Below are positions 1 through 64,000 of a stretch of 64,000 nucleotides of DNA, piece by piece. How positions within the stretch are numbered: position 1 is the stretch's first letter; the number at the start of each line of letters is the position of its first letter. This DNA comes from Malacoraja senta. Its lineage: Eukaryota. A program made the position numbers and the translations under genes. The notes under the pieces were generated by a model. It ran no database searches. It was given only the letters and a program-made list of their open reading frames with translations, and was not told the DNA's origin. The DNA is taken from positions 2,232,001 through 2,296,000 of the forward strand of contig CM075988.1 of the NCBI GenBank assembly GCA_038087875.1, given 5' to 3'.

Positions 1-153
1 CTGTAATTTCTACATGGTGAAACCAAAATGTATAAAAATGACCTTTAATAAAATCTGACAATGTGCATTTTAACCACGTGATTTTTTTTCTATTACAAAT
101 CTCAAATTGTGGAGTAAATAAATGGGTCTTTTTCCCAAACATGGAGGGCACTG
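1..153. mobile_element. Terminal fragment of a Tc1/mariner-like DNA transposon, cut by the window edge
   Basis: Ends ...ATGGAGGGCACTG followed by TA (154-155). The reverse complement TA-CAGTGCCCTCC is a typical Tc1 TIR start with a TA target. Confidence 0.55.
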
Positions 154-1644
154 TATAACTGGTGTAGAAGCTCAGTGTCAAATTAATGATGGGCTGTTTT
201 TTTAATAGGACTGAATCTTGTTTGAGCTGTTTAAATATTCATGGCTGCGTGATGGGGGGAGGGGGGGGGGAATGATAGAGGATTTACATGCTTCCAGTTC
301 AGAGTAGGCGTAGTGTGACTCAATGAAGGTTGCTTTAGACACTTGTTCCCACGCATCTCTTGATGTGTTAATTTGACATTTTCTACTGAGGAAAGCGAAC
401 GTGAAAATTTTCATTGAGGTGATGCATTGCATCAAGACTACCTGGATAACACCTCTGAAAGCTTACAGATATTCTCGTCTGCAGGGGTAACTACAGCAAG
501 TGTACTGGAATACCAGTACTAAAATACTGGAATACCAGCACTTTCAAGTTACCTTTGTAGTTGCACACAGTCCATCAAAAATGATGTACTTTCACTGTTC
601 AGGGAAAATTCTGGAACCTTGTACCTAATAATAACACGGAAGTAACGTCACAGAAGTTACGGGTGTTCAAGAGGCACCTTGTCAATGGCAATTAGGGAAA
701 AGCTGTCGATGCTACATTGACTGTAAGGTCTGGACTGTCTGAATAATTTAACAAAGGCTTTAGCTTGGTTACATTGATATCCTTGGTTCCCAGGTTAGAG
801 GTACAGTTCAGGTGCTGCTTGGCTTAGCAAAATCAACACATATCAACAGTTGAGTTTGGGATTGAGGTTGTCGTCAAAATTACCTGGCGTGCACAGGGTG
901 GATTTGTTCTGCACGCAAATGTCTTTAAAAAAAATGGGTCCTTTGCTTTTCACTTCGTATAACAAATCTTGCTCCAGCTTTAGTTGCAGCCTTTTTTTCC
1001 TCTGATTACTTGTTAATTCTGTTATTTTTAGCACAGACTGTTGAATTACAAGGTACTAAAGGTAATATTTCCGACGTTCTTATTTCATACCAAAAATTGA
1101 CGGTACAAGGCTCGGTTTAGGATTTCAAGCCCTGAGCCCTTAAGTGCCCTGCATAGATCAAAAAATATGTTGCGGGGAGTTAGCGGGAGGGGAAAAAGAG
1201 GGATCCAGGTAGGCAAGTGAAAATAATGCTTCAGTATATTTTGAAAGGTGATAATTTCTAAAACATTGCTGAGTGGTTTCTCCAATGTTTCATAAATGAC
1301 ATATTTTCTACATTGTTTGATACGAGAGATACAGATTGTTGGTCTGCACTAATGAAAATATGGAGTAGAATTTAGCCAAAGGTTTTGTAGAATATTTTAC
1401 AGCGCAGGAATAGAAGTTGCTGAGCAAGGTGAAACTAAGCAAAGTGATGTAAGTTGTATGAGTCTCAGAGGAGAATTCCAAAGGGAAGGGAAATGTAGAT
1501 ACAGCATAAATGACCTTAATCTATCAGAACAGAGGAAAAAACAAAACATTATTAAGATGGGGGGCTTGAGAAGATTCTGAAGATGGCATAGGGTAGGTTA
1601 TGGCAAGATTTGAAGTTGAGGATCAGAAGTTCAACCTCGCAGGA

Positions 1645-2108
1645 CGGCACGTTGGCACAGTGGTAGAGTTGCTGCCTTACAGCGCCGGAGATCTGGTTTT
1701 GATCCTGACTACGGGTGCTGTCTGTATGAAGTTTATACGTTCTCCCTGTGACCTGCATGGGTTTTCTGTGGGAGCTCTAACTAGCATTCCAGTAAAATAC
1801 AATCCAAGTCTGTCAAATCTATCCTTGTAGCTAATACCCTTTAATGCAGGCAGCATTCCAGTAAACCTCTGCTGCTTCCTCTCCAAATCTTCCTCTGGGT
1901 GCTCCGGTTTCCTCCACACTCCAAGCAAGCCAATACTACCACTGGGTTCTTTGTGAAGGAAGATTTGTACATTATAGGTTGTAGGCTGTACATTGTTGGC
2001 TCATAGGCTTGGTAACCTAATGTGTGCGATATTAGCGTGCGGGGATCGCTGGTCGGCGCAGACTCTGTTTCCACGCTGTAACTCTAAGCAAAACAAAACT
2101 AAACTAAA
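1645..2108 (+). mobile_element. tRNA-derived HE1-like SINE, interrupted by a short CR1 fragment (~1780-1893)
   Basis: Box A-like GGCACAGTGGTAGAG and box B-like GGTTTTGATCC, a conserved body, and a 3' tail TGTTTCCACGCTGTAACTCT plus (A/C/T)AAA repeats shared with local CR1 3' ends. The internal segment matches CR1 RT C-terminal sequence on the minus strand. Confidence 0.75.
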
Positions 2109-2119
2109 TTCTGAAGATT

Positions 2120-2220
2120 TGAAGGTCTGAACAAGGGTCTCGACCCGAAACGTCACCCATTCCTTCTCTCCAGAGATGCCGTCTGTCCCGCTGAGTTACT
2201 CCTGCATTTTGTGTCTACCT
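2120..2220 (+). repeat. Penelope-derived terminal repeat with a hammerhead-like core carrying a G8>C change
   Basis: CTGAACAAGGGTCTCGACCCGAAACGTC at 2127-2154, followed by the conserved ACCCATTCCTTCTCTCCAGAGATGC...GAGTTACTCC block seen many times in the window. Confidence 0.7.
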
Positions 2221-3733
2221 AACTAAATTCAACTCACCTTCTAATCCAACTCAGAAGTATTTAAATACGTTGTGTACTGATTATTCCACCTAGGCTTGAA
2301 TATGGCTTTGAATTGAACAGGATGTTGAGGTCATGAGGTGGTAAATTCATTGAGCAAGCAGCTGGAAGTGGTGTTGTAACTAGTACCCACAGTTTCTAGT
2401 TGGTTCGGATTTGTAATTGTTGAACCAGAGAAACCAAGGACACATCTTACTAATGAATGACATAATTTGTGGTCAGAATTGAGGTTGGAGTGAAAGTGTA
2501 AAGCTTGGATTTGAAGTGAGTGTTATCTTAGGGATGAAGGTTAGAACCTTGAGGCAAATTCATAATTTTTCTCATAAGTGAAATCATAAAATGTTCTTTA
2601 GCCACGTACTGCAGTTACCAAGACTAGCGAGTTTATGTTTACACAGTGACGTGAGCAATAGTTTTGTTTTGTCTCAGTCTTATGGTTGCAGAATCTTTAT
2701 TTGGACTCAGCATTTGATGCCTCCTTGAACTTGGTTTTGAGATTATGGAATGCAAGGCAGGCTAGTTTGACAGCTGCCAGAAGATGTTTGAGAAAATTGC
2801 TTTAAATGTGGGGAGGTGCAAGGATGGAGATCCGTCTGTGATGAAAGTCTGCTGAGAATGGGGCTTTGATGACACAATCTTAGTGCTTACATTAGAAATA
2901 TTGAGTCCAACCTAATCCAGATTGCACAATTTATTATTATTCTTATTCATGGTGGGGATTTAGAAGGGCATAGTAATTGTGATAAGGGTCCCTTATTTAG
3001 AGGACAGAAAGAAAGTACAGTGGAGTAATTGGTGATGGAGCCGAACCCATCACACTAAACAATTTGTGTTCTTGCGGACCATGTCTTGAGCAGTGGAGGG
3101 TGATTATTGATTGGATAGTGCTTTTCAACTGCAGCCTCCTCGTGAATTTTCTATGATTTACGTTCATGTTTAACTACAGTAAAACTCTGATCTGCTATCT
3201 AATTATTTCAAAATGCTAGTCAGTCGCCATCTGGCTAACAGTGATGCTTCCTGTAATTTAAAATCACCAGGGTCCTGTTTCTAGTGCACCCGTAAATGCA
3301 ATGGGATTCTGTTTCCAGCACTGCCTTTAAACTTACCCAGCTCTTTATCCCATGCTCCTTTTGAGCATGCTGGGGCAGGTTGCATTAAAACTGTGTTGGG
3401 ATATTAATAGAAATAACATCCATAAGTCTGGAAAATCTACTCAACCAGCCCCACCAAAATAGGGAGTGTGCCAAATGAATGGAGATTTACTGTGTGTGCC
3501 ACTGAAGTATTAGCAGCCTGCCTGCTTAGAGGTTAGGAAAGGCTGTGTGTGAAATATCCATTTCTCATCACAAGGATATACTATTGTTAAACACGTGGAC
3601 AATGCTGCTGTATTATCAGCATTTGCTCAAAGCAAGCAGCTCTTCGCTGCTCCCACCATCCTTTGGCTAAATAGAAACTTACTTAACTATATGGGGCTCG
3701 AGCTTACCTCTGCTTTGCCATTTAATGAAATTG

Positions 3734-4755
3734 AGTCATAGAGTGATACAGTGTGGAAACGGGCCCAATCTGCCCACACCGGCCAACATGTCCCAGCTAC
3801 ACTGGTCCCACCTGCCTGTGCCTGGTCCATATCCCTCCAAACCTGTCCTACATGTACCTGTCCAACTGTTTCTTAAATGTTGGGATAGTCTCAGCCTCAA
3901 GTAGGCAGCTGTCTGGCAGGTTGTTCCATGCACCCACCACCATTTGTGTGAAAAAGTTACCCCTGAGATGCCTATTAAATCTTTTCCCCTTCACCTTGAA
4001 CCTATGTCCTCTGGTCCTAGATTCCCCTACTCTGGGCAAGAGACTCTGTGCACCAGATCTATTCCTCTCATGATTTTTACACCTCTATACTATAAGATCA
4101 CCCCTCATTCTCCTGCGCTCCAAGGAATAGAGACCCAGCCTACTCATCCTCTCCCTTTAGCTCGCACCCTCTAGTCCTGGCACCATCCTCGTAAACCTTC
4201 TCTGAACCCTTTCAAGCTTGACAATATCTTTCCTATAGCATGGTGCCCAGACCTGAACACAATATTCCAAAGCAGTCTCACCAACATCTTATACAACTGC
4301 AACATGATCTCCCAACTTCTATGTGTAGGGAAGAACTGCAGATGCTGGTTTAAATCAAAGGTAGACACAATGCTGGAGTAACTCAGCAGGACAGGCAGCA
4401 TCTCTGGAGAGAAGGAATGGGTGACGTTGTGACTCTATTTCAGAAGGGTCTTGACCCAAAACGTCACCCTGTGTCTACTTCCCAACTTTTGTGTCTACTT
4501 CCCAACTTCTATACTCAATACCCTGACTCATGAAGGCCAATGTGTTAAAAAACATTTTGGCCCATGTACCTGCAGCCCTAGATCCCTCTGCTCTAGAGCC
4601 TACTGTTCACTGTGTAGGCCCTGCCCTTGTTAGATGTCCCAAAATGCAACGTCTGACACTTCTCTGTATTAAATTCCAACAACCATTACTCAGCCCACTT
4701 GGCCAATCTATCCAGATGCTGCTCTCATGATTCACAACCATCTTCACTATCTGAA
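3734..4755 (-). mobile_element. 5'-truncated CR1-clade LINE, interrupted by a Penelope-derived repeat at 4323-4499
   Basis: ORF 3848-4039 gives the CR1 C-terminus (RTRGHRFKV...NFFTQMVVGAWNNLP). The insert is flanked by a TCCCAACTTCTAT duplication (4310-4322 and 4500-4512). Confidence 0.85.
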
Positions 4756-4804
4756 ATCATGGCTAATCATTCTGCTTGCGCACGCGCATGCACGCGCACA
4801 CACA

Positions 4805-5070
4805 CACACCGTCTTTACCCCACCAGTCTCCATATCCAATGCATCATCCTCCAGCATTTCCGTCATCTCCAATGTGATCCCTTTCTGTCTTCTGCAGAGA
4901 CCGCTCTCTTGGCAACTCCTTGGTTCACTTAACTCTTCCCACCCAACCTTCCCCTCCCAAGGTACTTTCACCAGCTTCCACAAGATATGTAACACCTGAC
5001 CCTATACCTTCTCCCTCGCCTCCATCCATGGATCCCAGCAGTCCTTCCAGGTGAGACAGATTCATGTGCA
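4805..5070 (+). pseudogene. Degenerate Penelope-like element ORF fragment (linker region before the GIY-YIG domain)
   Basis: Translates in pieces as LYPTSLHIQCIILQHFRHLQCDP and GTFTSFHKICNT. The downstream DNA matches the Penelope copy at 39403-39660. Confidence 0.65.
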
Positions 5071-5917
5071 CATGAAAATGCTTTTAAATATATAAAAGAT
5101 ATATAATGGAATCCTGAACTAGGTTATAGCTTATTTTGTCTCAAGCAGGCCTTTTCCAGTGGATTGATAAGAGAGAGAGACAAGCCCGGACTTGCCTCAG
5201 GTTGCTGTGTATTGAGACAATGACCGATGCCTTTGAAATGTGTCTACCAATTGATGAGAGAGAGAGAGAAGCTCAGACTTGTCTCAGTGATGTATATTGA
5301 GACAATGACCGATGCCTTTGAGATGCCTTGTCTTGAAAGTACCAACTGATACAGGGCTCTCACTTAACTTTTTTCCCCCTGTTGCCAGCTGGGCAACCTA
5401 GGCAGCTTTTTAGGTTGCCAAATGACAGTTTAGGTGGTCATTTAAGACTGTTTGTATGACGCGTGTGATAATGTGCTCGGACGAAGTGCGTAGTTACCAG
5501 TCGGAATTATGCTCAATGAAGCATTTACATATTATTTCTGCTTCAAATAAAGTCACAAACTAAAGATATTCACCAATCAAGACATGATATATACCACAAT
5601 GACATGCAGCAAAATTATAATACAGTATCTCAACTCTTTTTACACATTGCAATTAATGCAATTTCTATTCGTTCTTTCCACTTCCAAACAAAGATGTGGT
5701 TGGATTATTCAGGGTATGATCAACCTGTGTCAATAAATCCTGGACCATGGTAACATATATACTTATCCATGCACACTACAGATTGATGCAAGCATGTTTT
5801 CTGTGAAGGACCAAAAATTACCATGACATGGCCATAGCATGGGTCGTTATTGCTATTGGTACAGAAACACTCTCGCTTCCCACATAATTTATACATAACA
5901 AAATATACAGGTTACAA

Positions 5918-6845
5918 GGAAATAGGTGCAGGAGTAGGCCATTCGGCCCTTCGAGCCTGCACCGCCATTCAATATGATCATGGCTGATCATCCAACTCAG
6001 TATCCCGTACCTGCCTTCTCTCCATACCCCCTGATCCCTTTAGCCACAAGGGCCACATCTAACTCCCTCTTAAATATAGCCAATGAACTGGCCTCAACTA
6101 CCCTCTGTGGCAGAGAGTTCCAGAGATTCACCACTCTCTGTGTGAAAAAGTTTTTTCTCATCTCGGTCTTAAAGGATTTCCCCCTTATCCTTAAGCTGTG
6201 ACCCCTTGTCCTGGACTTCCCCAACATCGGGAACAATCTTCCTGCATCTAGCCTGTCCAACCCCATAAGAATTTTGTACGTTTCTATAAGATCCCCTCTC
6301 AATCTCCTAAATTCTAGCAAGTATAAGCCAAGTCTATCCAGTCTTTCTTCATATGAAGGTCCTGACATCCCAGGAATCAGTCTGGTGAACCTTCTCTGCA
6401 CTCCCTCTAGGGCTATAATGTCCTTCCTCAGATTTGGAGACCAAAACTGTATGCAATACTCCAGGTGTGGTCTCACCAAGACCCTGTACAACTGTAGTAG
6501 AACCTCCCTGCTCCTATACTCAAATCCTTTTGCTATGAATGCTAACATACCATTCGCTTTCTTCACTGCCTGCTGCACCTGCATGCCTACTTTCAATGAC
6601 TGGTGTACCATGACACCCAGGTCTCGCTGCATCTCCCCTTTTCCTAATCGGCCACCATTTAGATAATAGTCTGCTTTCCTGTTTTTGCCACCAAAGTGGA
6701 TAACCTCACATTTATCCACATTATACTGCATCTGCCAAACATTTGCCCACTCACCCAGCCTATCCAAGTCACCTTGCAGTCTCCTAGCATCCTCCTCACA
6801 GCTAACACTGCCCCCCAGCTTAGTGTCTTCCGCAAACTTGGAGAT
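5918..6845 (-). mobile_element. Young 5'-truncated CR1-clade LINE (RT C-terminal part, frame still open)
   Basis: ORF 5997-6935 has ISKFAEDTKLGG...[13 protein letters not shown]...RLRGDLIETYK...RTRGH...LWNSLP. It is nearly identical to 59355-60260 in the opposite orientation. Confidence 0.95.
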
Positions 6846-7649
6846 CTCTACCCAATCTGACTCTACCCAAACCGACTCTACCCAATCTGACTGGTTAAAC
6901 ATTACACCAACTGACAAGAGATGGCCAAAGGACATAACTGCAGCAAATCTTCTTTTTGTTAAGAATGTTTAATATGTAATATGTTTAAAGGTGTCAAAAT
7001 GCCACATTACCGGACATTCAGATTAGATGTACGTGTTGTGAACAGCAATGAAGATACCCAGTTTGAATGCACCAGATTAAAAAAAAAAAATTGATAAAGG
7101 CTGTTTCCATCATTCCCACCAGAATTAACGTTAAAATTTCATATGAAGTATCTCCTGACCAAATTTGTGATGTATATGACCGACTGTAGAAGTAAAACCT
7201 GGATAAATCCACCATATAGTTGTGAATATTGCTTATTAAATAACTATAGTACTGATGCTCCATATTAAGACCATTGATTTGCCGTTAAAATGAATTCTGT
7301 AATAACGTGTCAACGGTAGCAGTGACAATTGAACACTGCGGTTTTAATGTTTCACATGTTCACAATTTAATTAATCCATCTTTATGGACTAAAACAAATA
7401 ATAACATTGGGAATTAAAACACTTTTGATTGCATTCCGTTATCAAACATAGTCAATGTTAGCTCTGAAGACATTTCCAGCACAATAGGGTGGGGGGGGGA
7501 TGTGAATCAGTGCGGGTGGATAGATGGGGGGGGGGGGGGGTTGAGAAGGCAATTCGTGCGGTATGGATGGATTGAGGCAGGTGAATTAGTATGTGTTGGT
7601 TGGAGTATGTAAAATTGTGAGGGGCGAGCACGGGGGGTGTCAGTAGTGA

Positions 7650-8260
7650 TGAATGGGGGGATCAGAACAGGATGGACGGGGGGTCGGATCAGTACAGGAT
7701 GAATGGGGGGTCAGTATAGGATGAATGGGGGTAGACAAAAATGCTGGAGAAACTCAGCGGGACAGGCAGCAACTATGGGCAACGTTTCGGGTCGAGACCC
7801 TTCTTCAGACCGTTCCCCCCCCATTCTTCTTGAATGGGGGGATCAGTACAGGATGGATGGGGGGGATCAGCACAGGAGGAAGGGGTGGATCAGTACAGGA
7901 TGAATGGGAGTCAGTACAGTGTGGATCGGAGTGTCTGCAGGATGAATGGAGATCACTACAGGATGAATGAGGGGCTCAGTACAGGATGAATGGTGGGATC
8001 TGTACAGGATGAATGGGGGATCAGTAAAAGATGAATGGGGATCAGGAAAAGATGAATGGGGGATCAGTAAAAGATAAATGGGGGATCAGTACAGGATGAA
8101 TGGGGGGATCAGTACAGGATGAATGAGGCGATCAGTACAGGATGAATGAGGGGATGAATGTGGGGAATGAGGGGATCAGTACAGGATGAATGGAGGAGAA
8201 GTGCAGGATGGATGGGAAGGAGGGTAAGTACAGGATGAATTGGGGGACCAGTGTAGGGTG
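7650..8260. repeat. Minisatellite with a ~21-22 bp unit (GGGGATCAGTACAGGATGAAT), interrupted by a Penelope-derived repeat at ~7730-7810
   Basis: Repeated GATCAGTACAGGATGAAT units are directly visible. Confidence 0.9.
7781..7808 (-). ncRNA. Minimal hammerhead ribozyme motif with a GUU cleavage triplet
   Basis: The minus strand reads CTGAAGA-A-GGGT-CTCG-ACCC-GAAA-CG-TT. Confidence 0.5.
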
Positions 8261-8640
8261 GATGGGTGGTTGGCAGGAGAATCAATGCGAGATGGACAGG
8301 GTGATCAGCGCAGGATGAATAGATTGGGGGGTAGATGGGGAGGGGAACACAGGGGATGTCAGTGAGGACTGAATAGAGGGCGGAATGGGGATCAATGCGT
8401 GATGGAGGAGGGGTCCCAGGATAAGGGGGGGTGGAGGGGGGCGTACGAGAGAGAGGGGGGGGGGGCGAGGTGGGGTGGAAGGAAGGTCAGCGCTCCTCGG
8501 ACCACATTGCCCCACTGCCTTGGCCGTCCCTGTCCACCGCCAAGTGCCGCCGCCAAAGGGAGATGCGGTTGGGATCTCCTCGCCACCGCCTCCCCACCTC
8601 TGCCAGCCAGCAGAAAGGCACGGGGCCGAGCGGTGCAGCT

Positions 8641-8668
8641 CAAAGATCCTATAGCTATAGGATCTTTG
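8641..8668. mobile_element. 28-bp perfect palindrome made of two abutting 14-bp TIRs, with 8-bp TSD GTGCAGCT
   Basis: CAAAGATCCTATAG|CTATAGGATCTTTG, with GTGCAGCT at 8633-8640 and 8669-8676. Confidence 0.75.
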
Positions 8669-11350
8669 GTGCAGCTGCTTCAGACGGCGGAAGGAGGCCT
8701 CCCCCTCCCTCCCTCCCGGCCTCGGCATGCGGGAGGGTTTGTTTTGAAAGCGCCTTTGGCAGAGTGGCAGGCAGCGGCCGCTATCAGGGCGGGCGGGGTG
8801 CGGGAGGAGGAGGAGATGGAGCCGCTTTCGCGGCCGCTGTGCGGGGCCTATCATTCGCTCCGACCATTCGTCACCCTTCACCTAGTATCTTTGCCCCGCA
8901 CAACAGCCGTCGCCGACACAAAATGTCACGTTCCTTTTCTCCAGAGATGCTGCCTGACCCGCTGAGTTACTCCAATTTTTTGTGTCTATCTTCGGTATAA
9001 ACCAGTATTTGCAGTGCCAAGCCGGGCAAAATGACTCGGTGTTTAGGTTGCCCGGCGGCATTTTGGGTGGTCAATGGCACCCGGGCAACCGCTAATTTCG
9101 AGCCCTGTGATAAGATGCCTTGAAATGTGTCTACTAATTGACAAGAGACGAGCTCAGATGCATCGTGTGGTAATGTGTATTGACTGTATCTCTGACCATG
9201 ACTAACATCTTTGGAATGTGACTAAGTGACAAACGCACAGCATAAAAGATCATGCAACTCTGCTCATTGAAGTGGTGGCACAGGGGAAGTCAAGTGTCTG
9301 CTTACTTGACTGATGTGTCCCCGTCACTTTCCGGCTGATGATCAGTAAACCTTGAGTTGGTCTAACTAACCTTTTTGTTAGTTGTCTGTTTGTTAAGTAG
9401 TGAACCTTATCACACATCAGACCTCATCTACTGCACACATTTCTCCCACCACCTGAATCACCCATATCCCTCTCTCCGCCTTTAGATTTCACTTCACTCG
9501 TTCTCTCCTAATCTGGCACCCATTTGTCTTTTCATCACTAGGTTTCGTCATTCCATCCATTTTGCCAATCATCTTTCACCTCACCTGTATCCACATCACT
9601 TGGAAGGCTTTGTCCCACTCCAGCTCTCTTTTCCAGCTTTATGTCCCTCATCTCTATACTCCATCACTTAGGATCCTGACCTAAAAACCTTGTCTGTTCA
9701 TTTCCTCCACAGATGCTGCCTGAGTTTTTCCAGCATTTTGTGGTTTATATGATTTCAGCTTCTGTTTCTTGTGTCAAGACAATTGCATTTAATCTACAAG
9801 CAACAGGAGGATAATGTCGGAGATGTGTGGAATTGGAGACTGAAATTAGATTTTTGAGCTGCAATTAGAACATGGATAGTGTGACCAGTTTTGAACTGTA
9901 TAATGCAATAGCTAGCTTAGGCACAGGCATAATGGGGTTGAATGGCAAACTTCCATGCTTTCAATCTCTATAGATTGACTTGATTAGGTCACGGCAGCCC
10001 CATTTTGTAAGATTAATAGTTTTGATGCATAGTGTTATTAGCTTTCTCAGATCAGGTTGTGTTAGCTCACTATTCATTTTTAAGTTTATCCAATATCTTA
10101 CCAGTTTCATCATGGTTGAACATTAACATCCAACTATTTCTCCTGTATTGTAGCTGCGCAAAGGTGCACCCAGTGTGAAACGTGTCTCCCACACCCGAAT
10201 CCTCTGGTGGCATTGCCAGTTTGATGCCAAGGCCCATGCCTTTCACAGCTCAGTTGAGAGTGCTCAAACATTGTCATATAGTTTGCTTTTTTATTTTTTT
10301 TAATTAATTTTTTATTTATTAGAAGTAAGTACGTTACATTTTGATGGTACCTGTTTACAGGTTCCCAGAATTATTAAAACATTCTATGTACAACTACCTT
10401 TTAAAACATTTTTTAGAAAGAAATGAGAAAGAAAGAAGAAGTGAAGAGTAAAGAGAAGTCTAGTGAGTGTGAAGTAAAGAAAAGAAATGTAAGAAAGTGA
10501 AGCAGAAAGGAGATTCTCCCTCGCCACAAGTCGATGCTTTTTTATGTTCTTAATCATTTTTCGCCCAAACCCAGAATTTTTTAATTTTACAATACTATTC
10601 CACCACATGAATCCACAAGGTCAATAAATGGAGGCCAACTCGTTAAGAATTGGTCTTGTTTATCTATTAGGAGGAGTCTCATTTCTTCCAAGTGGGCAGT
10701 TTCCAACATATTACCAAACCACATTTTGAGTGTTGGTATAGTAGCATTTTTTCAAAATTTAAGTACGAGTTTTTTTGCTGTAATTAAACCATAATTAAAA
10801 AATGAAATTTGGGATATATTTAATTTGTTTCCATCTCCTATTACTCCGAAGATAATCATTTACATATTAGGTTCCATTTTTATCTTAAATAAACTAGTAA
10901 ATATATCAAATATATCACACCAAAATCCATGAAGTTTTGTGCAAGAAACGAAAGAATGTGTGATACTGGCATTTTGAGAAAGACATTTATCACAGATGGG
11001 AGAAATATTTGAATAAAATTTATTCAACCTAACTTTTGAATAATATAATCTATGTAATATTTTAAATTGAATTAAATTATGTCTAGCGTTAATCGAACAT
11101 TTATGTATATATATCAAATACCTCTCCCATGTTTCTTTAGAAATTGTTGACATTAATTCTTTTTCCCAGTCTTCTCTAATTGCCTCTGTTGATGGCAATT
11201 CTCTATTAAGAATACTATTATATAAATATGATATTAATTTTTGTGAGTCCGCCTTAATATTCATTGCTTCTTCCATTGAGTCTATCATTATGCTCTGTAT
11301 TCTTGGTATATATTTTTTTATAAAGTCACATGTCTGTAAATATTTAAAGT

Positions 11351-11642
11351 TGTGGCGGCAGCCTATACACGGGCCACTTATGCTCGAACCCTCGTCAGGA
11401 AGTACGAGGGCGGGCACGTGATGTCATGGGCTAGAGGGAGTGTCCTGGTACTTAAGGTCATCTCACCTCGAGACCACCAGGTGTTCAACCGGTAGCTGAG
11501 CCTGAGGGAACAACCTCGCTCAGCTTCAGCAACAACATTAATAATAGTTAGCGCACCAACCTAACGTGTCGACCCTTGAATAAACAACTGTTTGAACCGG
11601 CCTGACATCTCCTCTTTATTCACCACGTTTGGTGCCGCTACA
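11351..11642 (+). mobile_element. Solo LTR (292 bp, Gypsy-like from its 4-bp TSD) inserted in L1 ORF2
   Basis: TG...CA ends with short inverted repeat TGTGGCGGCA / TGCCGCTACA. TSD AAGT at 11347-11350 and 11643-11646. AATAAA at 11579-11584. Removing it restores the L1 frame ...NQY-FKYLQ... Confidence 0.88.
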
Positions 11643-14350
11643 AAGTATTGGTTATTATTCAGATTAAATTTTGATTTTAATTGTTGAAATGATAATAAAT
11701 TTCCCATTTCATACATGTCACCCACCTTTTTAATTCCCAATCTTTCCCATTGTCTATATGTTTTATCCATAAAAGATGGTTTAAATACCGGATTATTCAC
11801 TATTGGTGTTAATTTTAAAGTTAATTTTATTTGTTTCCAAATTCGAATTAAATTATGTATAATTGGATTCTTCTTATATAATGTATTATTCAATTTTATC
11901 GGGGAGAAGAGGATCGCTCCTAAATCGTCCGGAAAACAATCCTCTTTCTCCATTCTTATCCATTCTATCTGTTGAGAAGGGCCGTCCAACCAATAAATTA
12001 TATTCTTAATATGCACTGCCCAATAATAATATAAAAAATTAGGCAGTGCAAGTCCCCCTACATCTTTAGGTTTACACAGATGATTTCTTTTTTAATTCTA
12101 TGTGCTTTATAGTCCCAAATAAAATTAGTAATATTAGAGTCTAGTTTTTTAAAGACATATTTTGGTATATATATTGGTATGGATTGAAATAAATATATTA
12201 TTTGTGGTAGAACTATCATTTTTATAGCATTTATTCTGCCAATTAATGTTAGTGGGAGCGATTTCCAAAATTTAATCAGAGCGTTCACTTTATTTAATAA
12301 AGGACTAAAATTAGCATTAAATAATAATTTATATCTTCTCGTAACTTGAATACCTAAATATTTAAATTTTTCCGTTGCAATTTTAAATGGAAATTTTAAT
12401 AGATGATTCGCTTTCTGGGGCTGTAATGACATAATTTCACTTTTATTCCAATTTATTCTATATCCAGAAAAAGAGCCAAATTCCTCTATTACGTTTAGTA
12501 AATTCGGGATACTCGTTTCTGAATTTCTAATATATAAAAGTATATCATCAGCATATAATGAAATTTTATTATTAGAGTCCTTAGTATTATATCCCTGAAT
12601 ATTCGGATGTGTTCTTATCCTTTCAGCCAAAGGCTCTATCATAAGGGCAAATAGCAGGGGTGATAAAACACCCCTGCCTATTGCCTCGTGATAATTGGAA
12701 TTTTGGAGACAACATATTATCAGTTAATATTCTTGCCATTGGTTTATCATATAATAATTTCACCCATCTAATAAAATTATCTCCCATATTAAATTTTTGG
12801 AGTACTAAATATAAATACTGCCACTCTACCTGATCAAATGCTTTCTCTGCATCCAAAGATATAACTGATAAGTCTTCCTTTTCCACTTTATGTGAATACA
12901 TTATGTTAAAAAGTCATCTCAAATTATTAAATGATTGTCTTTTAGGTATAAACCCCGTTATTAATATATTTACTCAATCTTCTTGCTAAAATCTTTGCTA
13001 AAATTTTTTGATCTGTATTTAAAAGTGATATAGCTCTATACGAGCCCGGATCTTCTAGATCTTTATCTTTTTTTGGTATAAGCGTAATTGTAGATTCTGC
13101 TAAAGTTTCTGGTAATTTCTTTTCGGTAAAAGCATAAGTATATAATTTAAGTAATCGTGGGACCATTAACTCCTGAAATCTTTTATAGAATTCATTATTA
13201 AAACCATCGGGCCCTGGTGTCTTCCCGTTTTTCAGTTCTTTTATTGTTTCTCTTATTTCTTCGCTTGTAATCTGAGCTCCTAATTCCTCTTGTTCTAAAA
13301 TATCCAATTTTTGCAAATTACAATTATCTAAAAAATGTATAATTTTATTGTCTTCTATTTTAGTTTTAGATGTATATAAATGTTGATAAAATTGAGCGAA
13401 CCTTTTATTAATATCCTTAGGTAAAGTTAATAGTTCCCTGTTCTCTGATTTGATTTTAATAATTGTTTTTTCCTTTTCTTGCTTCTTCAATTGTCGTGCC
13501 AGAAGTTTATGTGGTTTATCCCCAATTCAAACGGTACTTGTTTTGTGATTTGAAATAATCTTATTAATCTTGCCGATAATATTCGATTAAGTTTAAATTT
13601 CAATAATGTAATCTTATTATGTTTATCTATAGTTGGGTCTTTTGCGTTACCTAATTCTAATAATTTAATTTCCTTTTCTAACGTCCATTCTGTCCTGTTT
13701 TTTTTATTTAGAAAACTTTGATACAAAATTATTACTCCACGGATGAATGCCTTAAAAGATTCCCATAATAGAGATGGTGAAATACCTGGTGTCTCGTTTG
13801 TCTCCAAAAAAAAAATTCATTTGCTGTTTTAAAAACTCGTAACCTTGTGAGTCATTAGCTATTTGTGTGTTAAATCTCCAAAAGGATTTTATACCTGGCA
13901 TTCCCTCAAGTTTTAAAGTAAAAGTCAACGGGGAGTGATCGGAAATAATACTATTGTGGTATTTAGGATTAATCGTATATGGTATTAATTTTGTATCCAC
14001 TAAGAAATAATCAATTCTTGAATAAGTTTTGTGAACTTATGAGTAAAACGAGTATTCCCAGTTGGATTAGCTATTCTCCATACATCTGTTATATTAGTGT
14101 TTTTTATATATGTGTTTAAGAATAGTAAGATTAAACGAGAACTTACCAGTTTGAAGTTTGATCTTTATTTTATGAGTAGTTACGTTGGTGATTACGTGAA
14201 GAACCCCGCCAGTGCGCCTGCGCGTCAATCTTCGAAGCAGCGGTGTGAAATCACAAAAAACAACAAACGAAGTAATATAGTAACATAATAAAACAAGTAA
14301 TTCAAGAACTTCCATCTGACCTTTATGATAGAGGGTTGGGTCATGGTGGG

Positions 14351-14462
14351 CACGTAATCACCAACGTAACTCCTCATAAAATAAAGATCAAACTTCAAAC
14401 TGGTAAGTTCTCGTTTAATCTTACTATTTTACTTCGGAGTCACGTGAGTGACTACGGGAAGA
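14351..14462. repeat. Internal complementary region (ICR) of the DIRS element
   Basis: 14351-14428 is the reverse complement of 14121-14198 (77/78 identical). 14426-14456 is the reverse complement of 18847-18877. The two halves are joined through ATT. Confidence 0.95.
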
Positions 14463-14674
14463 TTTTAAAGCTTTGTGATTTCATGCTGCAGACAAATCCC
14501 GGCTTCTCACTGCATTGATTGACTCGGAACGAGAAATAATCAATAATGCATTAATAATACCATTTGCCTGACAAATGCAGTAATTCATTTATTTGAATAA
14601 AAGAATTAACAGTATCCCCTTTAACCCAGGGAAATTTAAGCAGAACAATATAGTATCTGCAAACAGCCCCGTAT

Positions 14675-15600
14675 TGGCAATAGGCCGATGGTAAAAGTGT
14701 TGAAACACCAACTTATTGGATCACCCGGCGGCTGTGAAAATATGGTCGACGGGACGTCCTTCGCCCTGGTCGTCAATGTTGCTGCTAAACTGAATGGAAT
14801 GTAAAACCATCAATGTTCACACCTGCAGCAACCAAAACTTGTTTTTAACCATCTTAAAATAGTCTGAACTGACACTATCTTGTATGGTTTTTCGTGAATG
14901 ATAAACAGTGCTGTTTTCATATTTCATAAGACCTTTGTAGCCTCAATGTATTGCAACAATTATGTCTTAACATAAAGGCATGGATCCATAGAATATGCTA
15001 ATAAAACACTCTTGAATCCTATCACACCTGATCCTACTTCATTTGAGTAGGTCATAAAATGTAAAACATAACATAATCCTGAGGTACTTCCATCCTGTGT
15101 ATCTGTAACTTTTGTAATGTCACAAGTGCCATAAGCATGACTACCTTCATGCTGAACTTGGCCAAATCAGAATCGTACCAAGACTCCATTGATGAAGTAG
15201 CTTAAAACAACTCTATATTCCAGATTCCCTCCTAGGTTTAGAAGGTCTGGAATTAAAATTCCTTTCATTAATCTGGAAATAAAAGAACGAAACTCAACAG
15301 GATGTCTTTCCAACCTCATCAATAAAAACAAGGAATAATATACTTCTGTCTGAATAAATCGCACTAACTCAACCCCTTAAATAGAGGTAAATCCAAGACA
15401 TTTGAGACATGTGCCATACAATATTCCATATTTTATACACAGACATTTTTTTCCCCTCATTCTTTACATAATGGGATAGCAGCATTTACAGAGTCACAAC
15501 TCAGATTCACAAATGTACTGCTTTTGAGTACTCTTCCGCCAGACTGCTGTAAGCATGCCCAGACAATCCTCTTTTTTTAAAACCTAAATCCATACAGGCA
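14675..15600 (-). pseudogene. Decayed tyrosine recombinase ORF of the DIRS element
   Basis: AAGVNIDGFTFHS...AATLTTRAKDVP/VDHIFTAAG*SNKLVFQHFYHRPI matches the HSTR...AGWS...F..FY C-terminal signature of DIRS YRs, with a frameshift and a stop. The upstream limit is approximate. Confidence 0.8.
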
Positions 15601-18600
15601 TATGACGGATGTTACTCTCCAATTATCGAATACACCAGTAACTTCCTTCTTTTGGGAACATTTATCAGAAACTGTGTCATAAATTCCAATATCAAAGGGA
15701 ACCATGGCTGCGTAGACCCGTCTGGTACCACGAATACCCCAGAGGCAGCATACTGCTTCATTTTAAGCAGACACCGATTTATGAGACAGGATGAAGTAAA
15801 ATGCCTATAACAACATACCATCCTAATATAGCGAGAAACATCCATCGCCACTGTCTCCCGATGTAGTCCCATAACACATATCTCTGTAACTGGTGATTGA
15901 GTCTAGATGGAAACAAGTCATATCTGGCTTCCCAAATCTGACTATTATATCATTAAAAAATCTTAAGGTTAAACATCTACTCTTTTATCATGGAAATTCC
16001 ACCCATGCAATTAATACATGCCATTGCTGTAGTGTTGTTAATTTGAAACTAAACATGCAGATTAGTTGTATTAAACAACAAGCTTGTGGCTCATAAGCCT
16101 TCCAATAGACTTTAAAATGTTGATTCTCCATGTCTGTAAAATAATACTTCTTCCATATTCCATCTGTCCACAGATGGATACCTTTTCAGTGGCACCAATC
16201 CTAGTACACTGATATCAGTCTGTTAAGACCATGGAAGGCTGTTCAATCCGTATCTTGCTTGAACTACTGAAGACATGTTAAATCCACTACTGCAATCAGA
16301 AGCAGCATTTGTTGTTTAATTGCATGGCCTTTCAAAAAATGGCCATCATGCATCTTAGTGTTTTTTTCTTTTTGCAGTCTGCAGCTGCTGGTAGTCCAAT
16401 GGCCCATATTGTATTGCTGGAAATAACACTAATTCTCCTAACAAGCTGGCCACCTGTCTTAATTGAAGATTGTTGCTTTTCCAACTGCTTAATACAACCA
16501 TCAATTAGCTTTACCCTTTACCCTGGGTAAATTACTACCCTTTCAATTGAATCAAATAATCAATTGTTGTAAGTATCGTTAAACTTAATTTCTTACTGGA
16601 TGAATTAAACCCAACTTTCAAAAGTGGTTTGAATAATTTGAGAGAGATAACTCACTAATTCTCTTGTTCGTCCTAATTAGGACATCATCCAGTTAAGCCA
16701 TCCACATCTGTCCTTGGACTCTAATTAGCCCCAAAATTGGTTTTACCAATTTAGTGAAATTCTAGGAACTGAAGTTAACCCGTTAGACAGAACTTTGAAT
16801 TGCCATAATTGTTCCTTCAGATAATTTTATCTTATAAATGAACAAACACTAAGTAATATACATCTTTCAGATCTATAAGTGCCATAAAACATATTTTTTG
16901 AAATAAATTGTTTGGCAGTCTCAAAGTCTCCATTTTGAAGTGTCTATACTTCACAAAATTTTAAAGACTTGTCAGATCTAAAATACTCCTCACCGTTTTA
17001 GGTTGAAAAATTTTAAACACAATTTGGTGATTTTGATAAACCGACCTTCCAATTATTTGTTTCTAAACAAGTTTTCAATTCAGCTTGACCCTCCATCAAT
17101 TATTTGTATGTGAAATTGGAGTGTTCTGCGTGGAACATGCTGGATGGCAAACCAGTATTTGAATCGAATCAATTCGAAACCTTTCTATAATACTCAGAAT
17201 AATAATTGAAGTAATTTGCTTCCAATATTTGGCTGTTTTTGCCTTAATATGTTCCCATAAGAACCAGGTCCACCTAACTCCTTTGTCATCTGAGTGACCT
17301 GTGGTCTCTGGCTCCTGGCAGGCAAAACCCACGTTTTTCGTTTTCCTGCTGCAGGACATCAACTGCGCACCTGCTTCAATGGTCGATTTGATCCTGATGT
17401 TGGTCCAGGATTTTGTATGATGTCTGAAAGGATACGTCCTCTTTGCAGACTTGACGACCATTGATGTTGTGATCAACTTTGCTGTTTTTGCCTCATTATC
17501 CAACTCTTTCCCACGATTCATGAGGTTTTTTCTCTGAAGAATGTTGAATGACTGTACATTGCTGGGCTTTACAGAGTTGCTGCAACTTTGGGTTGATGGT
17601 GGACCGAATGGCATACTTCCTGAAACAATTCATCTTGAAGTTGGCGCGACATAGCAACCTTAGTGCCACTTGATGCATCTCCATCCATGGCCTCCATCCA
17701 TTGTTTTGCAAATTGCAGTTGTTCATCAACCCAGCAGCTTCAATATTCTCTGCAGTTTACTTTCCTTAGGCTTACATGCCTTCGCCCATCTGACCCCTTA
17801 TATCTTGGTTCACTGCTAGTACTTTCAGCAATATGCAGTTCCTTGGGATCTTGTGCTTTTTTGGCATTTTCATCCATCGTAAGCTACTAGAGCTGATGGC
17901 AGACACAATAGTTGATCACAGAGGCCACTTCCTTTCCAAGTGGCTCTCCTGACTCTGACGGGGCAGCGAATCGTACTGCCAGGAGTAAAACATCTGGCAG
18001 CTGCCGTCTTCGCTCGTATCGGCCTCACCGTCAGACTCGGGGTCAGAACTCTCACAGAGCTGCAAATCGTACTGCCAGGAATAGCCCATCTGGCAGCTGC
18101 CGTCTTCGCTTGTTTTGGAAACTCTGCTGACCCTGTGCACGCGCCTCATCAATGAGGGTGCTATCAAGCAGCCCTTTACTAGGTGCTGCTGACCGGGCTT
18201 CTGGAGCCTGGTTCTGACATCACTCCTCCTGGAGTATGTTTTGTTGGAGCAACCTGTGTACAGGTTCTCCATTTGGAATATCCGCTCAGAAAGTGGTATC
18301 CAGCCTTGGAGGTGAATCCCAAACTGACTCTTGCTCCATGGCCCTGACTTGTATGTTGCCTAGCACCCAACTGCCGCTGGCTCCGTTCTTTTCTTTAATA
18401 CACAAGTCCACAGTTCGCCCCGCTCCCAGCCGGCGACTGTTGTAGGGTATGAGGCAGCCCTTCACCAACCGCATTCCCGCAGCTTTTTATCGGTATTGCG
18501 TTGCCCCACTGGTGCTGACTAAATTCACTTCAGCCCCAATATCCACAGTCGCTATGCTGTCTGCTGGCGACTGTACCGTGGTCAGAGGCGGCTGGTCGCC

Positions 18601-21485
18601 GACCGCAATCTCGCGACTCTATCGGCTGTGCCGCTCACCTCCTCCCCTTGCCCGTTTTTTCCATGATGCCTGTGGAAAAAATCCCCACAGACCCACAGTA
18701 AACGGACACGGAAATACTTCCAAAAAAGTTTATACTTATCTTGTAGTTGGAAACTACAATTCCACTAGAGGAGCTCTGCTCCTCGCGTCCGTTTGCGCCA
18801 ATGCGTCTGACGTAATGACGCGCAGGCGCACTGGCGGGGTTCTTCACGTAGTCACTCACGTGACTCCGAAGTAAAATTCACTAGACTTGGATTTGACACC
18901 ACCCTTCCTGAATTTTATTGATTTGTCTAAATATGAGTCTATAACTCAGTTAAAGTCCCCCCCCCTAGTATTACATTTTGAAAATTATACTCATCTATTA
19001 TATCCATAATTTTCTTTAAAAATTGCGGGTTATCAAAATTTGGAGCATAAATATTTATCAGAGTCAGTGGTGTAGAATAAATTTCTCCCGCCACTATCGT
19101 GTACCTTCCTTCTTTATCAGATATAGTGTTCTTTAATATAAATGGTATATCTTTCCGAATAATAATAGCCGTTCCTCTAGCTTTAGCAGTAAATGACGAG
19201 TGATAAGTTTGGCCTATCCAGTTTGCCCTTAGTCTCATCTGTGTTTGTAGTTTCGTATGCATTTCTTGCAGAAAAGCTATGTCCACATTTAAAGATTTTA
19301 GCTGGGCCATAATCTTGCCCCTTTTAATTGGATCATTCGCACCCCTAATATTCCAACTACAGAATGTGAATCCTCCATTCTTTTTTTCCTTATTATCCTG
19401 CATTGTAAATAGGTTTTGGTAATTTTGCTTCATGTGGTGTAGTTAAGTACCTCAGGCTTTTGGGTATGTGGGTATCATCCCATACTTCTGATGTCATTTT
19501 ACCTCTCCTCCGTATATTGAACCTCCATAAGAAAAAGAGAAAAGTGTGTTGAGAAATAGTGAAGAAAGAAAGAAAAATTGTTAGATAAACCACATAAAAG
19601 TAAATACAAAAAAAAAAGTGAGTTTAAGGTATCAAAAAGGTGATACCCTAAATACAAGAAGCCATCTATGATGGCCAAAAATTTATTGACCTCCGTAGAT
19701 GGAATTATACATTGAGTTCAGCCCCCTAAATACAATGTCATTTATAACTACATGCCATTTCATCTAAATATATCTTAATATATCTAAAATAATAAAAATA
19801 AAAATAAAAATTTCAATAACAAAAATTTATCTGGTCAGACCGAATAAAACAGAAAAAAAAGTTTCAACAATAGAAAGTTATCATCATCATCTTTACTATT
19901 TCAAATATTCTCTTATTTACCCCGATTTTAAACCTTCTATGTTACTTGCTCGGTATCACAGAGTCGTAGAATTGTAAAACATAAAAACACATGCCCTGTG
20001 CCTGTATCCGAATATATTCATCTGTTCCTTAATTACCAGCCTGTTTCAAGGGTTAAATTTCTTATCTTAAATACAACCGACTTCCAGCCCAGACCTCTGG
20101 AACTTTTCCAAATCATTAACGCCTCTTTCTTCACACAGATTTATAATGTTATAGTATTCTTATACCCCTTTTCATTAATTGTAGTGTGTTAGTGTACATC
20201 CTAAATTATATTTCAATTATTTTCCGCCTTATTAACATTATATATCTGTTAATAATAATCATAAGTTTGCTTGTTTTTTGTTTGCATTTAGGTTGGATGA
20301 TTATTAAACCTATTGGTGATTTAATTAAGGTACAAAGTTTCCAAGATAGTTAGTTGGTCATTTATCTGGATAAATGTTTGTGATGATGAATGTTTGTAAT
20401 TCTTAAAGTGTAAAATTTCTGAGGAGGACTTTGGTAGAGTTACTTAAGCCACTTGTAGAATTAGAATATTTGCAATGATGTGTTGAAGTAGTTTAAGACC
20501 ACAAATTCTGGTGAGACAAGAAATTGTGGTGTGAGTTGGTCAGGCTGTGAAAAGTGATGGAATCGTTGAGAATTATCTGTTAGCTGGGGGAGGGCAGAGC
20601 TAAGGTTGTATTGTGGCTGGGTTACCTTAACCTGACCTTGGGTAGTAACTAAAATACACACTGTCTGGCTTCCATCTGTGCAGCTGCGGCTGGTGTGGGT
20701 TTGCTGATCAGCCTACTTGGGGCCATGGTATGGGATTTGCTGTAGGCTTGTCTTTAGGTTATCTGGCTGGGGTTTAAAAAAACATGTTGTGCTACATGAT
20801 GGAATTGCAGCAAGATGTGGGTGTTTGCAGTTTTCACCTGCCCGTAACAGCTGGATTGGAACCTAAAGGAATGCAGACACATACTCACTTCATGAAATTC
20901 TATCCTGATGAGAATGTGTGTGCAGATTTGGTGAGAAATTTTCTTTTAATTTTAACATTCAGCAAAATTTATTGACGCATTTAAATTTTCTGCGACCTGG
21001 CGAGGCCTTCTGGCTTATTTCACCTGTGATCTTTGTGGTTTGAGTTTAGTTTGGCTGTTATCCTAGTTTTTATCGTGATTCTTTGTTATCTTATGGCAAG
21101 TTTCATTGTATTTACTTATTACATTTTTATGTGTGCAGTTTGCAAATTTATGTTGGATAAATGAATTATTCAAGGGGAAAATGTGAGCAGCTAATTTTTA
21201 GATTTTGATTCCCTTTGGTGCATTGTGACCAACAGTATGATAAAGCTTTCTGTTTTGCTCAACTCTGTTTTGGAGAGCGGGAATCTGCTGCATTCTCATG
21301 CCGCTTTTCCATTTCCGGCAAAAGCTGTCTGTGGCCTTATCTATAATAAATAATTTAGATGATGCTTTGGTCCTTTTTGCTTTGAGCTTTTAAGTGTGCA
21401 GCCATAGCTGAATTGGTCCCTGGAGGTTGAAGGATTCGGCTGATCTGCTGCGTCACTCATGAAATCTATCTCTGCCTTTTTGTAG

Positions 21486-21561
21486 GACTAGTCCGAGCAA
21501 AGATTGTGAACTATGATGCTGAGATCTGTGCAGGAAATACTGCTGAATTCTTCTCTATCCA
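21486..21561 (+). other. Candidate 76-bp exon of an unidentified host gene
   Basis: Polypyrimidine tract and TAG acceptor (TCTCTGCCTTTTTGTAG), and a CA|GTAAGT donor, in unique non-repeat DNA. Two frames are open: (G)LVRAKIVNYDAEICAGNTAEFFSI, or ATG-initiated MMLRSVQEILLNSSLS. Confidence 0.5.
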
Positions 21562-22789
21562 GTAAGTGAAAGAAATGAATCTCTAATATTTTAAACCCAA
21601 ATCTGACCTGTTTGTTTTTTGGATATGAAGCCAGTGTTATGTGTCCTTGGTTCTCTGCTGGAAATCGTCTTGTATATTTTTATTCCATTGCAGTTAAGTG
21701 TGAACTACTTGACTCATTACAGTTTGTTTTAATGATGCACCTTTACTATAGAAAAAATCTGAACTGTGATGCAATGTCTCTGTCATTTTTTTGTGATAAA
21801 AGTGAAGCTTTCTCATTAAGCTTCAATTTGTCTGCTTTTTCAATTTTTTGTTTTTCTGTTTGTGCAGAAAACCTGGCAACCTGATTTGTAGATTGTGATG
21901 ATGTTTCACATTTTTTCTTTAAATGATTTTGTCTCCATATTTCCCTGTAATCCTAGGAAATACTAGCAGTTTTAATTGTTGAAAGTTGAATTACTAGTAC
22001 CTGTCATTTCTGTATGCACAGCACGCGCATCACTTTCGTGACTTTGGACTACATTTCATCCCAGTTAAGGTACAAATTCAACTGCTACCTTCTTACAGAA
22101 AACTCTATTCACAACAAATTTTACAAATTCCTGTCTGCACCTGGTAATCTTAGGGATTTAAAATTTCTGTTATAGTTGAAAAATAAAGATGTAGGACCAG
22201 CTGCGGTTTATTCGCTTTAAAGTTTTTCCAGACATCATTTAACTCATTATAGATATTATCTGTTTGTGGAATCACTCATGGAAATTTGCACATCACTGTG
22301 GAGTTTTTTTTTTTTTGGCTCTATTGTCACCCATTTTAATGCTACTCTATTGCCTGAATACACTTATCTTGGGATATTGGTCCCTTGCACTGAATAATAT
22401 TTGAGTATTGCCACAGCTGAGCCTGCGCTTTTTGCTATTTTTTCAACATTTAAGGGTCTAGGAATCAGTTTAGAACTGAAACCTTGGCTAATGTGTTTTT
22501 CTGTTGAGAATTGCATGCAGATGCCTTCTCTTTGTTTCCCTTCTGCTGGCCCTTTGGTAAACTCAACTGACCTGAGTTCTGTGGCTATATTTGGTGATCT
22601 AACTCATACTTGCTCTGTTGACCATATACTTTTCCCTTTTTTGTTCAGTTACTACCTGTGAAGAATTGTACTCAGAATCCTGATGGTGTAACCATTCTGT
22701 GACGCACAGCAAATCCTAATTCGAAGTCCTTGGCTCACACAAATAATTGACAGAGCCCAGTAAGGCCACCTGTAATTTAGAGCAGACAA

Positions 22790-23430
22790 AGTTTAGGCAG
22801 TGAATAATCGGGTATGAGTAACTATTTATTGCAGATAAGTGGAAGATGTTTCATTTTGAGAAGTCAAACCAGGCTGAGACCTTCACAGTGAAATGTAGGG
22901 GCCTGGGGAGTGATGGAGAGGAGGCATGTGGAAATACAGTACATAGCCCCATGAATGTGGTGTCACATAGATAAAGAAGGCTTTTGGCACATTGTCCTTC
23001 ATCAGTCAGGGTACAGAGTATAGAATTTTGGGCGTTATGTTACAGTTGTACAAGACTGGTGAGGCCACACGGAGTATTGTGTTCACTTTTGGTCACCCTG
23101 CTATAGGAAGAATGTCATTAAACTGAAAAGAGTGGAGGGAAGATTTACGAGGATGTTGCCAGGACTTGTGTATAAAATCATGAGGGGAATATCTTTAATG
23201 AATACACTTGAATGTTTTACCCAGGACAGGGAAAGCCAAGAACCAGTGGACATGGGTTTAAGGTGAGACAAGTAAGATTTAATAGGAACCTGAGTGGCAT
23301 TGAACAGGTACAGTACATCGATAGGAAAGGTTTAGAGAGATATGGGCCAAATACAGACAAATGAGTCCAGCTTAGATGGAGCATCTTGATCGCATGAACC
23401 AGTTGGACCAAAGGATGTATGACTGCATGG
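22790..23430 (+). mobile_element. Old, degenerate CR1 fragment
   Basis: Recognisable CR1 DNA motifs (GTGAGGCCACA...GAGTATTGTGTTCA...TGGTCACC; AGAACCAGTGGACATGGGTTTAAGGTGAGA). Confidence 0.75.
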
Positions 23431-23557
23431 AGGGTAGCTGATATTATAAAATTCTGGAAGGTTTTTTACTGAGTTTTAGATACTAGACCAGGTGCGGACC
23501 CGTTGGGCACGTCCCCCATGGCAATATTCCACCACTGACCCATAGCCACCAACTGAT

Positions 23558-23938
23558 CAGGGCTTTTTTTCGCTGTTGCCAACTGGGCAACCTAGGCAGC
23601 TTTTTAGGTTGCCAAATGACAGTTTAGGTGGGCATTTAAGATATGTGCATGATGCGTGCTCACTTAGCATGATGCGTGCGATAATGTGTTCGGACGAAAT
23701 GCGTAGTTACCAGTTGGAATTATGCTCAATGAAGTATTCACATATTACTTCTGCTTCAAATAAAGTCACAAACTAAACGTATTCACCAATCAAGACATGA
23801 CATATACAACAATGACATGCAGCAAAATTATAATACGGTATCTTAATTCTTTTTACACGTTGCAATGAATGCAATTTCTATTATTTCTTTCCACTTCCAA
23901 ACAAAAATCTGGTTGGATTATTCAGCGTATGATCAACC
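23558..23938. mobile_element. Second, truncated copy of the left end of the 5352-9107 hAT-like element
   Basis: Colinear high similarity to 5352-5725 (CAGGGCT...GGGCAACCTAGGCAGCTTTTTAGGTTGCC...GTATGATCAACCT). Confidence 0.85.
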
Positions 23939-24382
23939 TTGGTGAGACCAAGTACAGGCTTGGCGATCGCTTCGCACAACACCTCCACTTAGTTTGCAAT
24001 AACCAACCTGATCTCCCGGTGGCTCAGCACTTCAACTCCCCCTCCCCTTCCGAATCCGACCTTTCTGTCCTGGGCCTCCTCCATGGCCAGAGTGAGGCCC
24101 ACCGCAAATTGGAGGAACAGCACCTCATATTTCGCTTGGGTAGTTTACACCCCAGTGGTATGAACATTGGGTTCTCCAATTTCAGGTAGTCCTTGCTTTC
24201 TCCCTCCTTCCACTCCCATTCCCAGCTCTCCCACAGCCTACTGTCTCCGCCTCTTCCTTTCTTTTTCCCGCCCCCCTCCCCGACATCAGTCTGAAGAAGG
24301 GTCTCGACCCGAAACGTCGCCCAGTCCTTCGCTCCATAGATGCTGCCTCACCCACTGATTTTCTCCAGCTTTTTTGTCCACC
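23939..24382 (+). mobile_element. Penelope-like element 3' end: GIY-YIG endonuclease C-terminus plus terminal repeat
   Basis: GETKYRLGDRFAQH...PVAQHFN...RKLEEQHLIFRLGSLHPSGMN (stop at 24189) is the typical PLE GIY-YIG C-terminus. The terminal repeat follows. Confidence 0.9.
24291..24318 (+). ncRNA. Minimal type-I hammerhead ribozyme motif with an intact core
   Basis: CUGAAGA, an extra A, stem II GGGU-CUCG-ACCC, GAAA, palindromic ACGU, and a GUC triplet. It lies about 100 nt after the GIY-YIG stop codon. Confidence 0.65.
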
Positions 24383-24384
24383 AT

Positions 24385-24625
24385 CTATTCACACAAGTTC
24401 TGTTATCCCACTTTCCTCACCCACTCCCTACACATTAGGGGCACTTTTACGGAGACAAGTTAACCTACAAAGCCAATGTGTCTTTGGGATGTGGGAGGAA
24501 ACCCACACGCTTGCAGGGAGAATGTGCAAGTTCAACACAGACAGTGCCCGAGGACAGGATCGAACACAGATCTCTGGCGTGTGAGGCAGCATATCTACCA
24601 GCTGTGCCATTATATATTGTTTTCC
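24385..24625 (-). mobile_element. HE1-like SINE fragment
   Basis: Reverse-complement match to the SINE body at 1645-2108. Confidence 0.7.
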
Positions 24626-24759
24626 AACACACAAAAAATTATACGTTGATAACTTTGGTTACTAAAAAAAATAAACTATCCATTTTCAGTCTTATATCTC
24701 TAAGTCACGCTATGTCCCCCTTTACAGCTACTGTCTGTTTTAATTCAGTTCAAGACTAT

Positions 24760-24915
24760 GGGGCAGTACATTGGCCATAAAGTTGCTGCCTAAAAGTGCC
24801 AGAGACCCGGAATTAATCCTGAATATGGGTGCTGTCTGTATGGAGTTTGCTCCTTTTCCCTTTGATCGCATGGGTTTTCTCCGGGTGCTCTTGTTTCCTT
24901 CCACATTCCAAAGGT
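24760..24915 (+). mobile_element. HE1-like SINE 5' fragment
   Basis: AGTTGCTGCCT...GCCAGAGACCCGG...GGGTGCTGTCTGTATGGAGTTTGC. Confidence 0.7.
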
Positions 24916-25384
24916 GTGCAGGAACCTTTTTCAGACCCAACCCAAAACGTTATATTTTCCTTTTGTCCAGAGAATCTGTCTGACCTGTTGAGTAACTCCA
25001 GCTTTTTGTGTCCATCTTTGGTTTAAACAAGCATCTTCCTACACGCACGATACTATATGATAGAACTTTATTAATCCATGGAGGGATTAATAAAGCCACG
25101 CACGCACGAAAAATGGAACCATATAGCGCTATGATTTTTGGCCATCTTACTCAGTCCTCCGCTGAGCAGGCCCCGAGGATTTTTTCCATCGATGAAAAAT
25201 AAAAAAGTTATGATGAAGGTAATGCCCCTTGCGGGGGGGGGGGGGGGCAGGACTATAAAACCCCAGCTGCCTGGACATGACTCAGTTACTCTGCAATATC
25301 GCGAGGGAGAGGCCACGACTGAATCAACTGAACTGTGAGTCTACAATGTACCTTTAATAAATGATTTGATAGCCCTTAATGAAA

Positions 25385-25650
25385 ATGCAATGAGCTGTCT
25401 AGCCTGCCCTGTGCTTGAAACTGCAAAGGCAATGGAAGTGAAATGAAGATGGAACGAGCTGTTCAGCCTGCCCTGTGCTTGAAACTGCAATGACAATGGA
25501 AATGAAATAAAATGTAACGAGCTGTTCGGCCTGCCCTGTGCTTGAAACTGCAATGGAAATGAAATGAAAATGTAACGAGCTGTTTGGCTGCCCTGTGCTT
25601 GAAATTAAAGTGGAAATGAAATGAAATGAGTTGTTTGGCCTGCCTGAAAC
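25385..25650. repeat. Tandem repeat of about 5 units of ~55-60 bp, within an unclassified repeat (~25050-25770)
   Basis: Recurring GAGCTGTT.GGCCTGCCCTGTGCTTGAAACTGCAATGGAAATGAAAT. Confidence 0.85.
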
Positions 25651-25774
25651 CATTAATTTTGGCCCACGACCGAGAAACCAGTCCCTTTTGCCCAAAATGT
25701 CCGTATTAGTCCAGGAGAAGCATTTTGGCCCAAAAGGCCCAAGCCAGGCCAGGAAAAGTCCAGAAAAAGTGCCT

Positions 25775-26340
25775 TTCACTGAGAAAATTACGGAGAGTCG
25801 GTTTGTCAAGGAGGACTCTCTCTAACTTCTACAGGTGCACAGTAGAGAGCATGCTGACCGGTTGCATCGTCGCTTGGTTCGGCAACTTGAGTGCCCTGGA
25901 GAGGAAAAGACTACAAAAAGTAGTAAACACTGCCCAGTCCATCATCGGCTCTGACCTCCCTTCCATCGAGGGGATCTACCACAGTCGCTGCCTCAAATAG
26001 GCTGGCAGCATCATCAAGGACCCACACCATCCTGGCCACACACTCATCTCCCTACTACCTTCAGGTAGAAGGTACAGGAGCCTGAAGACTGCAACGACCA
26101 GGTTCAGGAACAGCTACTTCCCCACAGCCATCAGGCTATTAAACCTGGCTCGGACATAACACTGAACTTTACTAGCCAATACTGTTATTTGCACTTTATC
26201 AGTATATTGACCATTGTGTATATATTTATAGAATGCCTTGTAGTAAATGCCTACTATGTTCTGTTGTGCTCAAGCAAAGCAAGAATTTCATTGTCCTACC
26301 AGGGACACATGACAATAAACTCACTTGACTTGACTTGATT
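25775..26340 (+). mobile_element. Rex1/Babar-clade LINE 3' fragment
   Basis: LRKLRRVG...FYRCTVESMLTGCIVAWFGN...RLQKVVNTAQSIIG...IIKDPHHPGH...LPSGRRYRS...RFRNSYFP, followed by a 3' hairpin, AATAAA and a (CTTGA)n tail. Confidence 0.88.
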
Positions 26341-28686
26341 TCACTTATTTAAAAGTGCCCCTTCGGCCCATAGGGTCTGTACTAGCCCGGGAAGAGTCCC
26401 TTTGGCCCTTCAGTAAGTATTCCCCCTGCAAGTATTAAACCTCAGCCCAATATTTTTCTCCCTCCCTTCATTGGCTCCCTGTGAGATCCAGGCCAGGATA
26501 GACTTTCCTCCTTCATTGCTGTGATCAGCAGAAAAAGATGAAAAATGTCTAAAATTGATTCTCCACCCTCTCCCCCTTCTCCCTCACAGAGTCTCTAACC
26601 TGTTTTGGACAGAATTTCTGGCAGTTTCTGAGCTGCCAGCGCACCAGATAGATAGCGTGCATTAGAATAAAAAAGTGATTGCCAACGCAGCAAAACTTCT
26701 GGAACTCCATGGTTCAAAAGAGTATTTTAATTATGGATACGTTTTTTACCACATTACATTATAGGATATCTGCAGCTCTTATTTAGGAATGTTGCTAATG
26801 AGGTGAGAAATTCCAAATGCAGTTTATTAACGGTGATAGTTTTTGAAGATGGTGATTATGGATAATTAAATGGCATTTGGAAAATAATGAATCAATAAAT
26901 GAAATCCAATGTGTACTTGCTAAAGATAAATCTGGCTTGAAGAAGTAGCAGGATAAAGTGTGTAAAGATAAATTCAAGACTTTTGGGACTATATACAGGG
27001 AAAATTGTCACCAACTAAAGTGCTGTAATACTTATTTGGGATGTGCAATGTCATTTGCATGGAGAAATGGAAAGGCTTGATCTTCATGGAGCAGAGCAGA
27101 ACATATTTTTGAAACTTTCAAGATTATAATGGGTTTCAGGTGAAGCATATTTTCAGTGGCTGAAGGATTATAATTTCAGGAAACATTACGTGAAGAGGGG
27201 CCAATCAATATATTGATTTGGATGCATCTCCTAAAAGGCTGGTTGAAGCAGATTAAATTGTACATAAACTTTCAAAATTGTACATAAACATCAAACATCT
27301 ACAGAAAACACTCCTTCCAGAAGAGACAATGTACTTGCACTACATTTAGGATAGTGTACAGATATTTGCTGAACATATCACTGCCTCAATGAAAATGTGG
27401 AAAAAAAAATTGGAAGATGCCCTCTTGAACACTACCTTATCTCCTGAATTTCTGGTTGTCCATTTCTTTTAATTATTGGTTACATTTCCTCCCTTGTATT
27501 GAACAAAGAAAGCTTGATTAAGCAATGTATTTACACGTGTAGTAATTATAAGATGCCTCATTCTTGAAACAAAATTGGCAATCAAGCGCAGCAATTAATT
27601 AGGAAGGCAAATACGATGTTAGACTTTATTGCAAGGATGTTGGAATACCAAAGTATGGAGATCCTGCTACAATGGTATGTTACCTTGATGAAATAGCACC
27701 TGAAGTACCACTTATTTTGGAGGCAGCTGAGAGAAGGTTCACTAGCTTGACTTCTGAGATGATTCCCGAGGGTTCTTGACAGTAAATTCAAAAATTGTTG
27801 TGTTGTATGTTGGGGGAATCTAGGATTAATTTCAGAATAAGTGACCTTTCAGTTTATGATAGAGATGGGGAGGATTTTTTTTTTTAGATCTGAGGGTTGT
27901 ATGCCTTTGTCATGTGAAAAATGAGGCTAAGTTAGACAATTTTTTGGACTTCAGTGTTTTTTAGACTTGTAAGAAGAAATGCTGAATAAATTGAAAAGTG
28001 AGCAAGTAAGTGGGAGAGCAGTGGAGAAGTATCAGAGATAATGAAATCAACACATCCCATCTAGATTTGGCAACTGCTCTGCCCAAGGCCATAAGAAACA
28101 GCAGAGAGTTGTGAATGCAGCCCAATCTATTATGCAAGCCAATCACACAGCTTTCCCCACCTCCATCCCACCTAACAAACTCCATCCTTCACACTAACTT
28201 GGGAAGGCAGCTAAGGTAACCAAGGATCATGCACACCCTGGAGTTTCTCTCTTCTCCCCTCTCCCATCAGGCTTAAGATAAAAAAAAAGCTTGAAAGCAT
28301 GTATCATCAGATTCAAGAACAGCTTCTTCCATGCCCTTGTACAGAATTCTAGATCTTCCAATCTACCTCGATGTGGCCTAGCACTTTTTATTTAATCTGT
28401 ACTTCTGTGAATGTAATACAATCTTTTGCACAAACTTCAAAGTGCTTGAGGAACTTTGTGTTGGGCAGCTTCTGTGGAGGGAATGGACTTGTGACACTTT
28501 GGGGCAGGATGCGTTTTCAGACTCAACAATTTGTGTTGCTCTGCTGTTTCTTGTGACTCTTATGCACGCCATCTTCTCTTTTGCATTGCCATATATGGTA
28601 TGAATTGCCTAGATAGCAAAACAGTTTTGCATTGTATCTTGGTGCATGTGATAATAATATACCAATACTGTGAGCACTGAATGAAC

Positions 28687-28886
28687 NNNNNNNNNNNNNN
28701 NNNNNNNNNNNNNNNNNNNNNNNNNNNNNNNNNNNNNNNNNNNNNNNNNNNNNNNNNNNNNNNNNNNNNNNNNNNNNNNNNNNNNNNNNNNNNNNNNNNN
28801 NNNNNNNNNNNNNNNNNNNNNNNNNNNNNNNNNNNNNNNNNNNNNNNNNNNNNNNNNNNNNNNNNNNNNNNNNNNNNNNNNNNNNN
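28687..28886. other. Assembly gap (200 N)
   Basis: Run of N. Confidence 1.
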
Positions 28887-29061
28887 AGTCGCTGCCACCA
28901 CCGCAGCTGCTGCCGCCACCAATGCTACAACCACCACCGCATTAGCTTCCACCACCGCTGCTGACCCATGCCCGCGCACCGGCTGCTCATGGGTCGAGAC
29001 CAATGACTGCGCGGATCCTTGCCTCTCCCTGGTCATCTGCTGGATTCCAGGTCCAATTGAC

Positions 29062-29352
29062 CATAGGTGCAGGAGTAGGCCTTTCGAGGCAGCACTGCCA
29101 TTCAATGTGATCATGACTGATCATCCACAATCGGTACCCCGTTCCTGCCTTCTCCCCATATCCGCTATCTTTCAGAGCCCTATCTAGCTCTCTCTTGAAA
29201 GTATCCAGAGAACTGGCCTCCACCGCCTTCTGAGGCAGAGAATTCCACAGACTCACAACTCCCTGTGTGAAAAAGTGTTTCCTCGTCTCCGTTCTAAATG
29301 GCTTACCCATTATTCTTAAACTGCGGCCCCTGGTTCTCCCCAACGTCGGGAA
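29062..29352 (-). mobile_element. CR1 3' end fragment
   Basis: GRTRGRSLRIMGKPFRTETRKHFFTQGVVSLWNSLP plus the CR1 3' UTR. Confidence 0.85.
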
Positions 29353-29967
29353 CCAGTACCAACCGAGAGTCTGAAGGAGGGTCTGGACCCGAGATGTCAC
29401 CTGGTCATGTTCTCCAGAGATGCTGCCTGACCCGCTACTGCACCACTTTGTGTCCTTTTGTGTGTTAACCAGCAATGTAGTTGCTTGTTGTTTGTACTAT
29501 TTATACAGTGATAATCCCTTACTCGACTATGACAGACATTCGGCAATAACGGACGCCGCCTCCCCCCCCCTATTGTCTGTTATAATGAGGGTTTATAATG
29601 AGGCCACAGCCAGACATAACAGTTTTTATCCATGAGTAGTAGCTCTATTCAACAGCCAAAAATCTGTAGCCTCCCTTTGATCTGGTATTTCATTGGTTCA
29701 CATGTTCAATGGTGTTTTACCATTAATGTTTTATTATTATTAATATTTACTGTTTTCTGAGTCATTCGTAACGGTCACTGTATGTCATGTTGTTACTTGT
29801 GGGCGGAGCATCAAGGCAAATTCCTTGTATGTGAATACTTGGCTAATAAACTTATTTACTTTACTTACTTACTTTATTTTGAAAACAGTTATCATGACTT
29901 GGGCCGCAATCATCTGGTCTAGGTTCCTAATCCTGGTTCAAGCTGTGTACCAACTGTTGATATTTTA

Positions 29968-30676
29968 CTGTGTAGGAAGGAACTGCAAATGCTGGTTTAA
30001 ACCGAAGATAGACACAACGGGACAGGCAACATCTCTGGATAGAAGGAATGGGTGACGTTTCTGGTCGAGACCCGTTTTCAGACTTAGTCAGGGGAGAGGG
30101 AGATATTGAGATAAGGTAGTATCAGATGTGAAAACAAGACAAATGGGATGGATATCAGGGAAAATGTAGAATAGATCATTGTTGGTTAGGAGAAGGTAAC
30201 AATAAAGCAAACAGAGATAATGTAAACGAGCACAGTCAGACTGGTCGGAGAACTGGGAAGGGGGGAGGGATGGGGAGATTGGGAAAGCAAGGGTTACTTG
30301 AAGTTAGAGAAATCAATATTCATACCGCTGGAATGTAAACTGCTCAAGCGAGATATGTTATCAAAACAATGTTTTGTATGGAGCCAAGTCATGGACTACC
30401 TACAGCAGTCACCTGAGAGCCCTGGAACAAAACCATCAAAGATCCTTACGAAAGATTCTGAGGATGTCACTCTGACAATGGAGGAGGCCCAGGACAAAGG
30501 TCAGTGTGGGAGGGGGGAGTTAAAGTGTTTAGCAACTTTGAGATCAGGTAGGTTTAGGCGGACTTAGCGGAGGTATTCAGCAAAACGATCGCCGAGCCTG
30601 TGCTTGGTTTTGCTGATATACAGGAGTCCACACCTGGAACAGCTGATACAGGTTGGACGAGATGCAAGTGAATCTT
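29968..30676 (-). mobile_element. Penelope-like 3' fragment with terminal repeat, containing a templated insertion at 30357-30466
   Basis: Colinear with 52445-52990 and with the reverse complement of 23939-24382. Confidence 0.8.
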
Positions 30677-30861
30677 TAGTAACATAGGAAAATAGGTGCA
30701 GTAGTAGGCCATTTGACCCTTTGAGCCAGCACCCCATTCAATGATCATGGCTGATCATCTAAAATCCTTTTTTTTTGTCCATCCTTGTGTTGAAGGGATT
30801 TGCTGTATACGTTTGCTGGGATCACTTCCCTGAAGAACACAAATTTGTTTTGATAACTTAT

Positions 30862-31680
30862 CTCATCATCATCAGCAGTCACTCGAAACGAGTATGACTG
30901 TCATCTCCTCTCCATAGGGTCGTCTGTAGAGGCCGATCCGCGATCTACTCACCTTGGTGCAACGTGGGCAATGGAGACTGGCGGTGGTTGGTAGTTGTCG
31001 AGCCCCCTTCTCTCTCTCCTTATGGTGCTGTTGCTTTGTCTCTGCGACACAGCGTATCTCCGTTTCATGACGTGCAGCTCCTTCCTGCAAGGATTTCCTC
31101 CAGAAGAGCCTGTCCAGTGCAATTTTCTCCCAGTTGCTCGATGTGAGCTGGAATTTCTTCAAAACTTCTTGATGTTGTCCTTGAATGGTTTCTTTGGCCC
31201 GCCGGGGGCTCGCCGACCTTCCTTCAATTGAGAGTACAGGATTTGTTTAGGGAGACGTGTGTTGGACATGTGGATGACATGGCCAGTCTATCGAAGTTGG
31301 TGCTGCATTATTGTGGTGGTGATTCTGGTCATGTTGGCTTCCTCCAAAACGCTGATGTTGGTGCGTTTGTCCTACCAGCTGATCCTCAGAATCTTTCGTA
31401 AGGATCTTTGATGGTTTTGTTCCAGGGCTCTCAGGTGACTGCTGTAGGTAGTCCATGACTTGGCTCCATACAACAGGGTGGGGAGGACAACCGCTCTGTA
31501 GACCAGCAGTTCTGTTTGAGCCTTTAGGTCTTGGTCATCCAAGACTCTTTTCCTGAGTCTGGCATAGGCTCTGCTGGCACAACTCAGGCGATGGTTGACC
31601 TCAGAGTCGATGTCAGCTTTTGAGGAAAGAATGCTGCCAAGGTAGGGGAAGCGGTCAACGTTTTCAAGAGTGCCATCCTA
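30862..31680 (-). mobile_element. 5'-truncated RTE-clade LINE
   Basis: Minus-strand translation: LENVDRFPYLGSIL...VYRAVVLPTLLYGAKSWTTY...LRKILRISW...RLPKQILYSQL...DRLFWR, with a (TGA)n tail at ~30862-30874. Confidence 0.9.
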
Positions 31681-32862
31681 GAACAGAATACATAGAAATG
31701 TTTTTACAGGTGGCTTATTCATTCCACTGTTGCTTGCAGGACTGAACATTTTTGTAATCTAGTTATTCTAGCTCAAATATACTTCTATTTCAGCTTCATG
31801 TTGGAAGCGATCTCAGCTTTAATTTGGCTCAGTGTTGGCTTTCTTTGAACTTGGATCATTTCTGTTAACTGTGATGGAATGTAATCATATGTATGTGTTA
31901 ATCAACTTCAATTACTTAAGAAATACACCGGAGCATCAGAAATTAATAGCCCAGCCGTACTGTTATATGGATGCTCGGTTTGCCGATTCAGAGAGATAAC
32001 TGTGTGGTGATGTTGCCCCAGCAACTAGGGAGAAGGCGTTGCTAGTGCAGTGCAATGGGAATGTTCTATTATTATGTGCCATTCTTGTTCAACACCTTTA
32101 TTTTCTCTGTGCTGACAAGGTTCTAGATGAAGATGATTTCTGGAAATGGGGGGGAGGGAGATATGTTAATTAGTGTGTCTAGTGTGAATGTTAAACATGA
32201 TATATTCAGCTTGGTGCATGTAATGAAACGTGCCTTGTGAATGCAGAGTCTGAATGCTGCTCTGCAATCGAGCTAATATGATAATTGATTTCAAGAAACA
32301 GATAATTGAATTTGATACAAACCACCTGATTTAATGAGGCATTAAATCCAGTTCATGGAATGATTGTGCCTCCTGGCATCTTTTCTTCAGGCACATGTGT
32401 ATTAATCTTGGAGATTAATTTAAAATTGAAAATTAATCTTTGATTAATCTTTAAATGGCATATTTTCAATATGTATTAAATAATCCATAATCCAAACAAA
32501 ATTCCCCTCCACATTTTTTGAATGTGGAATCCGAAATACTTAACATCCTGTCCCATAGACCACAAGGAGGACAGGCGACCAAACATCCTCCACGATAATT
32601 CTCAACACCAGTGCACTGCATGGATGTGTTCTCAACCCATCACTATACTCCCTACACAGGCTGAACCTCTGGCAAATAACCAAGAACAAAGAATCACAAT
32701 TGGATTTCAGCTCTTATACAAGATGTTCCTCGCCAGTTGAAAATGCCTGATTTGAAGTACTTTACTGACCAAGTTAAACATTAGGAGTGCATCTGAGACA
32801 TTGTGAAATGAAGCAGAAGTATAGTCATAAATTCATAGGATTGCCTCCCATTAGCGATTTAA

Positions 32863-33167
32863 GGGCCTGTCCCACTGTACGAGGTAATTCAAGAGTTCTC
32901 CCGGGTTTTCCCCTGATTCGAACTCGGAGAATGTCCGTAGCGTGTCCGTAGGAGTTCGTGGATGTCTCGTAGCGGCTCGTACGAGTAACGGGAGGTACTC
33001 GGGAAATTCGATCAACTCGTGACATTTTTTCAACTGTGAAAAATGTCCACGATTTAAAAAAAACTCTTGATGAAGAAAATAGTTACTTTTTACGGACATT
33101 CTCCGAGCTCGAATCAGGGGAAAACGCGGGAGAACTCTTGAATTACCTCGTACAGTGGGACAGGCCC
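32863..33167. mobile_element. MITE (305 bp) with ~77-bp TIRs, flanked by TTAA (PIF/Harbinger- or Kolobok-type)
   Basis: GGGCCTGTCCCACTGTACGAGGTAATTCAAGAG... / ...CTCTTGAATTACCTCGTACAGTGGGACAGGCCC, with TTAA at 32859-32862 and 33168-33171. Confidence 0.9.
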
Positions 33168-33182
33168 TTAAAGTGGAAATAT

Positions 33183-33705
33183 AAAGACCAAGGAGCTGAT
33201 TGTTGACTTCAGGATGAGAGTCTTTGCATCTGACCTAATTGGTGGGACAGCAGCAGAGAGAGTGACAACTTCAAGTTCCTGAAGTATAACTTATTTCTGA
33301 TGATCTCTCCTGGGTCCAGCACATTTTTGCAATCGCAAAGAAAGTTCACTGCCTCAGAAGTTTGAGGAGATTTGGCGTATTGTTGAATATATCATCAAAG
33401 TTCTACAAGAATAAGATGGAGAATATACTGGCTGGTTGCATGGTGGCCTGGTTCAGAAGTTTGAACACTTGAGAGCAAAGGAGAGTGCAGAAAGTGGTGG
33501 ACTTTGCCCGGTCCACCATGGTCTTTGACTGCCCACATGAAAGGGCTCGACAGGAAATGCTACCTCATGAAGGCAATTAATATCATCAAAACCCCCACCA
33601 TTCTGGTCATTTTCTCTTCTCACTGCTACAGTTGGGAATCAGGTACTGTAAACCAATACCTTCAGGTTCAAGAACAGCTGCCTCCTATCAACCATCAGGT
33701 TTTTG
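33183..33705 (+). mobile_element. Degenerate Rex1/Babar RT C-terminal fragment
   Basis: KTKELIVDFR (AAGACCAAGGAGCTGATTGTTGACTTCAGG) and colinearity with 25775-26140. Confidence 0.75.
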
Positions 33706-33827
33706 AGCCACAAAACACAACCCTAACCACAACACTACCCCAGCATTGAACCACTACTATAGTTTGCTCGGTGTACTTTGGTTTTTATACTATCATAATC
33801 CAGCTAATTTAAAATAACTGATAATTG

Positions 33828-33886
33828 ATAGTATTAAGCGACTTTGAGTCCTGAAAAGCGCTATATAAATAAAATCTATTATTATT
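33828..33886 (+). mobile_element. Very short L2-type 3' tail insertion with 7-bp TSD ATAATTG
   Basis: AAGCGACTTTGAGTCCTGAAAAGCGCTATATAAATAAAATC(TAT)n, with ATAATTG at 33821-33827 and 33887-33893. Confidence 0.55.
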
Positions 33887-35189
33887 ATAATTGTGGTTGT
33901 GGCATCCAATGTGCCTGGGAGGCTGCAGCAATTAATAATTCCATTGTTCCATTTCATGCCTGGTGCATATGACAAATGAACACTTTTTCTTGGGTTTTGA
34001 TGCACAGCCAGATGAATGCGCTTCTCAAATTTGCTTAATTATCAGTTGCACTTTGGCAATGGTTTGCTAAGCTAAATCTTTTCAACACCTAGTGAGCAAG
34101 CTTGTGTTAAAACCCCAAGCTATGTCGTCTTTTGCTGCCTTCAGGTGTGGATTTCTTTGTTTCTTTCACCTGCTGATGGATGTGTTGTGTATTCCGCATT
34201 GCCTGTATCTACCACAGATTTCCAGCGTGTGTTTTACTGTGATTTATGTCTCCTAGTTTCTTTAAATGTGCTTTCTTAGCTGTAGAATGCATGCTGCAAT
34301 GAAATGGTGATATTTTTTTACTCTTGTTGCAAAACTGCCTTGCTTGGTGATGTGAGTAATGAAAGCTGTACTTTGAATATGCAATGTGATGTGGCAAACA
34401 GACAGATAATTAAGGCACATTGTGGCAATATTCATAAATTATTGAAACCTGAAATCCATTTAGCACAATGTGTGCTGCTTATTCATGTGGGAGTTCAAAT
34501 AGAGGCCAGCTAACCCAGACTTGCCCTTTAGTGGTTCTTACCCAACAAATTGCCCTTCATTACAATACCCTCACTCCATCCATCAGCCAGCTGTGGAAAT
34601 CAGGATTGACTCTAGCAGCCTATCTACTCAGTTGATTTATGTCAATTGTCAGTTGTTTTCGGCTGAAATTGTATTTGTCCTCATTTGCGGAAAACAGCAT
34701 CCTCTTTGACGCCCTCCAGAGCACAACACCCCCGGCTTACATCTACCCATATCATTGACTCGCCTTGTTACATTTCCTGATTCAACCTGGATTATTATAC
34801 CTTCAATCTTTTGTAAATGTTAGACTTCTGCATTCTCTCCCTTTGCTTTCTGATGTTAGATATGAGATGGGTAGTTTAATTCCATTCCTTTCTCATTATC
34901 ACAAAGTATTTTCATAACTTATTAACTGGAACTACACTAAGCATTCGGGGTGAATCAATTCTTTTCTTGATTTATTTCTGCAACTTAGGTGGGCAATGTG
35001 CCATGCCAACTAATCTTTTCGCTCTGGGCTAATGCTTTATGGTTTTGCATGCCATGGTTTAAATGGGAGTGGACAATGGTTGTCATCTTCCAAAATTGCA
35101 TACATTCTATCCTGTTTCTCATAGACTGGAAAGTAACAAATTGAAGAGAGAAGGGAAAGACAAAACGTGGAATTATTGATCAGTTTAGT

Positions 35190-35455
35190 TTAATTTGTTG
35201 TTTAATTTAGAGGCACAACGTGGAAACAGGGCTTTCAGCTCACCGAGTCCGCGCAACAAATGATCATCGTACACATGTTTTATCCTACTAGGGACAATTT
35301 ACAGGTCAATTAACCTACAAATCTGCACATCTTTGGAATGTGGAAGCACCTGGAGAAAACCCACGCAGTCACAAGGAGAATGTACAAACTCCGTACAGAC
35401 AGCACCTGAAGTCATGATCGAACCTGGGTTTCTGGTGTTAAAGGCGGCAGCTCCA
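35190..35455 (-). mobile_element. HE1-like SINE
   Basis: Reverse-complement SINE body and tail. Confidence 0.75.
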
Positions 35456-35623
35456 CTTTGCCAGCAGTCTGTCATCATGGATAATAGTAATTCAATGGTA
35501 GCTGCAAGTATAATAACAATTAAAATTATTATGTAAATGGTACCATGGTTCTTAGAATATAATGGGATTGTGTATAGTCAGCATGGATTTATAAATGGGA
35601 AATCATGTTTGATGGTACATCTG

Positions 35624-35988
35624 TGGGTGGCACAGTGGCGCAGCAGTAGAGTTGCTGTCTTACAGCACTTGCAGCCCGGAGACCTGGGTTTGATCCCGAC
35701 TACGGGTGATGTCTGTACGGAGTTTGAACGTTCTCCTCGACATCGTGGGTTTTCTCAGAGATCTTCAGTCTCCTCCCACTCTCTAAAAACTTATAGTTTT
35801 GTAGCATCTGCAGTTCCTTCTTAAACATAGTTTTGTAGGTTAATTGGTTTGGGTTTGTATACTTGGTATAAGTGTAAATTGTCCTTAGTGTGTGTAGGCT
35901 TGGTTTAATGTGCAGGGATCGCTGGTCGGTGTGGACTCAGTGCGCCGAAGCGGCTATTTCTGCACTGTATCTACAAAAACTAAACTAA
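35624..35988 (+). mobile_element. Near full-length HE1-like SINE inside an old CR1 fragment (~35540-36790)
   Basis: TGGCGCAGCAGTAGAG box A, GGGTTTGATCCC box B, body, and tail CTGTATCT...AAACTAAACT. Confidence 0.8.
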
Positions 35989-37089
35989 TCTATTAGCTTT
36001 TTGGGGTATTAAGTGGATGAGAAAGGGGGGAAACCAGCGGTTGTGATTTTGGACTTTGACATGACACCACACAAGATATGAAATAAAATTCAAGCTTGCA
36101 GAATTGGGGTTGATTAAGGATTGGTTAATGGGAATGTGACTTAGTTGGAGACAACTGATCACTTTTGGCTGGGAGGCTGTCAGTAGTGGCTTTGAAGCCA
36201 CTTTATTGCCTTCCCTCACAGTGGGAATCGTTGATTCTGCAGTGTGGGATGTTCATGTTAAATTCTATCATGTATTGTTTTTATTCGTATGGCTGTATGG
36301 TAACTTAAATCTCGCTGTACCAATTGGTGCATGTGACAATAAATGTAACTTGAACTTGAAATTGGTGCCTCGGGTTTCACAATATTATATAGCAATGATT
36401 TGAATGCAGAAGTCTAACGTTCAAACTCCGTACAGACATCACCCGTAGTCGGGATCAAACCCAGGTCTCCGTCCGGGCTGCAAGTGCTGTAAGTCTGGGA
36501 AACATGATTTCCCAGACTATTTTAAAAGGGTTATGGATATGTTTTCAGAGGGGCCAGATTAGTTCCTTATATAGTTTATGGAAAACAATTAGAAACTAAT
36601 ATGTTGCCCTTTATTACAAGAAGGCTGGAATACAAGACATCTGCTGCAATTCCATGGAGGCCTGGTGAGACTGTGGTATATTGTGTTCACATCTGGTCAC
36701 CCTAACATAGGAAGGTTATATTTGCGATAGAAGGAATGCAATGAGCATATACAATGAGCTTTTGGTGGAGGGGCCAAATGATAACCTACTTCTATTTCTT
36801 ACATTCTTATATTCTTAATCTGAATCCATTCACTGGCTCTGGGATTGCATTTTCATAATTTAGTTAATCAAAATGTCTTCATTTAATTATTGTTCTTCAT
36901 TGTTCGCAACATTGCTAGTGTAATCTCGTTCCCCATCCTCTCCACATCTTTGACAGTCAAGTCGTGACTATATTTGTCCTTATTCACACTTCCATCTCAT
37001 TGCTTTAAAATAAGCATGACAGTAAATGGTAGAGATCTAGGCAATAATAATGTCCTGCCGCTTCACACAAAATTCTGTCCCTCTCTTTT

Positions 37090-37320
37090 AGTTTTTAGTT
37101 TTATGATACAGTGTGGAAAAATCAGTTATGGTCCACTGAGTCCACATTGGCCATCGACCACTCATTCACCAGTTCTATGTTATCCCACTTTTGCATCCTG
37201 CACACCAGGGACATTGTACAGAACCTGCAAACTTGCACGGCGTTGGAATGTGGAAGGAAACTGCAGTCAGGATGGAACCCGGGTCTCTGCCGCCCCGCTG
37301 TGAGGCAGCAGCTGTACAGC
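37090..37320 (-). mobile_element. HE1-like SINE fragment
   Basis: (TTTAG)n followed by ATACAGTGTGGAAA..., the reverse complement of the SINE tail. Confidence 0.65.
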
Positions 37321-37792
37321 TGTTCATCTATTTCATATGGTTCAGCTTTATTGGTGGCATTTTACAAAAGATTTTCTGCCATCCAAGTTTAGTGTCTCCA
37401 GAATTTCCTTAATTCATGAGTTCTGATATCTGCTCACAGAACTATAACAGACTTGCTTTGTATGATCTTTCTTCCCCATATTATGTCAATTTATTTTTAT
37501 AACTTTGTTCTGCTGTTTATATCAAAGTTTATTTTTAATGCTAGAATCATTACTGGAACTGCCCTGCTTCTCTCATCAGTGTTCAGAAAATGCAATTGTT
37601 AATAGTCAAAGCTTCACGTTCCTCCACTCACGCTTTATGGAGGAACTTTAATTAATAATGGCTGCTAATAGCTCAAACTTTTCAGGTGTAGAGAACCATG
37701 AAGATAGATGAGATTTGATTATGGTTTAACCCGTTAATGCAGCCTTCTCTAGGTGTAGGTCAAGATATTGACGGAACTGAAGAATTTAAAAA

Positions 37793-38005
37793 AAGACACA
37801 CAGTGCTGGAGTAACTCAGCAGTCAGTCAACATCTCTGGAGAACATAGGTGACGTTTCAGGTTGGCACTATCTTCAGATTCTGAAGAAGGGTCCTGAGCT
37901 GCAATGTCACCTACCCATTTTGTCCAGAGATGCTGCCTGATCCGCTGAGTTACTCGAACACTGTGTTTTTCTGTAAACCAGCATCTGCAGTTCCTTGTGT
38001 CTACA
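37793..38005. repeat. Degenerate palindromic Penelope-derived repeat (two terminal repeats back to back)
   Basis: GCTGGAGTAACTCAGC...GGTGACGTTTC...TCTTCAG followed by CTGAAGAAGGGTC...GTCACC...GCTGAGTTACTC. Confidence 0.75.
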
Positions 38006-38862
38006 AACTGAGAAATCTTATGTTACAGATTTGTTGTTATTGCATTTTAACCATCTTTCTGTATATTTCTATGAATTATCGTAAATAAGCATGGAAAGTC
38101 AAGCTTGCTTGCACTGGCCTTGTAATTTCTGCTTTTAGAACTAATTGAAAAATGTGTTTAGCACACTGCATATTCAGCAAATAGCGCTTCAGCAGCATTC
38201 TTGACTTGATAAACATTGACATATATTTTCACGTGCAGTAGAGAATGACGTAAATGTTACCAAAGGAACTTGGCTTGTGGAAATTATCCCCGAGTTCAAA
38301 ATTGAGTGTTTTTGGAAATGTCTGGGCAGGAGATCGTTCTACTGATTGGGAATCGTGTTCAGAGATGTATAACTAGAAATATTACTCCTTTTAAGTCAAA
38401 CTGGCTGACCATCAGAGACTTATTCATAATTTTTCCATTTTACAGCATTTAGCTGGTAGCCTTCAATGCTTGGCGATTCAAATGCTCTTCTAGATGTCTA
38501 AATGTTTTGTCTTTACCATTCTATCAGGCAGTGTGTTCCATGATACAAACATCCTCAAAGTACTGTTCATCTGATCCCCTCCAAACCTCCCTAAATCTAT
38601 GACAGCTAGTTTTATACATCAATGTCTGGTTCAAACGTCACATCTTTCCTTAACAGTGTTGTTACGATCTCTATCTCCAATATGCTCTGCTGTTTGTGTG
38701 GATTTTAAAATTCTCCCAGTGACTGGATAGATCTCCTCTGGAGTGCTCTGGTCTCTTCCCATGTTTGAAACACATCGGTTAGTTATTAATTGTTCACTGA
38801 ATAGATAGAAAAGGTTTAAAGGAATATGGGCCAAACATGGGTAAATGGGACTAGCTTAGATC

Positions 38863-39402
38863 AGTTTAGTTTATTGTCATGTGTACTGAGGTACAGTGAC
38901 AAGCTTTTGTTGCGTGCTAGCCAGTCAGCAGAAAGATAATACATGATTACATTCGAGCCATTTACAGTGCATAGATACATGATAAGGGAATAACGTTTGT
39001 GCAAGGTAAAGCCAGCAAAGTCTGATCAACGATAGTCCGAGGGTCACCAAAGAGGTAGATAGTAGTTCAGCACTGCTCTCTGATTGCGATAGGATGATTC
39101 AATTGCCTGATAACAGCTGGGAAGAATCTGTCCCTGAATCTGGAGGTGTGGATTTTCACACCAATACCTTTTGCCTGATGGGAGAGGGGAGAAGAGGGAG
39201 TGGCCAGGGTGCGACTTGTCCTTGATTATGCTGCTGACCTTGCCGAGGCAGCGTGAGGTGTAAATGGAGTCAATAGAAGGGAGGTTGGTCTGTGTGATGG
39301 TCTAGGCAGTGCCCACAATTTGCTGCAATTTCTGGTGGTCTTGGATGGAGCTGTTCCCAACCCAAGCTGTGATGCCTGATATAATGCTTTCTATGGTGCA
39401 TA
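38863..39402 (-). mobile_element. Rex1/Babar LINE 3' fragment, same family as 62903-63935
   Basis: TIESIISGITAWVGNSSIQDHQKLQQIV, and a 3' UTR nearly colinear with 62903-63300. Confidence 0.85.
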
Positions 39403-39802
39403 GAGATGGGACATCCCCTCCCCCCCTCGTCTCCATCCAAGGACCCAAGCAGTCTTTCCAGGTGAGGCAGAGGTTCACCTGCACCTCCTCCAACCTCATC
39501 TATTGCATCCACTGCTCTAGGTGTCAACTGCTCTACATCGGTGAGACTGTGCAGGCTTGGCGATCGCTTCGCCCAACTCCTCTGCACAGTTCACATTAAC
39601 CAACCCGATCTCCCAGTGGTTCAGCACTTCAACTCCCCCTCCCATTCTGTATCCGACCTTTCTGTCCTGGGCCTCCTCCCCCCACCCCCCCCCCCCCACC
39701 ACCACATCGGTCTGAAGAAAAGTCTCGACCCGAAACGTCACCTATTTCTTCGCTCCATAGATGCTGCCTCACCCGCTGAGTTTCTCCAGCATTTTTGTCT
39801 AC
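39403..39802 (+). mobile_element. Penelope-like GIY-YIG fragment plus terminal repeat with a hammerhead-like core (39712-39739)
   Basis: FTCTSSNLIYCIHCSRCQLLYIGET (the GIY-YIG motif), RLGDRFAQ, PVVQHFN, and CTGAAGAAAAGTCTCGACCCGAAACGTC. Confidence 0.9.
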
Positions 39803-40129
39803 CTGAGATGGGAAGACCTAAATGCTCTTAGCAGTATTTGCGATGTAACCAATTGAACTTTTATGATAATGTTTTGTATGTCTTAGACTGGCAATAGAAT
39901 CTAAGACATGGTTCCACCTAGAGGCCATTGCCAAACTGGAACCTGGCAGTCCAGCACACACCCAATGATACCTGACTACACAAGCCAGATTCAGATTGTC
40001 ACTTTGACAATGACTATGAATGAGGTTGGTGCAGATCCAGAATCATTAAGGTGGTGGGTGCAATCAATCAAAATGCAAACTGTGCCCTTACTCTCTTTGG
40101 GGAGTTATTGAAAGGCTCCTGGGGTGCTG

Positions 40130-40973
40130 TCGAGTATGGCTGCCCACCCAGCAGCTGTTAGTCTTTTCACCCTTTTTTTTATTTTTAGTTAGTTAAAAGT
40201 GTTTGTTTTGGAGGTCTTTTAGTCTTTTTATGTGGGGGGTGGGAGGGGGAAACTTTTCTCAGTCCCTACCTGGTCGGTTGCGGCTTTTCTCCGAGCCGTA
40301 TCTTCGCCCCTTCCTCGCGGCCTACGGGCAGACTGGAGAGGCGTTTCCCTGCCGGGACTGGCCAGGACTTCAGCTTCGGCGGCGGCACAGCGCTGAAGCA
40401 CCATCGCGGAGCAGGCGATGCCTTACCCGGGTCGCCGTGCAGTAAGCTCCGGAGTGCTGTGACCGCCGGCTCCAACATCGCGGAGCTGTGGTCTGCGGTC
40501 TGCGGTCAGCGGTCTGCGGTCTGTGGAGCTTCCAGCCGCGGGCGGCGCTATGCTTTAAACACCGCGGAGCCTGGGATCTCACGACGAGGTCGCCAGAGTC
40601 GGAGCATCGACCAGCGCGGCTCATGGACTTCGGGAGCCGCGGTCTCCTGGGAGGAAGCGGCCGCTCCAGACACTCCGGGCCGCCGAGAGTGTTTACCCGA
40701 CACCAGAATTTCATCATCCAGCGAGAGGGCCTGAAGCATTGGGCTGCCGTATCGGCGACTGCAGAGGCCTCAATAGGCCCCGACTATGGGTGAACTGGGG
40801 ATGGGACTGGACTTTGCTGCCTTCCCCCACAGTGGGAACCATTGTGGGGGGATGTTTTTATGTTTATTGTTAAATTCTTTAATGTTATCTTTATTTGTGT
40901 GCTGCATGGCAAGTCAAATTTCACTACACCAATTGGTGTACGTGACAATAAATGTTTCTAAGTCTAAGTCTAA
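40130..40973 (+). mobile_element. GC/CpG-rich non-coding retro-element with a Rex1/Babar-type 3' tail
   Basis: No credible ORF. Ends in two hairpins, GACAATAAA and (TCTAAG)n. Possible TSD GGTGCTG (40123-40129 / 40974-40980). The 5' block resembles 54818-54900. Confidence 0.65.
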
Positions 40974-41408
40974 GGTGCTGATAAGTGGACCAGTCAAGTA
41001 GGGCAACTTGAGTTTGCCAATTGCGGAGGGATTCGGTATTCAACCCGCGCCAGATAGGGACGTCTGCTTCGGGTTGGATATTAAAAACTCTAAGCAATGA
41101 GTCTCAGGTAGGGGTCAGGTTGGATTTCATGATAAGAATACGAGTCTAAATGATCATGGATAAGAGAGAAAAAGTCCTTGTTACTTAATGGAAAAATATT
41201 GGTGAATTCCAAACTGACTTTGATGATAGTGTCAAAGAGTGTGAAGGTTTGTTTTTCAACATGGAGGCCTGTGATCAGTGTGCTGTGGAGTTTGCTGCTG
41301 GGTCCATTGTTTTTTGTTATCCACATTGATGCCAAAATTGGTGGTATAGTGGGCAGTGAGAAAGGATATTCAAGTTTACAATAGAATCAGTTAGGAAGTT
41401 GGGCCAAG

Positions 41409-42322
41409 CAGGCACGGAAATCGCTATCAAAACATGGAGGGGACAGGGGGGGCACAATTTCTTGGCGGCACACACTCACACTCGCTCGCTCGCGCACGCA
41501 CTCGCGTGCACACGAGGCTTCGGAGGCTTCAGCCGTGGGCCCTATGGATGGTAATTAGTGACGGGTGACGGCAGTCGCCGAAAAAAATCGCGTAAGGCCC
41601 ACAGCCAGCGCAGAGAAGCAGTGCTAAATGCAGCTCAACTCTGCCTGTTCCGCCAGGTTAACCTACAGCCCTGCCTGGACTGACGGGACACCAGTCGGGA
41701 GCCGTGGAGCTAGCGCTGCTTCTCCGCGCTGGCTGTAAACCTGAGCCGTCGTTGGCAGGCAGAGTTGAGCTGGGTTTAGCGCTGCTTCTCTGCGCTGGCT
41801 GTGGGTACCGCTCCCGTCTGACTCCCGATGTCTCTGGCCACCTCTGGGCGTGGTGGGGGGGGGCCACTCTGGTGGGGGCGGGGATGGTCCAGTGGCGGTG
41901 CGGCAGCGATTGCAGCGCCGGAGACCCGGGATCAATCCTGGCCGCTGATGAGGCACAGGTCTGTGTCCAGGGCTGCCGAGAGTTTTTCGTTTGACCTGGG
42001 CACGCAATTCAAGCTTTGATCTTTGCCCCACGCGCTCTATCCTCAGTCCCATCCCCCTACGTCCGCCTCTGACCGACACTTCCCTCCTCCAATCATCGCG
42101 CCGAATTATCATGGCCCCACCCCCATTGCCTGCTGACCGACGTCTCTCTCGTCCAATCGGCGCCCTCGATCAGCAGTCCCACCCCCACTGTCTCGCGGAA
42201 AGCGGAGATTTCACCGAGTTTTAAAATCCGGATTACAAAAAATGGGGGGGATTGTCCCCCACCTCTCAAAACAGGGGGGGACGTGTGTCTCCCCCCCCCC
42301 CCCCCCGGGATTTCTGCCCCTG
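41409..42322. mobile_element. Non-autonomous hAT element (914 bp) inserted in an old CR1 fragment (~41200-43140)
   Basis: Imperfect 14-bp TIR CAGGCACGGAAATC / GATTTCTGCCCCTG and a perfect 8-bp TSD GGGCCAAG (41401-41408 / 42323-42330). Confidence 0.88.
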
Positions 42323-43167
42323 GGGCCAAGGAATGCCAAATACAATTTAACTCCCAAGTGTCAAGTGTGAATTGTAATATGTCAAATATAGTATGTCAAA
42401 CACGGGGGGATTTACACAGTAAATGATGGTGCCCTGGAGAGTGATGTCTTACAGAGATCTAGGACTACACGTACAAAGTTGCCGGAAAGTGGTGGGTCAG
42501 GTGGGCAGGGTGGGGAAGAAGGCATTTGGCACGCTTAGCTTTATTGGGAATGGTATTGAGTTCAAAGGTTGGGGTGTCACGATGTAGCTGGACAAGTAAT
42601 TGGAGTATTGTGCTGTTCTCGTCGCCCAGATATAGGAAGGATGTCAATAAGTTGGAAAGGGTGTTCATAAAATTCATAGGATATTACTTGGACTTGTGTA
42701 CGTGTTATAGGAAGAGGCTGGTTAGGTTAGGAATATTTTTCTTTTGGGTGTTGGAGGCTGAGGAGTGACAGTGAGATGTAAAAGATCACGAGTGGTATGA
42801 GAGTGAACGGTCAGACTTTTTCCTACGGGAGAGGGCATGTATAAAGCATATATCAAATTAGAGGGCATATATAAAGTGAGAGAGGAGGGATTTAGGGGGG
42901 ACCTAGGGAGGCAACTTTTTCATTGGTTCTCCAGTATCTGGAATGATCTGCCAGAGGAAGCTATCGACAAATACAATTATGACTTTTAAAAGACTTTTAG
43001 ACAGATATCTAGGTTGGACGGCTTTTCAGGATTATGGGTCAGAAGCATGCAAATGGGTCTAGCCCAGAATGCCAACTTGGTTGGCATGGACAAGGTGGGA
43101 AGCAGCATTTGTTTCCATGCTGTTTCACTCTATGACTATGACCATTGATTTGAAGAAAGGTTTGTTA

Positions 43168-43435
43168 GTTCTTCTTCTGTCGTGTGTCTTTTAGACCTGC
43201 AGCTCCGTGGAGGCGAGCCAGGCCAACGTGTCATCGTCCAGGTCAATCAGACCTTGTTCACCATTCGGTAGCCGGTGTTTGGGGCAACTGGTGACTATGT
43301 GCTCCACTGTCTGTGTTGGGTCCCCACACTCGCAGAAGGCGCTGTCCACGAGGCCCCACCTCTTCATCGCTACTCCATAGCGTCTGATGCCTGTCCTCAA
43401 GCGGTTGAGGGTTGTCCACTGCTTTCTGATAAATA
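43168..43435 (-). mobile_element. 3' end of an Ingi/Vingi-like (I-group) LINE with a C-terminal CCHC motif
   Basis: WTTLNRLRTG...MKRWG...CECGDPTQTVEHIVTSCP, a very short 3' UTR and a (GAA)n tail. Confidence 0.65.
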
Positions 43436-46400
43436 ACAACTGATCTGTACTTTTGCCATGCTCTTGTGCATCTGTCCTCTGATGGTTCAGTGCTGATCTC
43501 CACTGCTATTCTCTGCTGTTGTGTTCTGCATTATTTTGAGAGAATAGGCAGAGGCAGCACTGTGAACGCTGTAAAATGGCTATTTCCCTCTCACCTTCTT
43601 GGGTCAAGGCCACAAGCGAGGGATCTGACTGTTTAAAATCTGGCCTGGAAAGCTCAACAGCTGAACCCAGCAGCAGGAAATAAAGTAGGTGAGTGAATGC
43701 ATTTTAAATTGGCTGCTGTGTCAGGGGCTGGCTAATGAGAACTTGTAGCTGAATCTAGACTGTGGACTGAACATTGGACCTCTCTACGATGCAGGCAAAA
43801 GGATTGTGATATTTGTGAGTAGAGGTATCGTGATAATAATCTGTGTTTGGAAGAAGGTATTATTGGTAATGCGATGGAATCTCAACTTATCACCCAGAAT
43901 ATCATCAAACCCAACTAGGTATCTAAGATGCACAGTATTGTTGAAAACTATAATGGTTGATTGTGGATAGCCAACAGTTAGCACAGGGACAGTTCAGATG
44001 CTTGTCTCCTGGCTTTATCAGGTGGAATGGATCCCACTGAGGATATATGTGTGACATTTTCATTTGCGAGAGCTGTATGAAATCTATTAATGGTAATGGG
44101 ATTTACAGAATTCCCCTTTTAACAGAATCAGTGCCTGTGCTGACAGTCTGTTGTGCAGATTGCTGCTTTAATTCACTGCCAACTCTCAGTGATTTACAGT
44201 TCAGCTTCGCAATCACTTATTCTGCAGTGGTGGGAAAACGTTTTGAAGCTGGACTCTTTCAGTTTGAAGCATTGTTTTGGGTCTGAATATGAAGGCTTGA
44301 ATATTTGAACTACAATTACTAACTCGTGCTGGAGAGGCAGTGAAACTTTGCATGGGAATCATCCAAACCTGTCCTGAGTTCCACAGTAAAGTAGCTGTAG
44401 ACATGGGGCACTGGTGGATCCCCACATATCTCAGTGGACAAAGTTCTTTTTACATGGTGAGTTCATCGAAATCTGCATTTATCAAAAATTACTAATAATT
44501 GAAAACGGTGTTTTTGGCATCTTCAAACTATTTATCTCTTAATCTTCAATGGATAGCCTGCGAACAAAGCTTAACACTGTATCTTGGTACAGGTGACGGT
44601 AATAAACCAATACCAAGATGGTTGTTTATCCAGTTGTCTCCGAGATTTCAATTTTGACCAAAAGTCACAAGTATCCAAAATGTCAAGGTTATCCGAAAGA
44701 TCAAAAGAGCAGCATTATTGGCATACCAAATATGACTGTAATTATCACAACACACACATCCAAACAGACATGCACTATACATTTGTTTTTCATGCAATGG
44801 ATTGGTTAGTACAGGCTAATAAATAACGTTTGCTCATTTCATTAATCAATTGATCTGAACAATTTCATTGGTGTTGGTCATATTTTGATACTAGCTACAA
44901 TTATAATGCTTTGCTAATTTGGCATTTTGTTTAGCTGCAGAAGATTTTACAACTAACCTGCTGCTGGCAACTGCTATGGTTGTTAATTTTGCCAGTGGAT
45001 TTATTAATAGAAATTGCTGTGTGTTGACCGAGCAATAGCAGTTCTCTTTATTTCCACTTCCAGAATACCTTTCAAACTCTCACATTCAACTAGCACTGTC
45101 CATTTATAGATCCTCGTTGGCTTCTGAAATGATCTATGGTTTTTAAGACAAATACGATGTACTAATGCTCGCAAATATGAGAAAGCAAAATGTCAGAAAC
45201 AGCAGGTTCAGTTTTGTAATGTTGGGATTGTTCCCAGGTTATGGCAGTGTTCCTTTCCTGTGAACTGTTTGTAACCCATAAACTGAGTTCCTATAAGGCA
45301 GGAAATACTTGCAATCCTGCAGCTGCTGGTAAATCCATCCTGCTGATTTCATGAACCTTTGTTCGTATGTACGGTCTGTGCATAAGTTGTGCACCTGCAA
45401 CTTGGGAGAAACTTGTAATCAGTTTAAGCTTCAGGGTTCGGTTCTTTTGCTCAAATTGTGCGGATGCGTCAGCATTCCAAATTTAACCGCGAATTTAAAC
45501 ATGTAGATGAATATGTTATGCATCTCCGGCTCCTCACTGAAATTCTCTGTTTCTCTGGAAGTGTCTTGAGATCTGAACTATGCTGAGGAATGTGCGACAG
45601 AAGGTTAACGTGTGTACAGGTGTTACACAGTAAAGCTCTTTGGTACTGGGCTGGCAGCCATTCTAGACTATTACATGTTATTCCTGTTAATACCACAAAA
45701 TACATTTAATTTGATTTATTTTTAATATTGTTCAGTATAATATAATTTCTGGTGCATCTTGTAAAATGAAGTGGAATATGGGAAACAGTGTTCTGATGGG
45801 TTTAACAAGAGAGCAGGAAACATCACCTGCTCAGCCAGGTAATGAATCGGGGATTTCTGAATATTTGGTCAATGGATTATCAGAGTTTTGCAGTAATTGA
45901 ATAGGTGGTAATGTGCGTGTTAATTTTCAAGGTCAGTTTATTGTTACATGTACCAATTAAGGTACAGTAAAATTTGAGTTACCATTTTGTACTCGAGGTT
46001 ACTAGTTATTCACATATTAGATTTATATTGTTTTGGAACAGCTGTCAGAGCCAGAGTATAAGGATATCTGGATGTTATTTTTCCTGAATCTGCTTTGCAA
46101 TTTAATGGCATTCAGCCAGTAGTGATAGTTGAACTTAAATAAGAGAATGAATTTTAAGGAATAGTTTAGCAATGGTTCAGAATTAGTTCTGACAATAAAA
46201 CATGGGAACAACAGTAGGCCATTTGTTCTGCAAAACACAATGTGCTGGAGGAACTCAGCAGGTCAATGAACAGGTGATGTTTTGGTTCTGGTCCCTTCTT
46301 CAGATTGATTGGATTGGGACTTTTCTTTGAACCTGTCTTGTTTTGCTAAATTGTGTTAAGCTGCATCTCAATCTAATTTAGACCTATATTTTAGCAGAAT

Positions 46401-46939
46401 ATTTATATTATAAATTGGATCCAAGTTTTATGTAGAATCCTTCTCCAGATTTTAAGACTATTTTCCTGAACTGCTGTCCAAAATGTTGCCCTCTACTTTA
46501 TCCTTTTAAGAATTCTAGAAACGATCAAATTGTTCATTTAACGCAGTGCAGGAAATACAAACCCAGTTTACATAATTCCCATGATAACATAACGCTTGAA
46601 GGATCGAACCCGGCTCTCTGGCGCTGAAAACTCAGTAAGGCAGCAACTCTACCGCTGCGCCAACGTGCCGCCCTAAAGTCTGGTAATGTGCTGGTCAATA
46701 TGTGACAATTCCACCCAAGGCCTCTTGAAAATGCTATCCCCAGAACAGAAGACGCATAGTGCTTTAAACTAGGTCTATTGCAAAACCTGTCTGCTTAATA
46801 TTCTGGTTGTTTTGTTGCAAAGGCTTGTTACAAGGGAACAGGTTCAAGGATCTGGCTAGTAGAACACAAAAAGGCTCACTCGTTTGTTTAGTTGCAAATC
46901 AGATTTATTGGCAAGAGAGAGAACAAAAACAATATATGT

Positions 46940-47270
46940 CTGGGTATACGCGGAGCCTGTTTTACAGCAGCACACCTTCCTCTCTCTGCCTCCGTCTGCG
47001 GCGTTGATCGCGACCCAGCCCGTCAGTGAACCCCTCTCGTACAAGAATTAACTCCTGGCTTCATACCGGCAGGAGTCAGCCATTGAAAATAACCGCCATT
47101 AAGTCCTGGCCAATAACGCCGCTTCCAAATTCAAACTGCAACCAATGTTGGGGCCTGCATCCGAGCGAGCCCCTCCTTTGGAAACAAAGTGCTATTGGCC
47201 GCAGACTTGGCGTGCAAGGCAACACACACACAGCGCTACCAGCTTGGCGCGTAAAGTTTTAAACAAAGTG
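46940..47270. promoter_or_regulatory. CpG-enriched unique segment with three CCAAT boxes (candidate promoter or enhancer)
   Basis: CCAAT at 47110 and 47142 (32 bp apart), ATTGG at 47194, AACAAAG motifs, and locally retained CpGs. Confidence 0.3.
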
Positions 47271-47394
47271 CTGTTGACTGCAGCGCTATCAGCCATTGAA
47301 CATAATGCTACCGGCCACAGCGCTATGAGGCTTTATACATAGCGCTACCGGCCACAGCAGTATCAACCACGGATTGTTTTACAATTTTACATAG

Positions 47395-47600
47395 GAATAT
47401 TTCACCTCAAATCAGCCTTTGACTCAAATCATCGTAGTGGGATCCCTCGTATTTCGCTGTCCTCAAACATTTGTTGTAATTGCATCGTTCTGCTCCATGA
47501 CATACAAGCCATGATCCTCACTGATGGATCCACCAAAGACCCAATCCCACTGTACACTGTGATTAAGCAAGACTGTTATCGCTCCAACGTTTCCCTCCAA
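47395..47600 (+). mobile_element. Highly degenerate RTE RT fragment
   Basis: Residual AFDS...LLHD...G.T.DPIP...KQ.C.IAP motifs across frames. Confidence 0.45.
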
Positions 47601-48721
47601 TACTGCTTACCTTTTTGCGTTCCCAACTGTATCCAATCTATAGATGAAAACGCTTACATTTTTGCCTCCAGAGCCACAATTAGTCCTTTCTCAGTCATCA
47701 ATCTCTGGGATGCAGATGATAAAGACATAATGCTTTCCAGCCTGTTGTTGATTCTTGCACCAGATCTTGTATCTGCTACTGCTACATGGCGCTGCTTCTG
47801 ACGATTAGGTTCTATGAACCTTCCCCTTTGCTCTGGCTATTGTACTTGAGTTTTACTTGATTGTATTTATGTATTGAGGGAGGCGGACGAGGCTCTGGAA
47901 ATATGGCCCGGCTGGAGCCAGCGGATCCGCTACCATAGCTGCCTCCTGAGGCTGACTTGTGTAGGAAGGAACTGCAGATACTAGTTTAAACCGAAGATAG
48001 ACAAAAAGCTGGAGTAACAGGCAGCTTCTCTGGAGAGAAGGAATGGGTGACGTTTCAGGTCGAGACCATTCTTCAGAGGCCGACTTTGCAGGTCGTTATC
48101 TCAATCCCCTGATGGAGGCGGACCATTCCAGTACCATTCTGCTCCTCTGAGAGGCCCGACAGGTGAGCCCGCCCACCACATTTTTGGTAGATTAGGCAAA
48201 TCTTGGGTTGGCGGGGAAAGTGGCTCCTTGACCCCGCAGGCGGCCACCAGTCCCACCCTCATTGGGATTTCCAAGGACAACTTGTTAACCGGCGCCCGGG
48301 CTACCTGTCCAAGAAATGCAATTTTTGCCATAAATTTAATTTACATTTAACATTTGGTTATTGTTTTTAGTTTCTCGCAGTCCATGGTGCTTTAGAGAAA
48401 CGGGAGGGTCTTTAGCAGATCAGAGGTATATAGTAACATTATTGCTTGAGCTCGGTTGGCCTGCCAAAACAATAATCTGGCAAGGCTCAAGAACCAAGGG
48501 TGCTGGAAAACCAGTAGTAGACCTGTACTAGACATGTGCCACCAGTACTGCCTGCGTATTGTGCTAATTTCATTGACGGCATAAGGGATACATTATCGTC
48601 TTCCTCTCCCCGGTCAACGTCCCCAGTATCAAGAATGATCAAGTTTTCATAGTTCCAATATGTGAGTCACATAACTATATGCCTGACTCTAGACTCCTAA
48701 AACTCATGTTACTTGACTCCG

Positions 48722-49976
48722 AAGCCATATAACCATATAACAATTACAGCACGGAAACAGGCCATCTCGGCCCTTCTAGTCCGTGCTGAACACTTACTCT
48801 CACCTAGTCCCATCTACCTGCACTCAGACCATAACCCTCCATTCCTTTCCCGTCCATATACCTATCCAATTTATTTTTAAATGATAAAAACGAACCTGCC
48901 TTCACCACTTCCACTGGAAGCTCATTCCACACAGCTACCACTCTCTGAGTAAAGAAGTTGCCCCCACATGTTGCCCCTAAACTTCTGTCCCTTAATTCTC
49001 AAATCATGTCCTCTTGTTTGAATCTTCCCTACTCTCAATGGAAAAAGCTTATCCACGTCAACTCTGTCTATCCCTCTCATAATTTTAAAGACCTCTATCA
49101 AGTCCCCCCTTAACCTTCTGTGCTCCAAAGAATAAAGACCTATCTTGTTCATCCTTTCTCTGTAACTTAGGTGCTGAAACCCAGGCAACATTCTAGTAAT
49201 TCTCCTCTGTACTCTCTCTATTTTGTTGACATCTTTCCTATAATTTGGCGACCAAAATTGTACACCATATTCCAGAATTGGCCTCACCAATGCCTTGTAT
49301 AATTTTAACATTACATCCCAACTTCTATACTCAATGCCCTGATTTATAAAGGCCAGCACACCAAAAGCTTTCTTTACCACCCTATCTACATGTGATTCCA
49401 CCTTCAGGGAACTATGCACAGTTATTCCTAGATCCCTCTGTTCAACTGCATTCCTCAATTCGCTACCATTTACCATGTACGTCCTATTTTGATTTGTCCT
49501 GCCAAGATGTGGCACCTCACACTTATCAGCATTAAACTCCATCTGCCATCTTTCAGCCCACTCTTCCAAATGGCCTAAATCTCTCTGTAGACTTTGAAAA
49601 TCTACTTCATTATCCACAACACCACCTATCTTAGTATCATCTGCATACTTACTAATCCAATTTACCACACCATCATCCAGATCATTGATGTATATGACAA
49701 ACAACAGTGGACCCAACACAGATCCCTGAAGCACCCCACTAATCACCGGCCTCCAACCTGACAAACAGTTATCCACCATTACTCTCTGGTATCTCCCATT
49801 CAGCCACTGTTGAATCCATCTTGCTACTCCGCTATTAATACCCAACAATTGAACCTTCTTAACCAACCTTCCATGTGGAACCTTGTCAAAGGCCTTACTG
49901 AAGTCCATATAGACAACATCCACCGCTTTACCCTCATCAATTTCCCTAGTAACCTCTTCAAAACATTCAAGAAGAT
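48722..49976 (-). mobile_element. 5'-truncated CR1-clade LINE of a different subfamily, RT frame largely open
   Basis: ORF 48922-49980: YMDFSKAFDKVPH...QGSVLGPLLF...KYADDTK...RLRGDLIEVFK, with a (ATATAACC)-type tail repeat at ~48725-48742. Confidence 0.95.
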
Positions 49977-52444
49977 TCAAGCCATTGAGTTTTTTTCAAA
50001 AAGAGCACATGGTGACCAAGCAGAGTGCATAGAGCAATCCAAATAACCATATTCCATGCCTATCAACCTTAACTAGCTGTACCACTGGCCGAGCCTCTTA
50101 ATCCCACATTAGATTCATTATTCCCCTCAGAACCCACAGAGGGACCTAGAGAAACTCATCCCCTTTAATGACAGCAGATTCTCATCACTTGTCTTGGAGG
50201 TACAAATGCTAACAGTAACTTTTTTGCTGACTATTGTTGTACTTGACACTGTATTTTCATGATCTGCAGACATGAACCCCTTGATCTCTTGATCTCCCCT
50301 GTTGCTGCTCTTTCACTATCCAGATAATACTTGATTCCTGTGTTGAAATAATTTGCCACATTTTCAACAATGACATTCATTATTGATGTGCAGTTATTTG
50401 GTTCTTTTCTAAAGCAGAGGAAATACAATGAGGGAAAATAAGATTCCTTACTGTTGAATGATCAGTGAGTAATGTGAGAAACTGGTGTGGTGCTGCAGAG
50501 TGGAATCAGTGGACAGTCGCACTCTGGGTGGCAGTGAAAACCTAACACATTAACTTGCAATTTTTAACTGGACTGGAATGTACACACAAAATGTAGCCAA
50601 TATCTAAGTTTATTTAACATAATCATAACATGACTCCCAGGAGGAATAAACACAAGGCTGTCTTTGAATCACTTCCTCTGCACTTCCGAGCACTTGGTCC
50701 GACCACTTGTTGTGGGATGTAAAATCTTGCATGCTTGCATCTGCCTGCATTTAATTGGCAACGAAAAGTTGGCTCTGAGGGAAGATCTTGCTTAAGCATT
50801 TTCCCTTGCACAAATGTGTGCTGAGGTCTTTAGGTTCGTTACAGCATTGATTTTAATCAGCATGATCCTGCCAAATTTAGTTTTTTGCAAAAATCTGCTG
50901 TCACTTTTGCCTGATACTTCCTCAAGAGAATGTTTATTGGTTGCTGGTTTTACCAAAACAATGCCAAATTCTATGATGCGAAGTGGTTATAATATAATTG
51001 ATGAATTAAGGAACACTATTTGTGTTACACGGGGCAAATTTGTTAGAATGCAATTTTGATTGCGAACAGGTGAACCACTTAAAATTTACTTATAAAATTA
51101 ACATGCAGAGAAAGCCTTTTTTGAAAAAAAAGTCTTAAAAATAACTTTATAACCGCTACACTGTCACTTAGGAATATGGTTGTATGTCCGTATTATGTTT
51201 TCTGTCCAATTTTATTCCAGGCCTCGTTGGCTGATTGGCTGCCATGTATCCTACCTGGCATCAATGATTGCACTTCAGAAGTACTTAGTTGAATAAAATG
51301 AGCTTTAGGATGATGTATTATGTAAAATGGTGTTAAGGTAGATTTAGTCCTTTGGTCACCCTACTTTATCACCTACTGCTGCCACCATCACCATAAGTTG
51401 CCTACCTTCAGATTATTGTATATGCAGTTTTTGTTGAGAATTCAGCAGATGAATCTCTGGATTTTAATTTGCACAAACTTTTCATATCCTTAACTTTGCA
51501 TGACCTTTTGTGAAGAACATTGATTGTTTGAACCAGTCTGTACATGTGACTATACCAGTAGAATAGGATGCATCTTAAATGTTTACTGAAATGGCAACAG
51601 CACCCCAGAGTCTTAGTCCAATGGGCCCATCAACCATATCCATGCATGTCATCAAATACTCATGCAATGAAATGTAAGTTTCTGCCGCTTTTGCCATGGT
51701 GTTTTTAAGTTCTCATCTATCTAAATATTATGAAAACCATGTGTATTCAATCTCTCGGATATATATTCAATATTTCAACCCATTTTCTTGGTGTAAGAAA
51801 TTCTTCCTCAGACCCTTCTAATTCTCTTACTTCCTACATGAAACGTGTGCCCTCTGGTTGTAGACCTGCTAATGGGAAGTTTTCTCTGGTCCTCCTCATT
51901 TTACATATCTCAATCAGATCCCCCTTGAACCTGCTTTGCTTCAAAGATAATTAGCTCGGCTTATCCAGTCTTTCCTTTATAGATGAAACACTCCATCGTA
52001 AGCAACATCCTTGTGAAGTTCCTCTGCATCCACTCCACTGCAATCACATTCTTCCCATAGCGTGGCAACCAGAATTGTGCACAGTAGTCCAGTTTTAACC
52101 TAACCATTGCTTTATATGGTCATACCAATCTTAACACATCAAAGCAAAAAATAAAGAGTGAAAAAGCGTCCCCACAAACATTTGGGGACATTACTGAATT
52201 GAAAAAGCTGACCCAGCATAAATAATCACATGGAATGATTGGATAAACTTGGGTTGAAGATATTTAAAATCATTAGGATTCTTGACAAAGGTGATGGAGA
52301 GAAACTGTTCCTAATGGAATTAAATTGAATGAAAACTATTAACAAAAGTGACTGGGGGATGTTCATATGATCTGGGATACACTATCAGGAATGGAAGCAG
52401 ATTCAATAGTTGAAAAGGGAGCTTGAAGGATATTTGAAAAAACT

Positions 52445-52992
52445 TGTTTAAGAAAGAACTGCAGATGCTGGAAAAATCAAAGGTAGACAAAAAATGCTGG
52501 AGAAACTCAGCAGGTGAGGCAGCATCTATGGAGAGAAGGAATAGGCGAGGTTTCTGTTCAAGACCCTTCTTCAGACTGATGTTGGGGGAGGGTAAAAGAA
52601 AGGAAGAGGCGGAGACAGTAGGCTTTGTGGGAGAGCTGGAGTGGGGAAGGAAGGAGAAAGCAAGGGCTATCTAAAATTGGAGAAGTCATTGCTCATACCA
52701 CTGGGGTGTAAACTACCTAGGCGAAATATGAGGTGCTGTTCCTCCAATTTGCACTGGGCCTCACTCTGGCAATGGGAGGAGGCACAGGACAGAAAGGTCA
52801 GGTTGGGAATGGGAGGGGGAGTTCAAGTGCTGAGGTCACCGGGAGATCAGGTTGGTTAGTACGAACTGAGCGGAGGTGTTGGGCGGAGGTGTTGTAGAGA
52901 AATTGATACCTGGAACAGCGGATGCAGTAGATGAGGTTGGAGGAGGTGCAGGTGAACCTCTGCCTCACCTGGAAATACTGATTGGATCCTTG
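52445..52992 (-). mobile_element. Penelope-like 3' fragment with terminal repeat
   Basis: Reverse complement of the GIY-YIG/terminal-repeat sequence at 23939-24382 and 39403-39802. Confidence 0.85.
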
Positions 52993-53546
52993 TTCCGCAA
53001 TTCCATAATAACTGTGCCCAATTATCCTATTAATTTTTGTTCACTTTTAATCAGGTTCCCATCTGTAGATTCTAGCAGGTTTTTTCTCTCATTTCCTAAA
53101 TAGTTAGGCTTTGTTTTTTATTTGTAGTTCACGTGAGCTATTCAAAGATCTAGGAAATTGTGAAAGATTAAAATCACAGTCAGCTCCTCTTAAAAGCATG
53201 GAGTGTGCCATCTGCTTTTGGAGATTCCTTTTTGGTCATATTTTCTTTATTACTATTTCTTCACGGGCATTACATTTATTTATGTTCTGTACATTAATTT
53301 TTGTGCTTTGTACCATTTAGGCAGATTAAAATTATTTGTTTATTTCCTTATCCCCTTTAATTTACCCAGTCTCTGGTGAAAAGATGACTGGGAGAAGTTT
53401 ACTCATTCCAGATTTATGGTAATCTTTTGCTAAATCCTCACATTCACTTATTTTGACAACATTATAAAGGCTTTAATCAGCCACTGTTAGGTGTTAACCT
53501 TGGTTGGATCTTGTTTCCTATGGGTTTCAAATTAATCAGGGGATAA

Positions 53547-54127
53547 AAACATAGAAACTAGGTGCAGGAGGAGGCCATTCGGCCCTACGAGCCAGCACCG
53601 CCATTCATTGTGATCATGGTTGATCGTCCCCTATCAATAACCCGTGCCTGCCTTCTCCCCATATTCCTTGACTCCACTAGCCCCTAGAGCTCTATCTAAC
53701 TCTCTCTTAAATCCATCCAGTGACTTGGCCTCCACTGCCCTCTGTGGCAGGGAATTCCATAAATTCACAACTCTCAGTGTGAAAAATCTTTTCTCACCTC
53801 AGTCTTAAATGATCCCTTTATTGTAAGATTGTGGCCCCTGGTTCTGGACTCGCCCAACATTGGGAACATTTTTCCTGCATCTAGCTTGTCCAGTCCTTTT
53901 ATAATTTTATGTTTCTATAAGATGCCCTTCATCCTTCTAAACTCCAGTGAATACAAGCCTAGTCTTTTCAATCTTTCCTCATATGACAGTCCCGCCATCC
54001 CAGGGATCAATCTCGTGAACCTACGCTGCACTGCTTCAATCAGAAGGATGTCCTTCCTCAAATTAGGAGACCAAAACTGTACACAATACTCCAGATGTGG
54101 TCTTACCAGAGCCCTATACAACTGCAT
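53547..54127 (-). mobile_element. CR1 3' fragment
   Basis: ORF 53915-54127 [19 protein letters not shown]..., the CR1 3' UTR and a (CATAGAAA) tail. Confidence 0.92.
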
Positions 54128-54779
54128 AAATTGCGAACACCTATGGGCTTACCCAGCGCACAGAGAAATTGACAGTTCTTGAAACATTAGGCGTGCAATA
54201 TTTTATTCAAAATATACTGAATACCTCCTTTGAATATAAGGGATTTTGAAACTTCATGTTCTGCACATTCTAGTACTAAGCCGGTTTGCAGTTTTTAATG
54301 TTATAAATAGAGAATAACTTGAGACTTGCTGTTCAACAATATGAACTGGTATGTTTTTGCTACGCAGCAAAGTGGTACAGGTCATTTTCATGGGTGCCTT
54401 TAGAGCAATTGTTACTAGGATACATCTCATGCACTGAGATAGGTAAATCTTGGAGTTGTGGTTCAGAATATGTGGTGTATTAGAGAGATTTTATCTGTTC
54501 TCAATCAATTTTGATAACACATACTTTTGTTCTGCCTGAGGCCAGTTTTCCTGGGTCTATTTGGAAGCCCTCCATCTATTTAAGTATACATTGTATTTAA
54601 GTATACATAAGTGTTGTATCCAGCAACCCGAAGCAACTTATAAAAAGAATGTGATTTTAAAGTTACATTTTGGGAAGTTTAATCAGTACAGGTCCACCAC
54701 CGATTTTCTGTCAACTGATGATTCGGCACTTCCTTTAATCTGGACAAAATTACGAGAGAGCACTTGAAATCTCCCCCTG

Positions 54780-55560
54780 AAATTGTTTGTGGGTTTTTTT
54801 GTACTGTTTTAATTGTGTATATGTGGGGGGCGGAGGGGGGAGGGGGAAACTTAAAAAAAATCTATTCCCTGCACGGGAGACCCGACCTTTTCCCTGTCGG
54901 GTCTCCGTTGTCGTTGGGGCCTAGCTCCGTGGAGCGGCCTCCGACCGGGACGACCTGGGGGCTCCAGTCGCGGAGCCTGTGGAGCTGCGGACTTACCATC
55001 GTGGGGCTGGCCGTCCTCGCAGCGCGGGGAGCGGTGGTGGCTCGTTGCTGCGGCCCGACTCCGGAGCTCCAGCTGCAGCTGCAGACCCGTGGACTGGGAC
55101 ATCGGGAGCTCGCGGGTCCGGGTGAGAGACCGCTTTCCGGAGCTCCCGCAACGCAACTTCTCCAGCTCGAGTCGCGGGGTTGGAACGACCCGGAGCGGGG
55201 CCGTAAATCGCCCGGCGCGGCTTTAATGTTAAAGCCGCGGGACATTCCAGCGCCCGCCGGGGCTCCAACTTTGTGACTTTTGGGCCCGGAGCGAGGCCGT
55301 ACACCGCCCGGCGTGGCCTCAACGGCCGTGGGACTTAACATTGCCCGCCTGGGGCTTCAACATCGGGAGAAAAATGGTGCAGGGGAGAGAAATGACTTTG
55401 CCTTCCATCACAGTGAGGAGGAGATTCACTGTGATGGATGTTTTTCTGTAAATTGAATTGTTTGTGTGTCGTGTAGGAATTGTTTTGTTTGTATGGCTAT
55501 GGAAACGGAGTTTCGTTTGAGCCTCTTTGAGGTTCAAATAACAAGAAATAAAATCAAACT
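54780..55560 (+). mobile_element. GC/CpG-rich non-coding retro-element with a Rex1/Babar-type 3' tail, related to 40130-40973
   Basis: Shared 5' block (TATGTGGGGG...GGGGGAAACTT...TCCCT), hairpin 55404-55438, hairpin 55516-55538, and AATAAA. Confidence 0.65.
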
Positions 55561-56059
55561 CGAAAGTTCTCCCGAAAATCTGGTGCCCAGTAGATTAGAT
55601 GAGGCGGCTGACCTCAACCTCATCGGAACATCTGCGGCCAATCGGCTCCCTGGCGGCCTGGATTGACTGATACAGTATTATTCGACGACTTCTGGAGGCC
55701 GTGACTTCGGTAGGTCCGACAAATTCAGCAAGGCTTTGGAACCAATGATGATAGACGTATACTTGAATTATTATAATATGCCAACTATCTATGATATTGA
55801 CATCTTATGCAGCTCTTCTTAGACAAAGAATTGTTCAAACTTTGTGCTTAATATAAAAATTTAGTTGTTTGAAATGTCACGTCTGGCAGTTGTACCAGAT
55901 GTGACATACTTGTGCTGATGATGAGAGATGTGAGCATAGAGCTGATGAACTGAGCTTTATAATCCTATTCCATTTCTGGCATTGGTTATTGATTGCTGGC
56001 TCTTCAATGTGTCACGGGTGTGCACACTTTGGACCAAGTGGCTTATGCAGAGTGCATAT

Positions 56060-57015
56060 ATCAGGATTTGGCAAGGCAGAGACTGGGAGATAGTCAGCAT
56101 AACTTTGTGTGGGAAAATCCTGTTTTACTAATTTAATTGTGTTTTTTTAAGGTGCCCAAGAGATTGAAGGTAGGGTGGTAGATGTTGTCTATGTGGACTT
56201 CAGTTGGGCATTTGACATGTTAGGTTATGTTAGGTTAGTCCATAAGGTTAAGTACATGGAATCCAAGGCAACCTGGGAAATTGGATCTAAAATTGGCAGG
56301 TGATAGGTGATGATTGATGGATGCTTTTCTTTGGAGAACTGTGATCCGGAGATCGGTTCTGGGACTTTTATTTGTGATATGTATTAATGACTTGAATGTT
56401 AATAAAGGAGGTATCTTTGAAGATAGCATGAAAATTGATGTCATGGATAGCAGGAAAAATCATCTCAGACTGATAATTTGTGTGCATCAAATATAAATTG
56501 GAACATCTTGTTGCAGCTCTTCAAAACACTGGTAGCCATGCTATTGGATGTACTTGTGTTGGGTACAGAGGAAAGTGACCAGGTGTTGTTTGGATTGGAG
56601 GACTTTAACTAAAGAAAAAGTGGCAGGGCTCGCTTCCCCTCAAGTGTAGAAGGCTGATGAGTGATCTGATCGAGTTATATCTGTAAGATTATGAGAGACT
56701 TGAATAGGGTAGATAGTCAGAATCATTTTTCTGTTAGGGATGTCAAAAACAAGAAGATAGTATAGGTTAAGGTGAGATGAGGTGCTTTAAGGAGTATCTA
56801 AGAGGAACTTTTTGAACATAGAGGTTAATATTTGGAATGTGCTGCTAGAGAAGGAGGTGGAGGCAGATATAATCACTTCATTTCAAGCACACGGACTTGA
56901 ATAGGCAAAGCATAAAAGGATAAAGACCTAATGCGGGCAAATAAGATTCATCAGGACAGGCAAAATGGTTGGCATGGATTAGTTGGCTGTTTCTGAGCTG
57001 CTTGGATCCATGACT
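56060..57015 (+). mobile_element. Old, degenerate CR1 fragment
   Basis: Residual QHNFV...GTAGATGTTGTCTATGTGGACTTCAG...GCATTTGAC (VDVVYVDFS.AFD) and 3' motifs. Confidence 0.75.
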
Positions 57016-57744
57016 CAATGGGAGTTTGCCACAGAGGATTTAGATGGTTCTTTCAGCACTGTAGGGTGTATAGATCATATATCCTTGAGGATAGACACAA
57101 AAAGCTGGAGTAACAGGCAGCATCTCTGGAGAGAAGGAATAGGTGACGTTTCGGGTCGAGACCCTTCTTGATATATCTGGATGAAGACAATACTATTTTC
57201 ATGGATGAAATAGTAGCGATGTTACGAAACTTACCTTCAGCGGCGCTGCAGTTCTGCCACTGGCCGTGTGCGCGACTTTGGCTCCTTTGAGGGGGGGATT
57301 AAAATCCAGTTTTCTACTGCCTGTCGGCGGTGGACTTCCTCGGGCTCGCGAGACAATTTAATAATTATATTAAAATAAAAAGCGACTTCTAACGCCCTCA
57401 ACGCCTACAAAGTGACGGATCGCAAGAACGGGACAAAACAAAGGGTAAGTCGTTTATTTTACATATAAACTTGCTTCTTGGGATGGCTTTAATCTAATGT
57501 GAAAATGTGATTTGGGCCCCATACGAACCGGCAGTGTTTTTCCTGCTGATATGGAGTTCAAATTCACCGCAAATGCAACGTTCCAATCGATCGTGTTCCA
57601 GAAAAACCCACTCGCAAGATGATTTAAATGCTTTTTTTTGGACAATCATGTCATAAGAGCATCTAAATCGTCTATATTTTGTGTTATTGTCTATCCATGG
57701 TCAATATTTTTACACTAAATATCAGTTTTAGTCCCATGTAGTAG

Positions 57745-60482
57745 TCCCATAACAGTAGTAGTGGAGTTGGGGATGGCATCAAATAGGAAATTAGAATTGC
57801 GTGCAACAAAGGTAAAACAGTTATAATGGGTGACTTCAATCTACATGTAGATTGGGTGAATCAACTTGGCAGGGGTGCTGAGGAAGAGGATTTCTTGGAA
57901 TATAGGCGGGATAGTTTTCTAAACCAACATGTAGAGGAATCAACGAGAGAGCAGGCTATACTAGACTGGGTATTGAGTAATGAAGAAGGGTTAGTTAGCA
58001 GTCTTGTTGTGCGTGGCCCCTTGGGCAAGAGTGACCATAATATGGTTGAGTTCTTCATTTGGATGGAGAGTTTCATTGTTAATTCAGAAACAAGGGTCCT
58101 GAACTTAAAGGTAACTTTGAGGGTATGAGACGTGAATTGGCCAAGATAGACTGGCAATTGATTCTTAAAGGGTTGACGGAGGATATGCAATGGAAGGCAT
58201 TTAAAGACTGCATGGATGAACTACAACAATTGTTCATCCCAGTTTGGCAAAAGAATAAATCAGGGAAGGTAGTGCATCCGAGGATAACAAGGGAAATCAG
58301 GGATAGTATTAAAACAAAAGATGAAGTGAACAAATTAGCCAGAAAAAGCAGCCTACCAGAGGACTGGGAGAAATTCAGAGTCCAGCAGAGGAGGACAAAG
58401 GGCTTAATTAGGAACGGGAAAATAGATTATGAAAGAAAACTGGCAGGGAACATAAAAACTGACTGCAAACGTTTTTATAGATATGTGAAGAGAAAGAGAT
58501 TAGTTAAAACAAATCAGTCAGAAACGGGTGAATTGATCATGGGGAACATGGCAGACCAATTGAATAACTACTTTGGTTCTGTCTTCACTAAGGAAAACAT
58601 AAATAATCTGCTGGAAATAGCAGGGGACCGCGGGTCAAATGAGTTGGAGGAACTGAGAGAAATCCAAGTTAGCCGGGAAGTGGTGTTAGGTAAATTGAAT
58701 GGATTAAAGGCCGATAAATCCACAGGGCCAGATAGGCTGCATCCCAGAGTACTTAAGGAAGTAGCCCCAGAAATAGTGGATGCATTAGTGATAATTTTTC
58801 AAAACTCTTTAGATTCTGGTGTAGTTCCTGAGGATTGGAGGGTAGCTAATGTAACCCCACTTTTTAAAAAGGGAGGGAGAGAGAAAATGGGGAATTACAG
58901 ACCAGTTAGTCTAACATCGGTAGTGGCGAAACTGCTAGAGTCAGTTATTAAAGATGGGATAGCAGCACATTTGGAAAGTGGTGAAATGATTCGGCAAAGT
59001 CAGCATGGATTTCCGAAAGGTAAATCATGTCTGACGAATCTTATAGAATTTTTCGAGGATGTAACTATTAGAGTGGATAAGGGAGAACCAGTGGATGTGT
59101 TATATCTGGACTTTCGTAAGGCTTTTGACAAGGTCCCACATAAGAGATTAGTATACAAACTTAAAGCACACGGTATTGGGGGTTCAGTATTGATGTGGAT
59201 AGAGAACTGGCTGGCAAACAGGAAACAAAGAATAGGAGTAAACAGGTCCTTTTCAGAATGGCAGGCAGTGACTAGTGGGGTACCGTAAGGCTCAGTGCTG
59301 GGACCCCAGCTATTTACAATATATATTAATGATTTGGACGAGGGAATTGAATGCAACATCTCCAAGTTTGAGGATGACACGAAGCTGGGGGGCAGTGTTA
59401 GCTGTGAGGAGGATGCTAGGAGGCTGCAAGGTGACTTGGATAGGCTGGGTGAGTGGGCAAATGCATGGCAGATGCAGTATAATGTGGATAAATGTGAGGT
59501 TATCCACTTTGGTGGCATAAACAGGAAAGTAGACTATTATCTAAATGGTGGCCGATAAGGAAAAGGGGAGATGCAACGAGACCTGGGTGTCATGGTGCAC
59601 CCGTCATTGAAAGTAGGCATGCAGATGCAGCAGGCAGTGAAGAAAGCGAATGGTATGTTAGCATTGATAGCAAAAGGATTTGAGTATAGGAGCAGGGAGG
59701 TTCTACTGCTGTTGTACAGGGTCTTGGTGAGACCACACCTGGAGTATTGCGTACAGTTTTGGTCTCCAAATCTGAGGAAAGACATTCTTGCCGTAGAGGG
59801 AGTACAGAGAAGGTTCACCAGACTGATTCCTGGGATGTCAGGACTTTCATATGAAGAAAGACTGGATAGACTCGGCTTGTACTCGCTAGAATTTAGAAGA
59901 TTGAGGGGGGATCTTATAGAAACTTACAAACTTCTTAAGGGGTTGGACAGGCTAGATGCAGGAAGATTGTTCCCGATGTTGTGGAAGTCCAGGGCAAGGG
60001 GGTCACAGTTTAAGGATAAGGGGGAAATCTTTTAGGACCGAGATGAGAAAAAAAATGTTCACACAGAGTGGTGAATCTCTGGAATTCTCTGCCACAGAAG
60101 GTAGTTGAGGCCAGTTCATTGGCTATATTTAAGAGCGAGTTAGATGTGGCCCTTGTGGCTAAAAGGATCAGGGGGTATGGAGAGAAGGCAGGTACAGGAT
60201 ACTGAATTGGATGATCAGCCATGATCATATTGAATGGCGGTGCAGGCTCGAAGGACCGAATGGACTACAAAGCGGGAAGAGACACAGACTTTAAGACTTT
60301 TGCCTCCATCACAGTGAGGAGGTGCCTGGTGAACTCACTGTGGTGGATGTTAATTTGTGTTTATTGTGTGTTTTGTCATTTATTATTATATGTATGACTG
60401 CAGGCAACGAAATTTCGTTCAGACCGAAAGGTCTGAATGACAAATAAAGGAATCTCTAATCTCTCCTGCACCTATTTTCTAT
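57745..60482 (+). mobile_element. Large 5'-truncated CR1-clade LINE (EN C-terminus plus RT), with a few frameshifts and stops
   Basis: MGDFN...ILDWVL...LGKSDH (57826-58128). KSTGPD.LHPRVLKE...NYRPVSLTS...QHGF...LDFRKAFDKVPH (58125-59288). RT C-terminus to ~60200. The 3' UTR is interrupted at ~60269-60461. Confidence 0.96.
60269..60461 (+). mobile_element. Short insertion consisting of the two-hairpin Rex1/Babar-type 3' module
   Basis: Splits the CR1 UTR motif GAATGG.CTAC|TCCTGCACCTATT. Hairpins at 60305-60347 and 60418-60437, then TGACAAATAAA and (AATCTCT)n. Confidence 0.75.
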
Positions 60483-60616
60483 GTATTTGCAAAAAAATAA
60501 TAATTTTGATTATATTGAGTGGATGTTTCTAGATTAATTTATGGGAATTAAACATTAAATTCCTTCCATCTGGGATATAAATTCATGACAGTGAGATTTA
60601 AAAATCATGTTATATT

Positions 60617-60934
60617 GTGAATTCTTGTGTGAATGGGATTAGTTTGTTATTTGGATACTTAGGCTATTTTAAAGAAATTGAATCTTTTCTTAAGAAATGG
60701 AATCTACAGGACATTCTTAATGGGAAAGTAGTGGGCAGAAAGGCATGTCATGCGTGGTTTGAAGAGCAAAAACTTGTAGTTTACAATGCCAAAATTGAAA
60801 AGTTGAGGAAAAACAAGGTGTACAGAGTTGCTTATTGGTTACAATCTGAGGAGTATGATGATGCTATTGATTATGATATGCCAATGTACCAGCTAGCAAC
60901 TGATCTTCTCCATAAAGACTTGGTCTATTGCTAG
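60617..60934 (+). pseudogene. Coding remnant resembling a Spin/Ssty (Spindlin-type Tudor) domain, probably the C-terminus of a transposon protein
   Basis: VVGRKACHAWFEEQKLVVYNAKIEKLRKNKVYRVAYW...MYQLATDLLHKDLV* follows the pattern of a Spindlin Tudor-like repeat (IGKAVEHMF...WRGMVL...FYITY...MYQLLDDYKEGDL, recalled from memory). Confidence 0.45.
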
Positions 60935-62589
60935 AAATTGTAATTTATTTTCCTATCTGTTACGGACTTACAGCATATAATACAATAATATTAAAGTTCT
61001 GATCTTGAGAATATCACAATTTTGAATTTTCAAGGCAGTCTGGGTGTTTATTACTATTTCTGTCACAACGATCAATTTTGTAATCAACTACAATTAGGTA
61101 ATTAACTAATTATATGCTTTAATTTCAGGTTATCCAAGTAAGATGTTTTATATTTGTTTCAGAATGCTTCAATCAATATTAAATGAAAATTTCATTCAGT
61201 TCTCTTAATTTTTAAGAAAGTTATGGGCTTTTGACTTCTCGATCACAGCTTTTGTGTTAAGTCATTGGAAAAGCAATAGGGAACAAGATGCTAATTTCCA
61301 AGTATGAAAATGGCCATAACTTTTTTAATACTGAAGGCTAGAATACTAATCTATTTAGCCCTCCCTTACATACACATTATCGAATACTATATTTTTTGTT
61401 GCTGTTTCACTGAATTATGTATATATAATTCTGAATCATATTCGGGTTATTGGGCAGTACTAGCACATACGATATTCAGAACTCTTGTCAATCGAACTAA
61501 GGTGGAAATTTGAACATATTGGGTGATTTTTTTAATTTTTGTTTATTGGTACTCCTTTGGTGACTTTTGGAGAAGCTTTCATTGAGTGTATGCAGTGACT
61601 GAAGTTACTTTATATTGAGCAATAAACATTCTGCAAGTTATAACATCTTCAAAAAGAGAAAGCTTGTGTATATGGAGTATATTGAACTTGCAGTTCAAAT
61701 TTTGGACATTTCTAATAATTTACTTTAAAACTTGGTCATAACCTTTTTCAATATTGTTTCGATTTAGGATGTTCTGATTATTGCAGTATTTATGTTCACA
61801 TAGTCAGGTTGTATTTGTAGTGCCTTGATCGTTTAATTCCTGTTTTCAGGCTCAGTCAGTTGCTAATCATTTCCTTAGTCAGTGGCCTGAAGGTTACATT
61901 TCCCTCAAAGTTCAATTGTGTGATTAGAAATTGAGGAAACTCTCTAGATGTATCCTCAAACCAGTTCCTCCATTTTGTGCCAAATCCTGATGTTTCAGGC
62001 CATGGCTTCCTGTTATTCAACAAGTAGCTGCCATAACTTAGTGGGCGCACCATCGCTGTAATTTAGAAAACAATAGGTTCATATTCCAAAGATATTTGAG
62101 CACATGATGTTGACCAATACTTCAGTATCCTGACCACGGGATGTTAAAGTGAAGACCCTTTTGGCCTCTAGTGGGTAGATAGGGTCCCAAAGCATTGTTT
62201 GACTTTTATAGAGGACTATTTGGGAATTGTGAAGGAAAATTCACTCATTGGAGGTTGTGTAATTGATATGTCTTTTTAAAAGTATTTGAAAGTCTGGATC
62301 AGTGAAACTTTCTTGCAATAAAATTCTGTTTATAGTCTCCTTCTCCATACATCCCCAAAATATTTCTCAATATTCAAAAATAGCTTAAAGCAATATTTTT
62401 GCTTTGATAACCCTTAAATTCCTGCTAGTAGGTCTAAATCAAAACCTCTGTGAAGAACTTCACCTGTCTTCCAGTGAGAAAGAATGATACATGGATTTTC
62501 TACAGTAGATTTTAGTTAAAACGGTATATCTGGCCAATTTATCTTTTATCATTTCAATACAAAATGACGAGACTAAGGTTTAGTTTAAG

Positions 62590-62900
62590 AAGGAACTGCA
62601 GATGCTGGTTTAAACTGAAGATAGACACAAAGCTAGAGTAACTCAGCGGGACTGGCAGCATCTCTGGAGAGAAGGAATGGGTGACGTTTCGGGTAGAGAC
62701 TCTTCTTCAGACTGAAGAAGGGTCTCGAACCGAAACGTCACCCATTCCTTCTCTCCAGAGATGCTGCCAGTCCCGCTGAGTTACTCTAGCTTTTTGTGTC
62801 TATCTTCGGTCTGAAGAAGAGTCTCTACCCTAAACATCACCCATTCCTCTCCAGAGATGCTGCTAGTCCCACTGAGTTACTCCAGCATATTGTGCCTTTC
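62590..62900. repeat. Palindromic Penelope-derived repeat with back-to-back hammerhead motifs and a third tandem copy
   Basis: 62614-62710 and 62712-62810 are near-perfect reverse complements. Cores lie at 62683-62710 (-), 62712-62739 (+) and 62811-62838 (+). Confidence 0.9.
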
Positions 62901-62902
62901 TT

Positions 62903-63935
62903 TAGTTTAGTTTATTGTCATGTGCACCTAGGTACAGTGAAAAGCTTTTCTTCCGTGCTAACCAGCCAGCTGAAAGACAATACATGATTACAATCGAGCC
63001 ATTAGCAGTGTACAGACACATGATAAGGGAATAGCTTTTAGTGCAAGGTAAAGCCAGTAAAGTCCGATCAGAGATAGTCCGAGGGTCCCTGATGAGGTAG
63101 ATAGTAGTTCAGGACTGTTCTCTGGTTGCAGTAGGATGGTTCAGTTGCCTGAAAACAGCTGGGAAGAAACTGTCCCTGAATCTGAAGGTGTGCGTTTTCA
63201 CACTTCTATATCATTTGCTCGAGGGGAGAATAGGGATTGGCCAGGGTGCGACTCGTTCTTGATGATGCTGTTGGCCTTACTGAGGCAGAGTGAGGTGTCA
63301 ATGGGTGAGAGGTTGTTGTGTGTGAATGTCTGAGCTGCGTCCACAATTAGCTGCAATTTCCTGCGGTCTTGAAAGGAGTTGTTCCCAAACCAAGCTGTGA
63401 TCTAGCCCGATAAAATGCTTTCGACAGCGCATCTGTAGATGTGGGTGAGGGTTGTTGGGGACATGCCGAACTTCCTAAGCCTTCTTCGGAAGTAGAGGCG
63501 TTGGTGTGCTTTCTTGATCGTTGCTTTAATATGGGTGGTCCAGGAGAAGTTGTTGGTGATAGTGACTCCTAGTAATTTGAAGTTTTGAACCATCTCTACT
63601 TTTGCGCCGTCAATGCAAACTGGGGTATGTGTCCCGCTTCACTTCCTGAAGTCAATCACTATCTCCTTTGTCTGGCAGACATGCGAGAAAGGTTGCTGTC
63701 TTGACACTGGGATACGAGGTTCTCGATCTCCTTCCTGTACTCCGATTCATCATGATTTGATATCTGGCATACAATGGTGGTGCCGTCTGCGAATTTTTAA
63801 ATTGAATTAGATTTATACAAGGCTGCACAATCGTGGGTGTACAAGGAGTAAAGGGGCTGAGAACGGATCCTTGTGGAGACCAGTGTTGAGGATTATCGTA
63901 GAGGATAATTTGTCCCCTATCCTTACTGATTGGGG
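62903..63935 (-). mobile_element. 5'-truncated Rex1/Babar LINE
   Basis: PQGSVLSP; TKEIVIDFRK; FKLLGVTITNNFSWTTHI...KKAHQRLYF.RRLRKFG...YRCAVESIL; 3' hairpin, GACAATAAA and (ACTAA)n. Confidence 0.9.
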
Positions 63936-64000
63936 TCTGTGAGTCATAAAGTCGAGGATTCACACTGACTCTCATGCAACCCGTTCCAGACATCATTCCA

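Follow-up and report, generated by a model that had tools for sequence, protein, structure and literature searches.

The most frequent short repeat in this stretch of skate DNA (the window: 64,000 nucleotides of Malacoraja senta contig CM075988.1) is probably the hammerhead-bearing terminal repeat (pLTR) of a Penelope-like retrotransposon (PLE), its scattered copies being dead, 5'-truncated insertions made from uncut RNA. The parent element likely belonged to the Neptune clade, as judged from its relatives and from the vertebrate host. The one unusual feature of the family is that its 5' ends are focused at the front edge of the ribozyme, a feature for which we found no counterpart in the portions of published PLE descriptions available to us.

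Copies of the repeat in the window

A fuzzy search allowing up to 7 edits returned 16 cores in the window, and a profile built from 13 window copies returned 21 arms at E<1e-4. Because copies were first found via their core, this census is biased toward core-bearing ends, a bias that the profile search reduced and did not remove. Self-BLAST depth places the repeat first among the window's short repeats, the rank already given to it in a first-pass annotation of the same DNA, and with its long copies it covers about 3.7 kb (5.8% of the window). All 12 variant or decayed positions named in that annotation were recovered by the fuzzy search (its 4441 corresponding to 4438). The list was right as far as it went but incomplete: the fuzzy and profile searches gave further copies at 37851-37877 (-), 46276-46303 (-) and 28438-28522 (-), a minus arm at 4331-4444, and partial copies starting at 8914, 9670 and 24934. 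Most copies had been said to lack a Penelope ORF, in agreement with our count (17 of 21 without an ORF remnant). The core at 24291 (+) is linked to a GIY-YIG endonuclease frame, as proposed, but is not the sole core of this kind, there being four in all. Most of the copies outside this group are stumps of ~95-130 nt, fold-backs or a tandem. The features are listed below, with starts and ends numbered from C3 of the core.

23939..24189, plus strand: C-terminal half of the GIY-YIG endonuclease ORF of a PLE, truncated at the 5' end, with its stop at 24187-24189
24190..24382, plus strand: pLTR with pyrimidine-rich spacer, hammerhead and 3' part to +91, no tail
24289..24320, plus strand: minimal type-I hammerhead motif, core 24291-24318
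39423..39804, plus strand: truncated PLE end with an internal deletion and a 9-nt target duplication; both internal cysteines are kept in the GIY-YIG remnant, and stem II of the core at 39712 is broken
52445..52992, minus strand: truncated PLE end; GIY-YIG remnant, decayed core 52547-52574, tail
29969..30675, minus strand: truncated PLE end of a second subfamily; decayed core 30054-30081, tail, GIY-YIG remnant broken by a 92-nt insert
7730..7810, minus strand: stump from -2 whose complete motif (core 7781-7808) has GUU and a 3-bp stem I; the core is followed by a 13-nt gap, and the copy sits within a 22-23 nt minisatellite
62583..62909, both strands: fold-back plus tandem unit with 10-nt target duplication; minus arm with tail (core 62683-62710) and plus arm (62712) 1 nt apart, second plus arm at 62811 with broken core
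37794..37998, both strands: older fold-back unit, cores head to head around a 3-nt centre, tail on one arm only
4322..4471, both strands: fold-back unit with 13-nt target duplication; minus arm with tail from -1, short plus arm from +4
2125..2220, plus strand: stump starting at -2, G8 mutated, 10-nt target duplication, 13 nt of filler
29368..29489, plus strand: older stump starting at -3, tail, decayed core
47958..48077, minus strand: stump starting at -1, tail, 10-nt deletion shared with the 57086-57172 copy
57086..57172, minus strand: stump starting at about +1, same 10-nt deletion
46230..46305, minus strand: old decayed stump starting near -2
28438..28522, minus strand: very old stump starting at -2/-3
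8914..9018, plus strand: partial copy starting inside stem II (about +14), tail
24934..25036, plus strand: partial copy starting at about +10, downstream of a SINE-like fragment
9670..9743, plus strand: old decayed copy with a pyrimidine-rich upstream stretch, outside the short-arm count

The insert in the endonuclease remnant of the 29969-30675 copy is one arm of a perfect 92-nt inverted pair (30374-30465 and 31382-31473, 916 nt apart). The window also holds a SINE-like piece in a perfect 56-nt inverted duplication (35677-35732 and 36416-36471, 683 nt apart) and three MITE-like units with near-perfect inverted ends of 50-82 nt (14121-14428, 32858-33172 and 41598-41805). Remnants of non-LTR retrotransposons were recognized by RT/endonuclease domains at 10860-13526, 18939-19442, 48922-49995, 57787-60268 and 63405-63638, and by repeat homology at 5997-6968.

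The hammerhead motif and its descent

The core at 24291-24318 (+) reads CUGAAGA-A-GGGU-CUCG-ACCC-GAAA-CG-UC, exactly as first described. Stem I has its 5' arm at 24289-24290 and its 3' arm at 24319-24320, stem II pairs 24299-24302 with 24307-24310, and the cut is predicted to fall after 24318. This core and the one at 7808 (-) carry the whole feature set of PLE minimal hammerheads (CUGANGA, an extra base, a stem II with G10.1-C11.1, GAAA, a palindromic 15.2-16.2 and UH), and the extra base after A9, the G10.1-C11.1 pair, the palindromic ACGU and the 2-3 bp stem I are all seen as the first-pass annotation had stated. Helix I falls in the short class (2-5 bp): the core at 24291 has 2 bp and that at 7808 has 3 bp. 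A third stem I pair forms in 4 of 15 aligned window copies. Two details needed amendment: the second core called intact, 7781-7808 (-), is a complete motif but has the triplet GUU rather than GUC (still NUH), and stem II, given as 4-5 bp, has 4 bp. Metazoan PLE terminal repeats are known to carry minimal hammerheads of the form CUGANGAH-G..C-GAAA-N-palindrome-UH, in thousands of copies per genome that are mostly single and have been linked to truncated PLEs (Cervera and de la Pena 2014, PMC4209133, in the parts available to us). The motifs described here follow the same consensus as single dispersed copies, and their stem lengths, 2-3 bp for stem I and 4 bp for stem II, lie toward the lower limit of the range given in those parts.

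GIY-YIG remnants lie upstream of four cores, at 24291 (+), 39712 (+), 52574 (-) and 30081 (-). The closest relatives of the 23939-24189 frame are two Leucoraja erinacea proteins (77% and 74% identity), and full-length proteins have C-termini that align with the remnants at 39423 and 23939, which show the C-terminal GIY-YIG domain and CCHH motif of such elements. The hammerhead lies where PLE pLTRs carry it, downstream of GIY-YIG in the four linked copies; at 24291 the stop at 24187-24189 is 101 nt before C3, close to the spacing of about 100 nt originally noted. A search with the protein of a relative returned proteins of 750-950 aa, and an RT together with a GIY-YIG domain at the C-terminus was present in 6 of 7 long relatives scanned. 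The long relatives carry a CX4CxxC linker, as do the skate relative P0002 and the locus L002 described below. Since a CX2-5CxxC linker is the mark of Neptune and Nematis PLEs in the sections of PMC8557442 available to us, these full-length relatives would place the family in Neptune or Nematis. The core-linked copies in the window are truncated before they reach the RT-endonuclease linker, and no RT or intact ORF was found in any of the window's PLE copies. An older decayed PLE fragment covers the linker region at 4816-5062 (+), with no same-strand core found downstream, and a 386-nt repeat of unassigned kind (5341-5726 and 23548-23939) adjoins the 5' end of the PLE fragment at 23939. One further protein, P0024, is a PLE RT-endonuclease fused to N-terminal C2H2 zinc fingers and may be a gene-prediction chimera; compared with solved structures, it gave only zinc-finger matches among the 60 listed of 197.

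Relatives in other organisms carry the motif at the same place. When a metagenome collection was searched with a pattern in which the core and stem II pairs 1-2 were fixed, 118 loci were returned, drawn from 7 of its 64 parts. Stem II reached at least 4 bp in 88 of 120 pattern matches (shuffled mean 20, maximum 32), and stem I at least 3 bp in 57 of 120 (shuffled mean 14, maximum 27). A homologous endonuclease lies upstream on the same strand at nine loci, L002 included, and in the four relatives with clean ends (L002, L058, L006 and L077) the core lies 83-95 nt past the stop, against 101 nt here. Across the endonuclease-linked relatives, A-U or C-G replaces U-A/U-G at the first pair of stem I, and C-G/A-U replaces G-C/U-A at pairs 3-4 of stem II. 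Compensatory helix changes are also seen across 95 distinct motifs, in which stem II pairs 1-2 were fixed by the search pattern. None of 8 pairs changed in a compensatory manner among the 15 aligned window copies, as expected for decaying copies of a few masters. Conservation at non-CpG cells was 185/194 in the core and 721/826 downstream; the copies had been picked by their core, so this difference was not weighed as evidence. Searches of viral and metagenome contigs for loci seeded with the endonuclease protein found no relative, and the motif pattern had no match in viral contigs. Among three genome-contig matches, L001 and L003 were rejected as hammerheads, being without stem II and chance-like, and L002 is a real PLE end with a hammerhead (1501-2467, minus strand) in a contig of a prokaryote genome bin, likely as eukaryotic contamination.

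Insertion structure and the front edge of the core

The 3' ends of the copies fall into two classes, at about +91 and at +118-127, the longer of which corresponds to the optional PLE tail and matches its published length of 30-40 nt. Three head-to-head fold-backs (4322-4471, 37794-37998 and 62583-62810) have different centres, respectively overlapped, 3 nt and 1 nt, and in two of the three the tail is present on only one arm; the single head-to-tail pair in the window is 62712/62811, with a period of about 99. Of 14 units, five share a flanking word of at least 9 nt, in four cases positioned as a target duplication would be, compared with 2 of 300 random pairs. The window thus displays the traits of endonuclease-bearing (EN+) PLEs, namely an optional tail, inverted 5' copies, partial tandems and target duplications of variable length. 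As far as the sections available to us go, Neptune EN+ PLEs (Craig et al. 2021, PMC8557442) have in common with this family a C-terminal GIY-YIG with two internal cysteines, the linker (seen here in the relatives), 5' truncation, partial tandems, an inverted 5' copy and an optional 30-40 nt tail, and the available part of PMC3846280 also describes PLE insertion forms matching the window's units. Unlike those elements, the window is without RT or intact ORF, and its 5' truncation is focused at the ribozyme front edge. A tree of 15 copies has three weakly supported groups, of which two mix long with short copies; an AU test did not reject monophyly for the short ones (p=0.26). The 10-nt deletion common to the stumps at 47958-48077 and 57086-57172 would be consistent with possible re-amplification of some short copies.

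The 5' boundary was assessed on 16 short arms, that is, the 21 arms minus the four endonuclease-linked copies and the one old copy with upstream sequence. Thirteen of the 16 start at -3 to +1 and the other three at +4, +10 and +14, with none of the 16 starting at the cut site (+28). When fewer units had been counted, 7 of 12 fell in a single 7-nt window, for which the chance bound is ~1e-5; some of the bias from finding copies by their core remains. Contigs of four public runs likewise depart from the element into unrelated sequence at 24287-24289 (512 and 505 such contigs in the X19 run, with an agreement of about 0.3); contigs departing at 24286 run on into the spacer of the second subfamily. 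No loose end at 24319 was seen among the 24 rows listed of about 1,600. The last base of the loose-end consensus before 24288 is T or A rather than G; a G directly precedes the match in all five non-palindromic arms that start at -2/-3. Motifs of other organisms have a weaker focus, with 3 of 40 copies that have family mates losing homology within 4 nt and 2 of 17 fold-back centres lying within 6 nt. Given starts at the front edge and none at the cut site, we infer that uncut RNA was copied and that copying ended at the base of stem I.

Splicing was considered as a source of the boundary, with an intron from a donor-like site at 24185/24186 to an acceptor-like CAG at 24289, as in Drosophila Penelope. 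No such joint was present among the 15 listed of 230, AG stands at that place in only 2 of 95 distinct motifs from elsewhere, and the idea is unlikely. Separately, contigs of X19 and X1 contain head-to-tail tandems of the bare core of ~38 nt, with joints from 24321-24323 back to 24285-24289; these have the geometry needed by a dimeric hammerhead and are absent from this window. In X1, a loose-end consensus at 24325 points to a sister subfamily whose stem II loop differs and which has a U-G pair and the triplet GUU.

An insertion route can be proposed by analogy with the Anolis Poseidon element PAc (Frangieh et al. 2024, PMC11167929). In the parts of that work available to us, the 30-40 nt tail arises because the RT can start at two internal sites, the template is predominantly uncut RNA, and insertion in vitro does not require the hammerhead, which cuts only when the element's protein is present. 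PAc belongs to another clade, and its ORF begins in stem II; a term search of three supplements of the same work found no text on 5' ends. In the skate, the element's RT-endonuclease would nick the target, and reverse transcription would start internally on the RNA, either about 65 or about 95 nt past the cut site; the choice between these two sites would decide whether the tail is present. The RT would read through the uncut ribozyme, usually halting 1-3 nt beyond the core, and the product would be joined to the flank, opposite a second copy (forming a palindrome) or to a previous copy (forming a tandem). Our leading but tentative reading, to which we give slightly less than even weight, is that the stop is the real 5' end of a short template RNA, set either by a start site or by trimming as far as the base of stem I. 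It is doubtful, though worth stating, that skate Neptune elements produce a short uncut RNA of 95-130 nt whose 5' end is the first hammerhead base pair (a start site or nuclease stop), which would serve as the main insertion template and make the stumps and palindromes a SINE-like family.

Alternative readings and cleavage activity

Taken alone, the motif is weak evidence of a ribozyme: a strict descriptor requiring a stem II of at least 4 bp matched twice in the window, against 0-2 matches per dinucleotide shuffle (30 shuffles, 9 matches in total), so that the two matches by themselves are only modestly above chance, and an Rfam search gave no hammerhead family at the gathering threshold and none at E<=10 on 24150-24450. 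The best predicted fold is not a hammerhead, and the window copies do not covary. Given the Rfam silence and weak descriptor excess, context decides. Chance is excluded by the fixed position after the GIY-YIG stop together with compensatory stem changes in related elements, and the motif also fits the published consensus exactly, including features outside the descriptor (text and Fig. S3 of PMC4209133, in the parts available); a look-alike without ribozyme ancestry is thus largely refuted and highly improbable. The first-pass annotation had suggested a retrozyme-like family. A non-LTR retrozyme, with tandem units cut by dimeric hammerheads, circularised and reinserted, which would put cleavage sites into host RNA, shares with the window copies a non-coding nature, a type-I hammerhead and kinship to pLTRs (PMC7229834; 10.64898/2026.07.22.740005, the latter in part), and the latter source records retrozymes in one chondrichthyan and traces the origin of retrozymes to pLTRs. 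The head-to-tail pair (period about 99) and the core mini-tandems in X19 and X1 contigs, and thus in related genomes, point the same way. However, in the parts of these sources available to us retrozymes are tandem units of 150-450 bp with mostly canonical ribozymes, expressed as circles, whereas the window units measure 95-130 nt, stand single or head to head and bear a minimal motif rather than a canonical type-I one (with a helix I of about 6 bp and contacts between loops 1 and 2). In the sole head-to-tail pair the second core is broken, so that the window has no two consecutive complete hammerheads in tandem; its two complete motifs are on opposite strands, and no copy begins or finishes at the cut site. 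The short copies group with GIY-YIG-linked copies and carry a tail and fold-backs, which are PLE insertion signatures. A retrozyme origin is therefore very unlikely, and we regard the skate family as a further case of the class known since 2014.

The front-edge ends themselves admit two other accounts. The stumps could form a SINE-like non-autonomous family, in which an RNA of 95-130 nt, transcribed from stumps or palindromes from an initiator-like TCAGT, is re-mobilised by the PLE protein. The 5' end fixed in 13 of 16 arms, the deletion common to two stumps and the unrejected monophyly of the short copies all fit this account. The sequence TCAGTCT just before and at the core matches the initiator consensus. 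An extra G before a junction is a hallmark of a copied cap, and would suit the G preceding the five non-palindromic -2/-3 arms, but the loose-end consensus before 24288 is T or A. Start sites have been reported in PLE pLTRs (PMC2377424 and PMC3846280, both seen in part). Against a family of its own, the stumps are spread over three or more sequence groups, with GIY-YIG-linked copies also present in two of these, the palindrome centres differ and were therefore built separately, and the GGT form is also found in the long copy at 39712; on balance we consider the account unlikely. Somewhat less unlikely is that no special RNA end existed, and that strand switching at the palindrome TCAG-T-CTGA over the core start produced the fold-backs, the solo stumps being fold-backs that collapsed or aborted. 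At 62710/62712 the centre is this very palindrome, the 13-nt filler at 2125 looks like the beginning of an inverted arm, and palindromes at inverted PLE junctions have been interpreted as self-priming (in the available part of PMC3846280). Yet the 37877/37881 centre is 3 nt and the 4443 centre overlaps the core, neither being the native palindrome, and most solo stumps are without an inverted arm. The preferred reading remains that of truncated PLE insertions made from uncut RNA.

Cleavage of host RNA by the genomic copies is unlikely, given how few motifs are complete, how unfavourable the dimer fold is predicted to be and how poorly, or protein-dependently, published PLE hammerheads cleave. 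The core, the 4-bp stem II and ACGU are all kept in only 2 of the 15 aligned copies, 24291 (+) and 7808 (-), on opposite strands. A single host transcript would thus include no more than one complete motif. In the best predicted fold the core pairs with sequence just past the cut site. An alternative helix can form within 24294-24331, where post-cut sequence is complementary to the 5' core and stem II strand, and it would sequester the core. The modelled active dimer of the two complete motifs lies 25-30 kcal/mol above the best alternative fold, and in motifs from elsewhere the median gap is 20 over all 110 and 16 over the best-formed 39; the energy model is without tertiary terms, and only the ranking counts. 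We share the earlier doubt about monomer activity, stem I having 2-3 bp. Minimal PLE hammerheads cleave poorly even as dimers in the available parts of PMC4209133, and dimer cleavage has been described by Lunse et al. (as given in the review PMC6765202). It is likely that the ribozyme of the parent element would function only as a dimer and with protein help. The placement of the copies in a host intron found no backing: the 225 frames scanned, of 307 of at least 62 aa, held no host exon and only retroelement-type domains (most left-out frames overlap known repeats, and short exons could be missed).

Significance for skate elements and for PLEs

Hosts of PLE minimal hammerheads in PMC4209133 include fish Neptune, Poseidon and Xena elements, coelacanth and Xenopus; no cartilaginous fish was seen in its Table S1 or Fig. 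S3, in the portions available to us, and a literature search found no paper on a shark or skate PLE hammerhead. Skates thus join the lineages with minimal hammerheads in PLEs, and a very common skate repeat is explained, which aids repeat annotation. The role of the PLE hammerhead is described as an open question in the available parts of PMC8557442 and PMC11167929. With insertion ends that cluster at the front edge of the ribozyme and never fall at its cut site, the high-copy skate repeat provides a natural data set backing the uncut-template result obtained in vitro, and the pile-up at the front edge makes the origin of the 5' end directly testable. If the hammerhead region does set the end of the RNA, it would give the unexplained PLE hammerhead a role other than cleavage.
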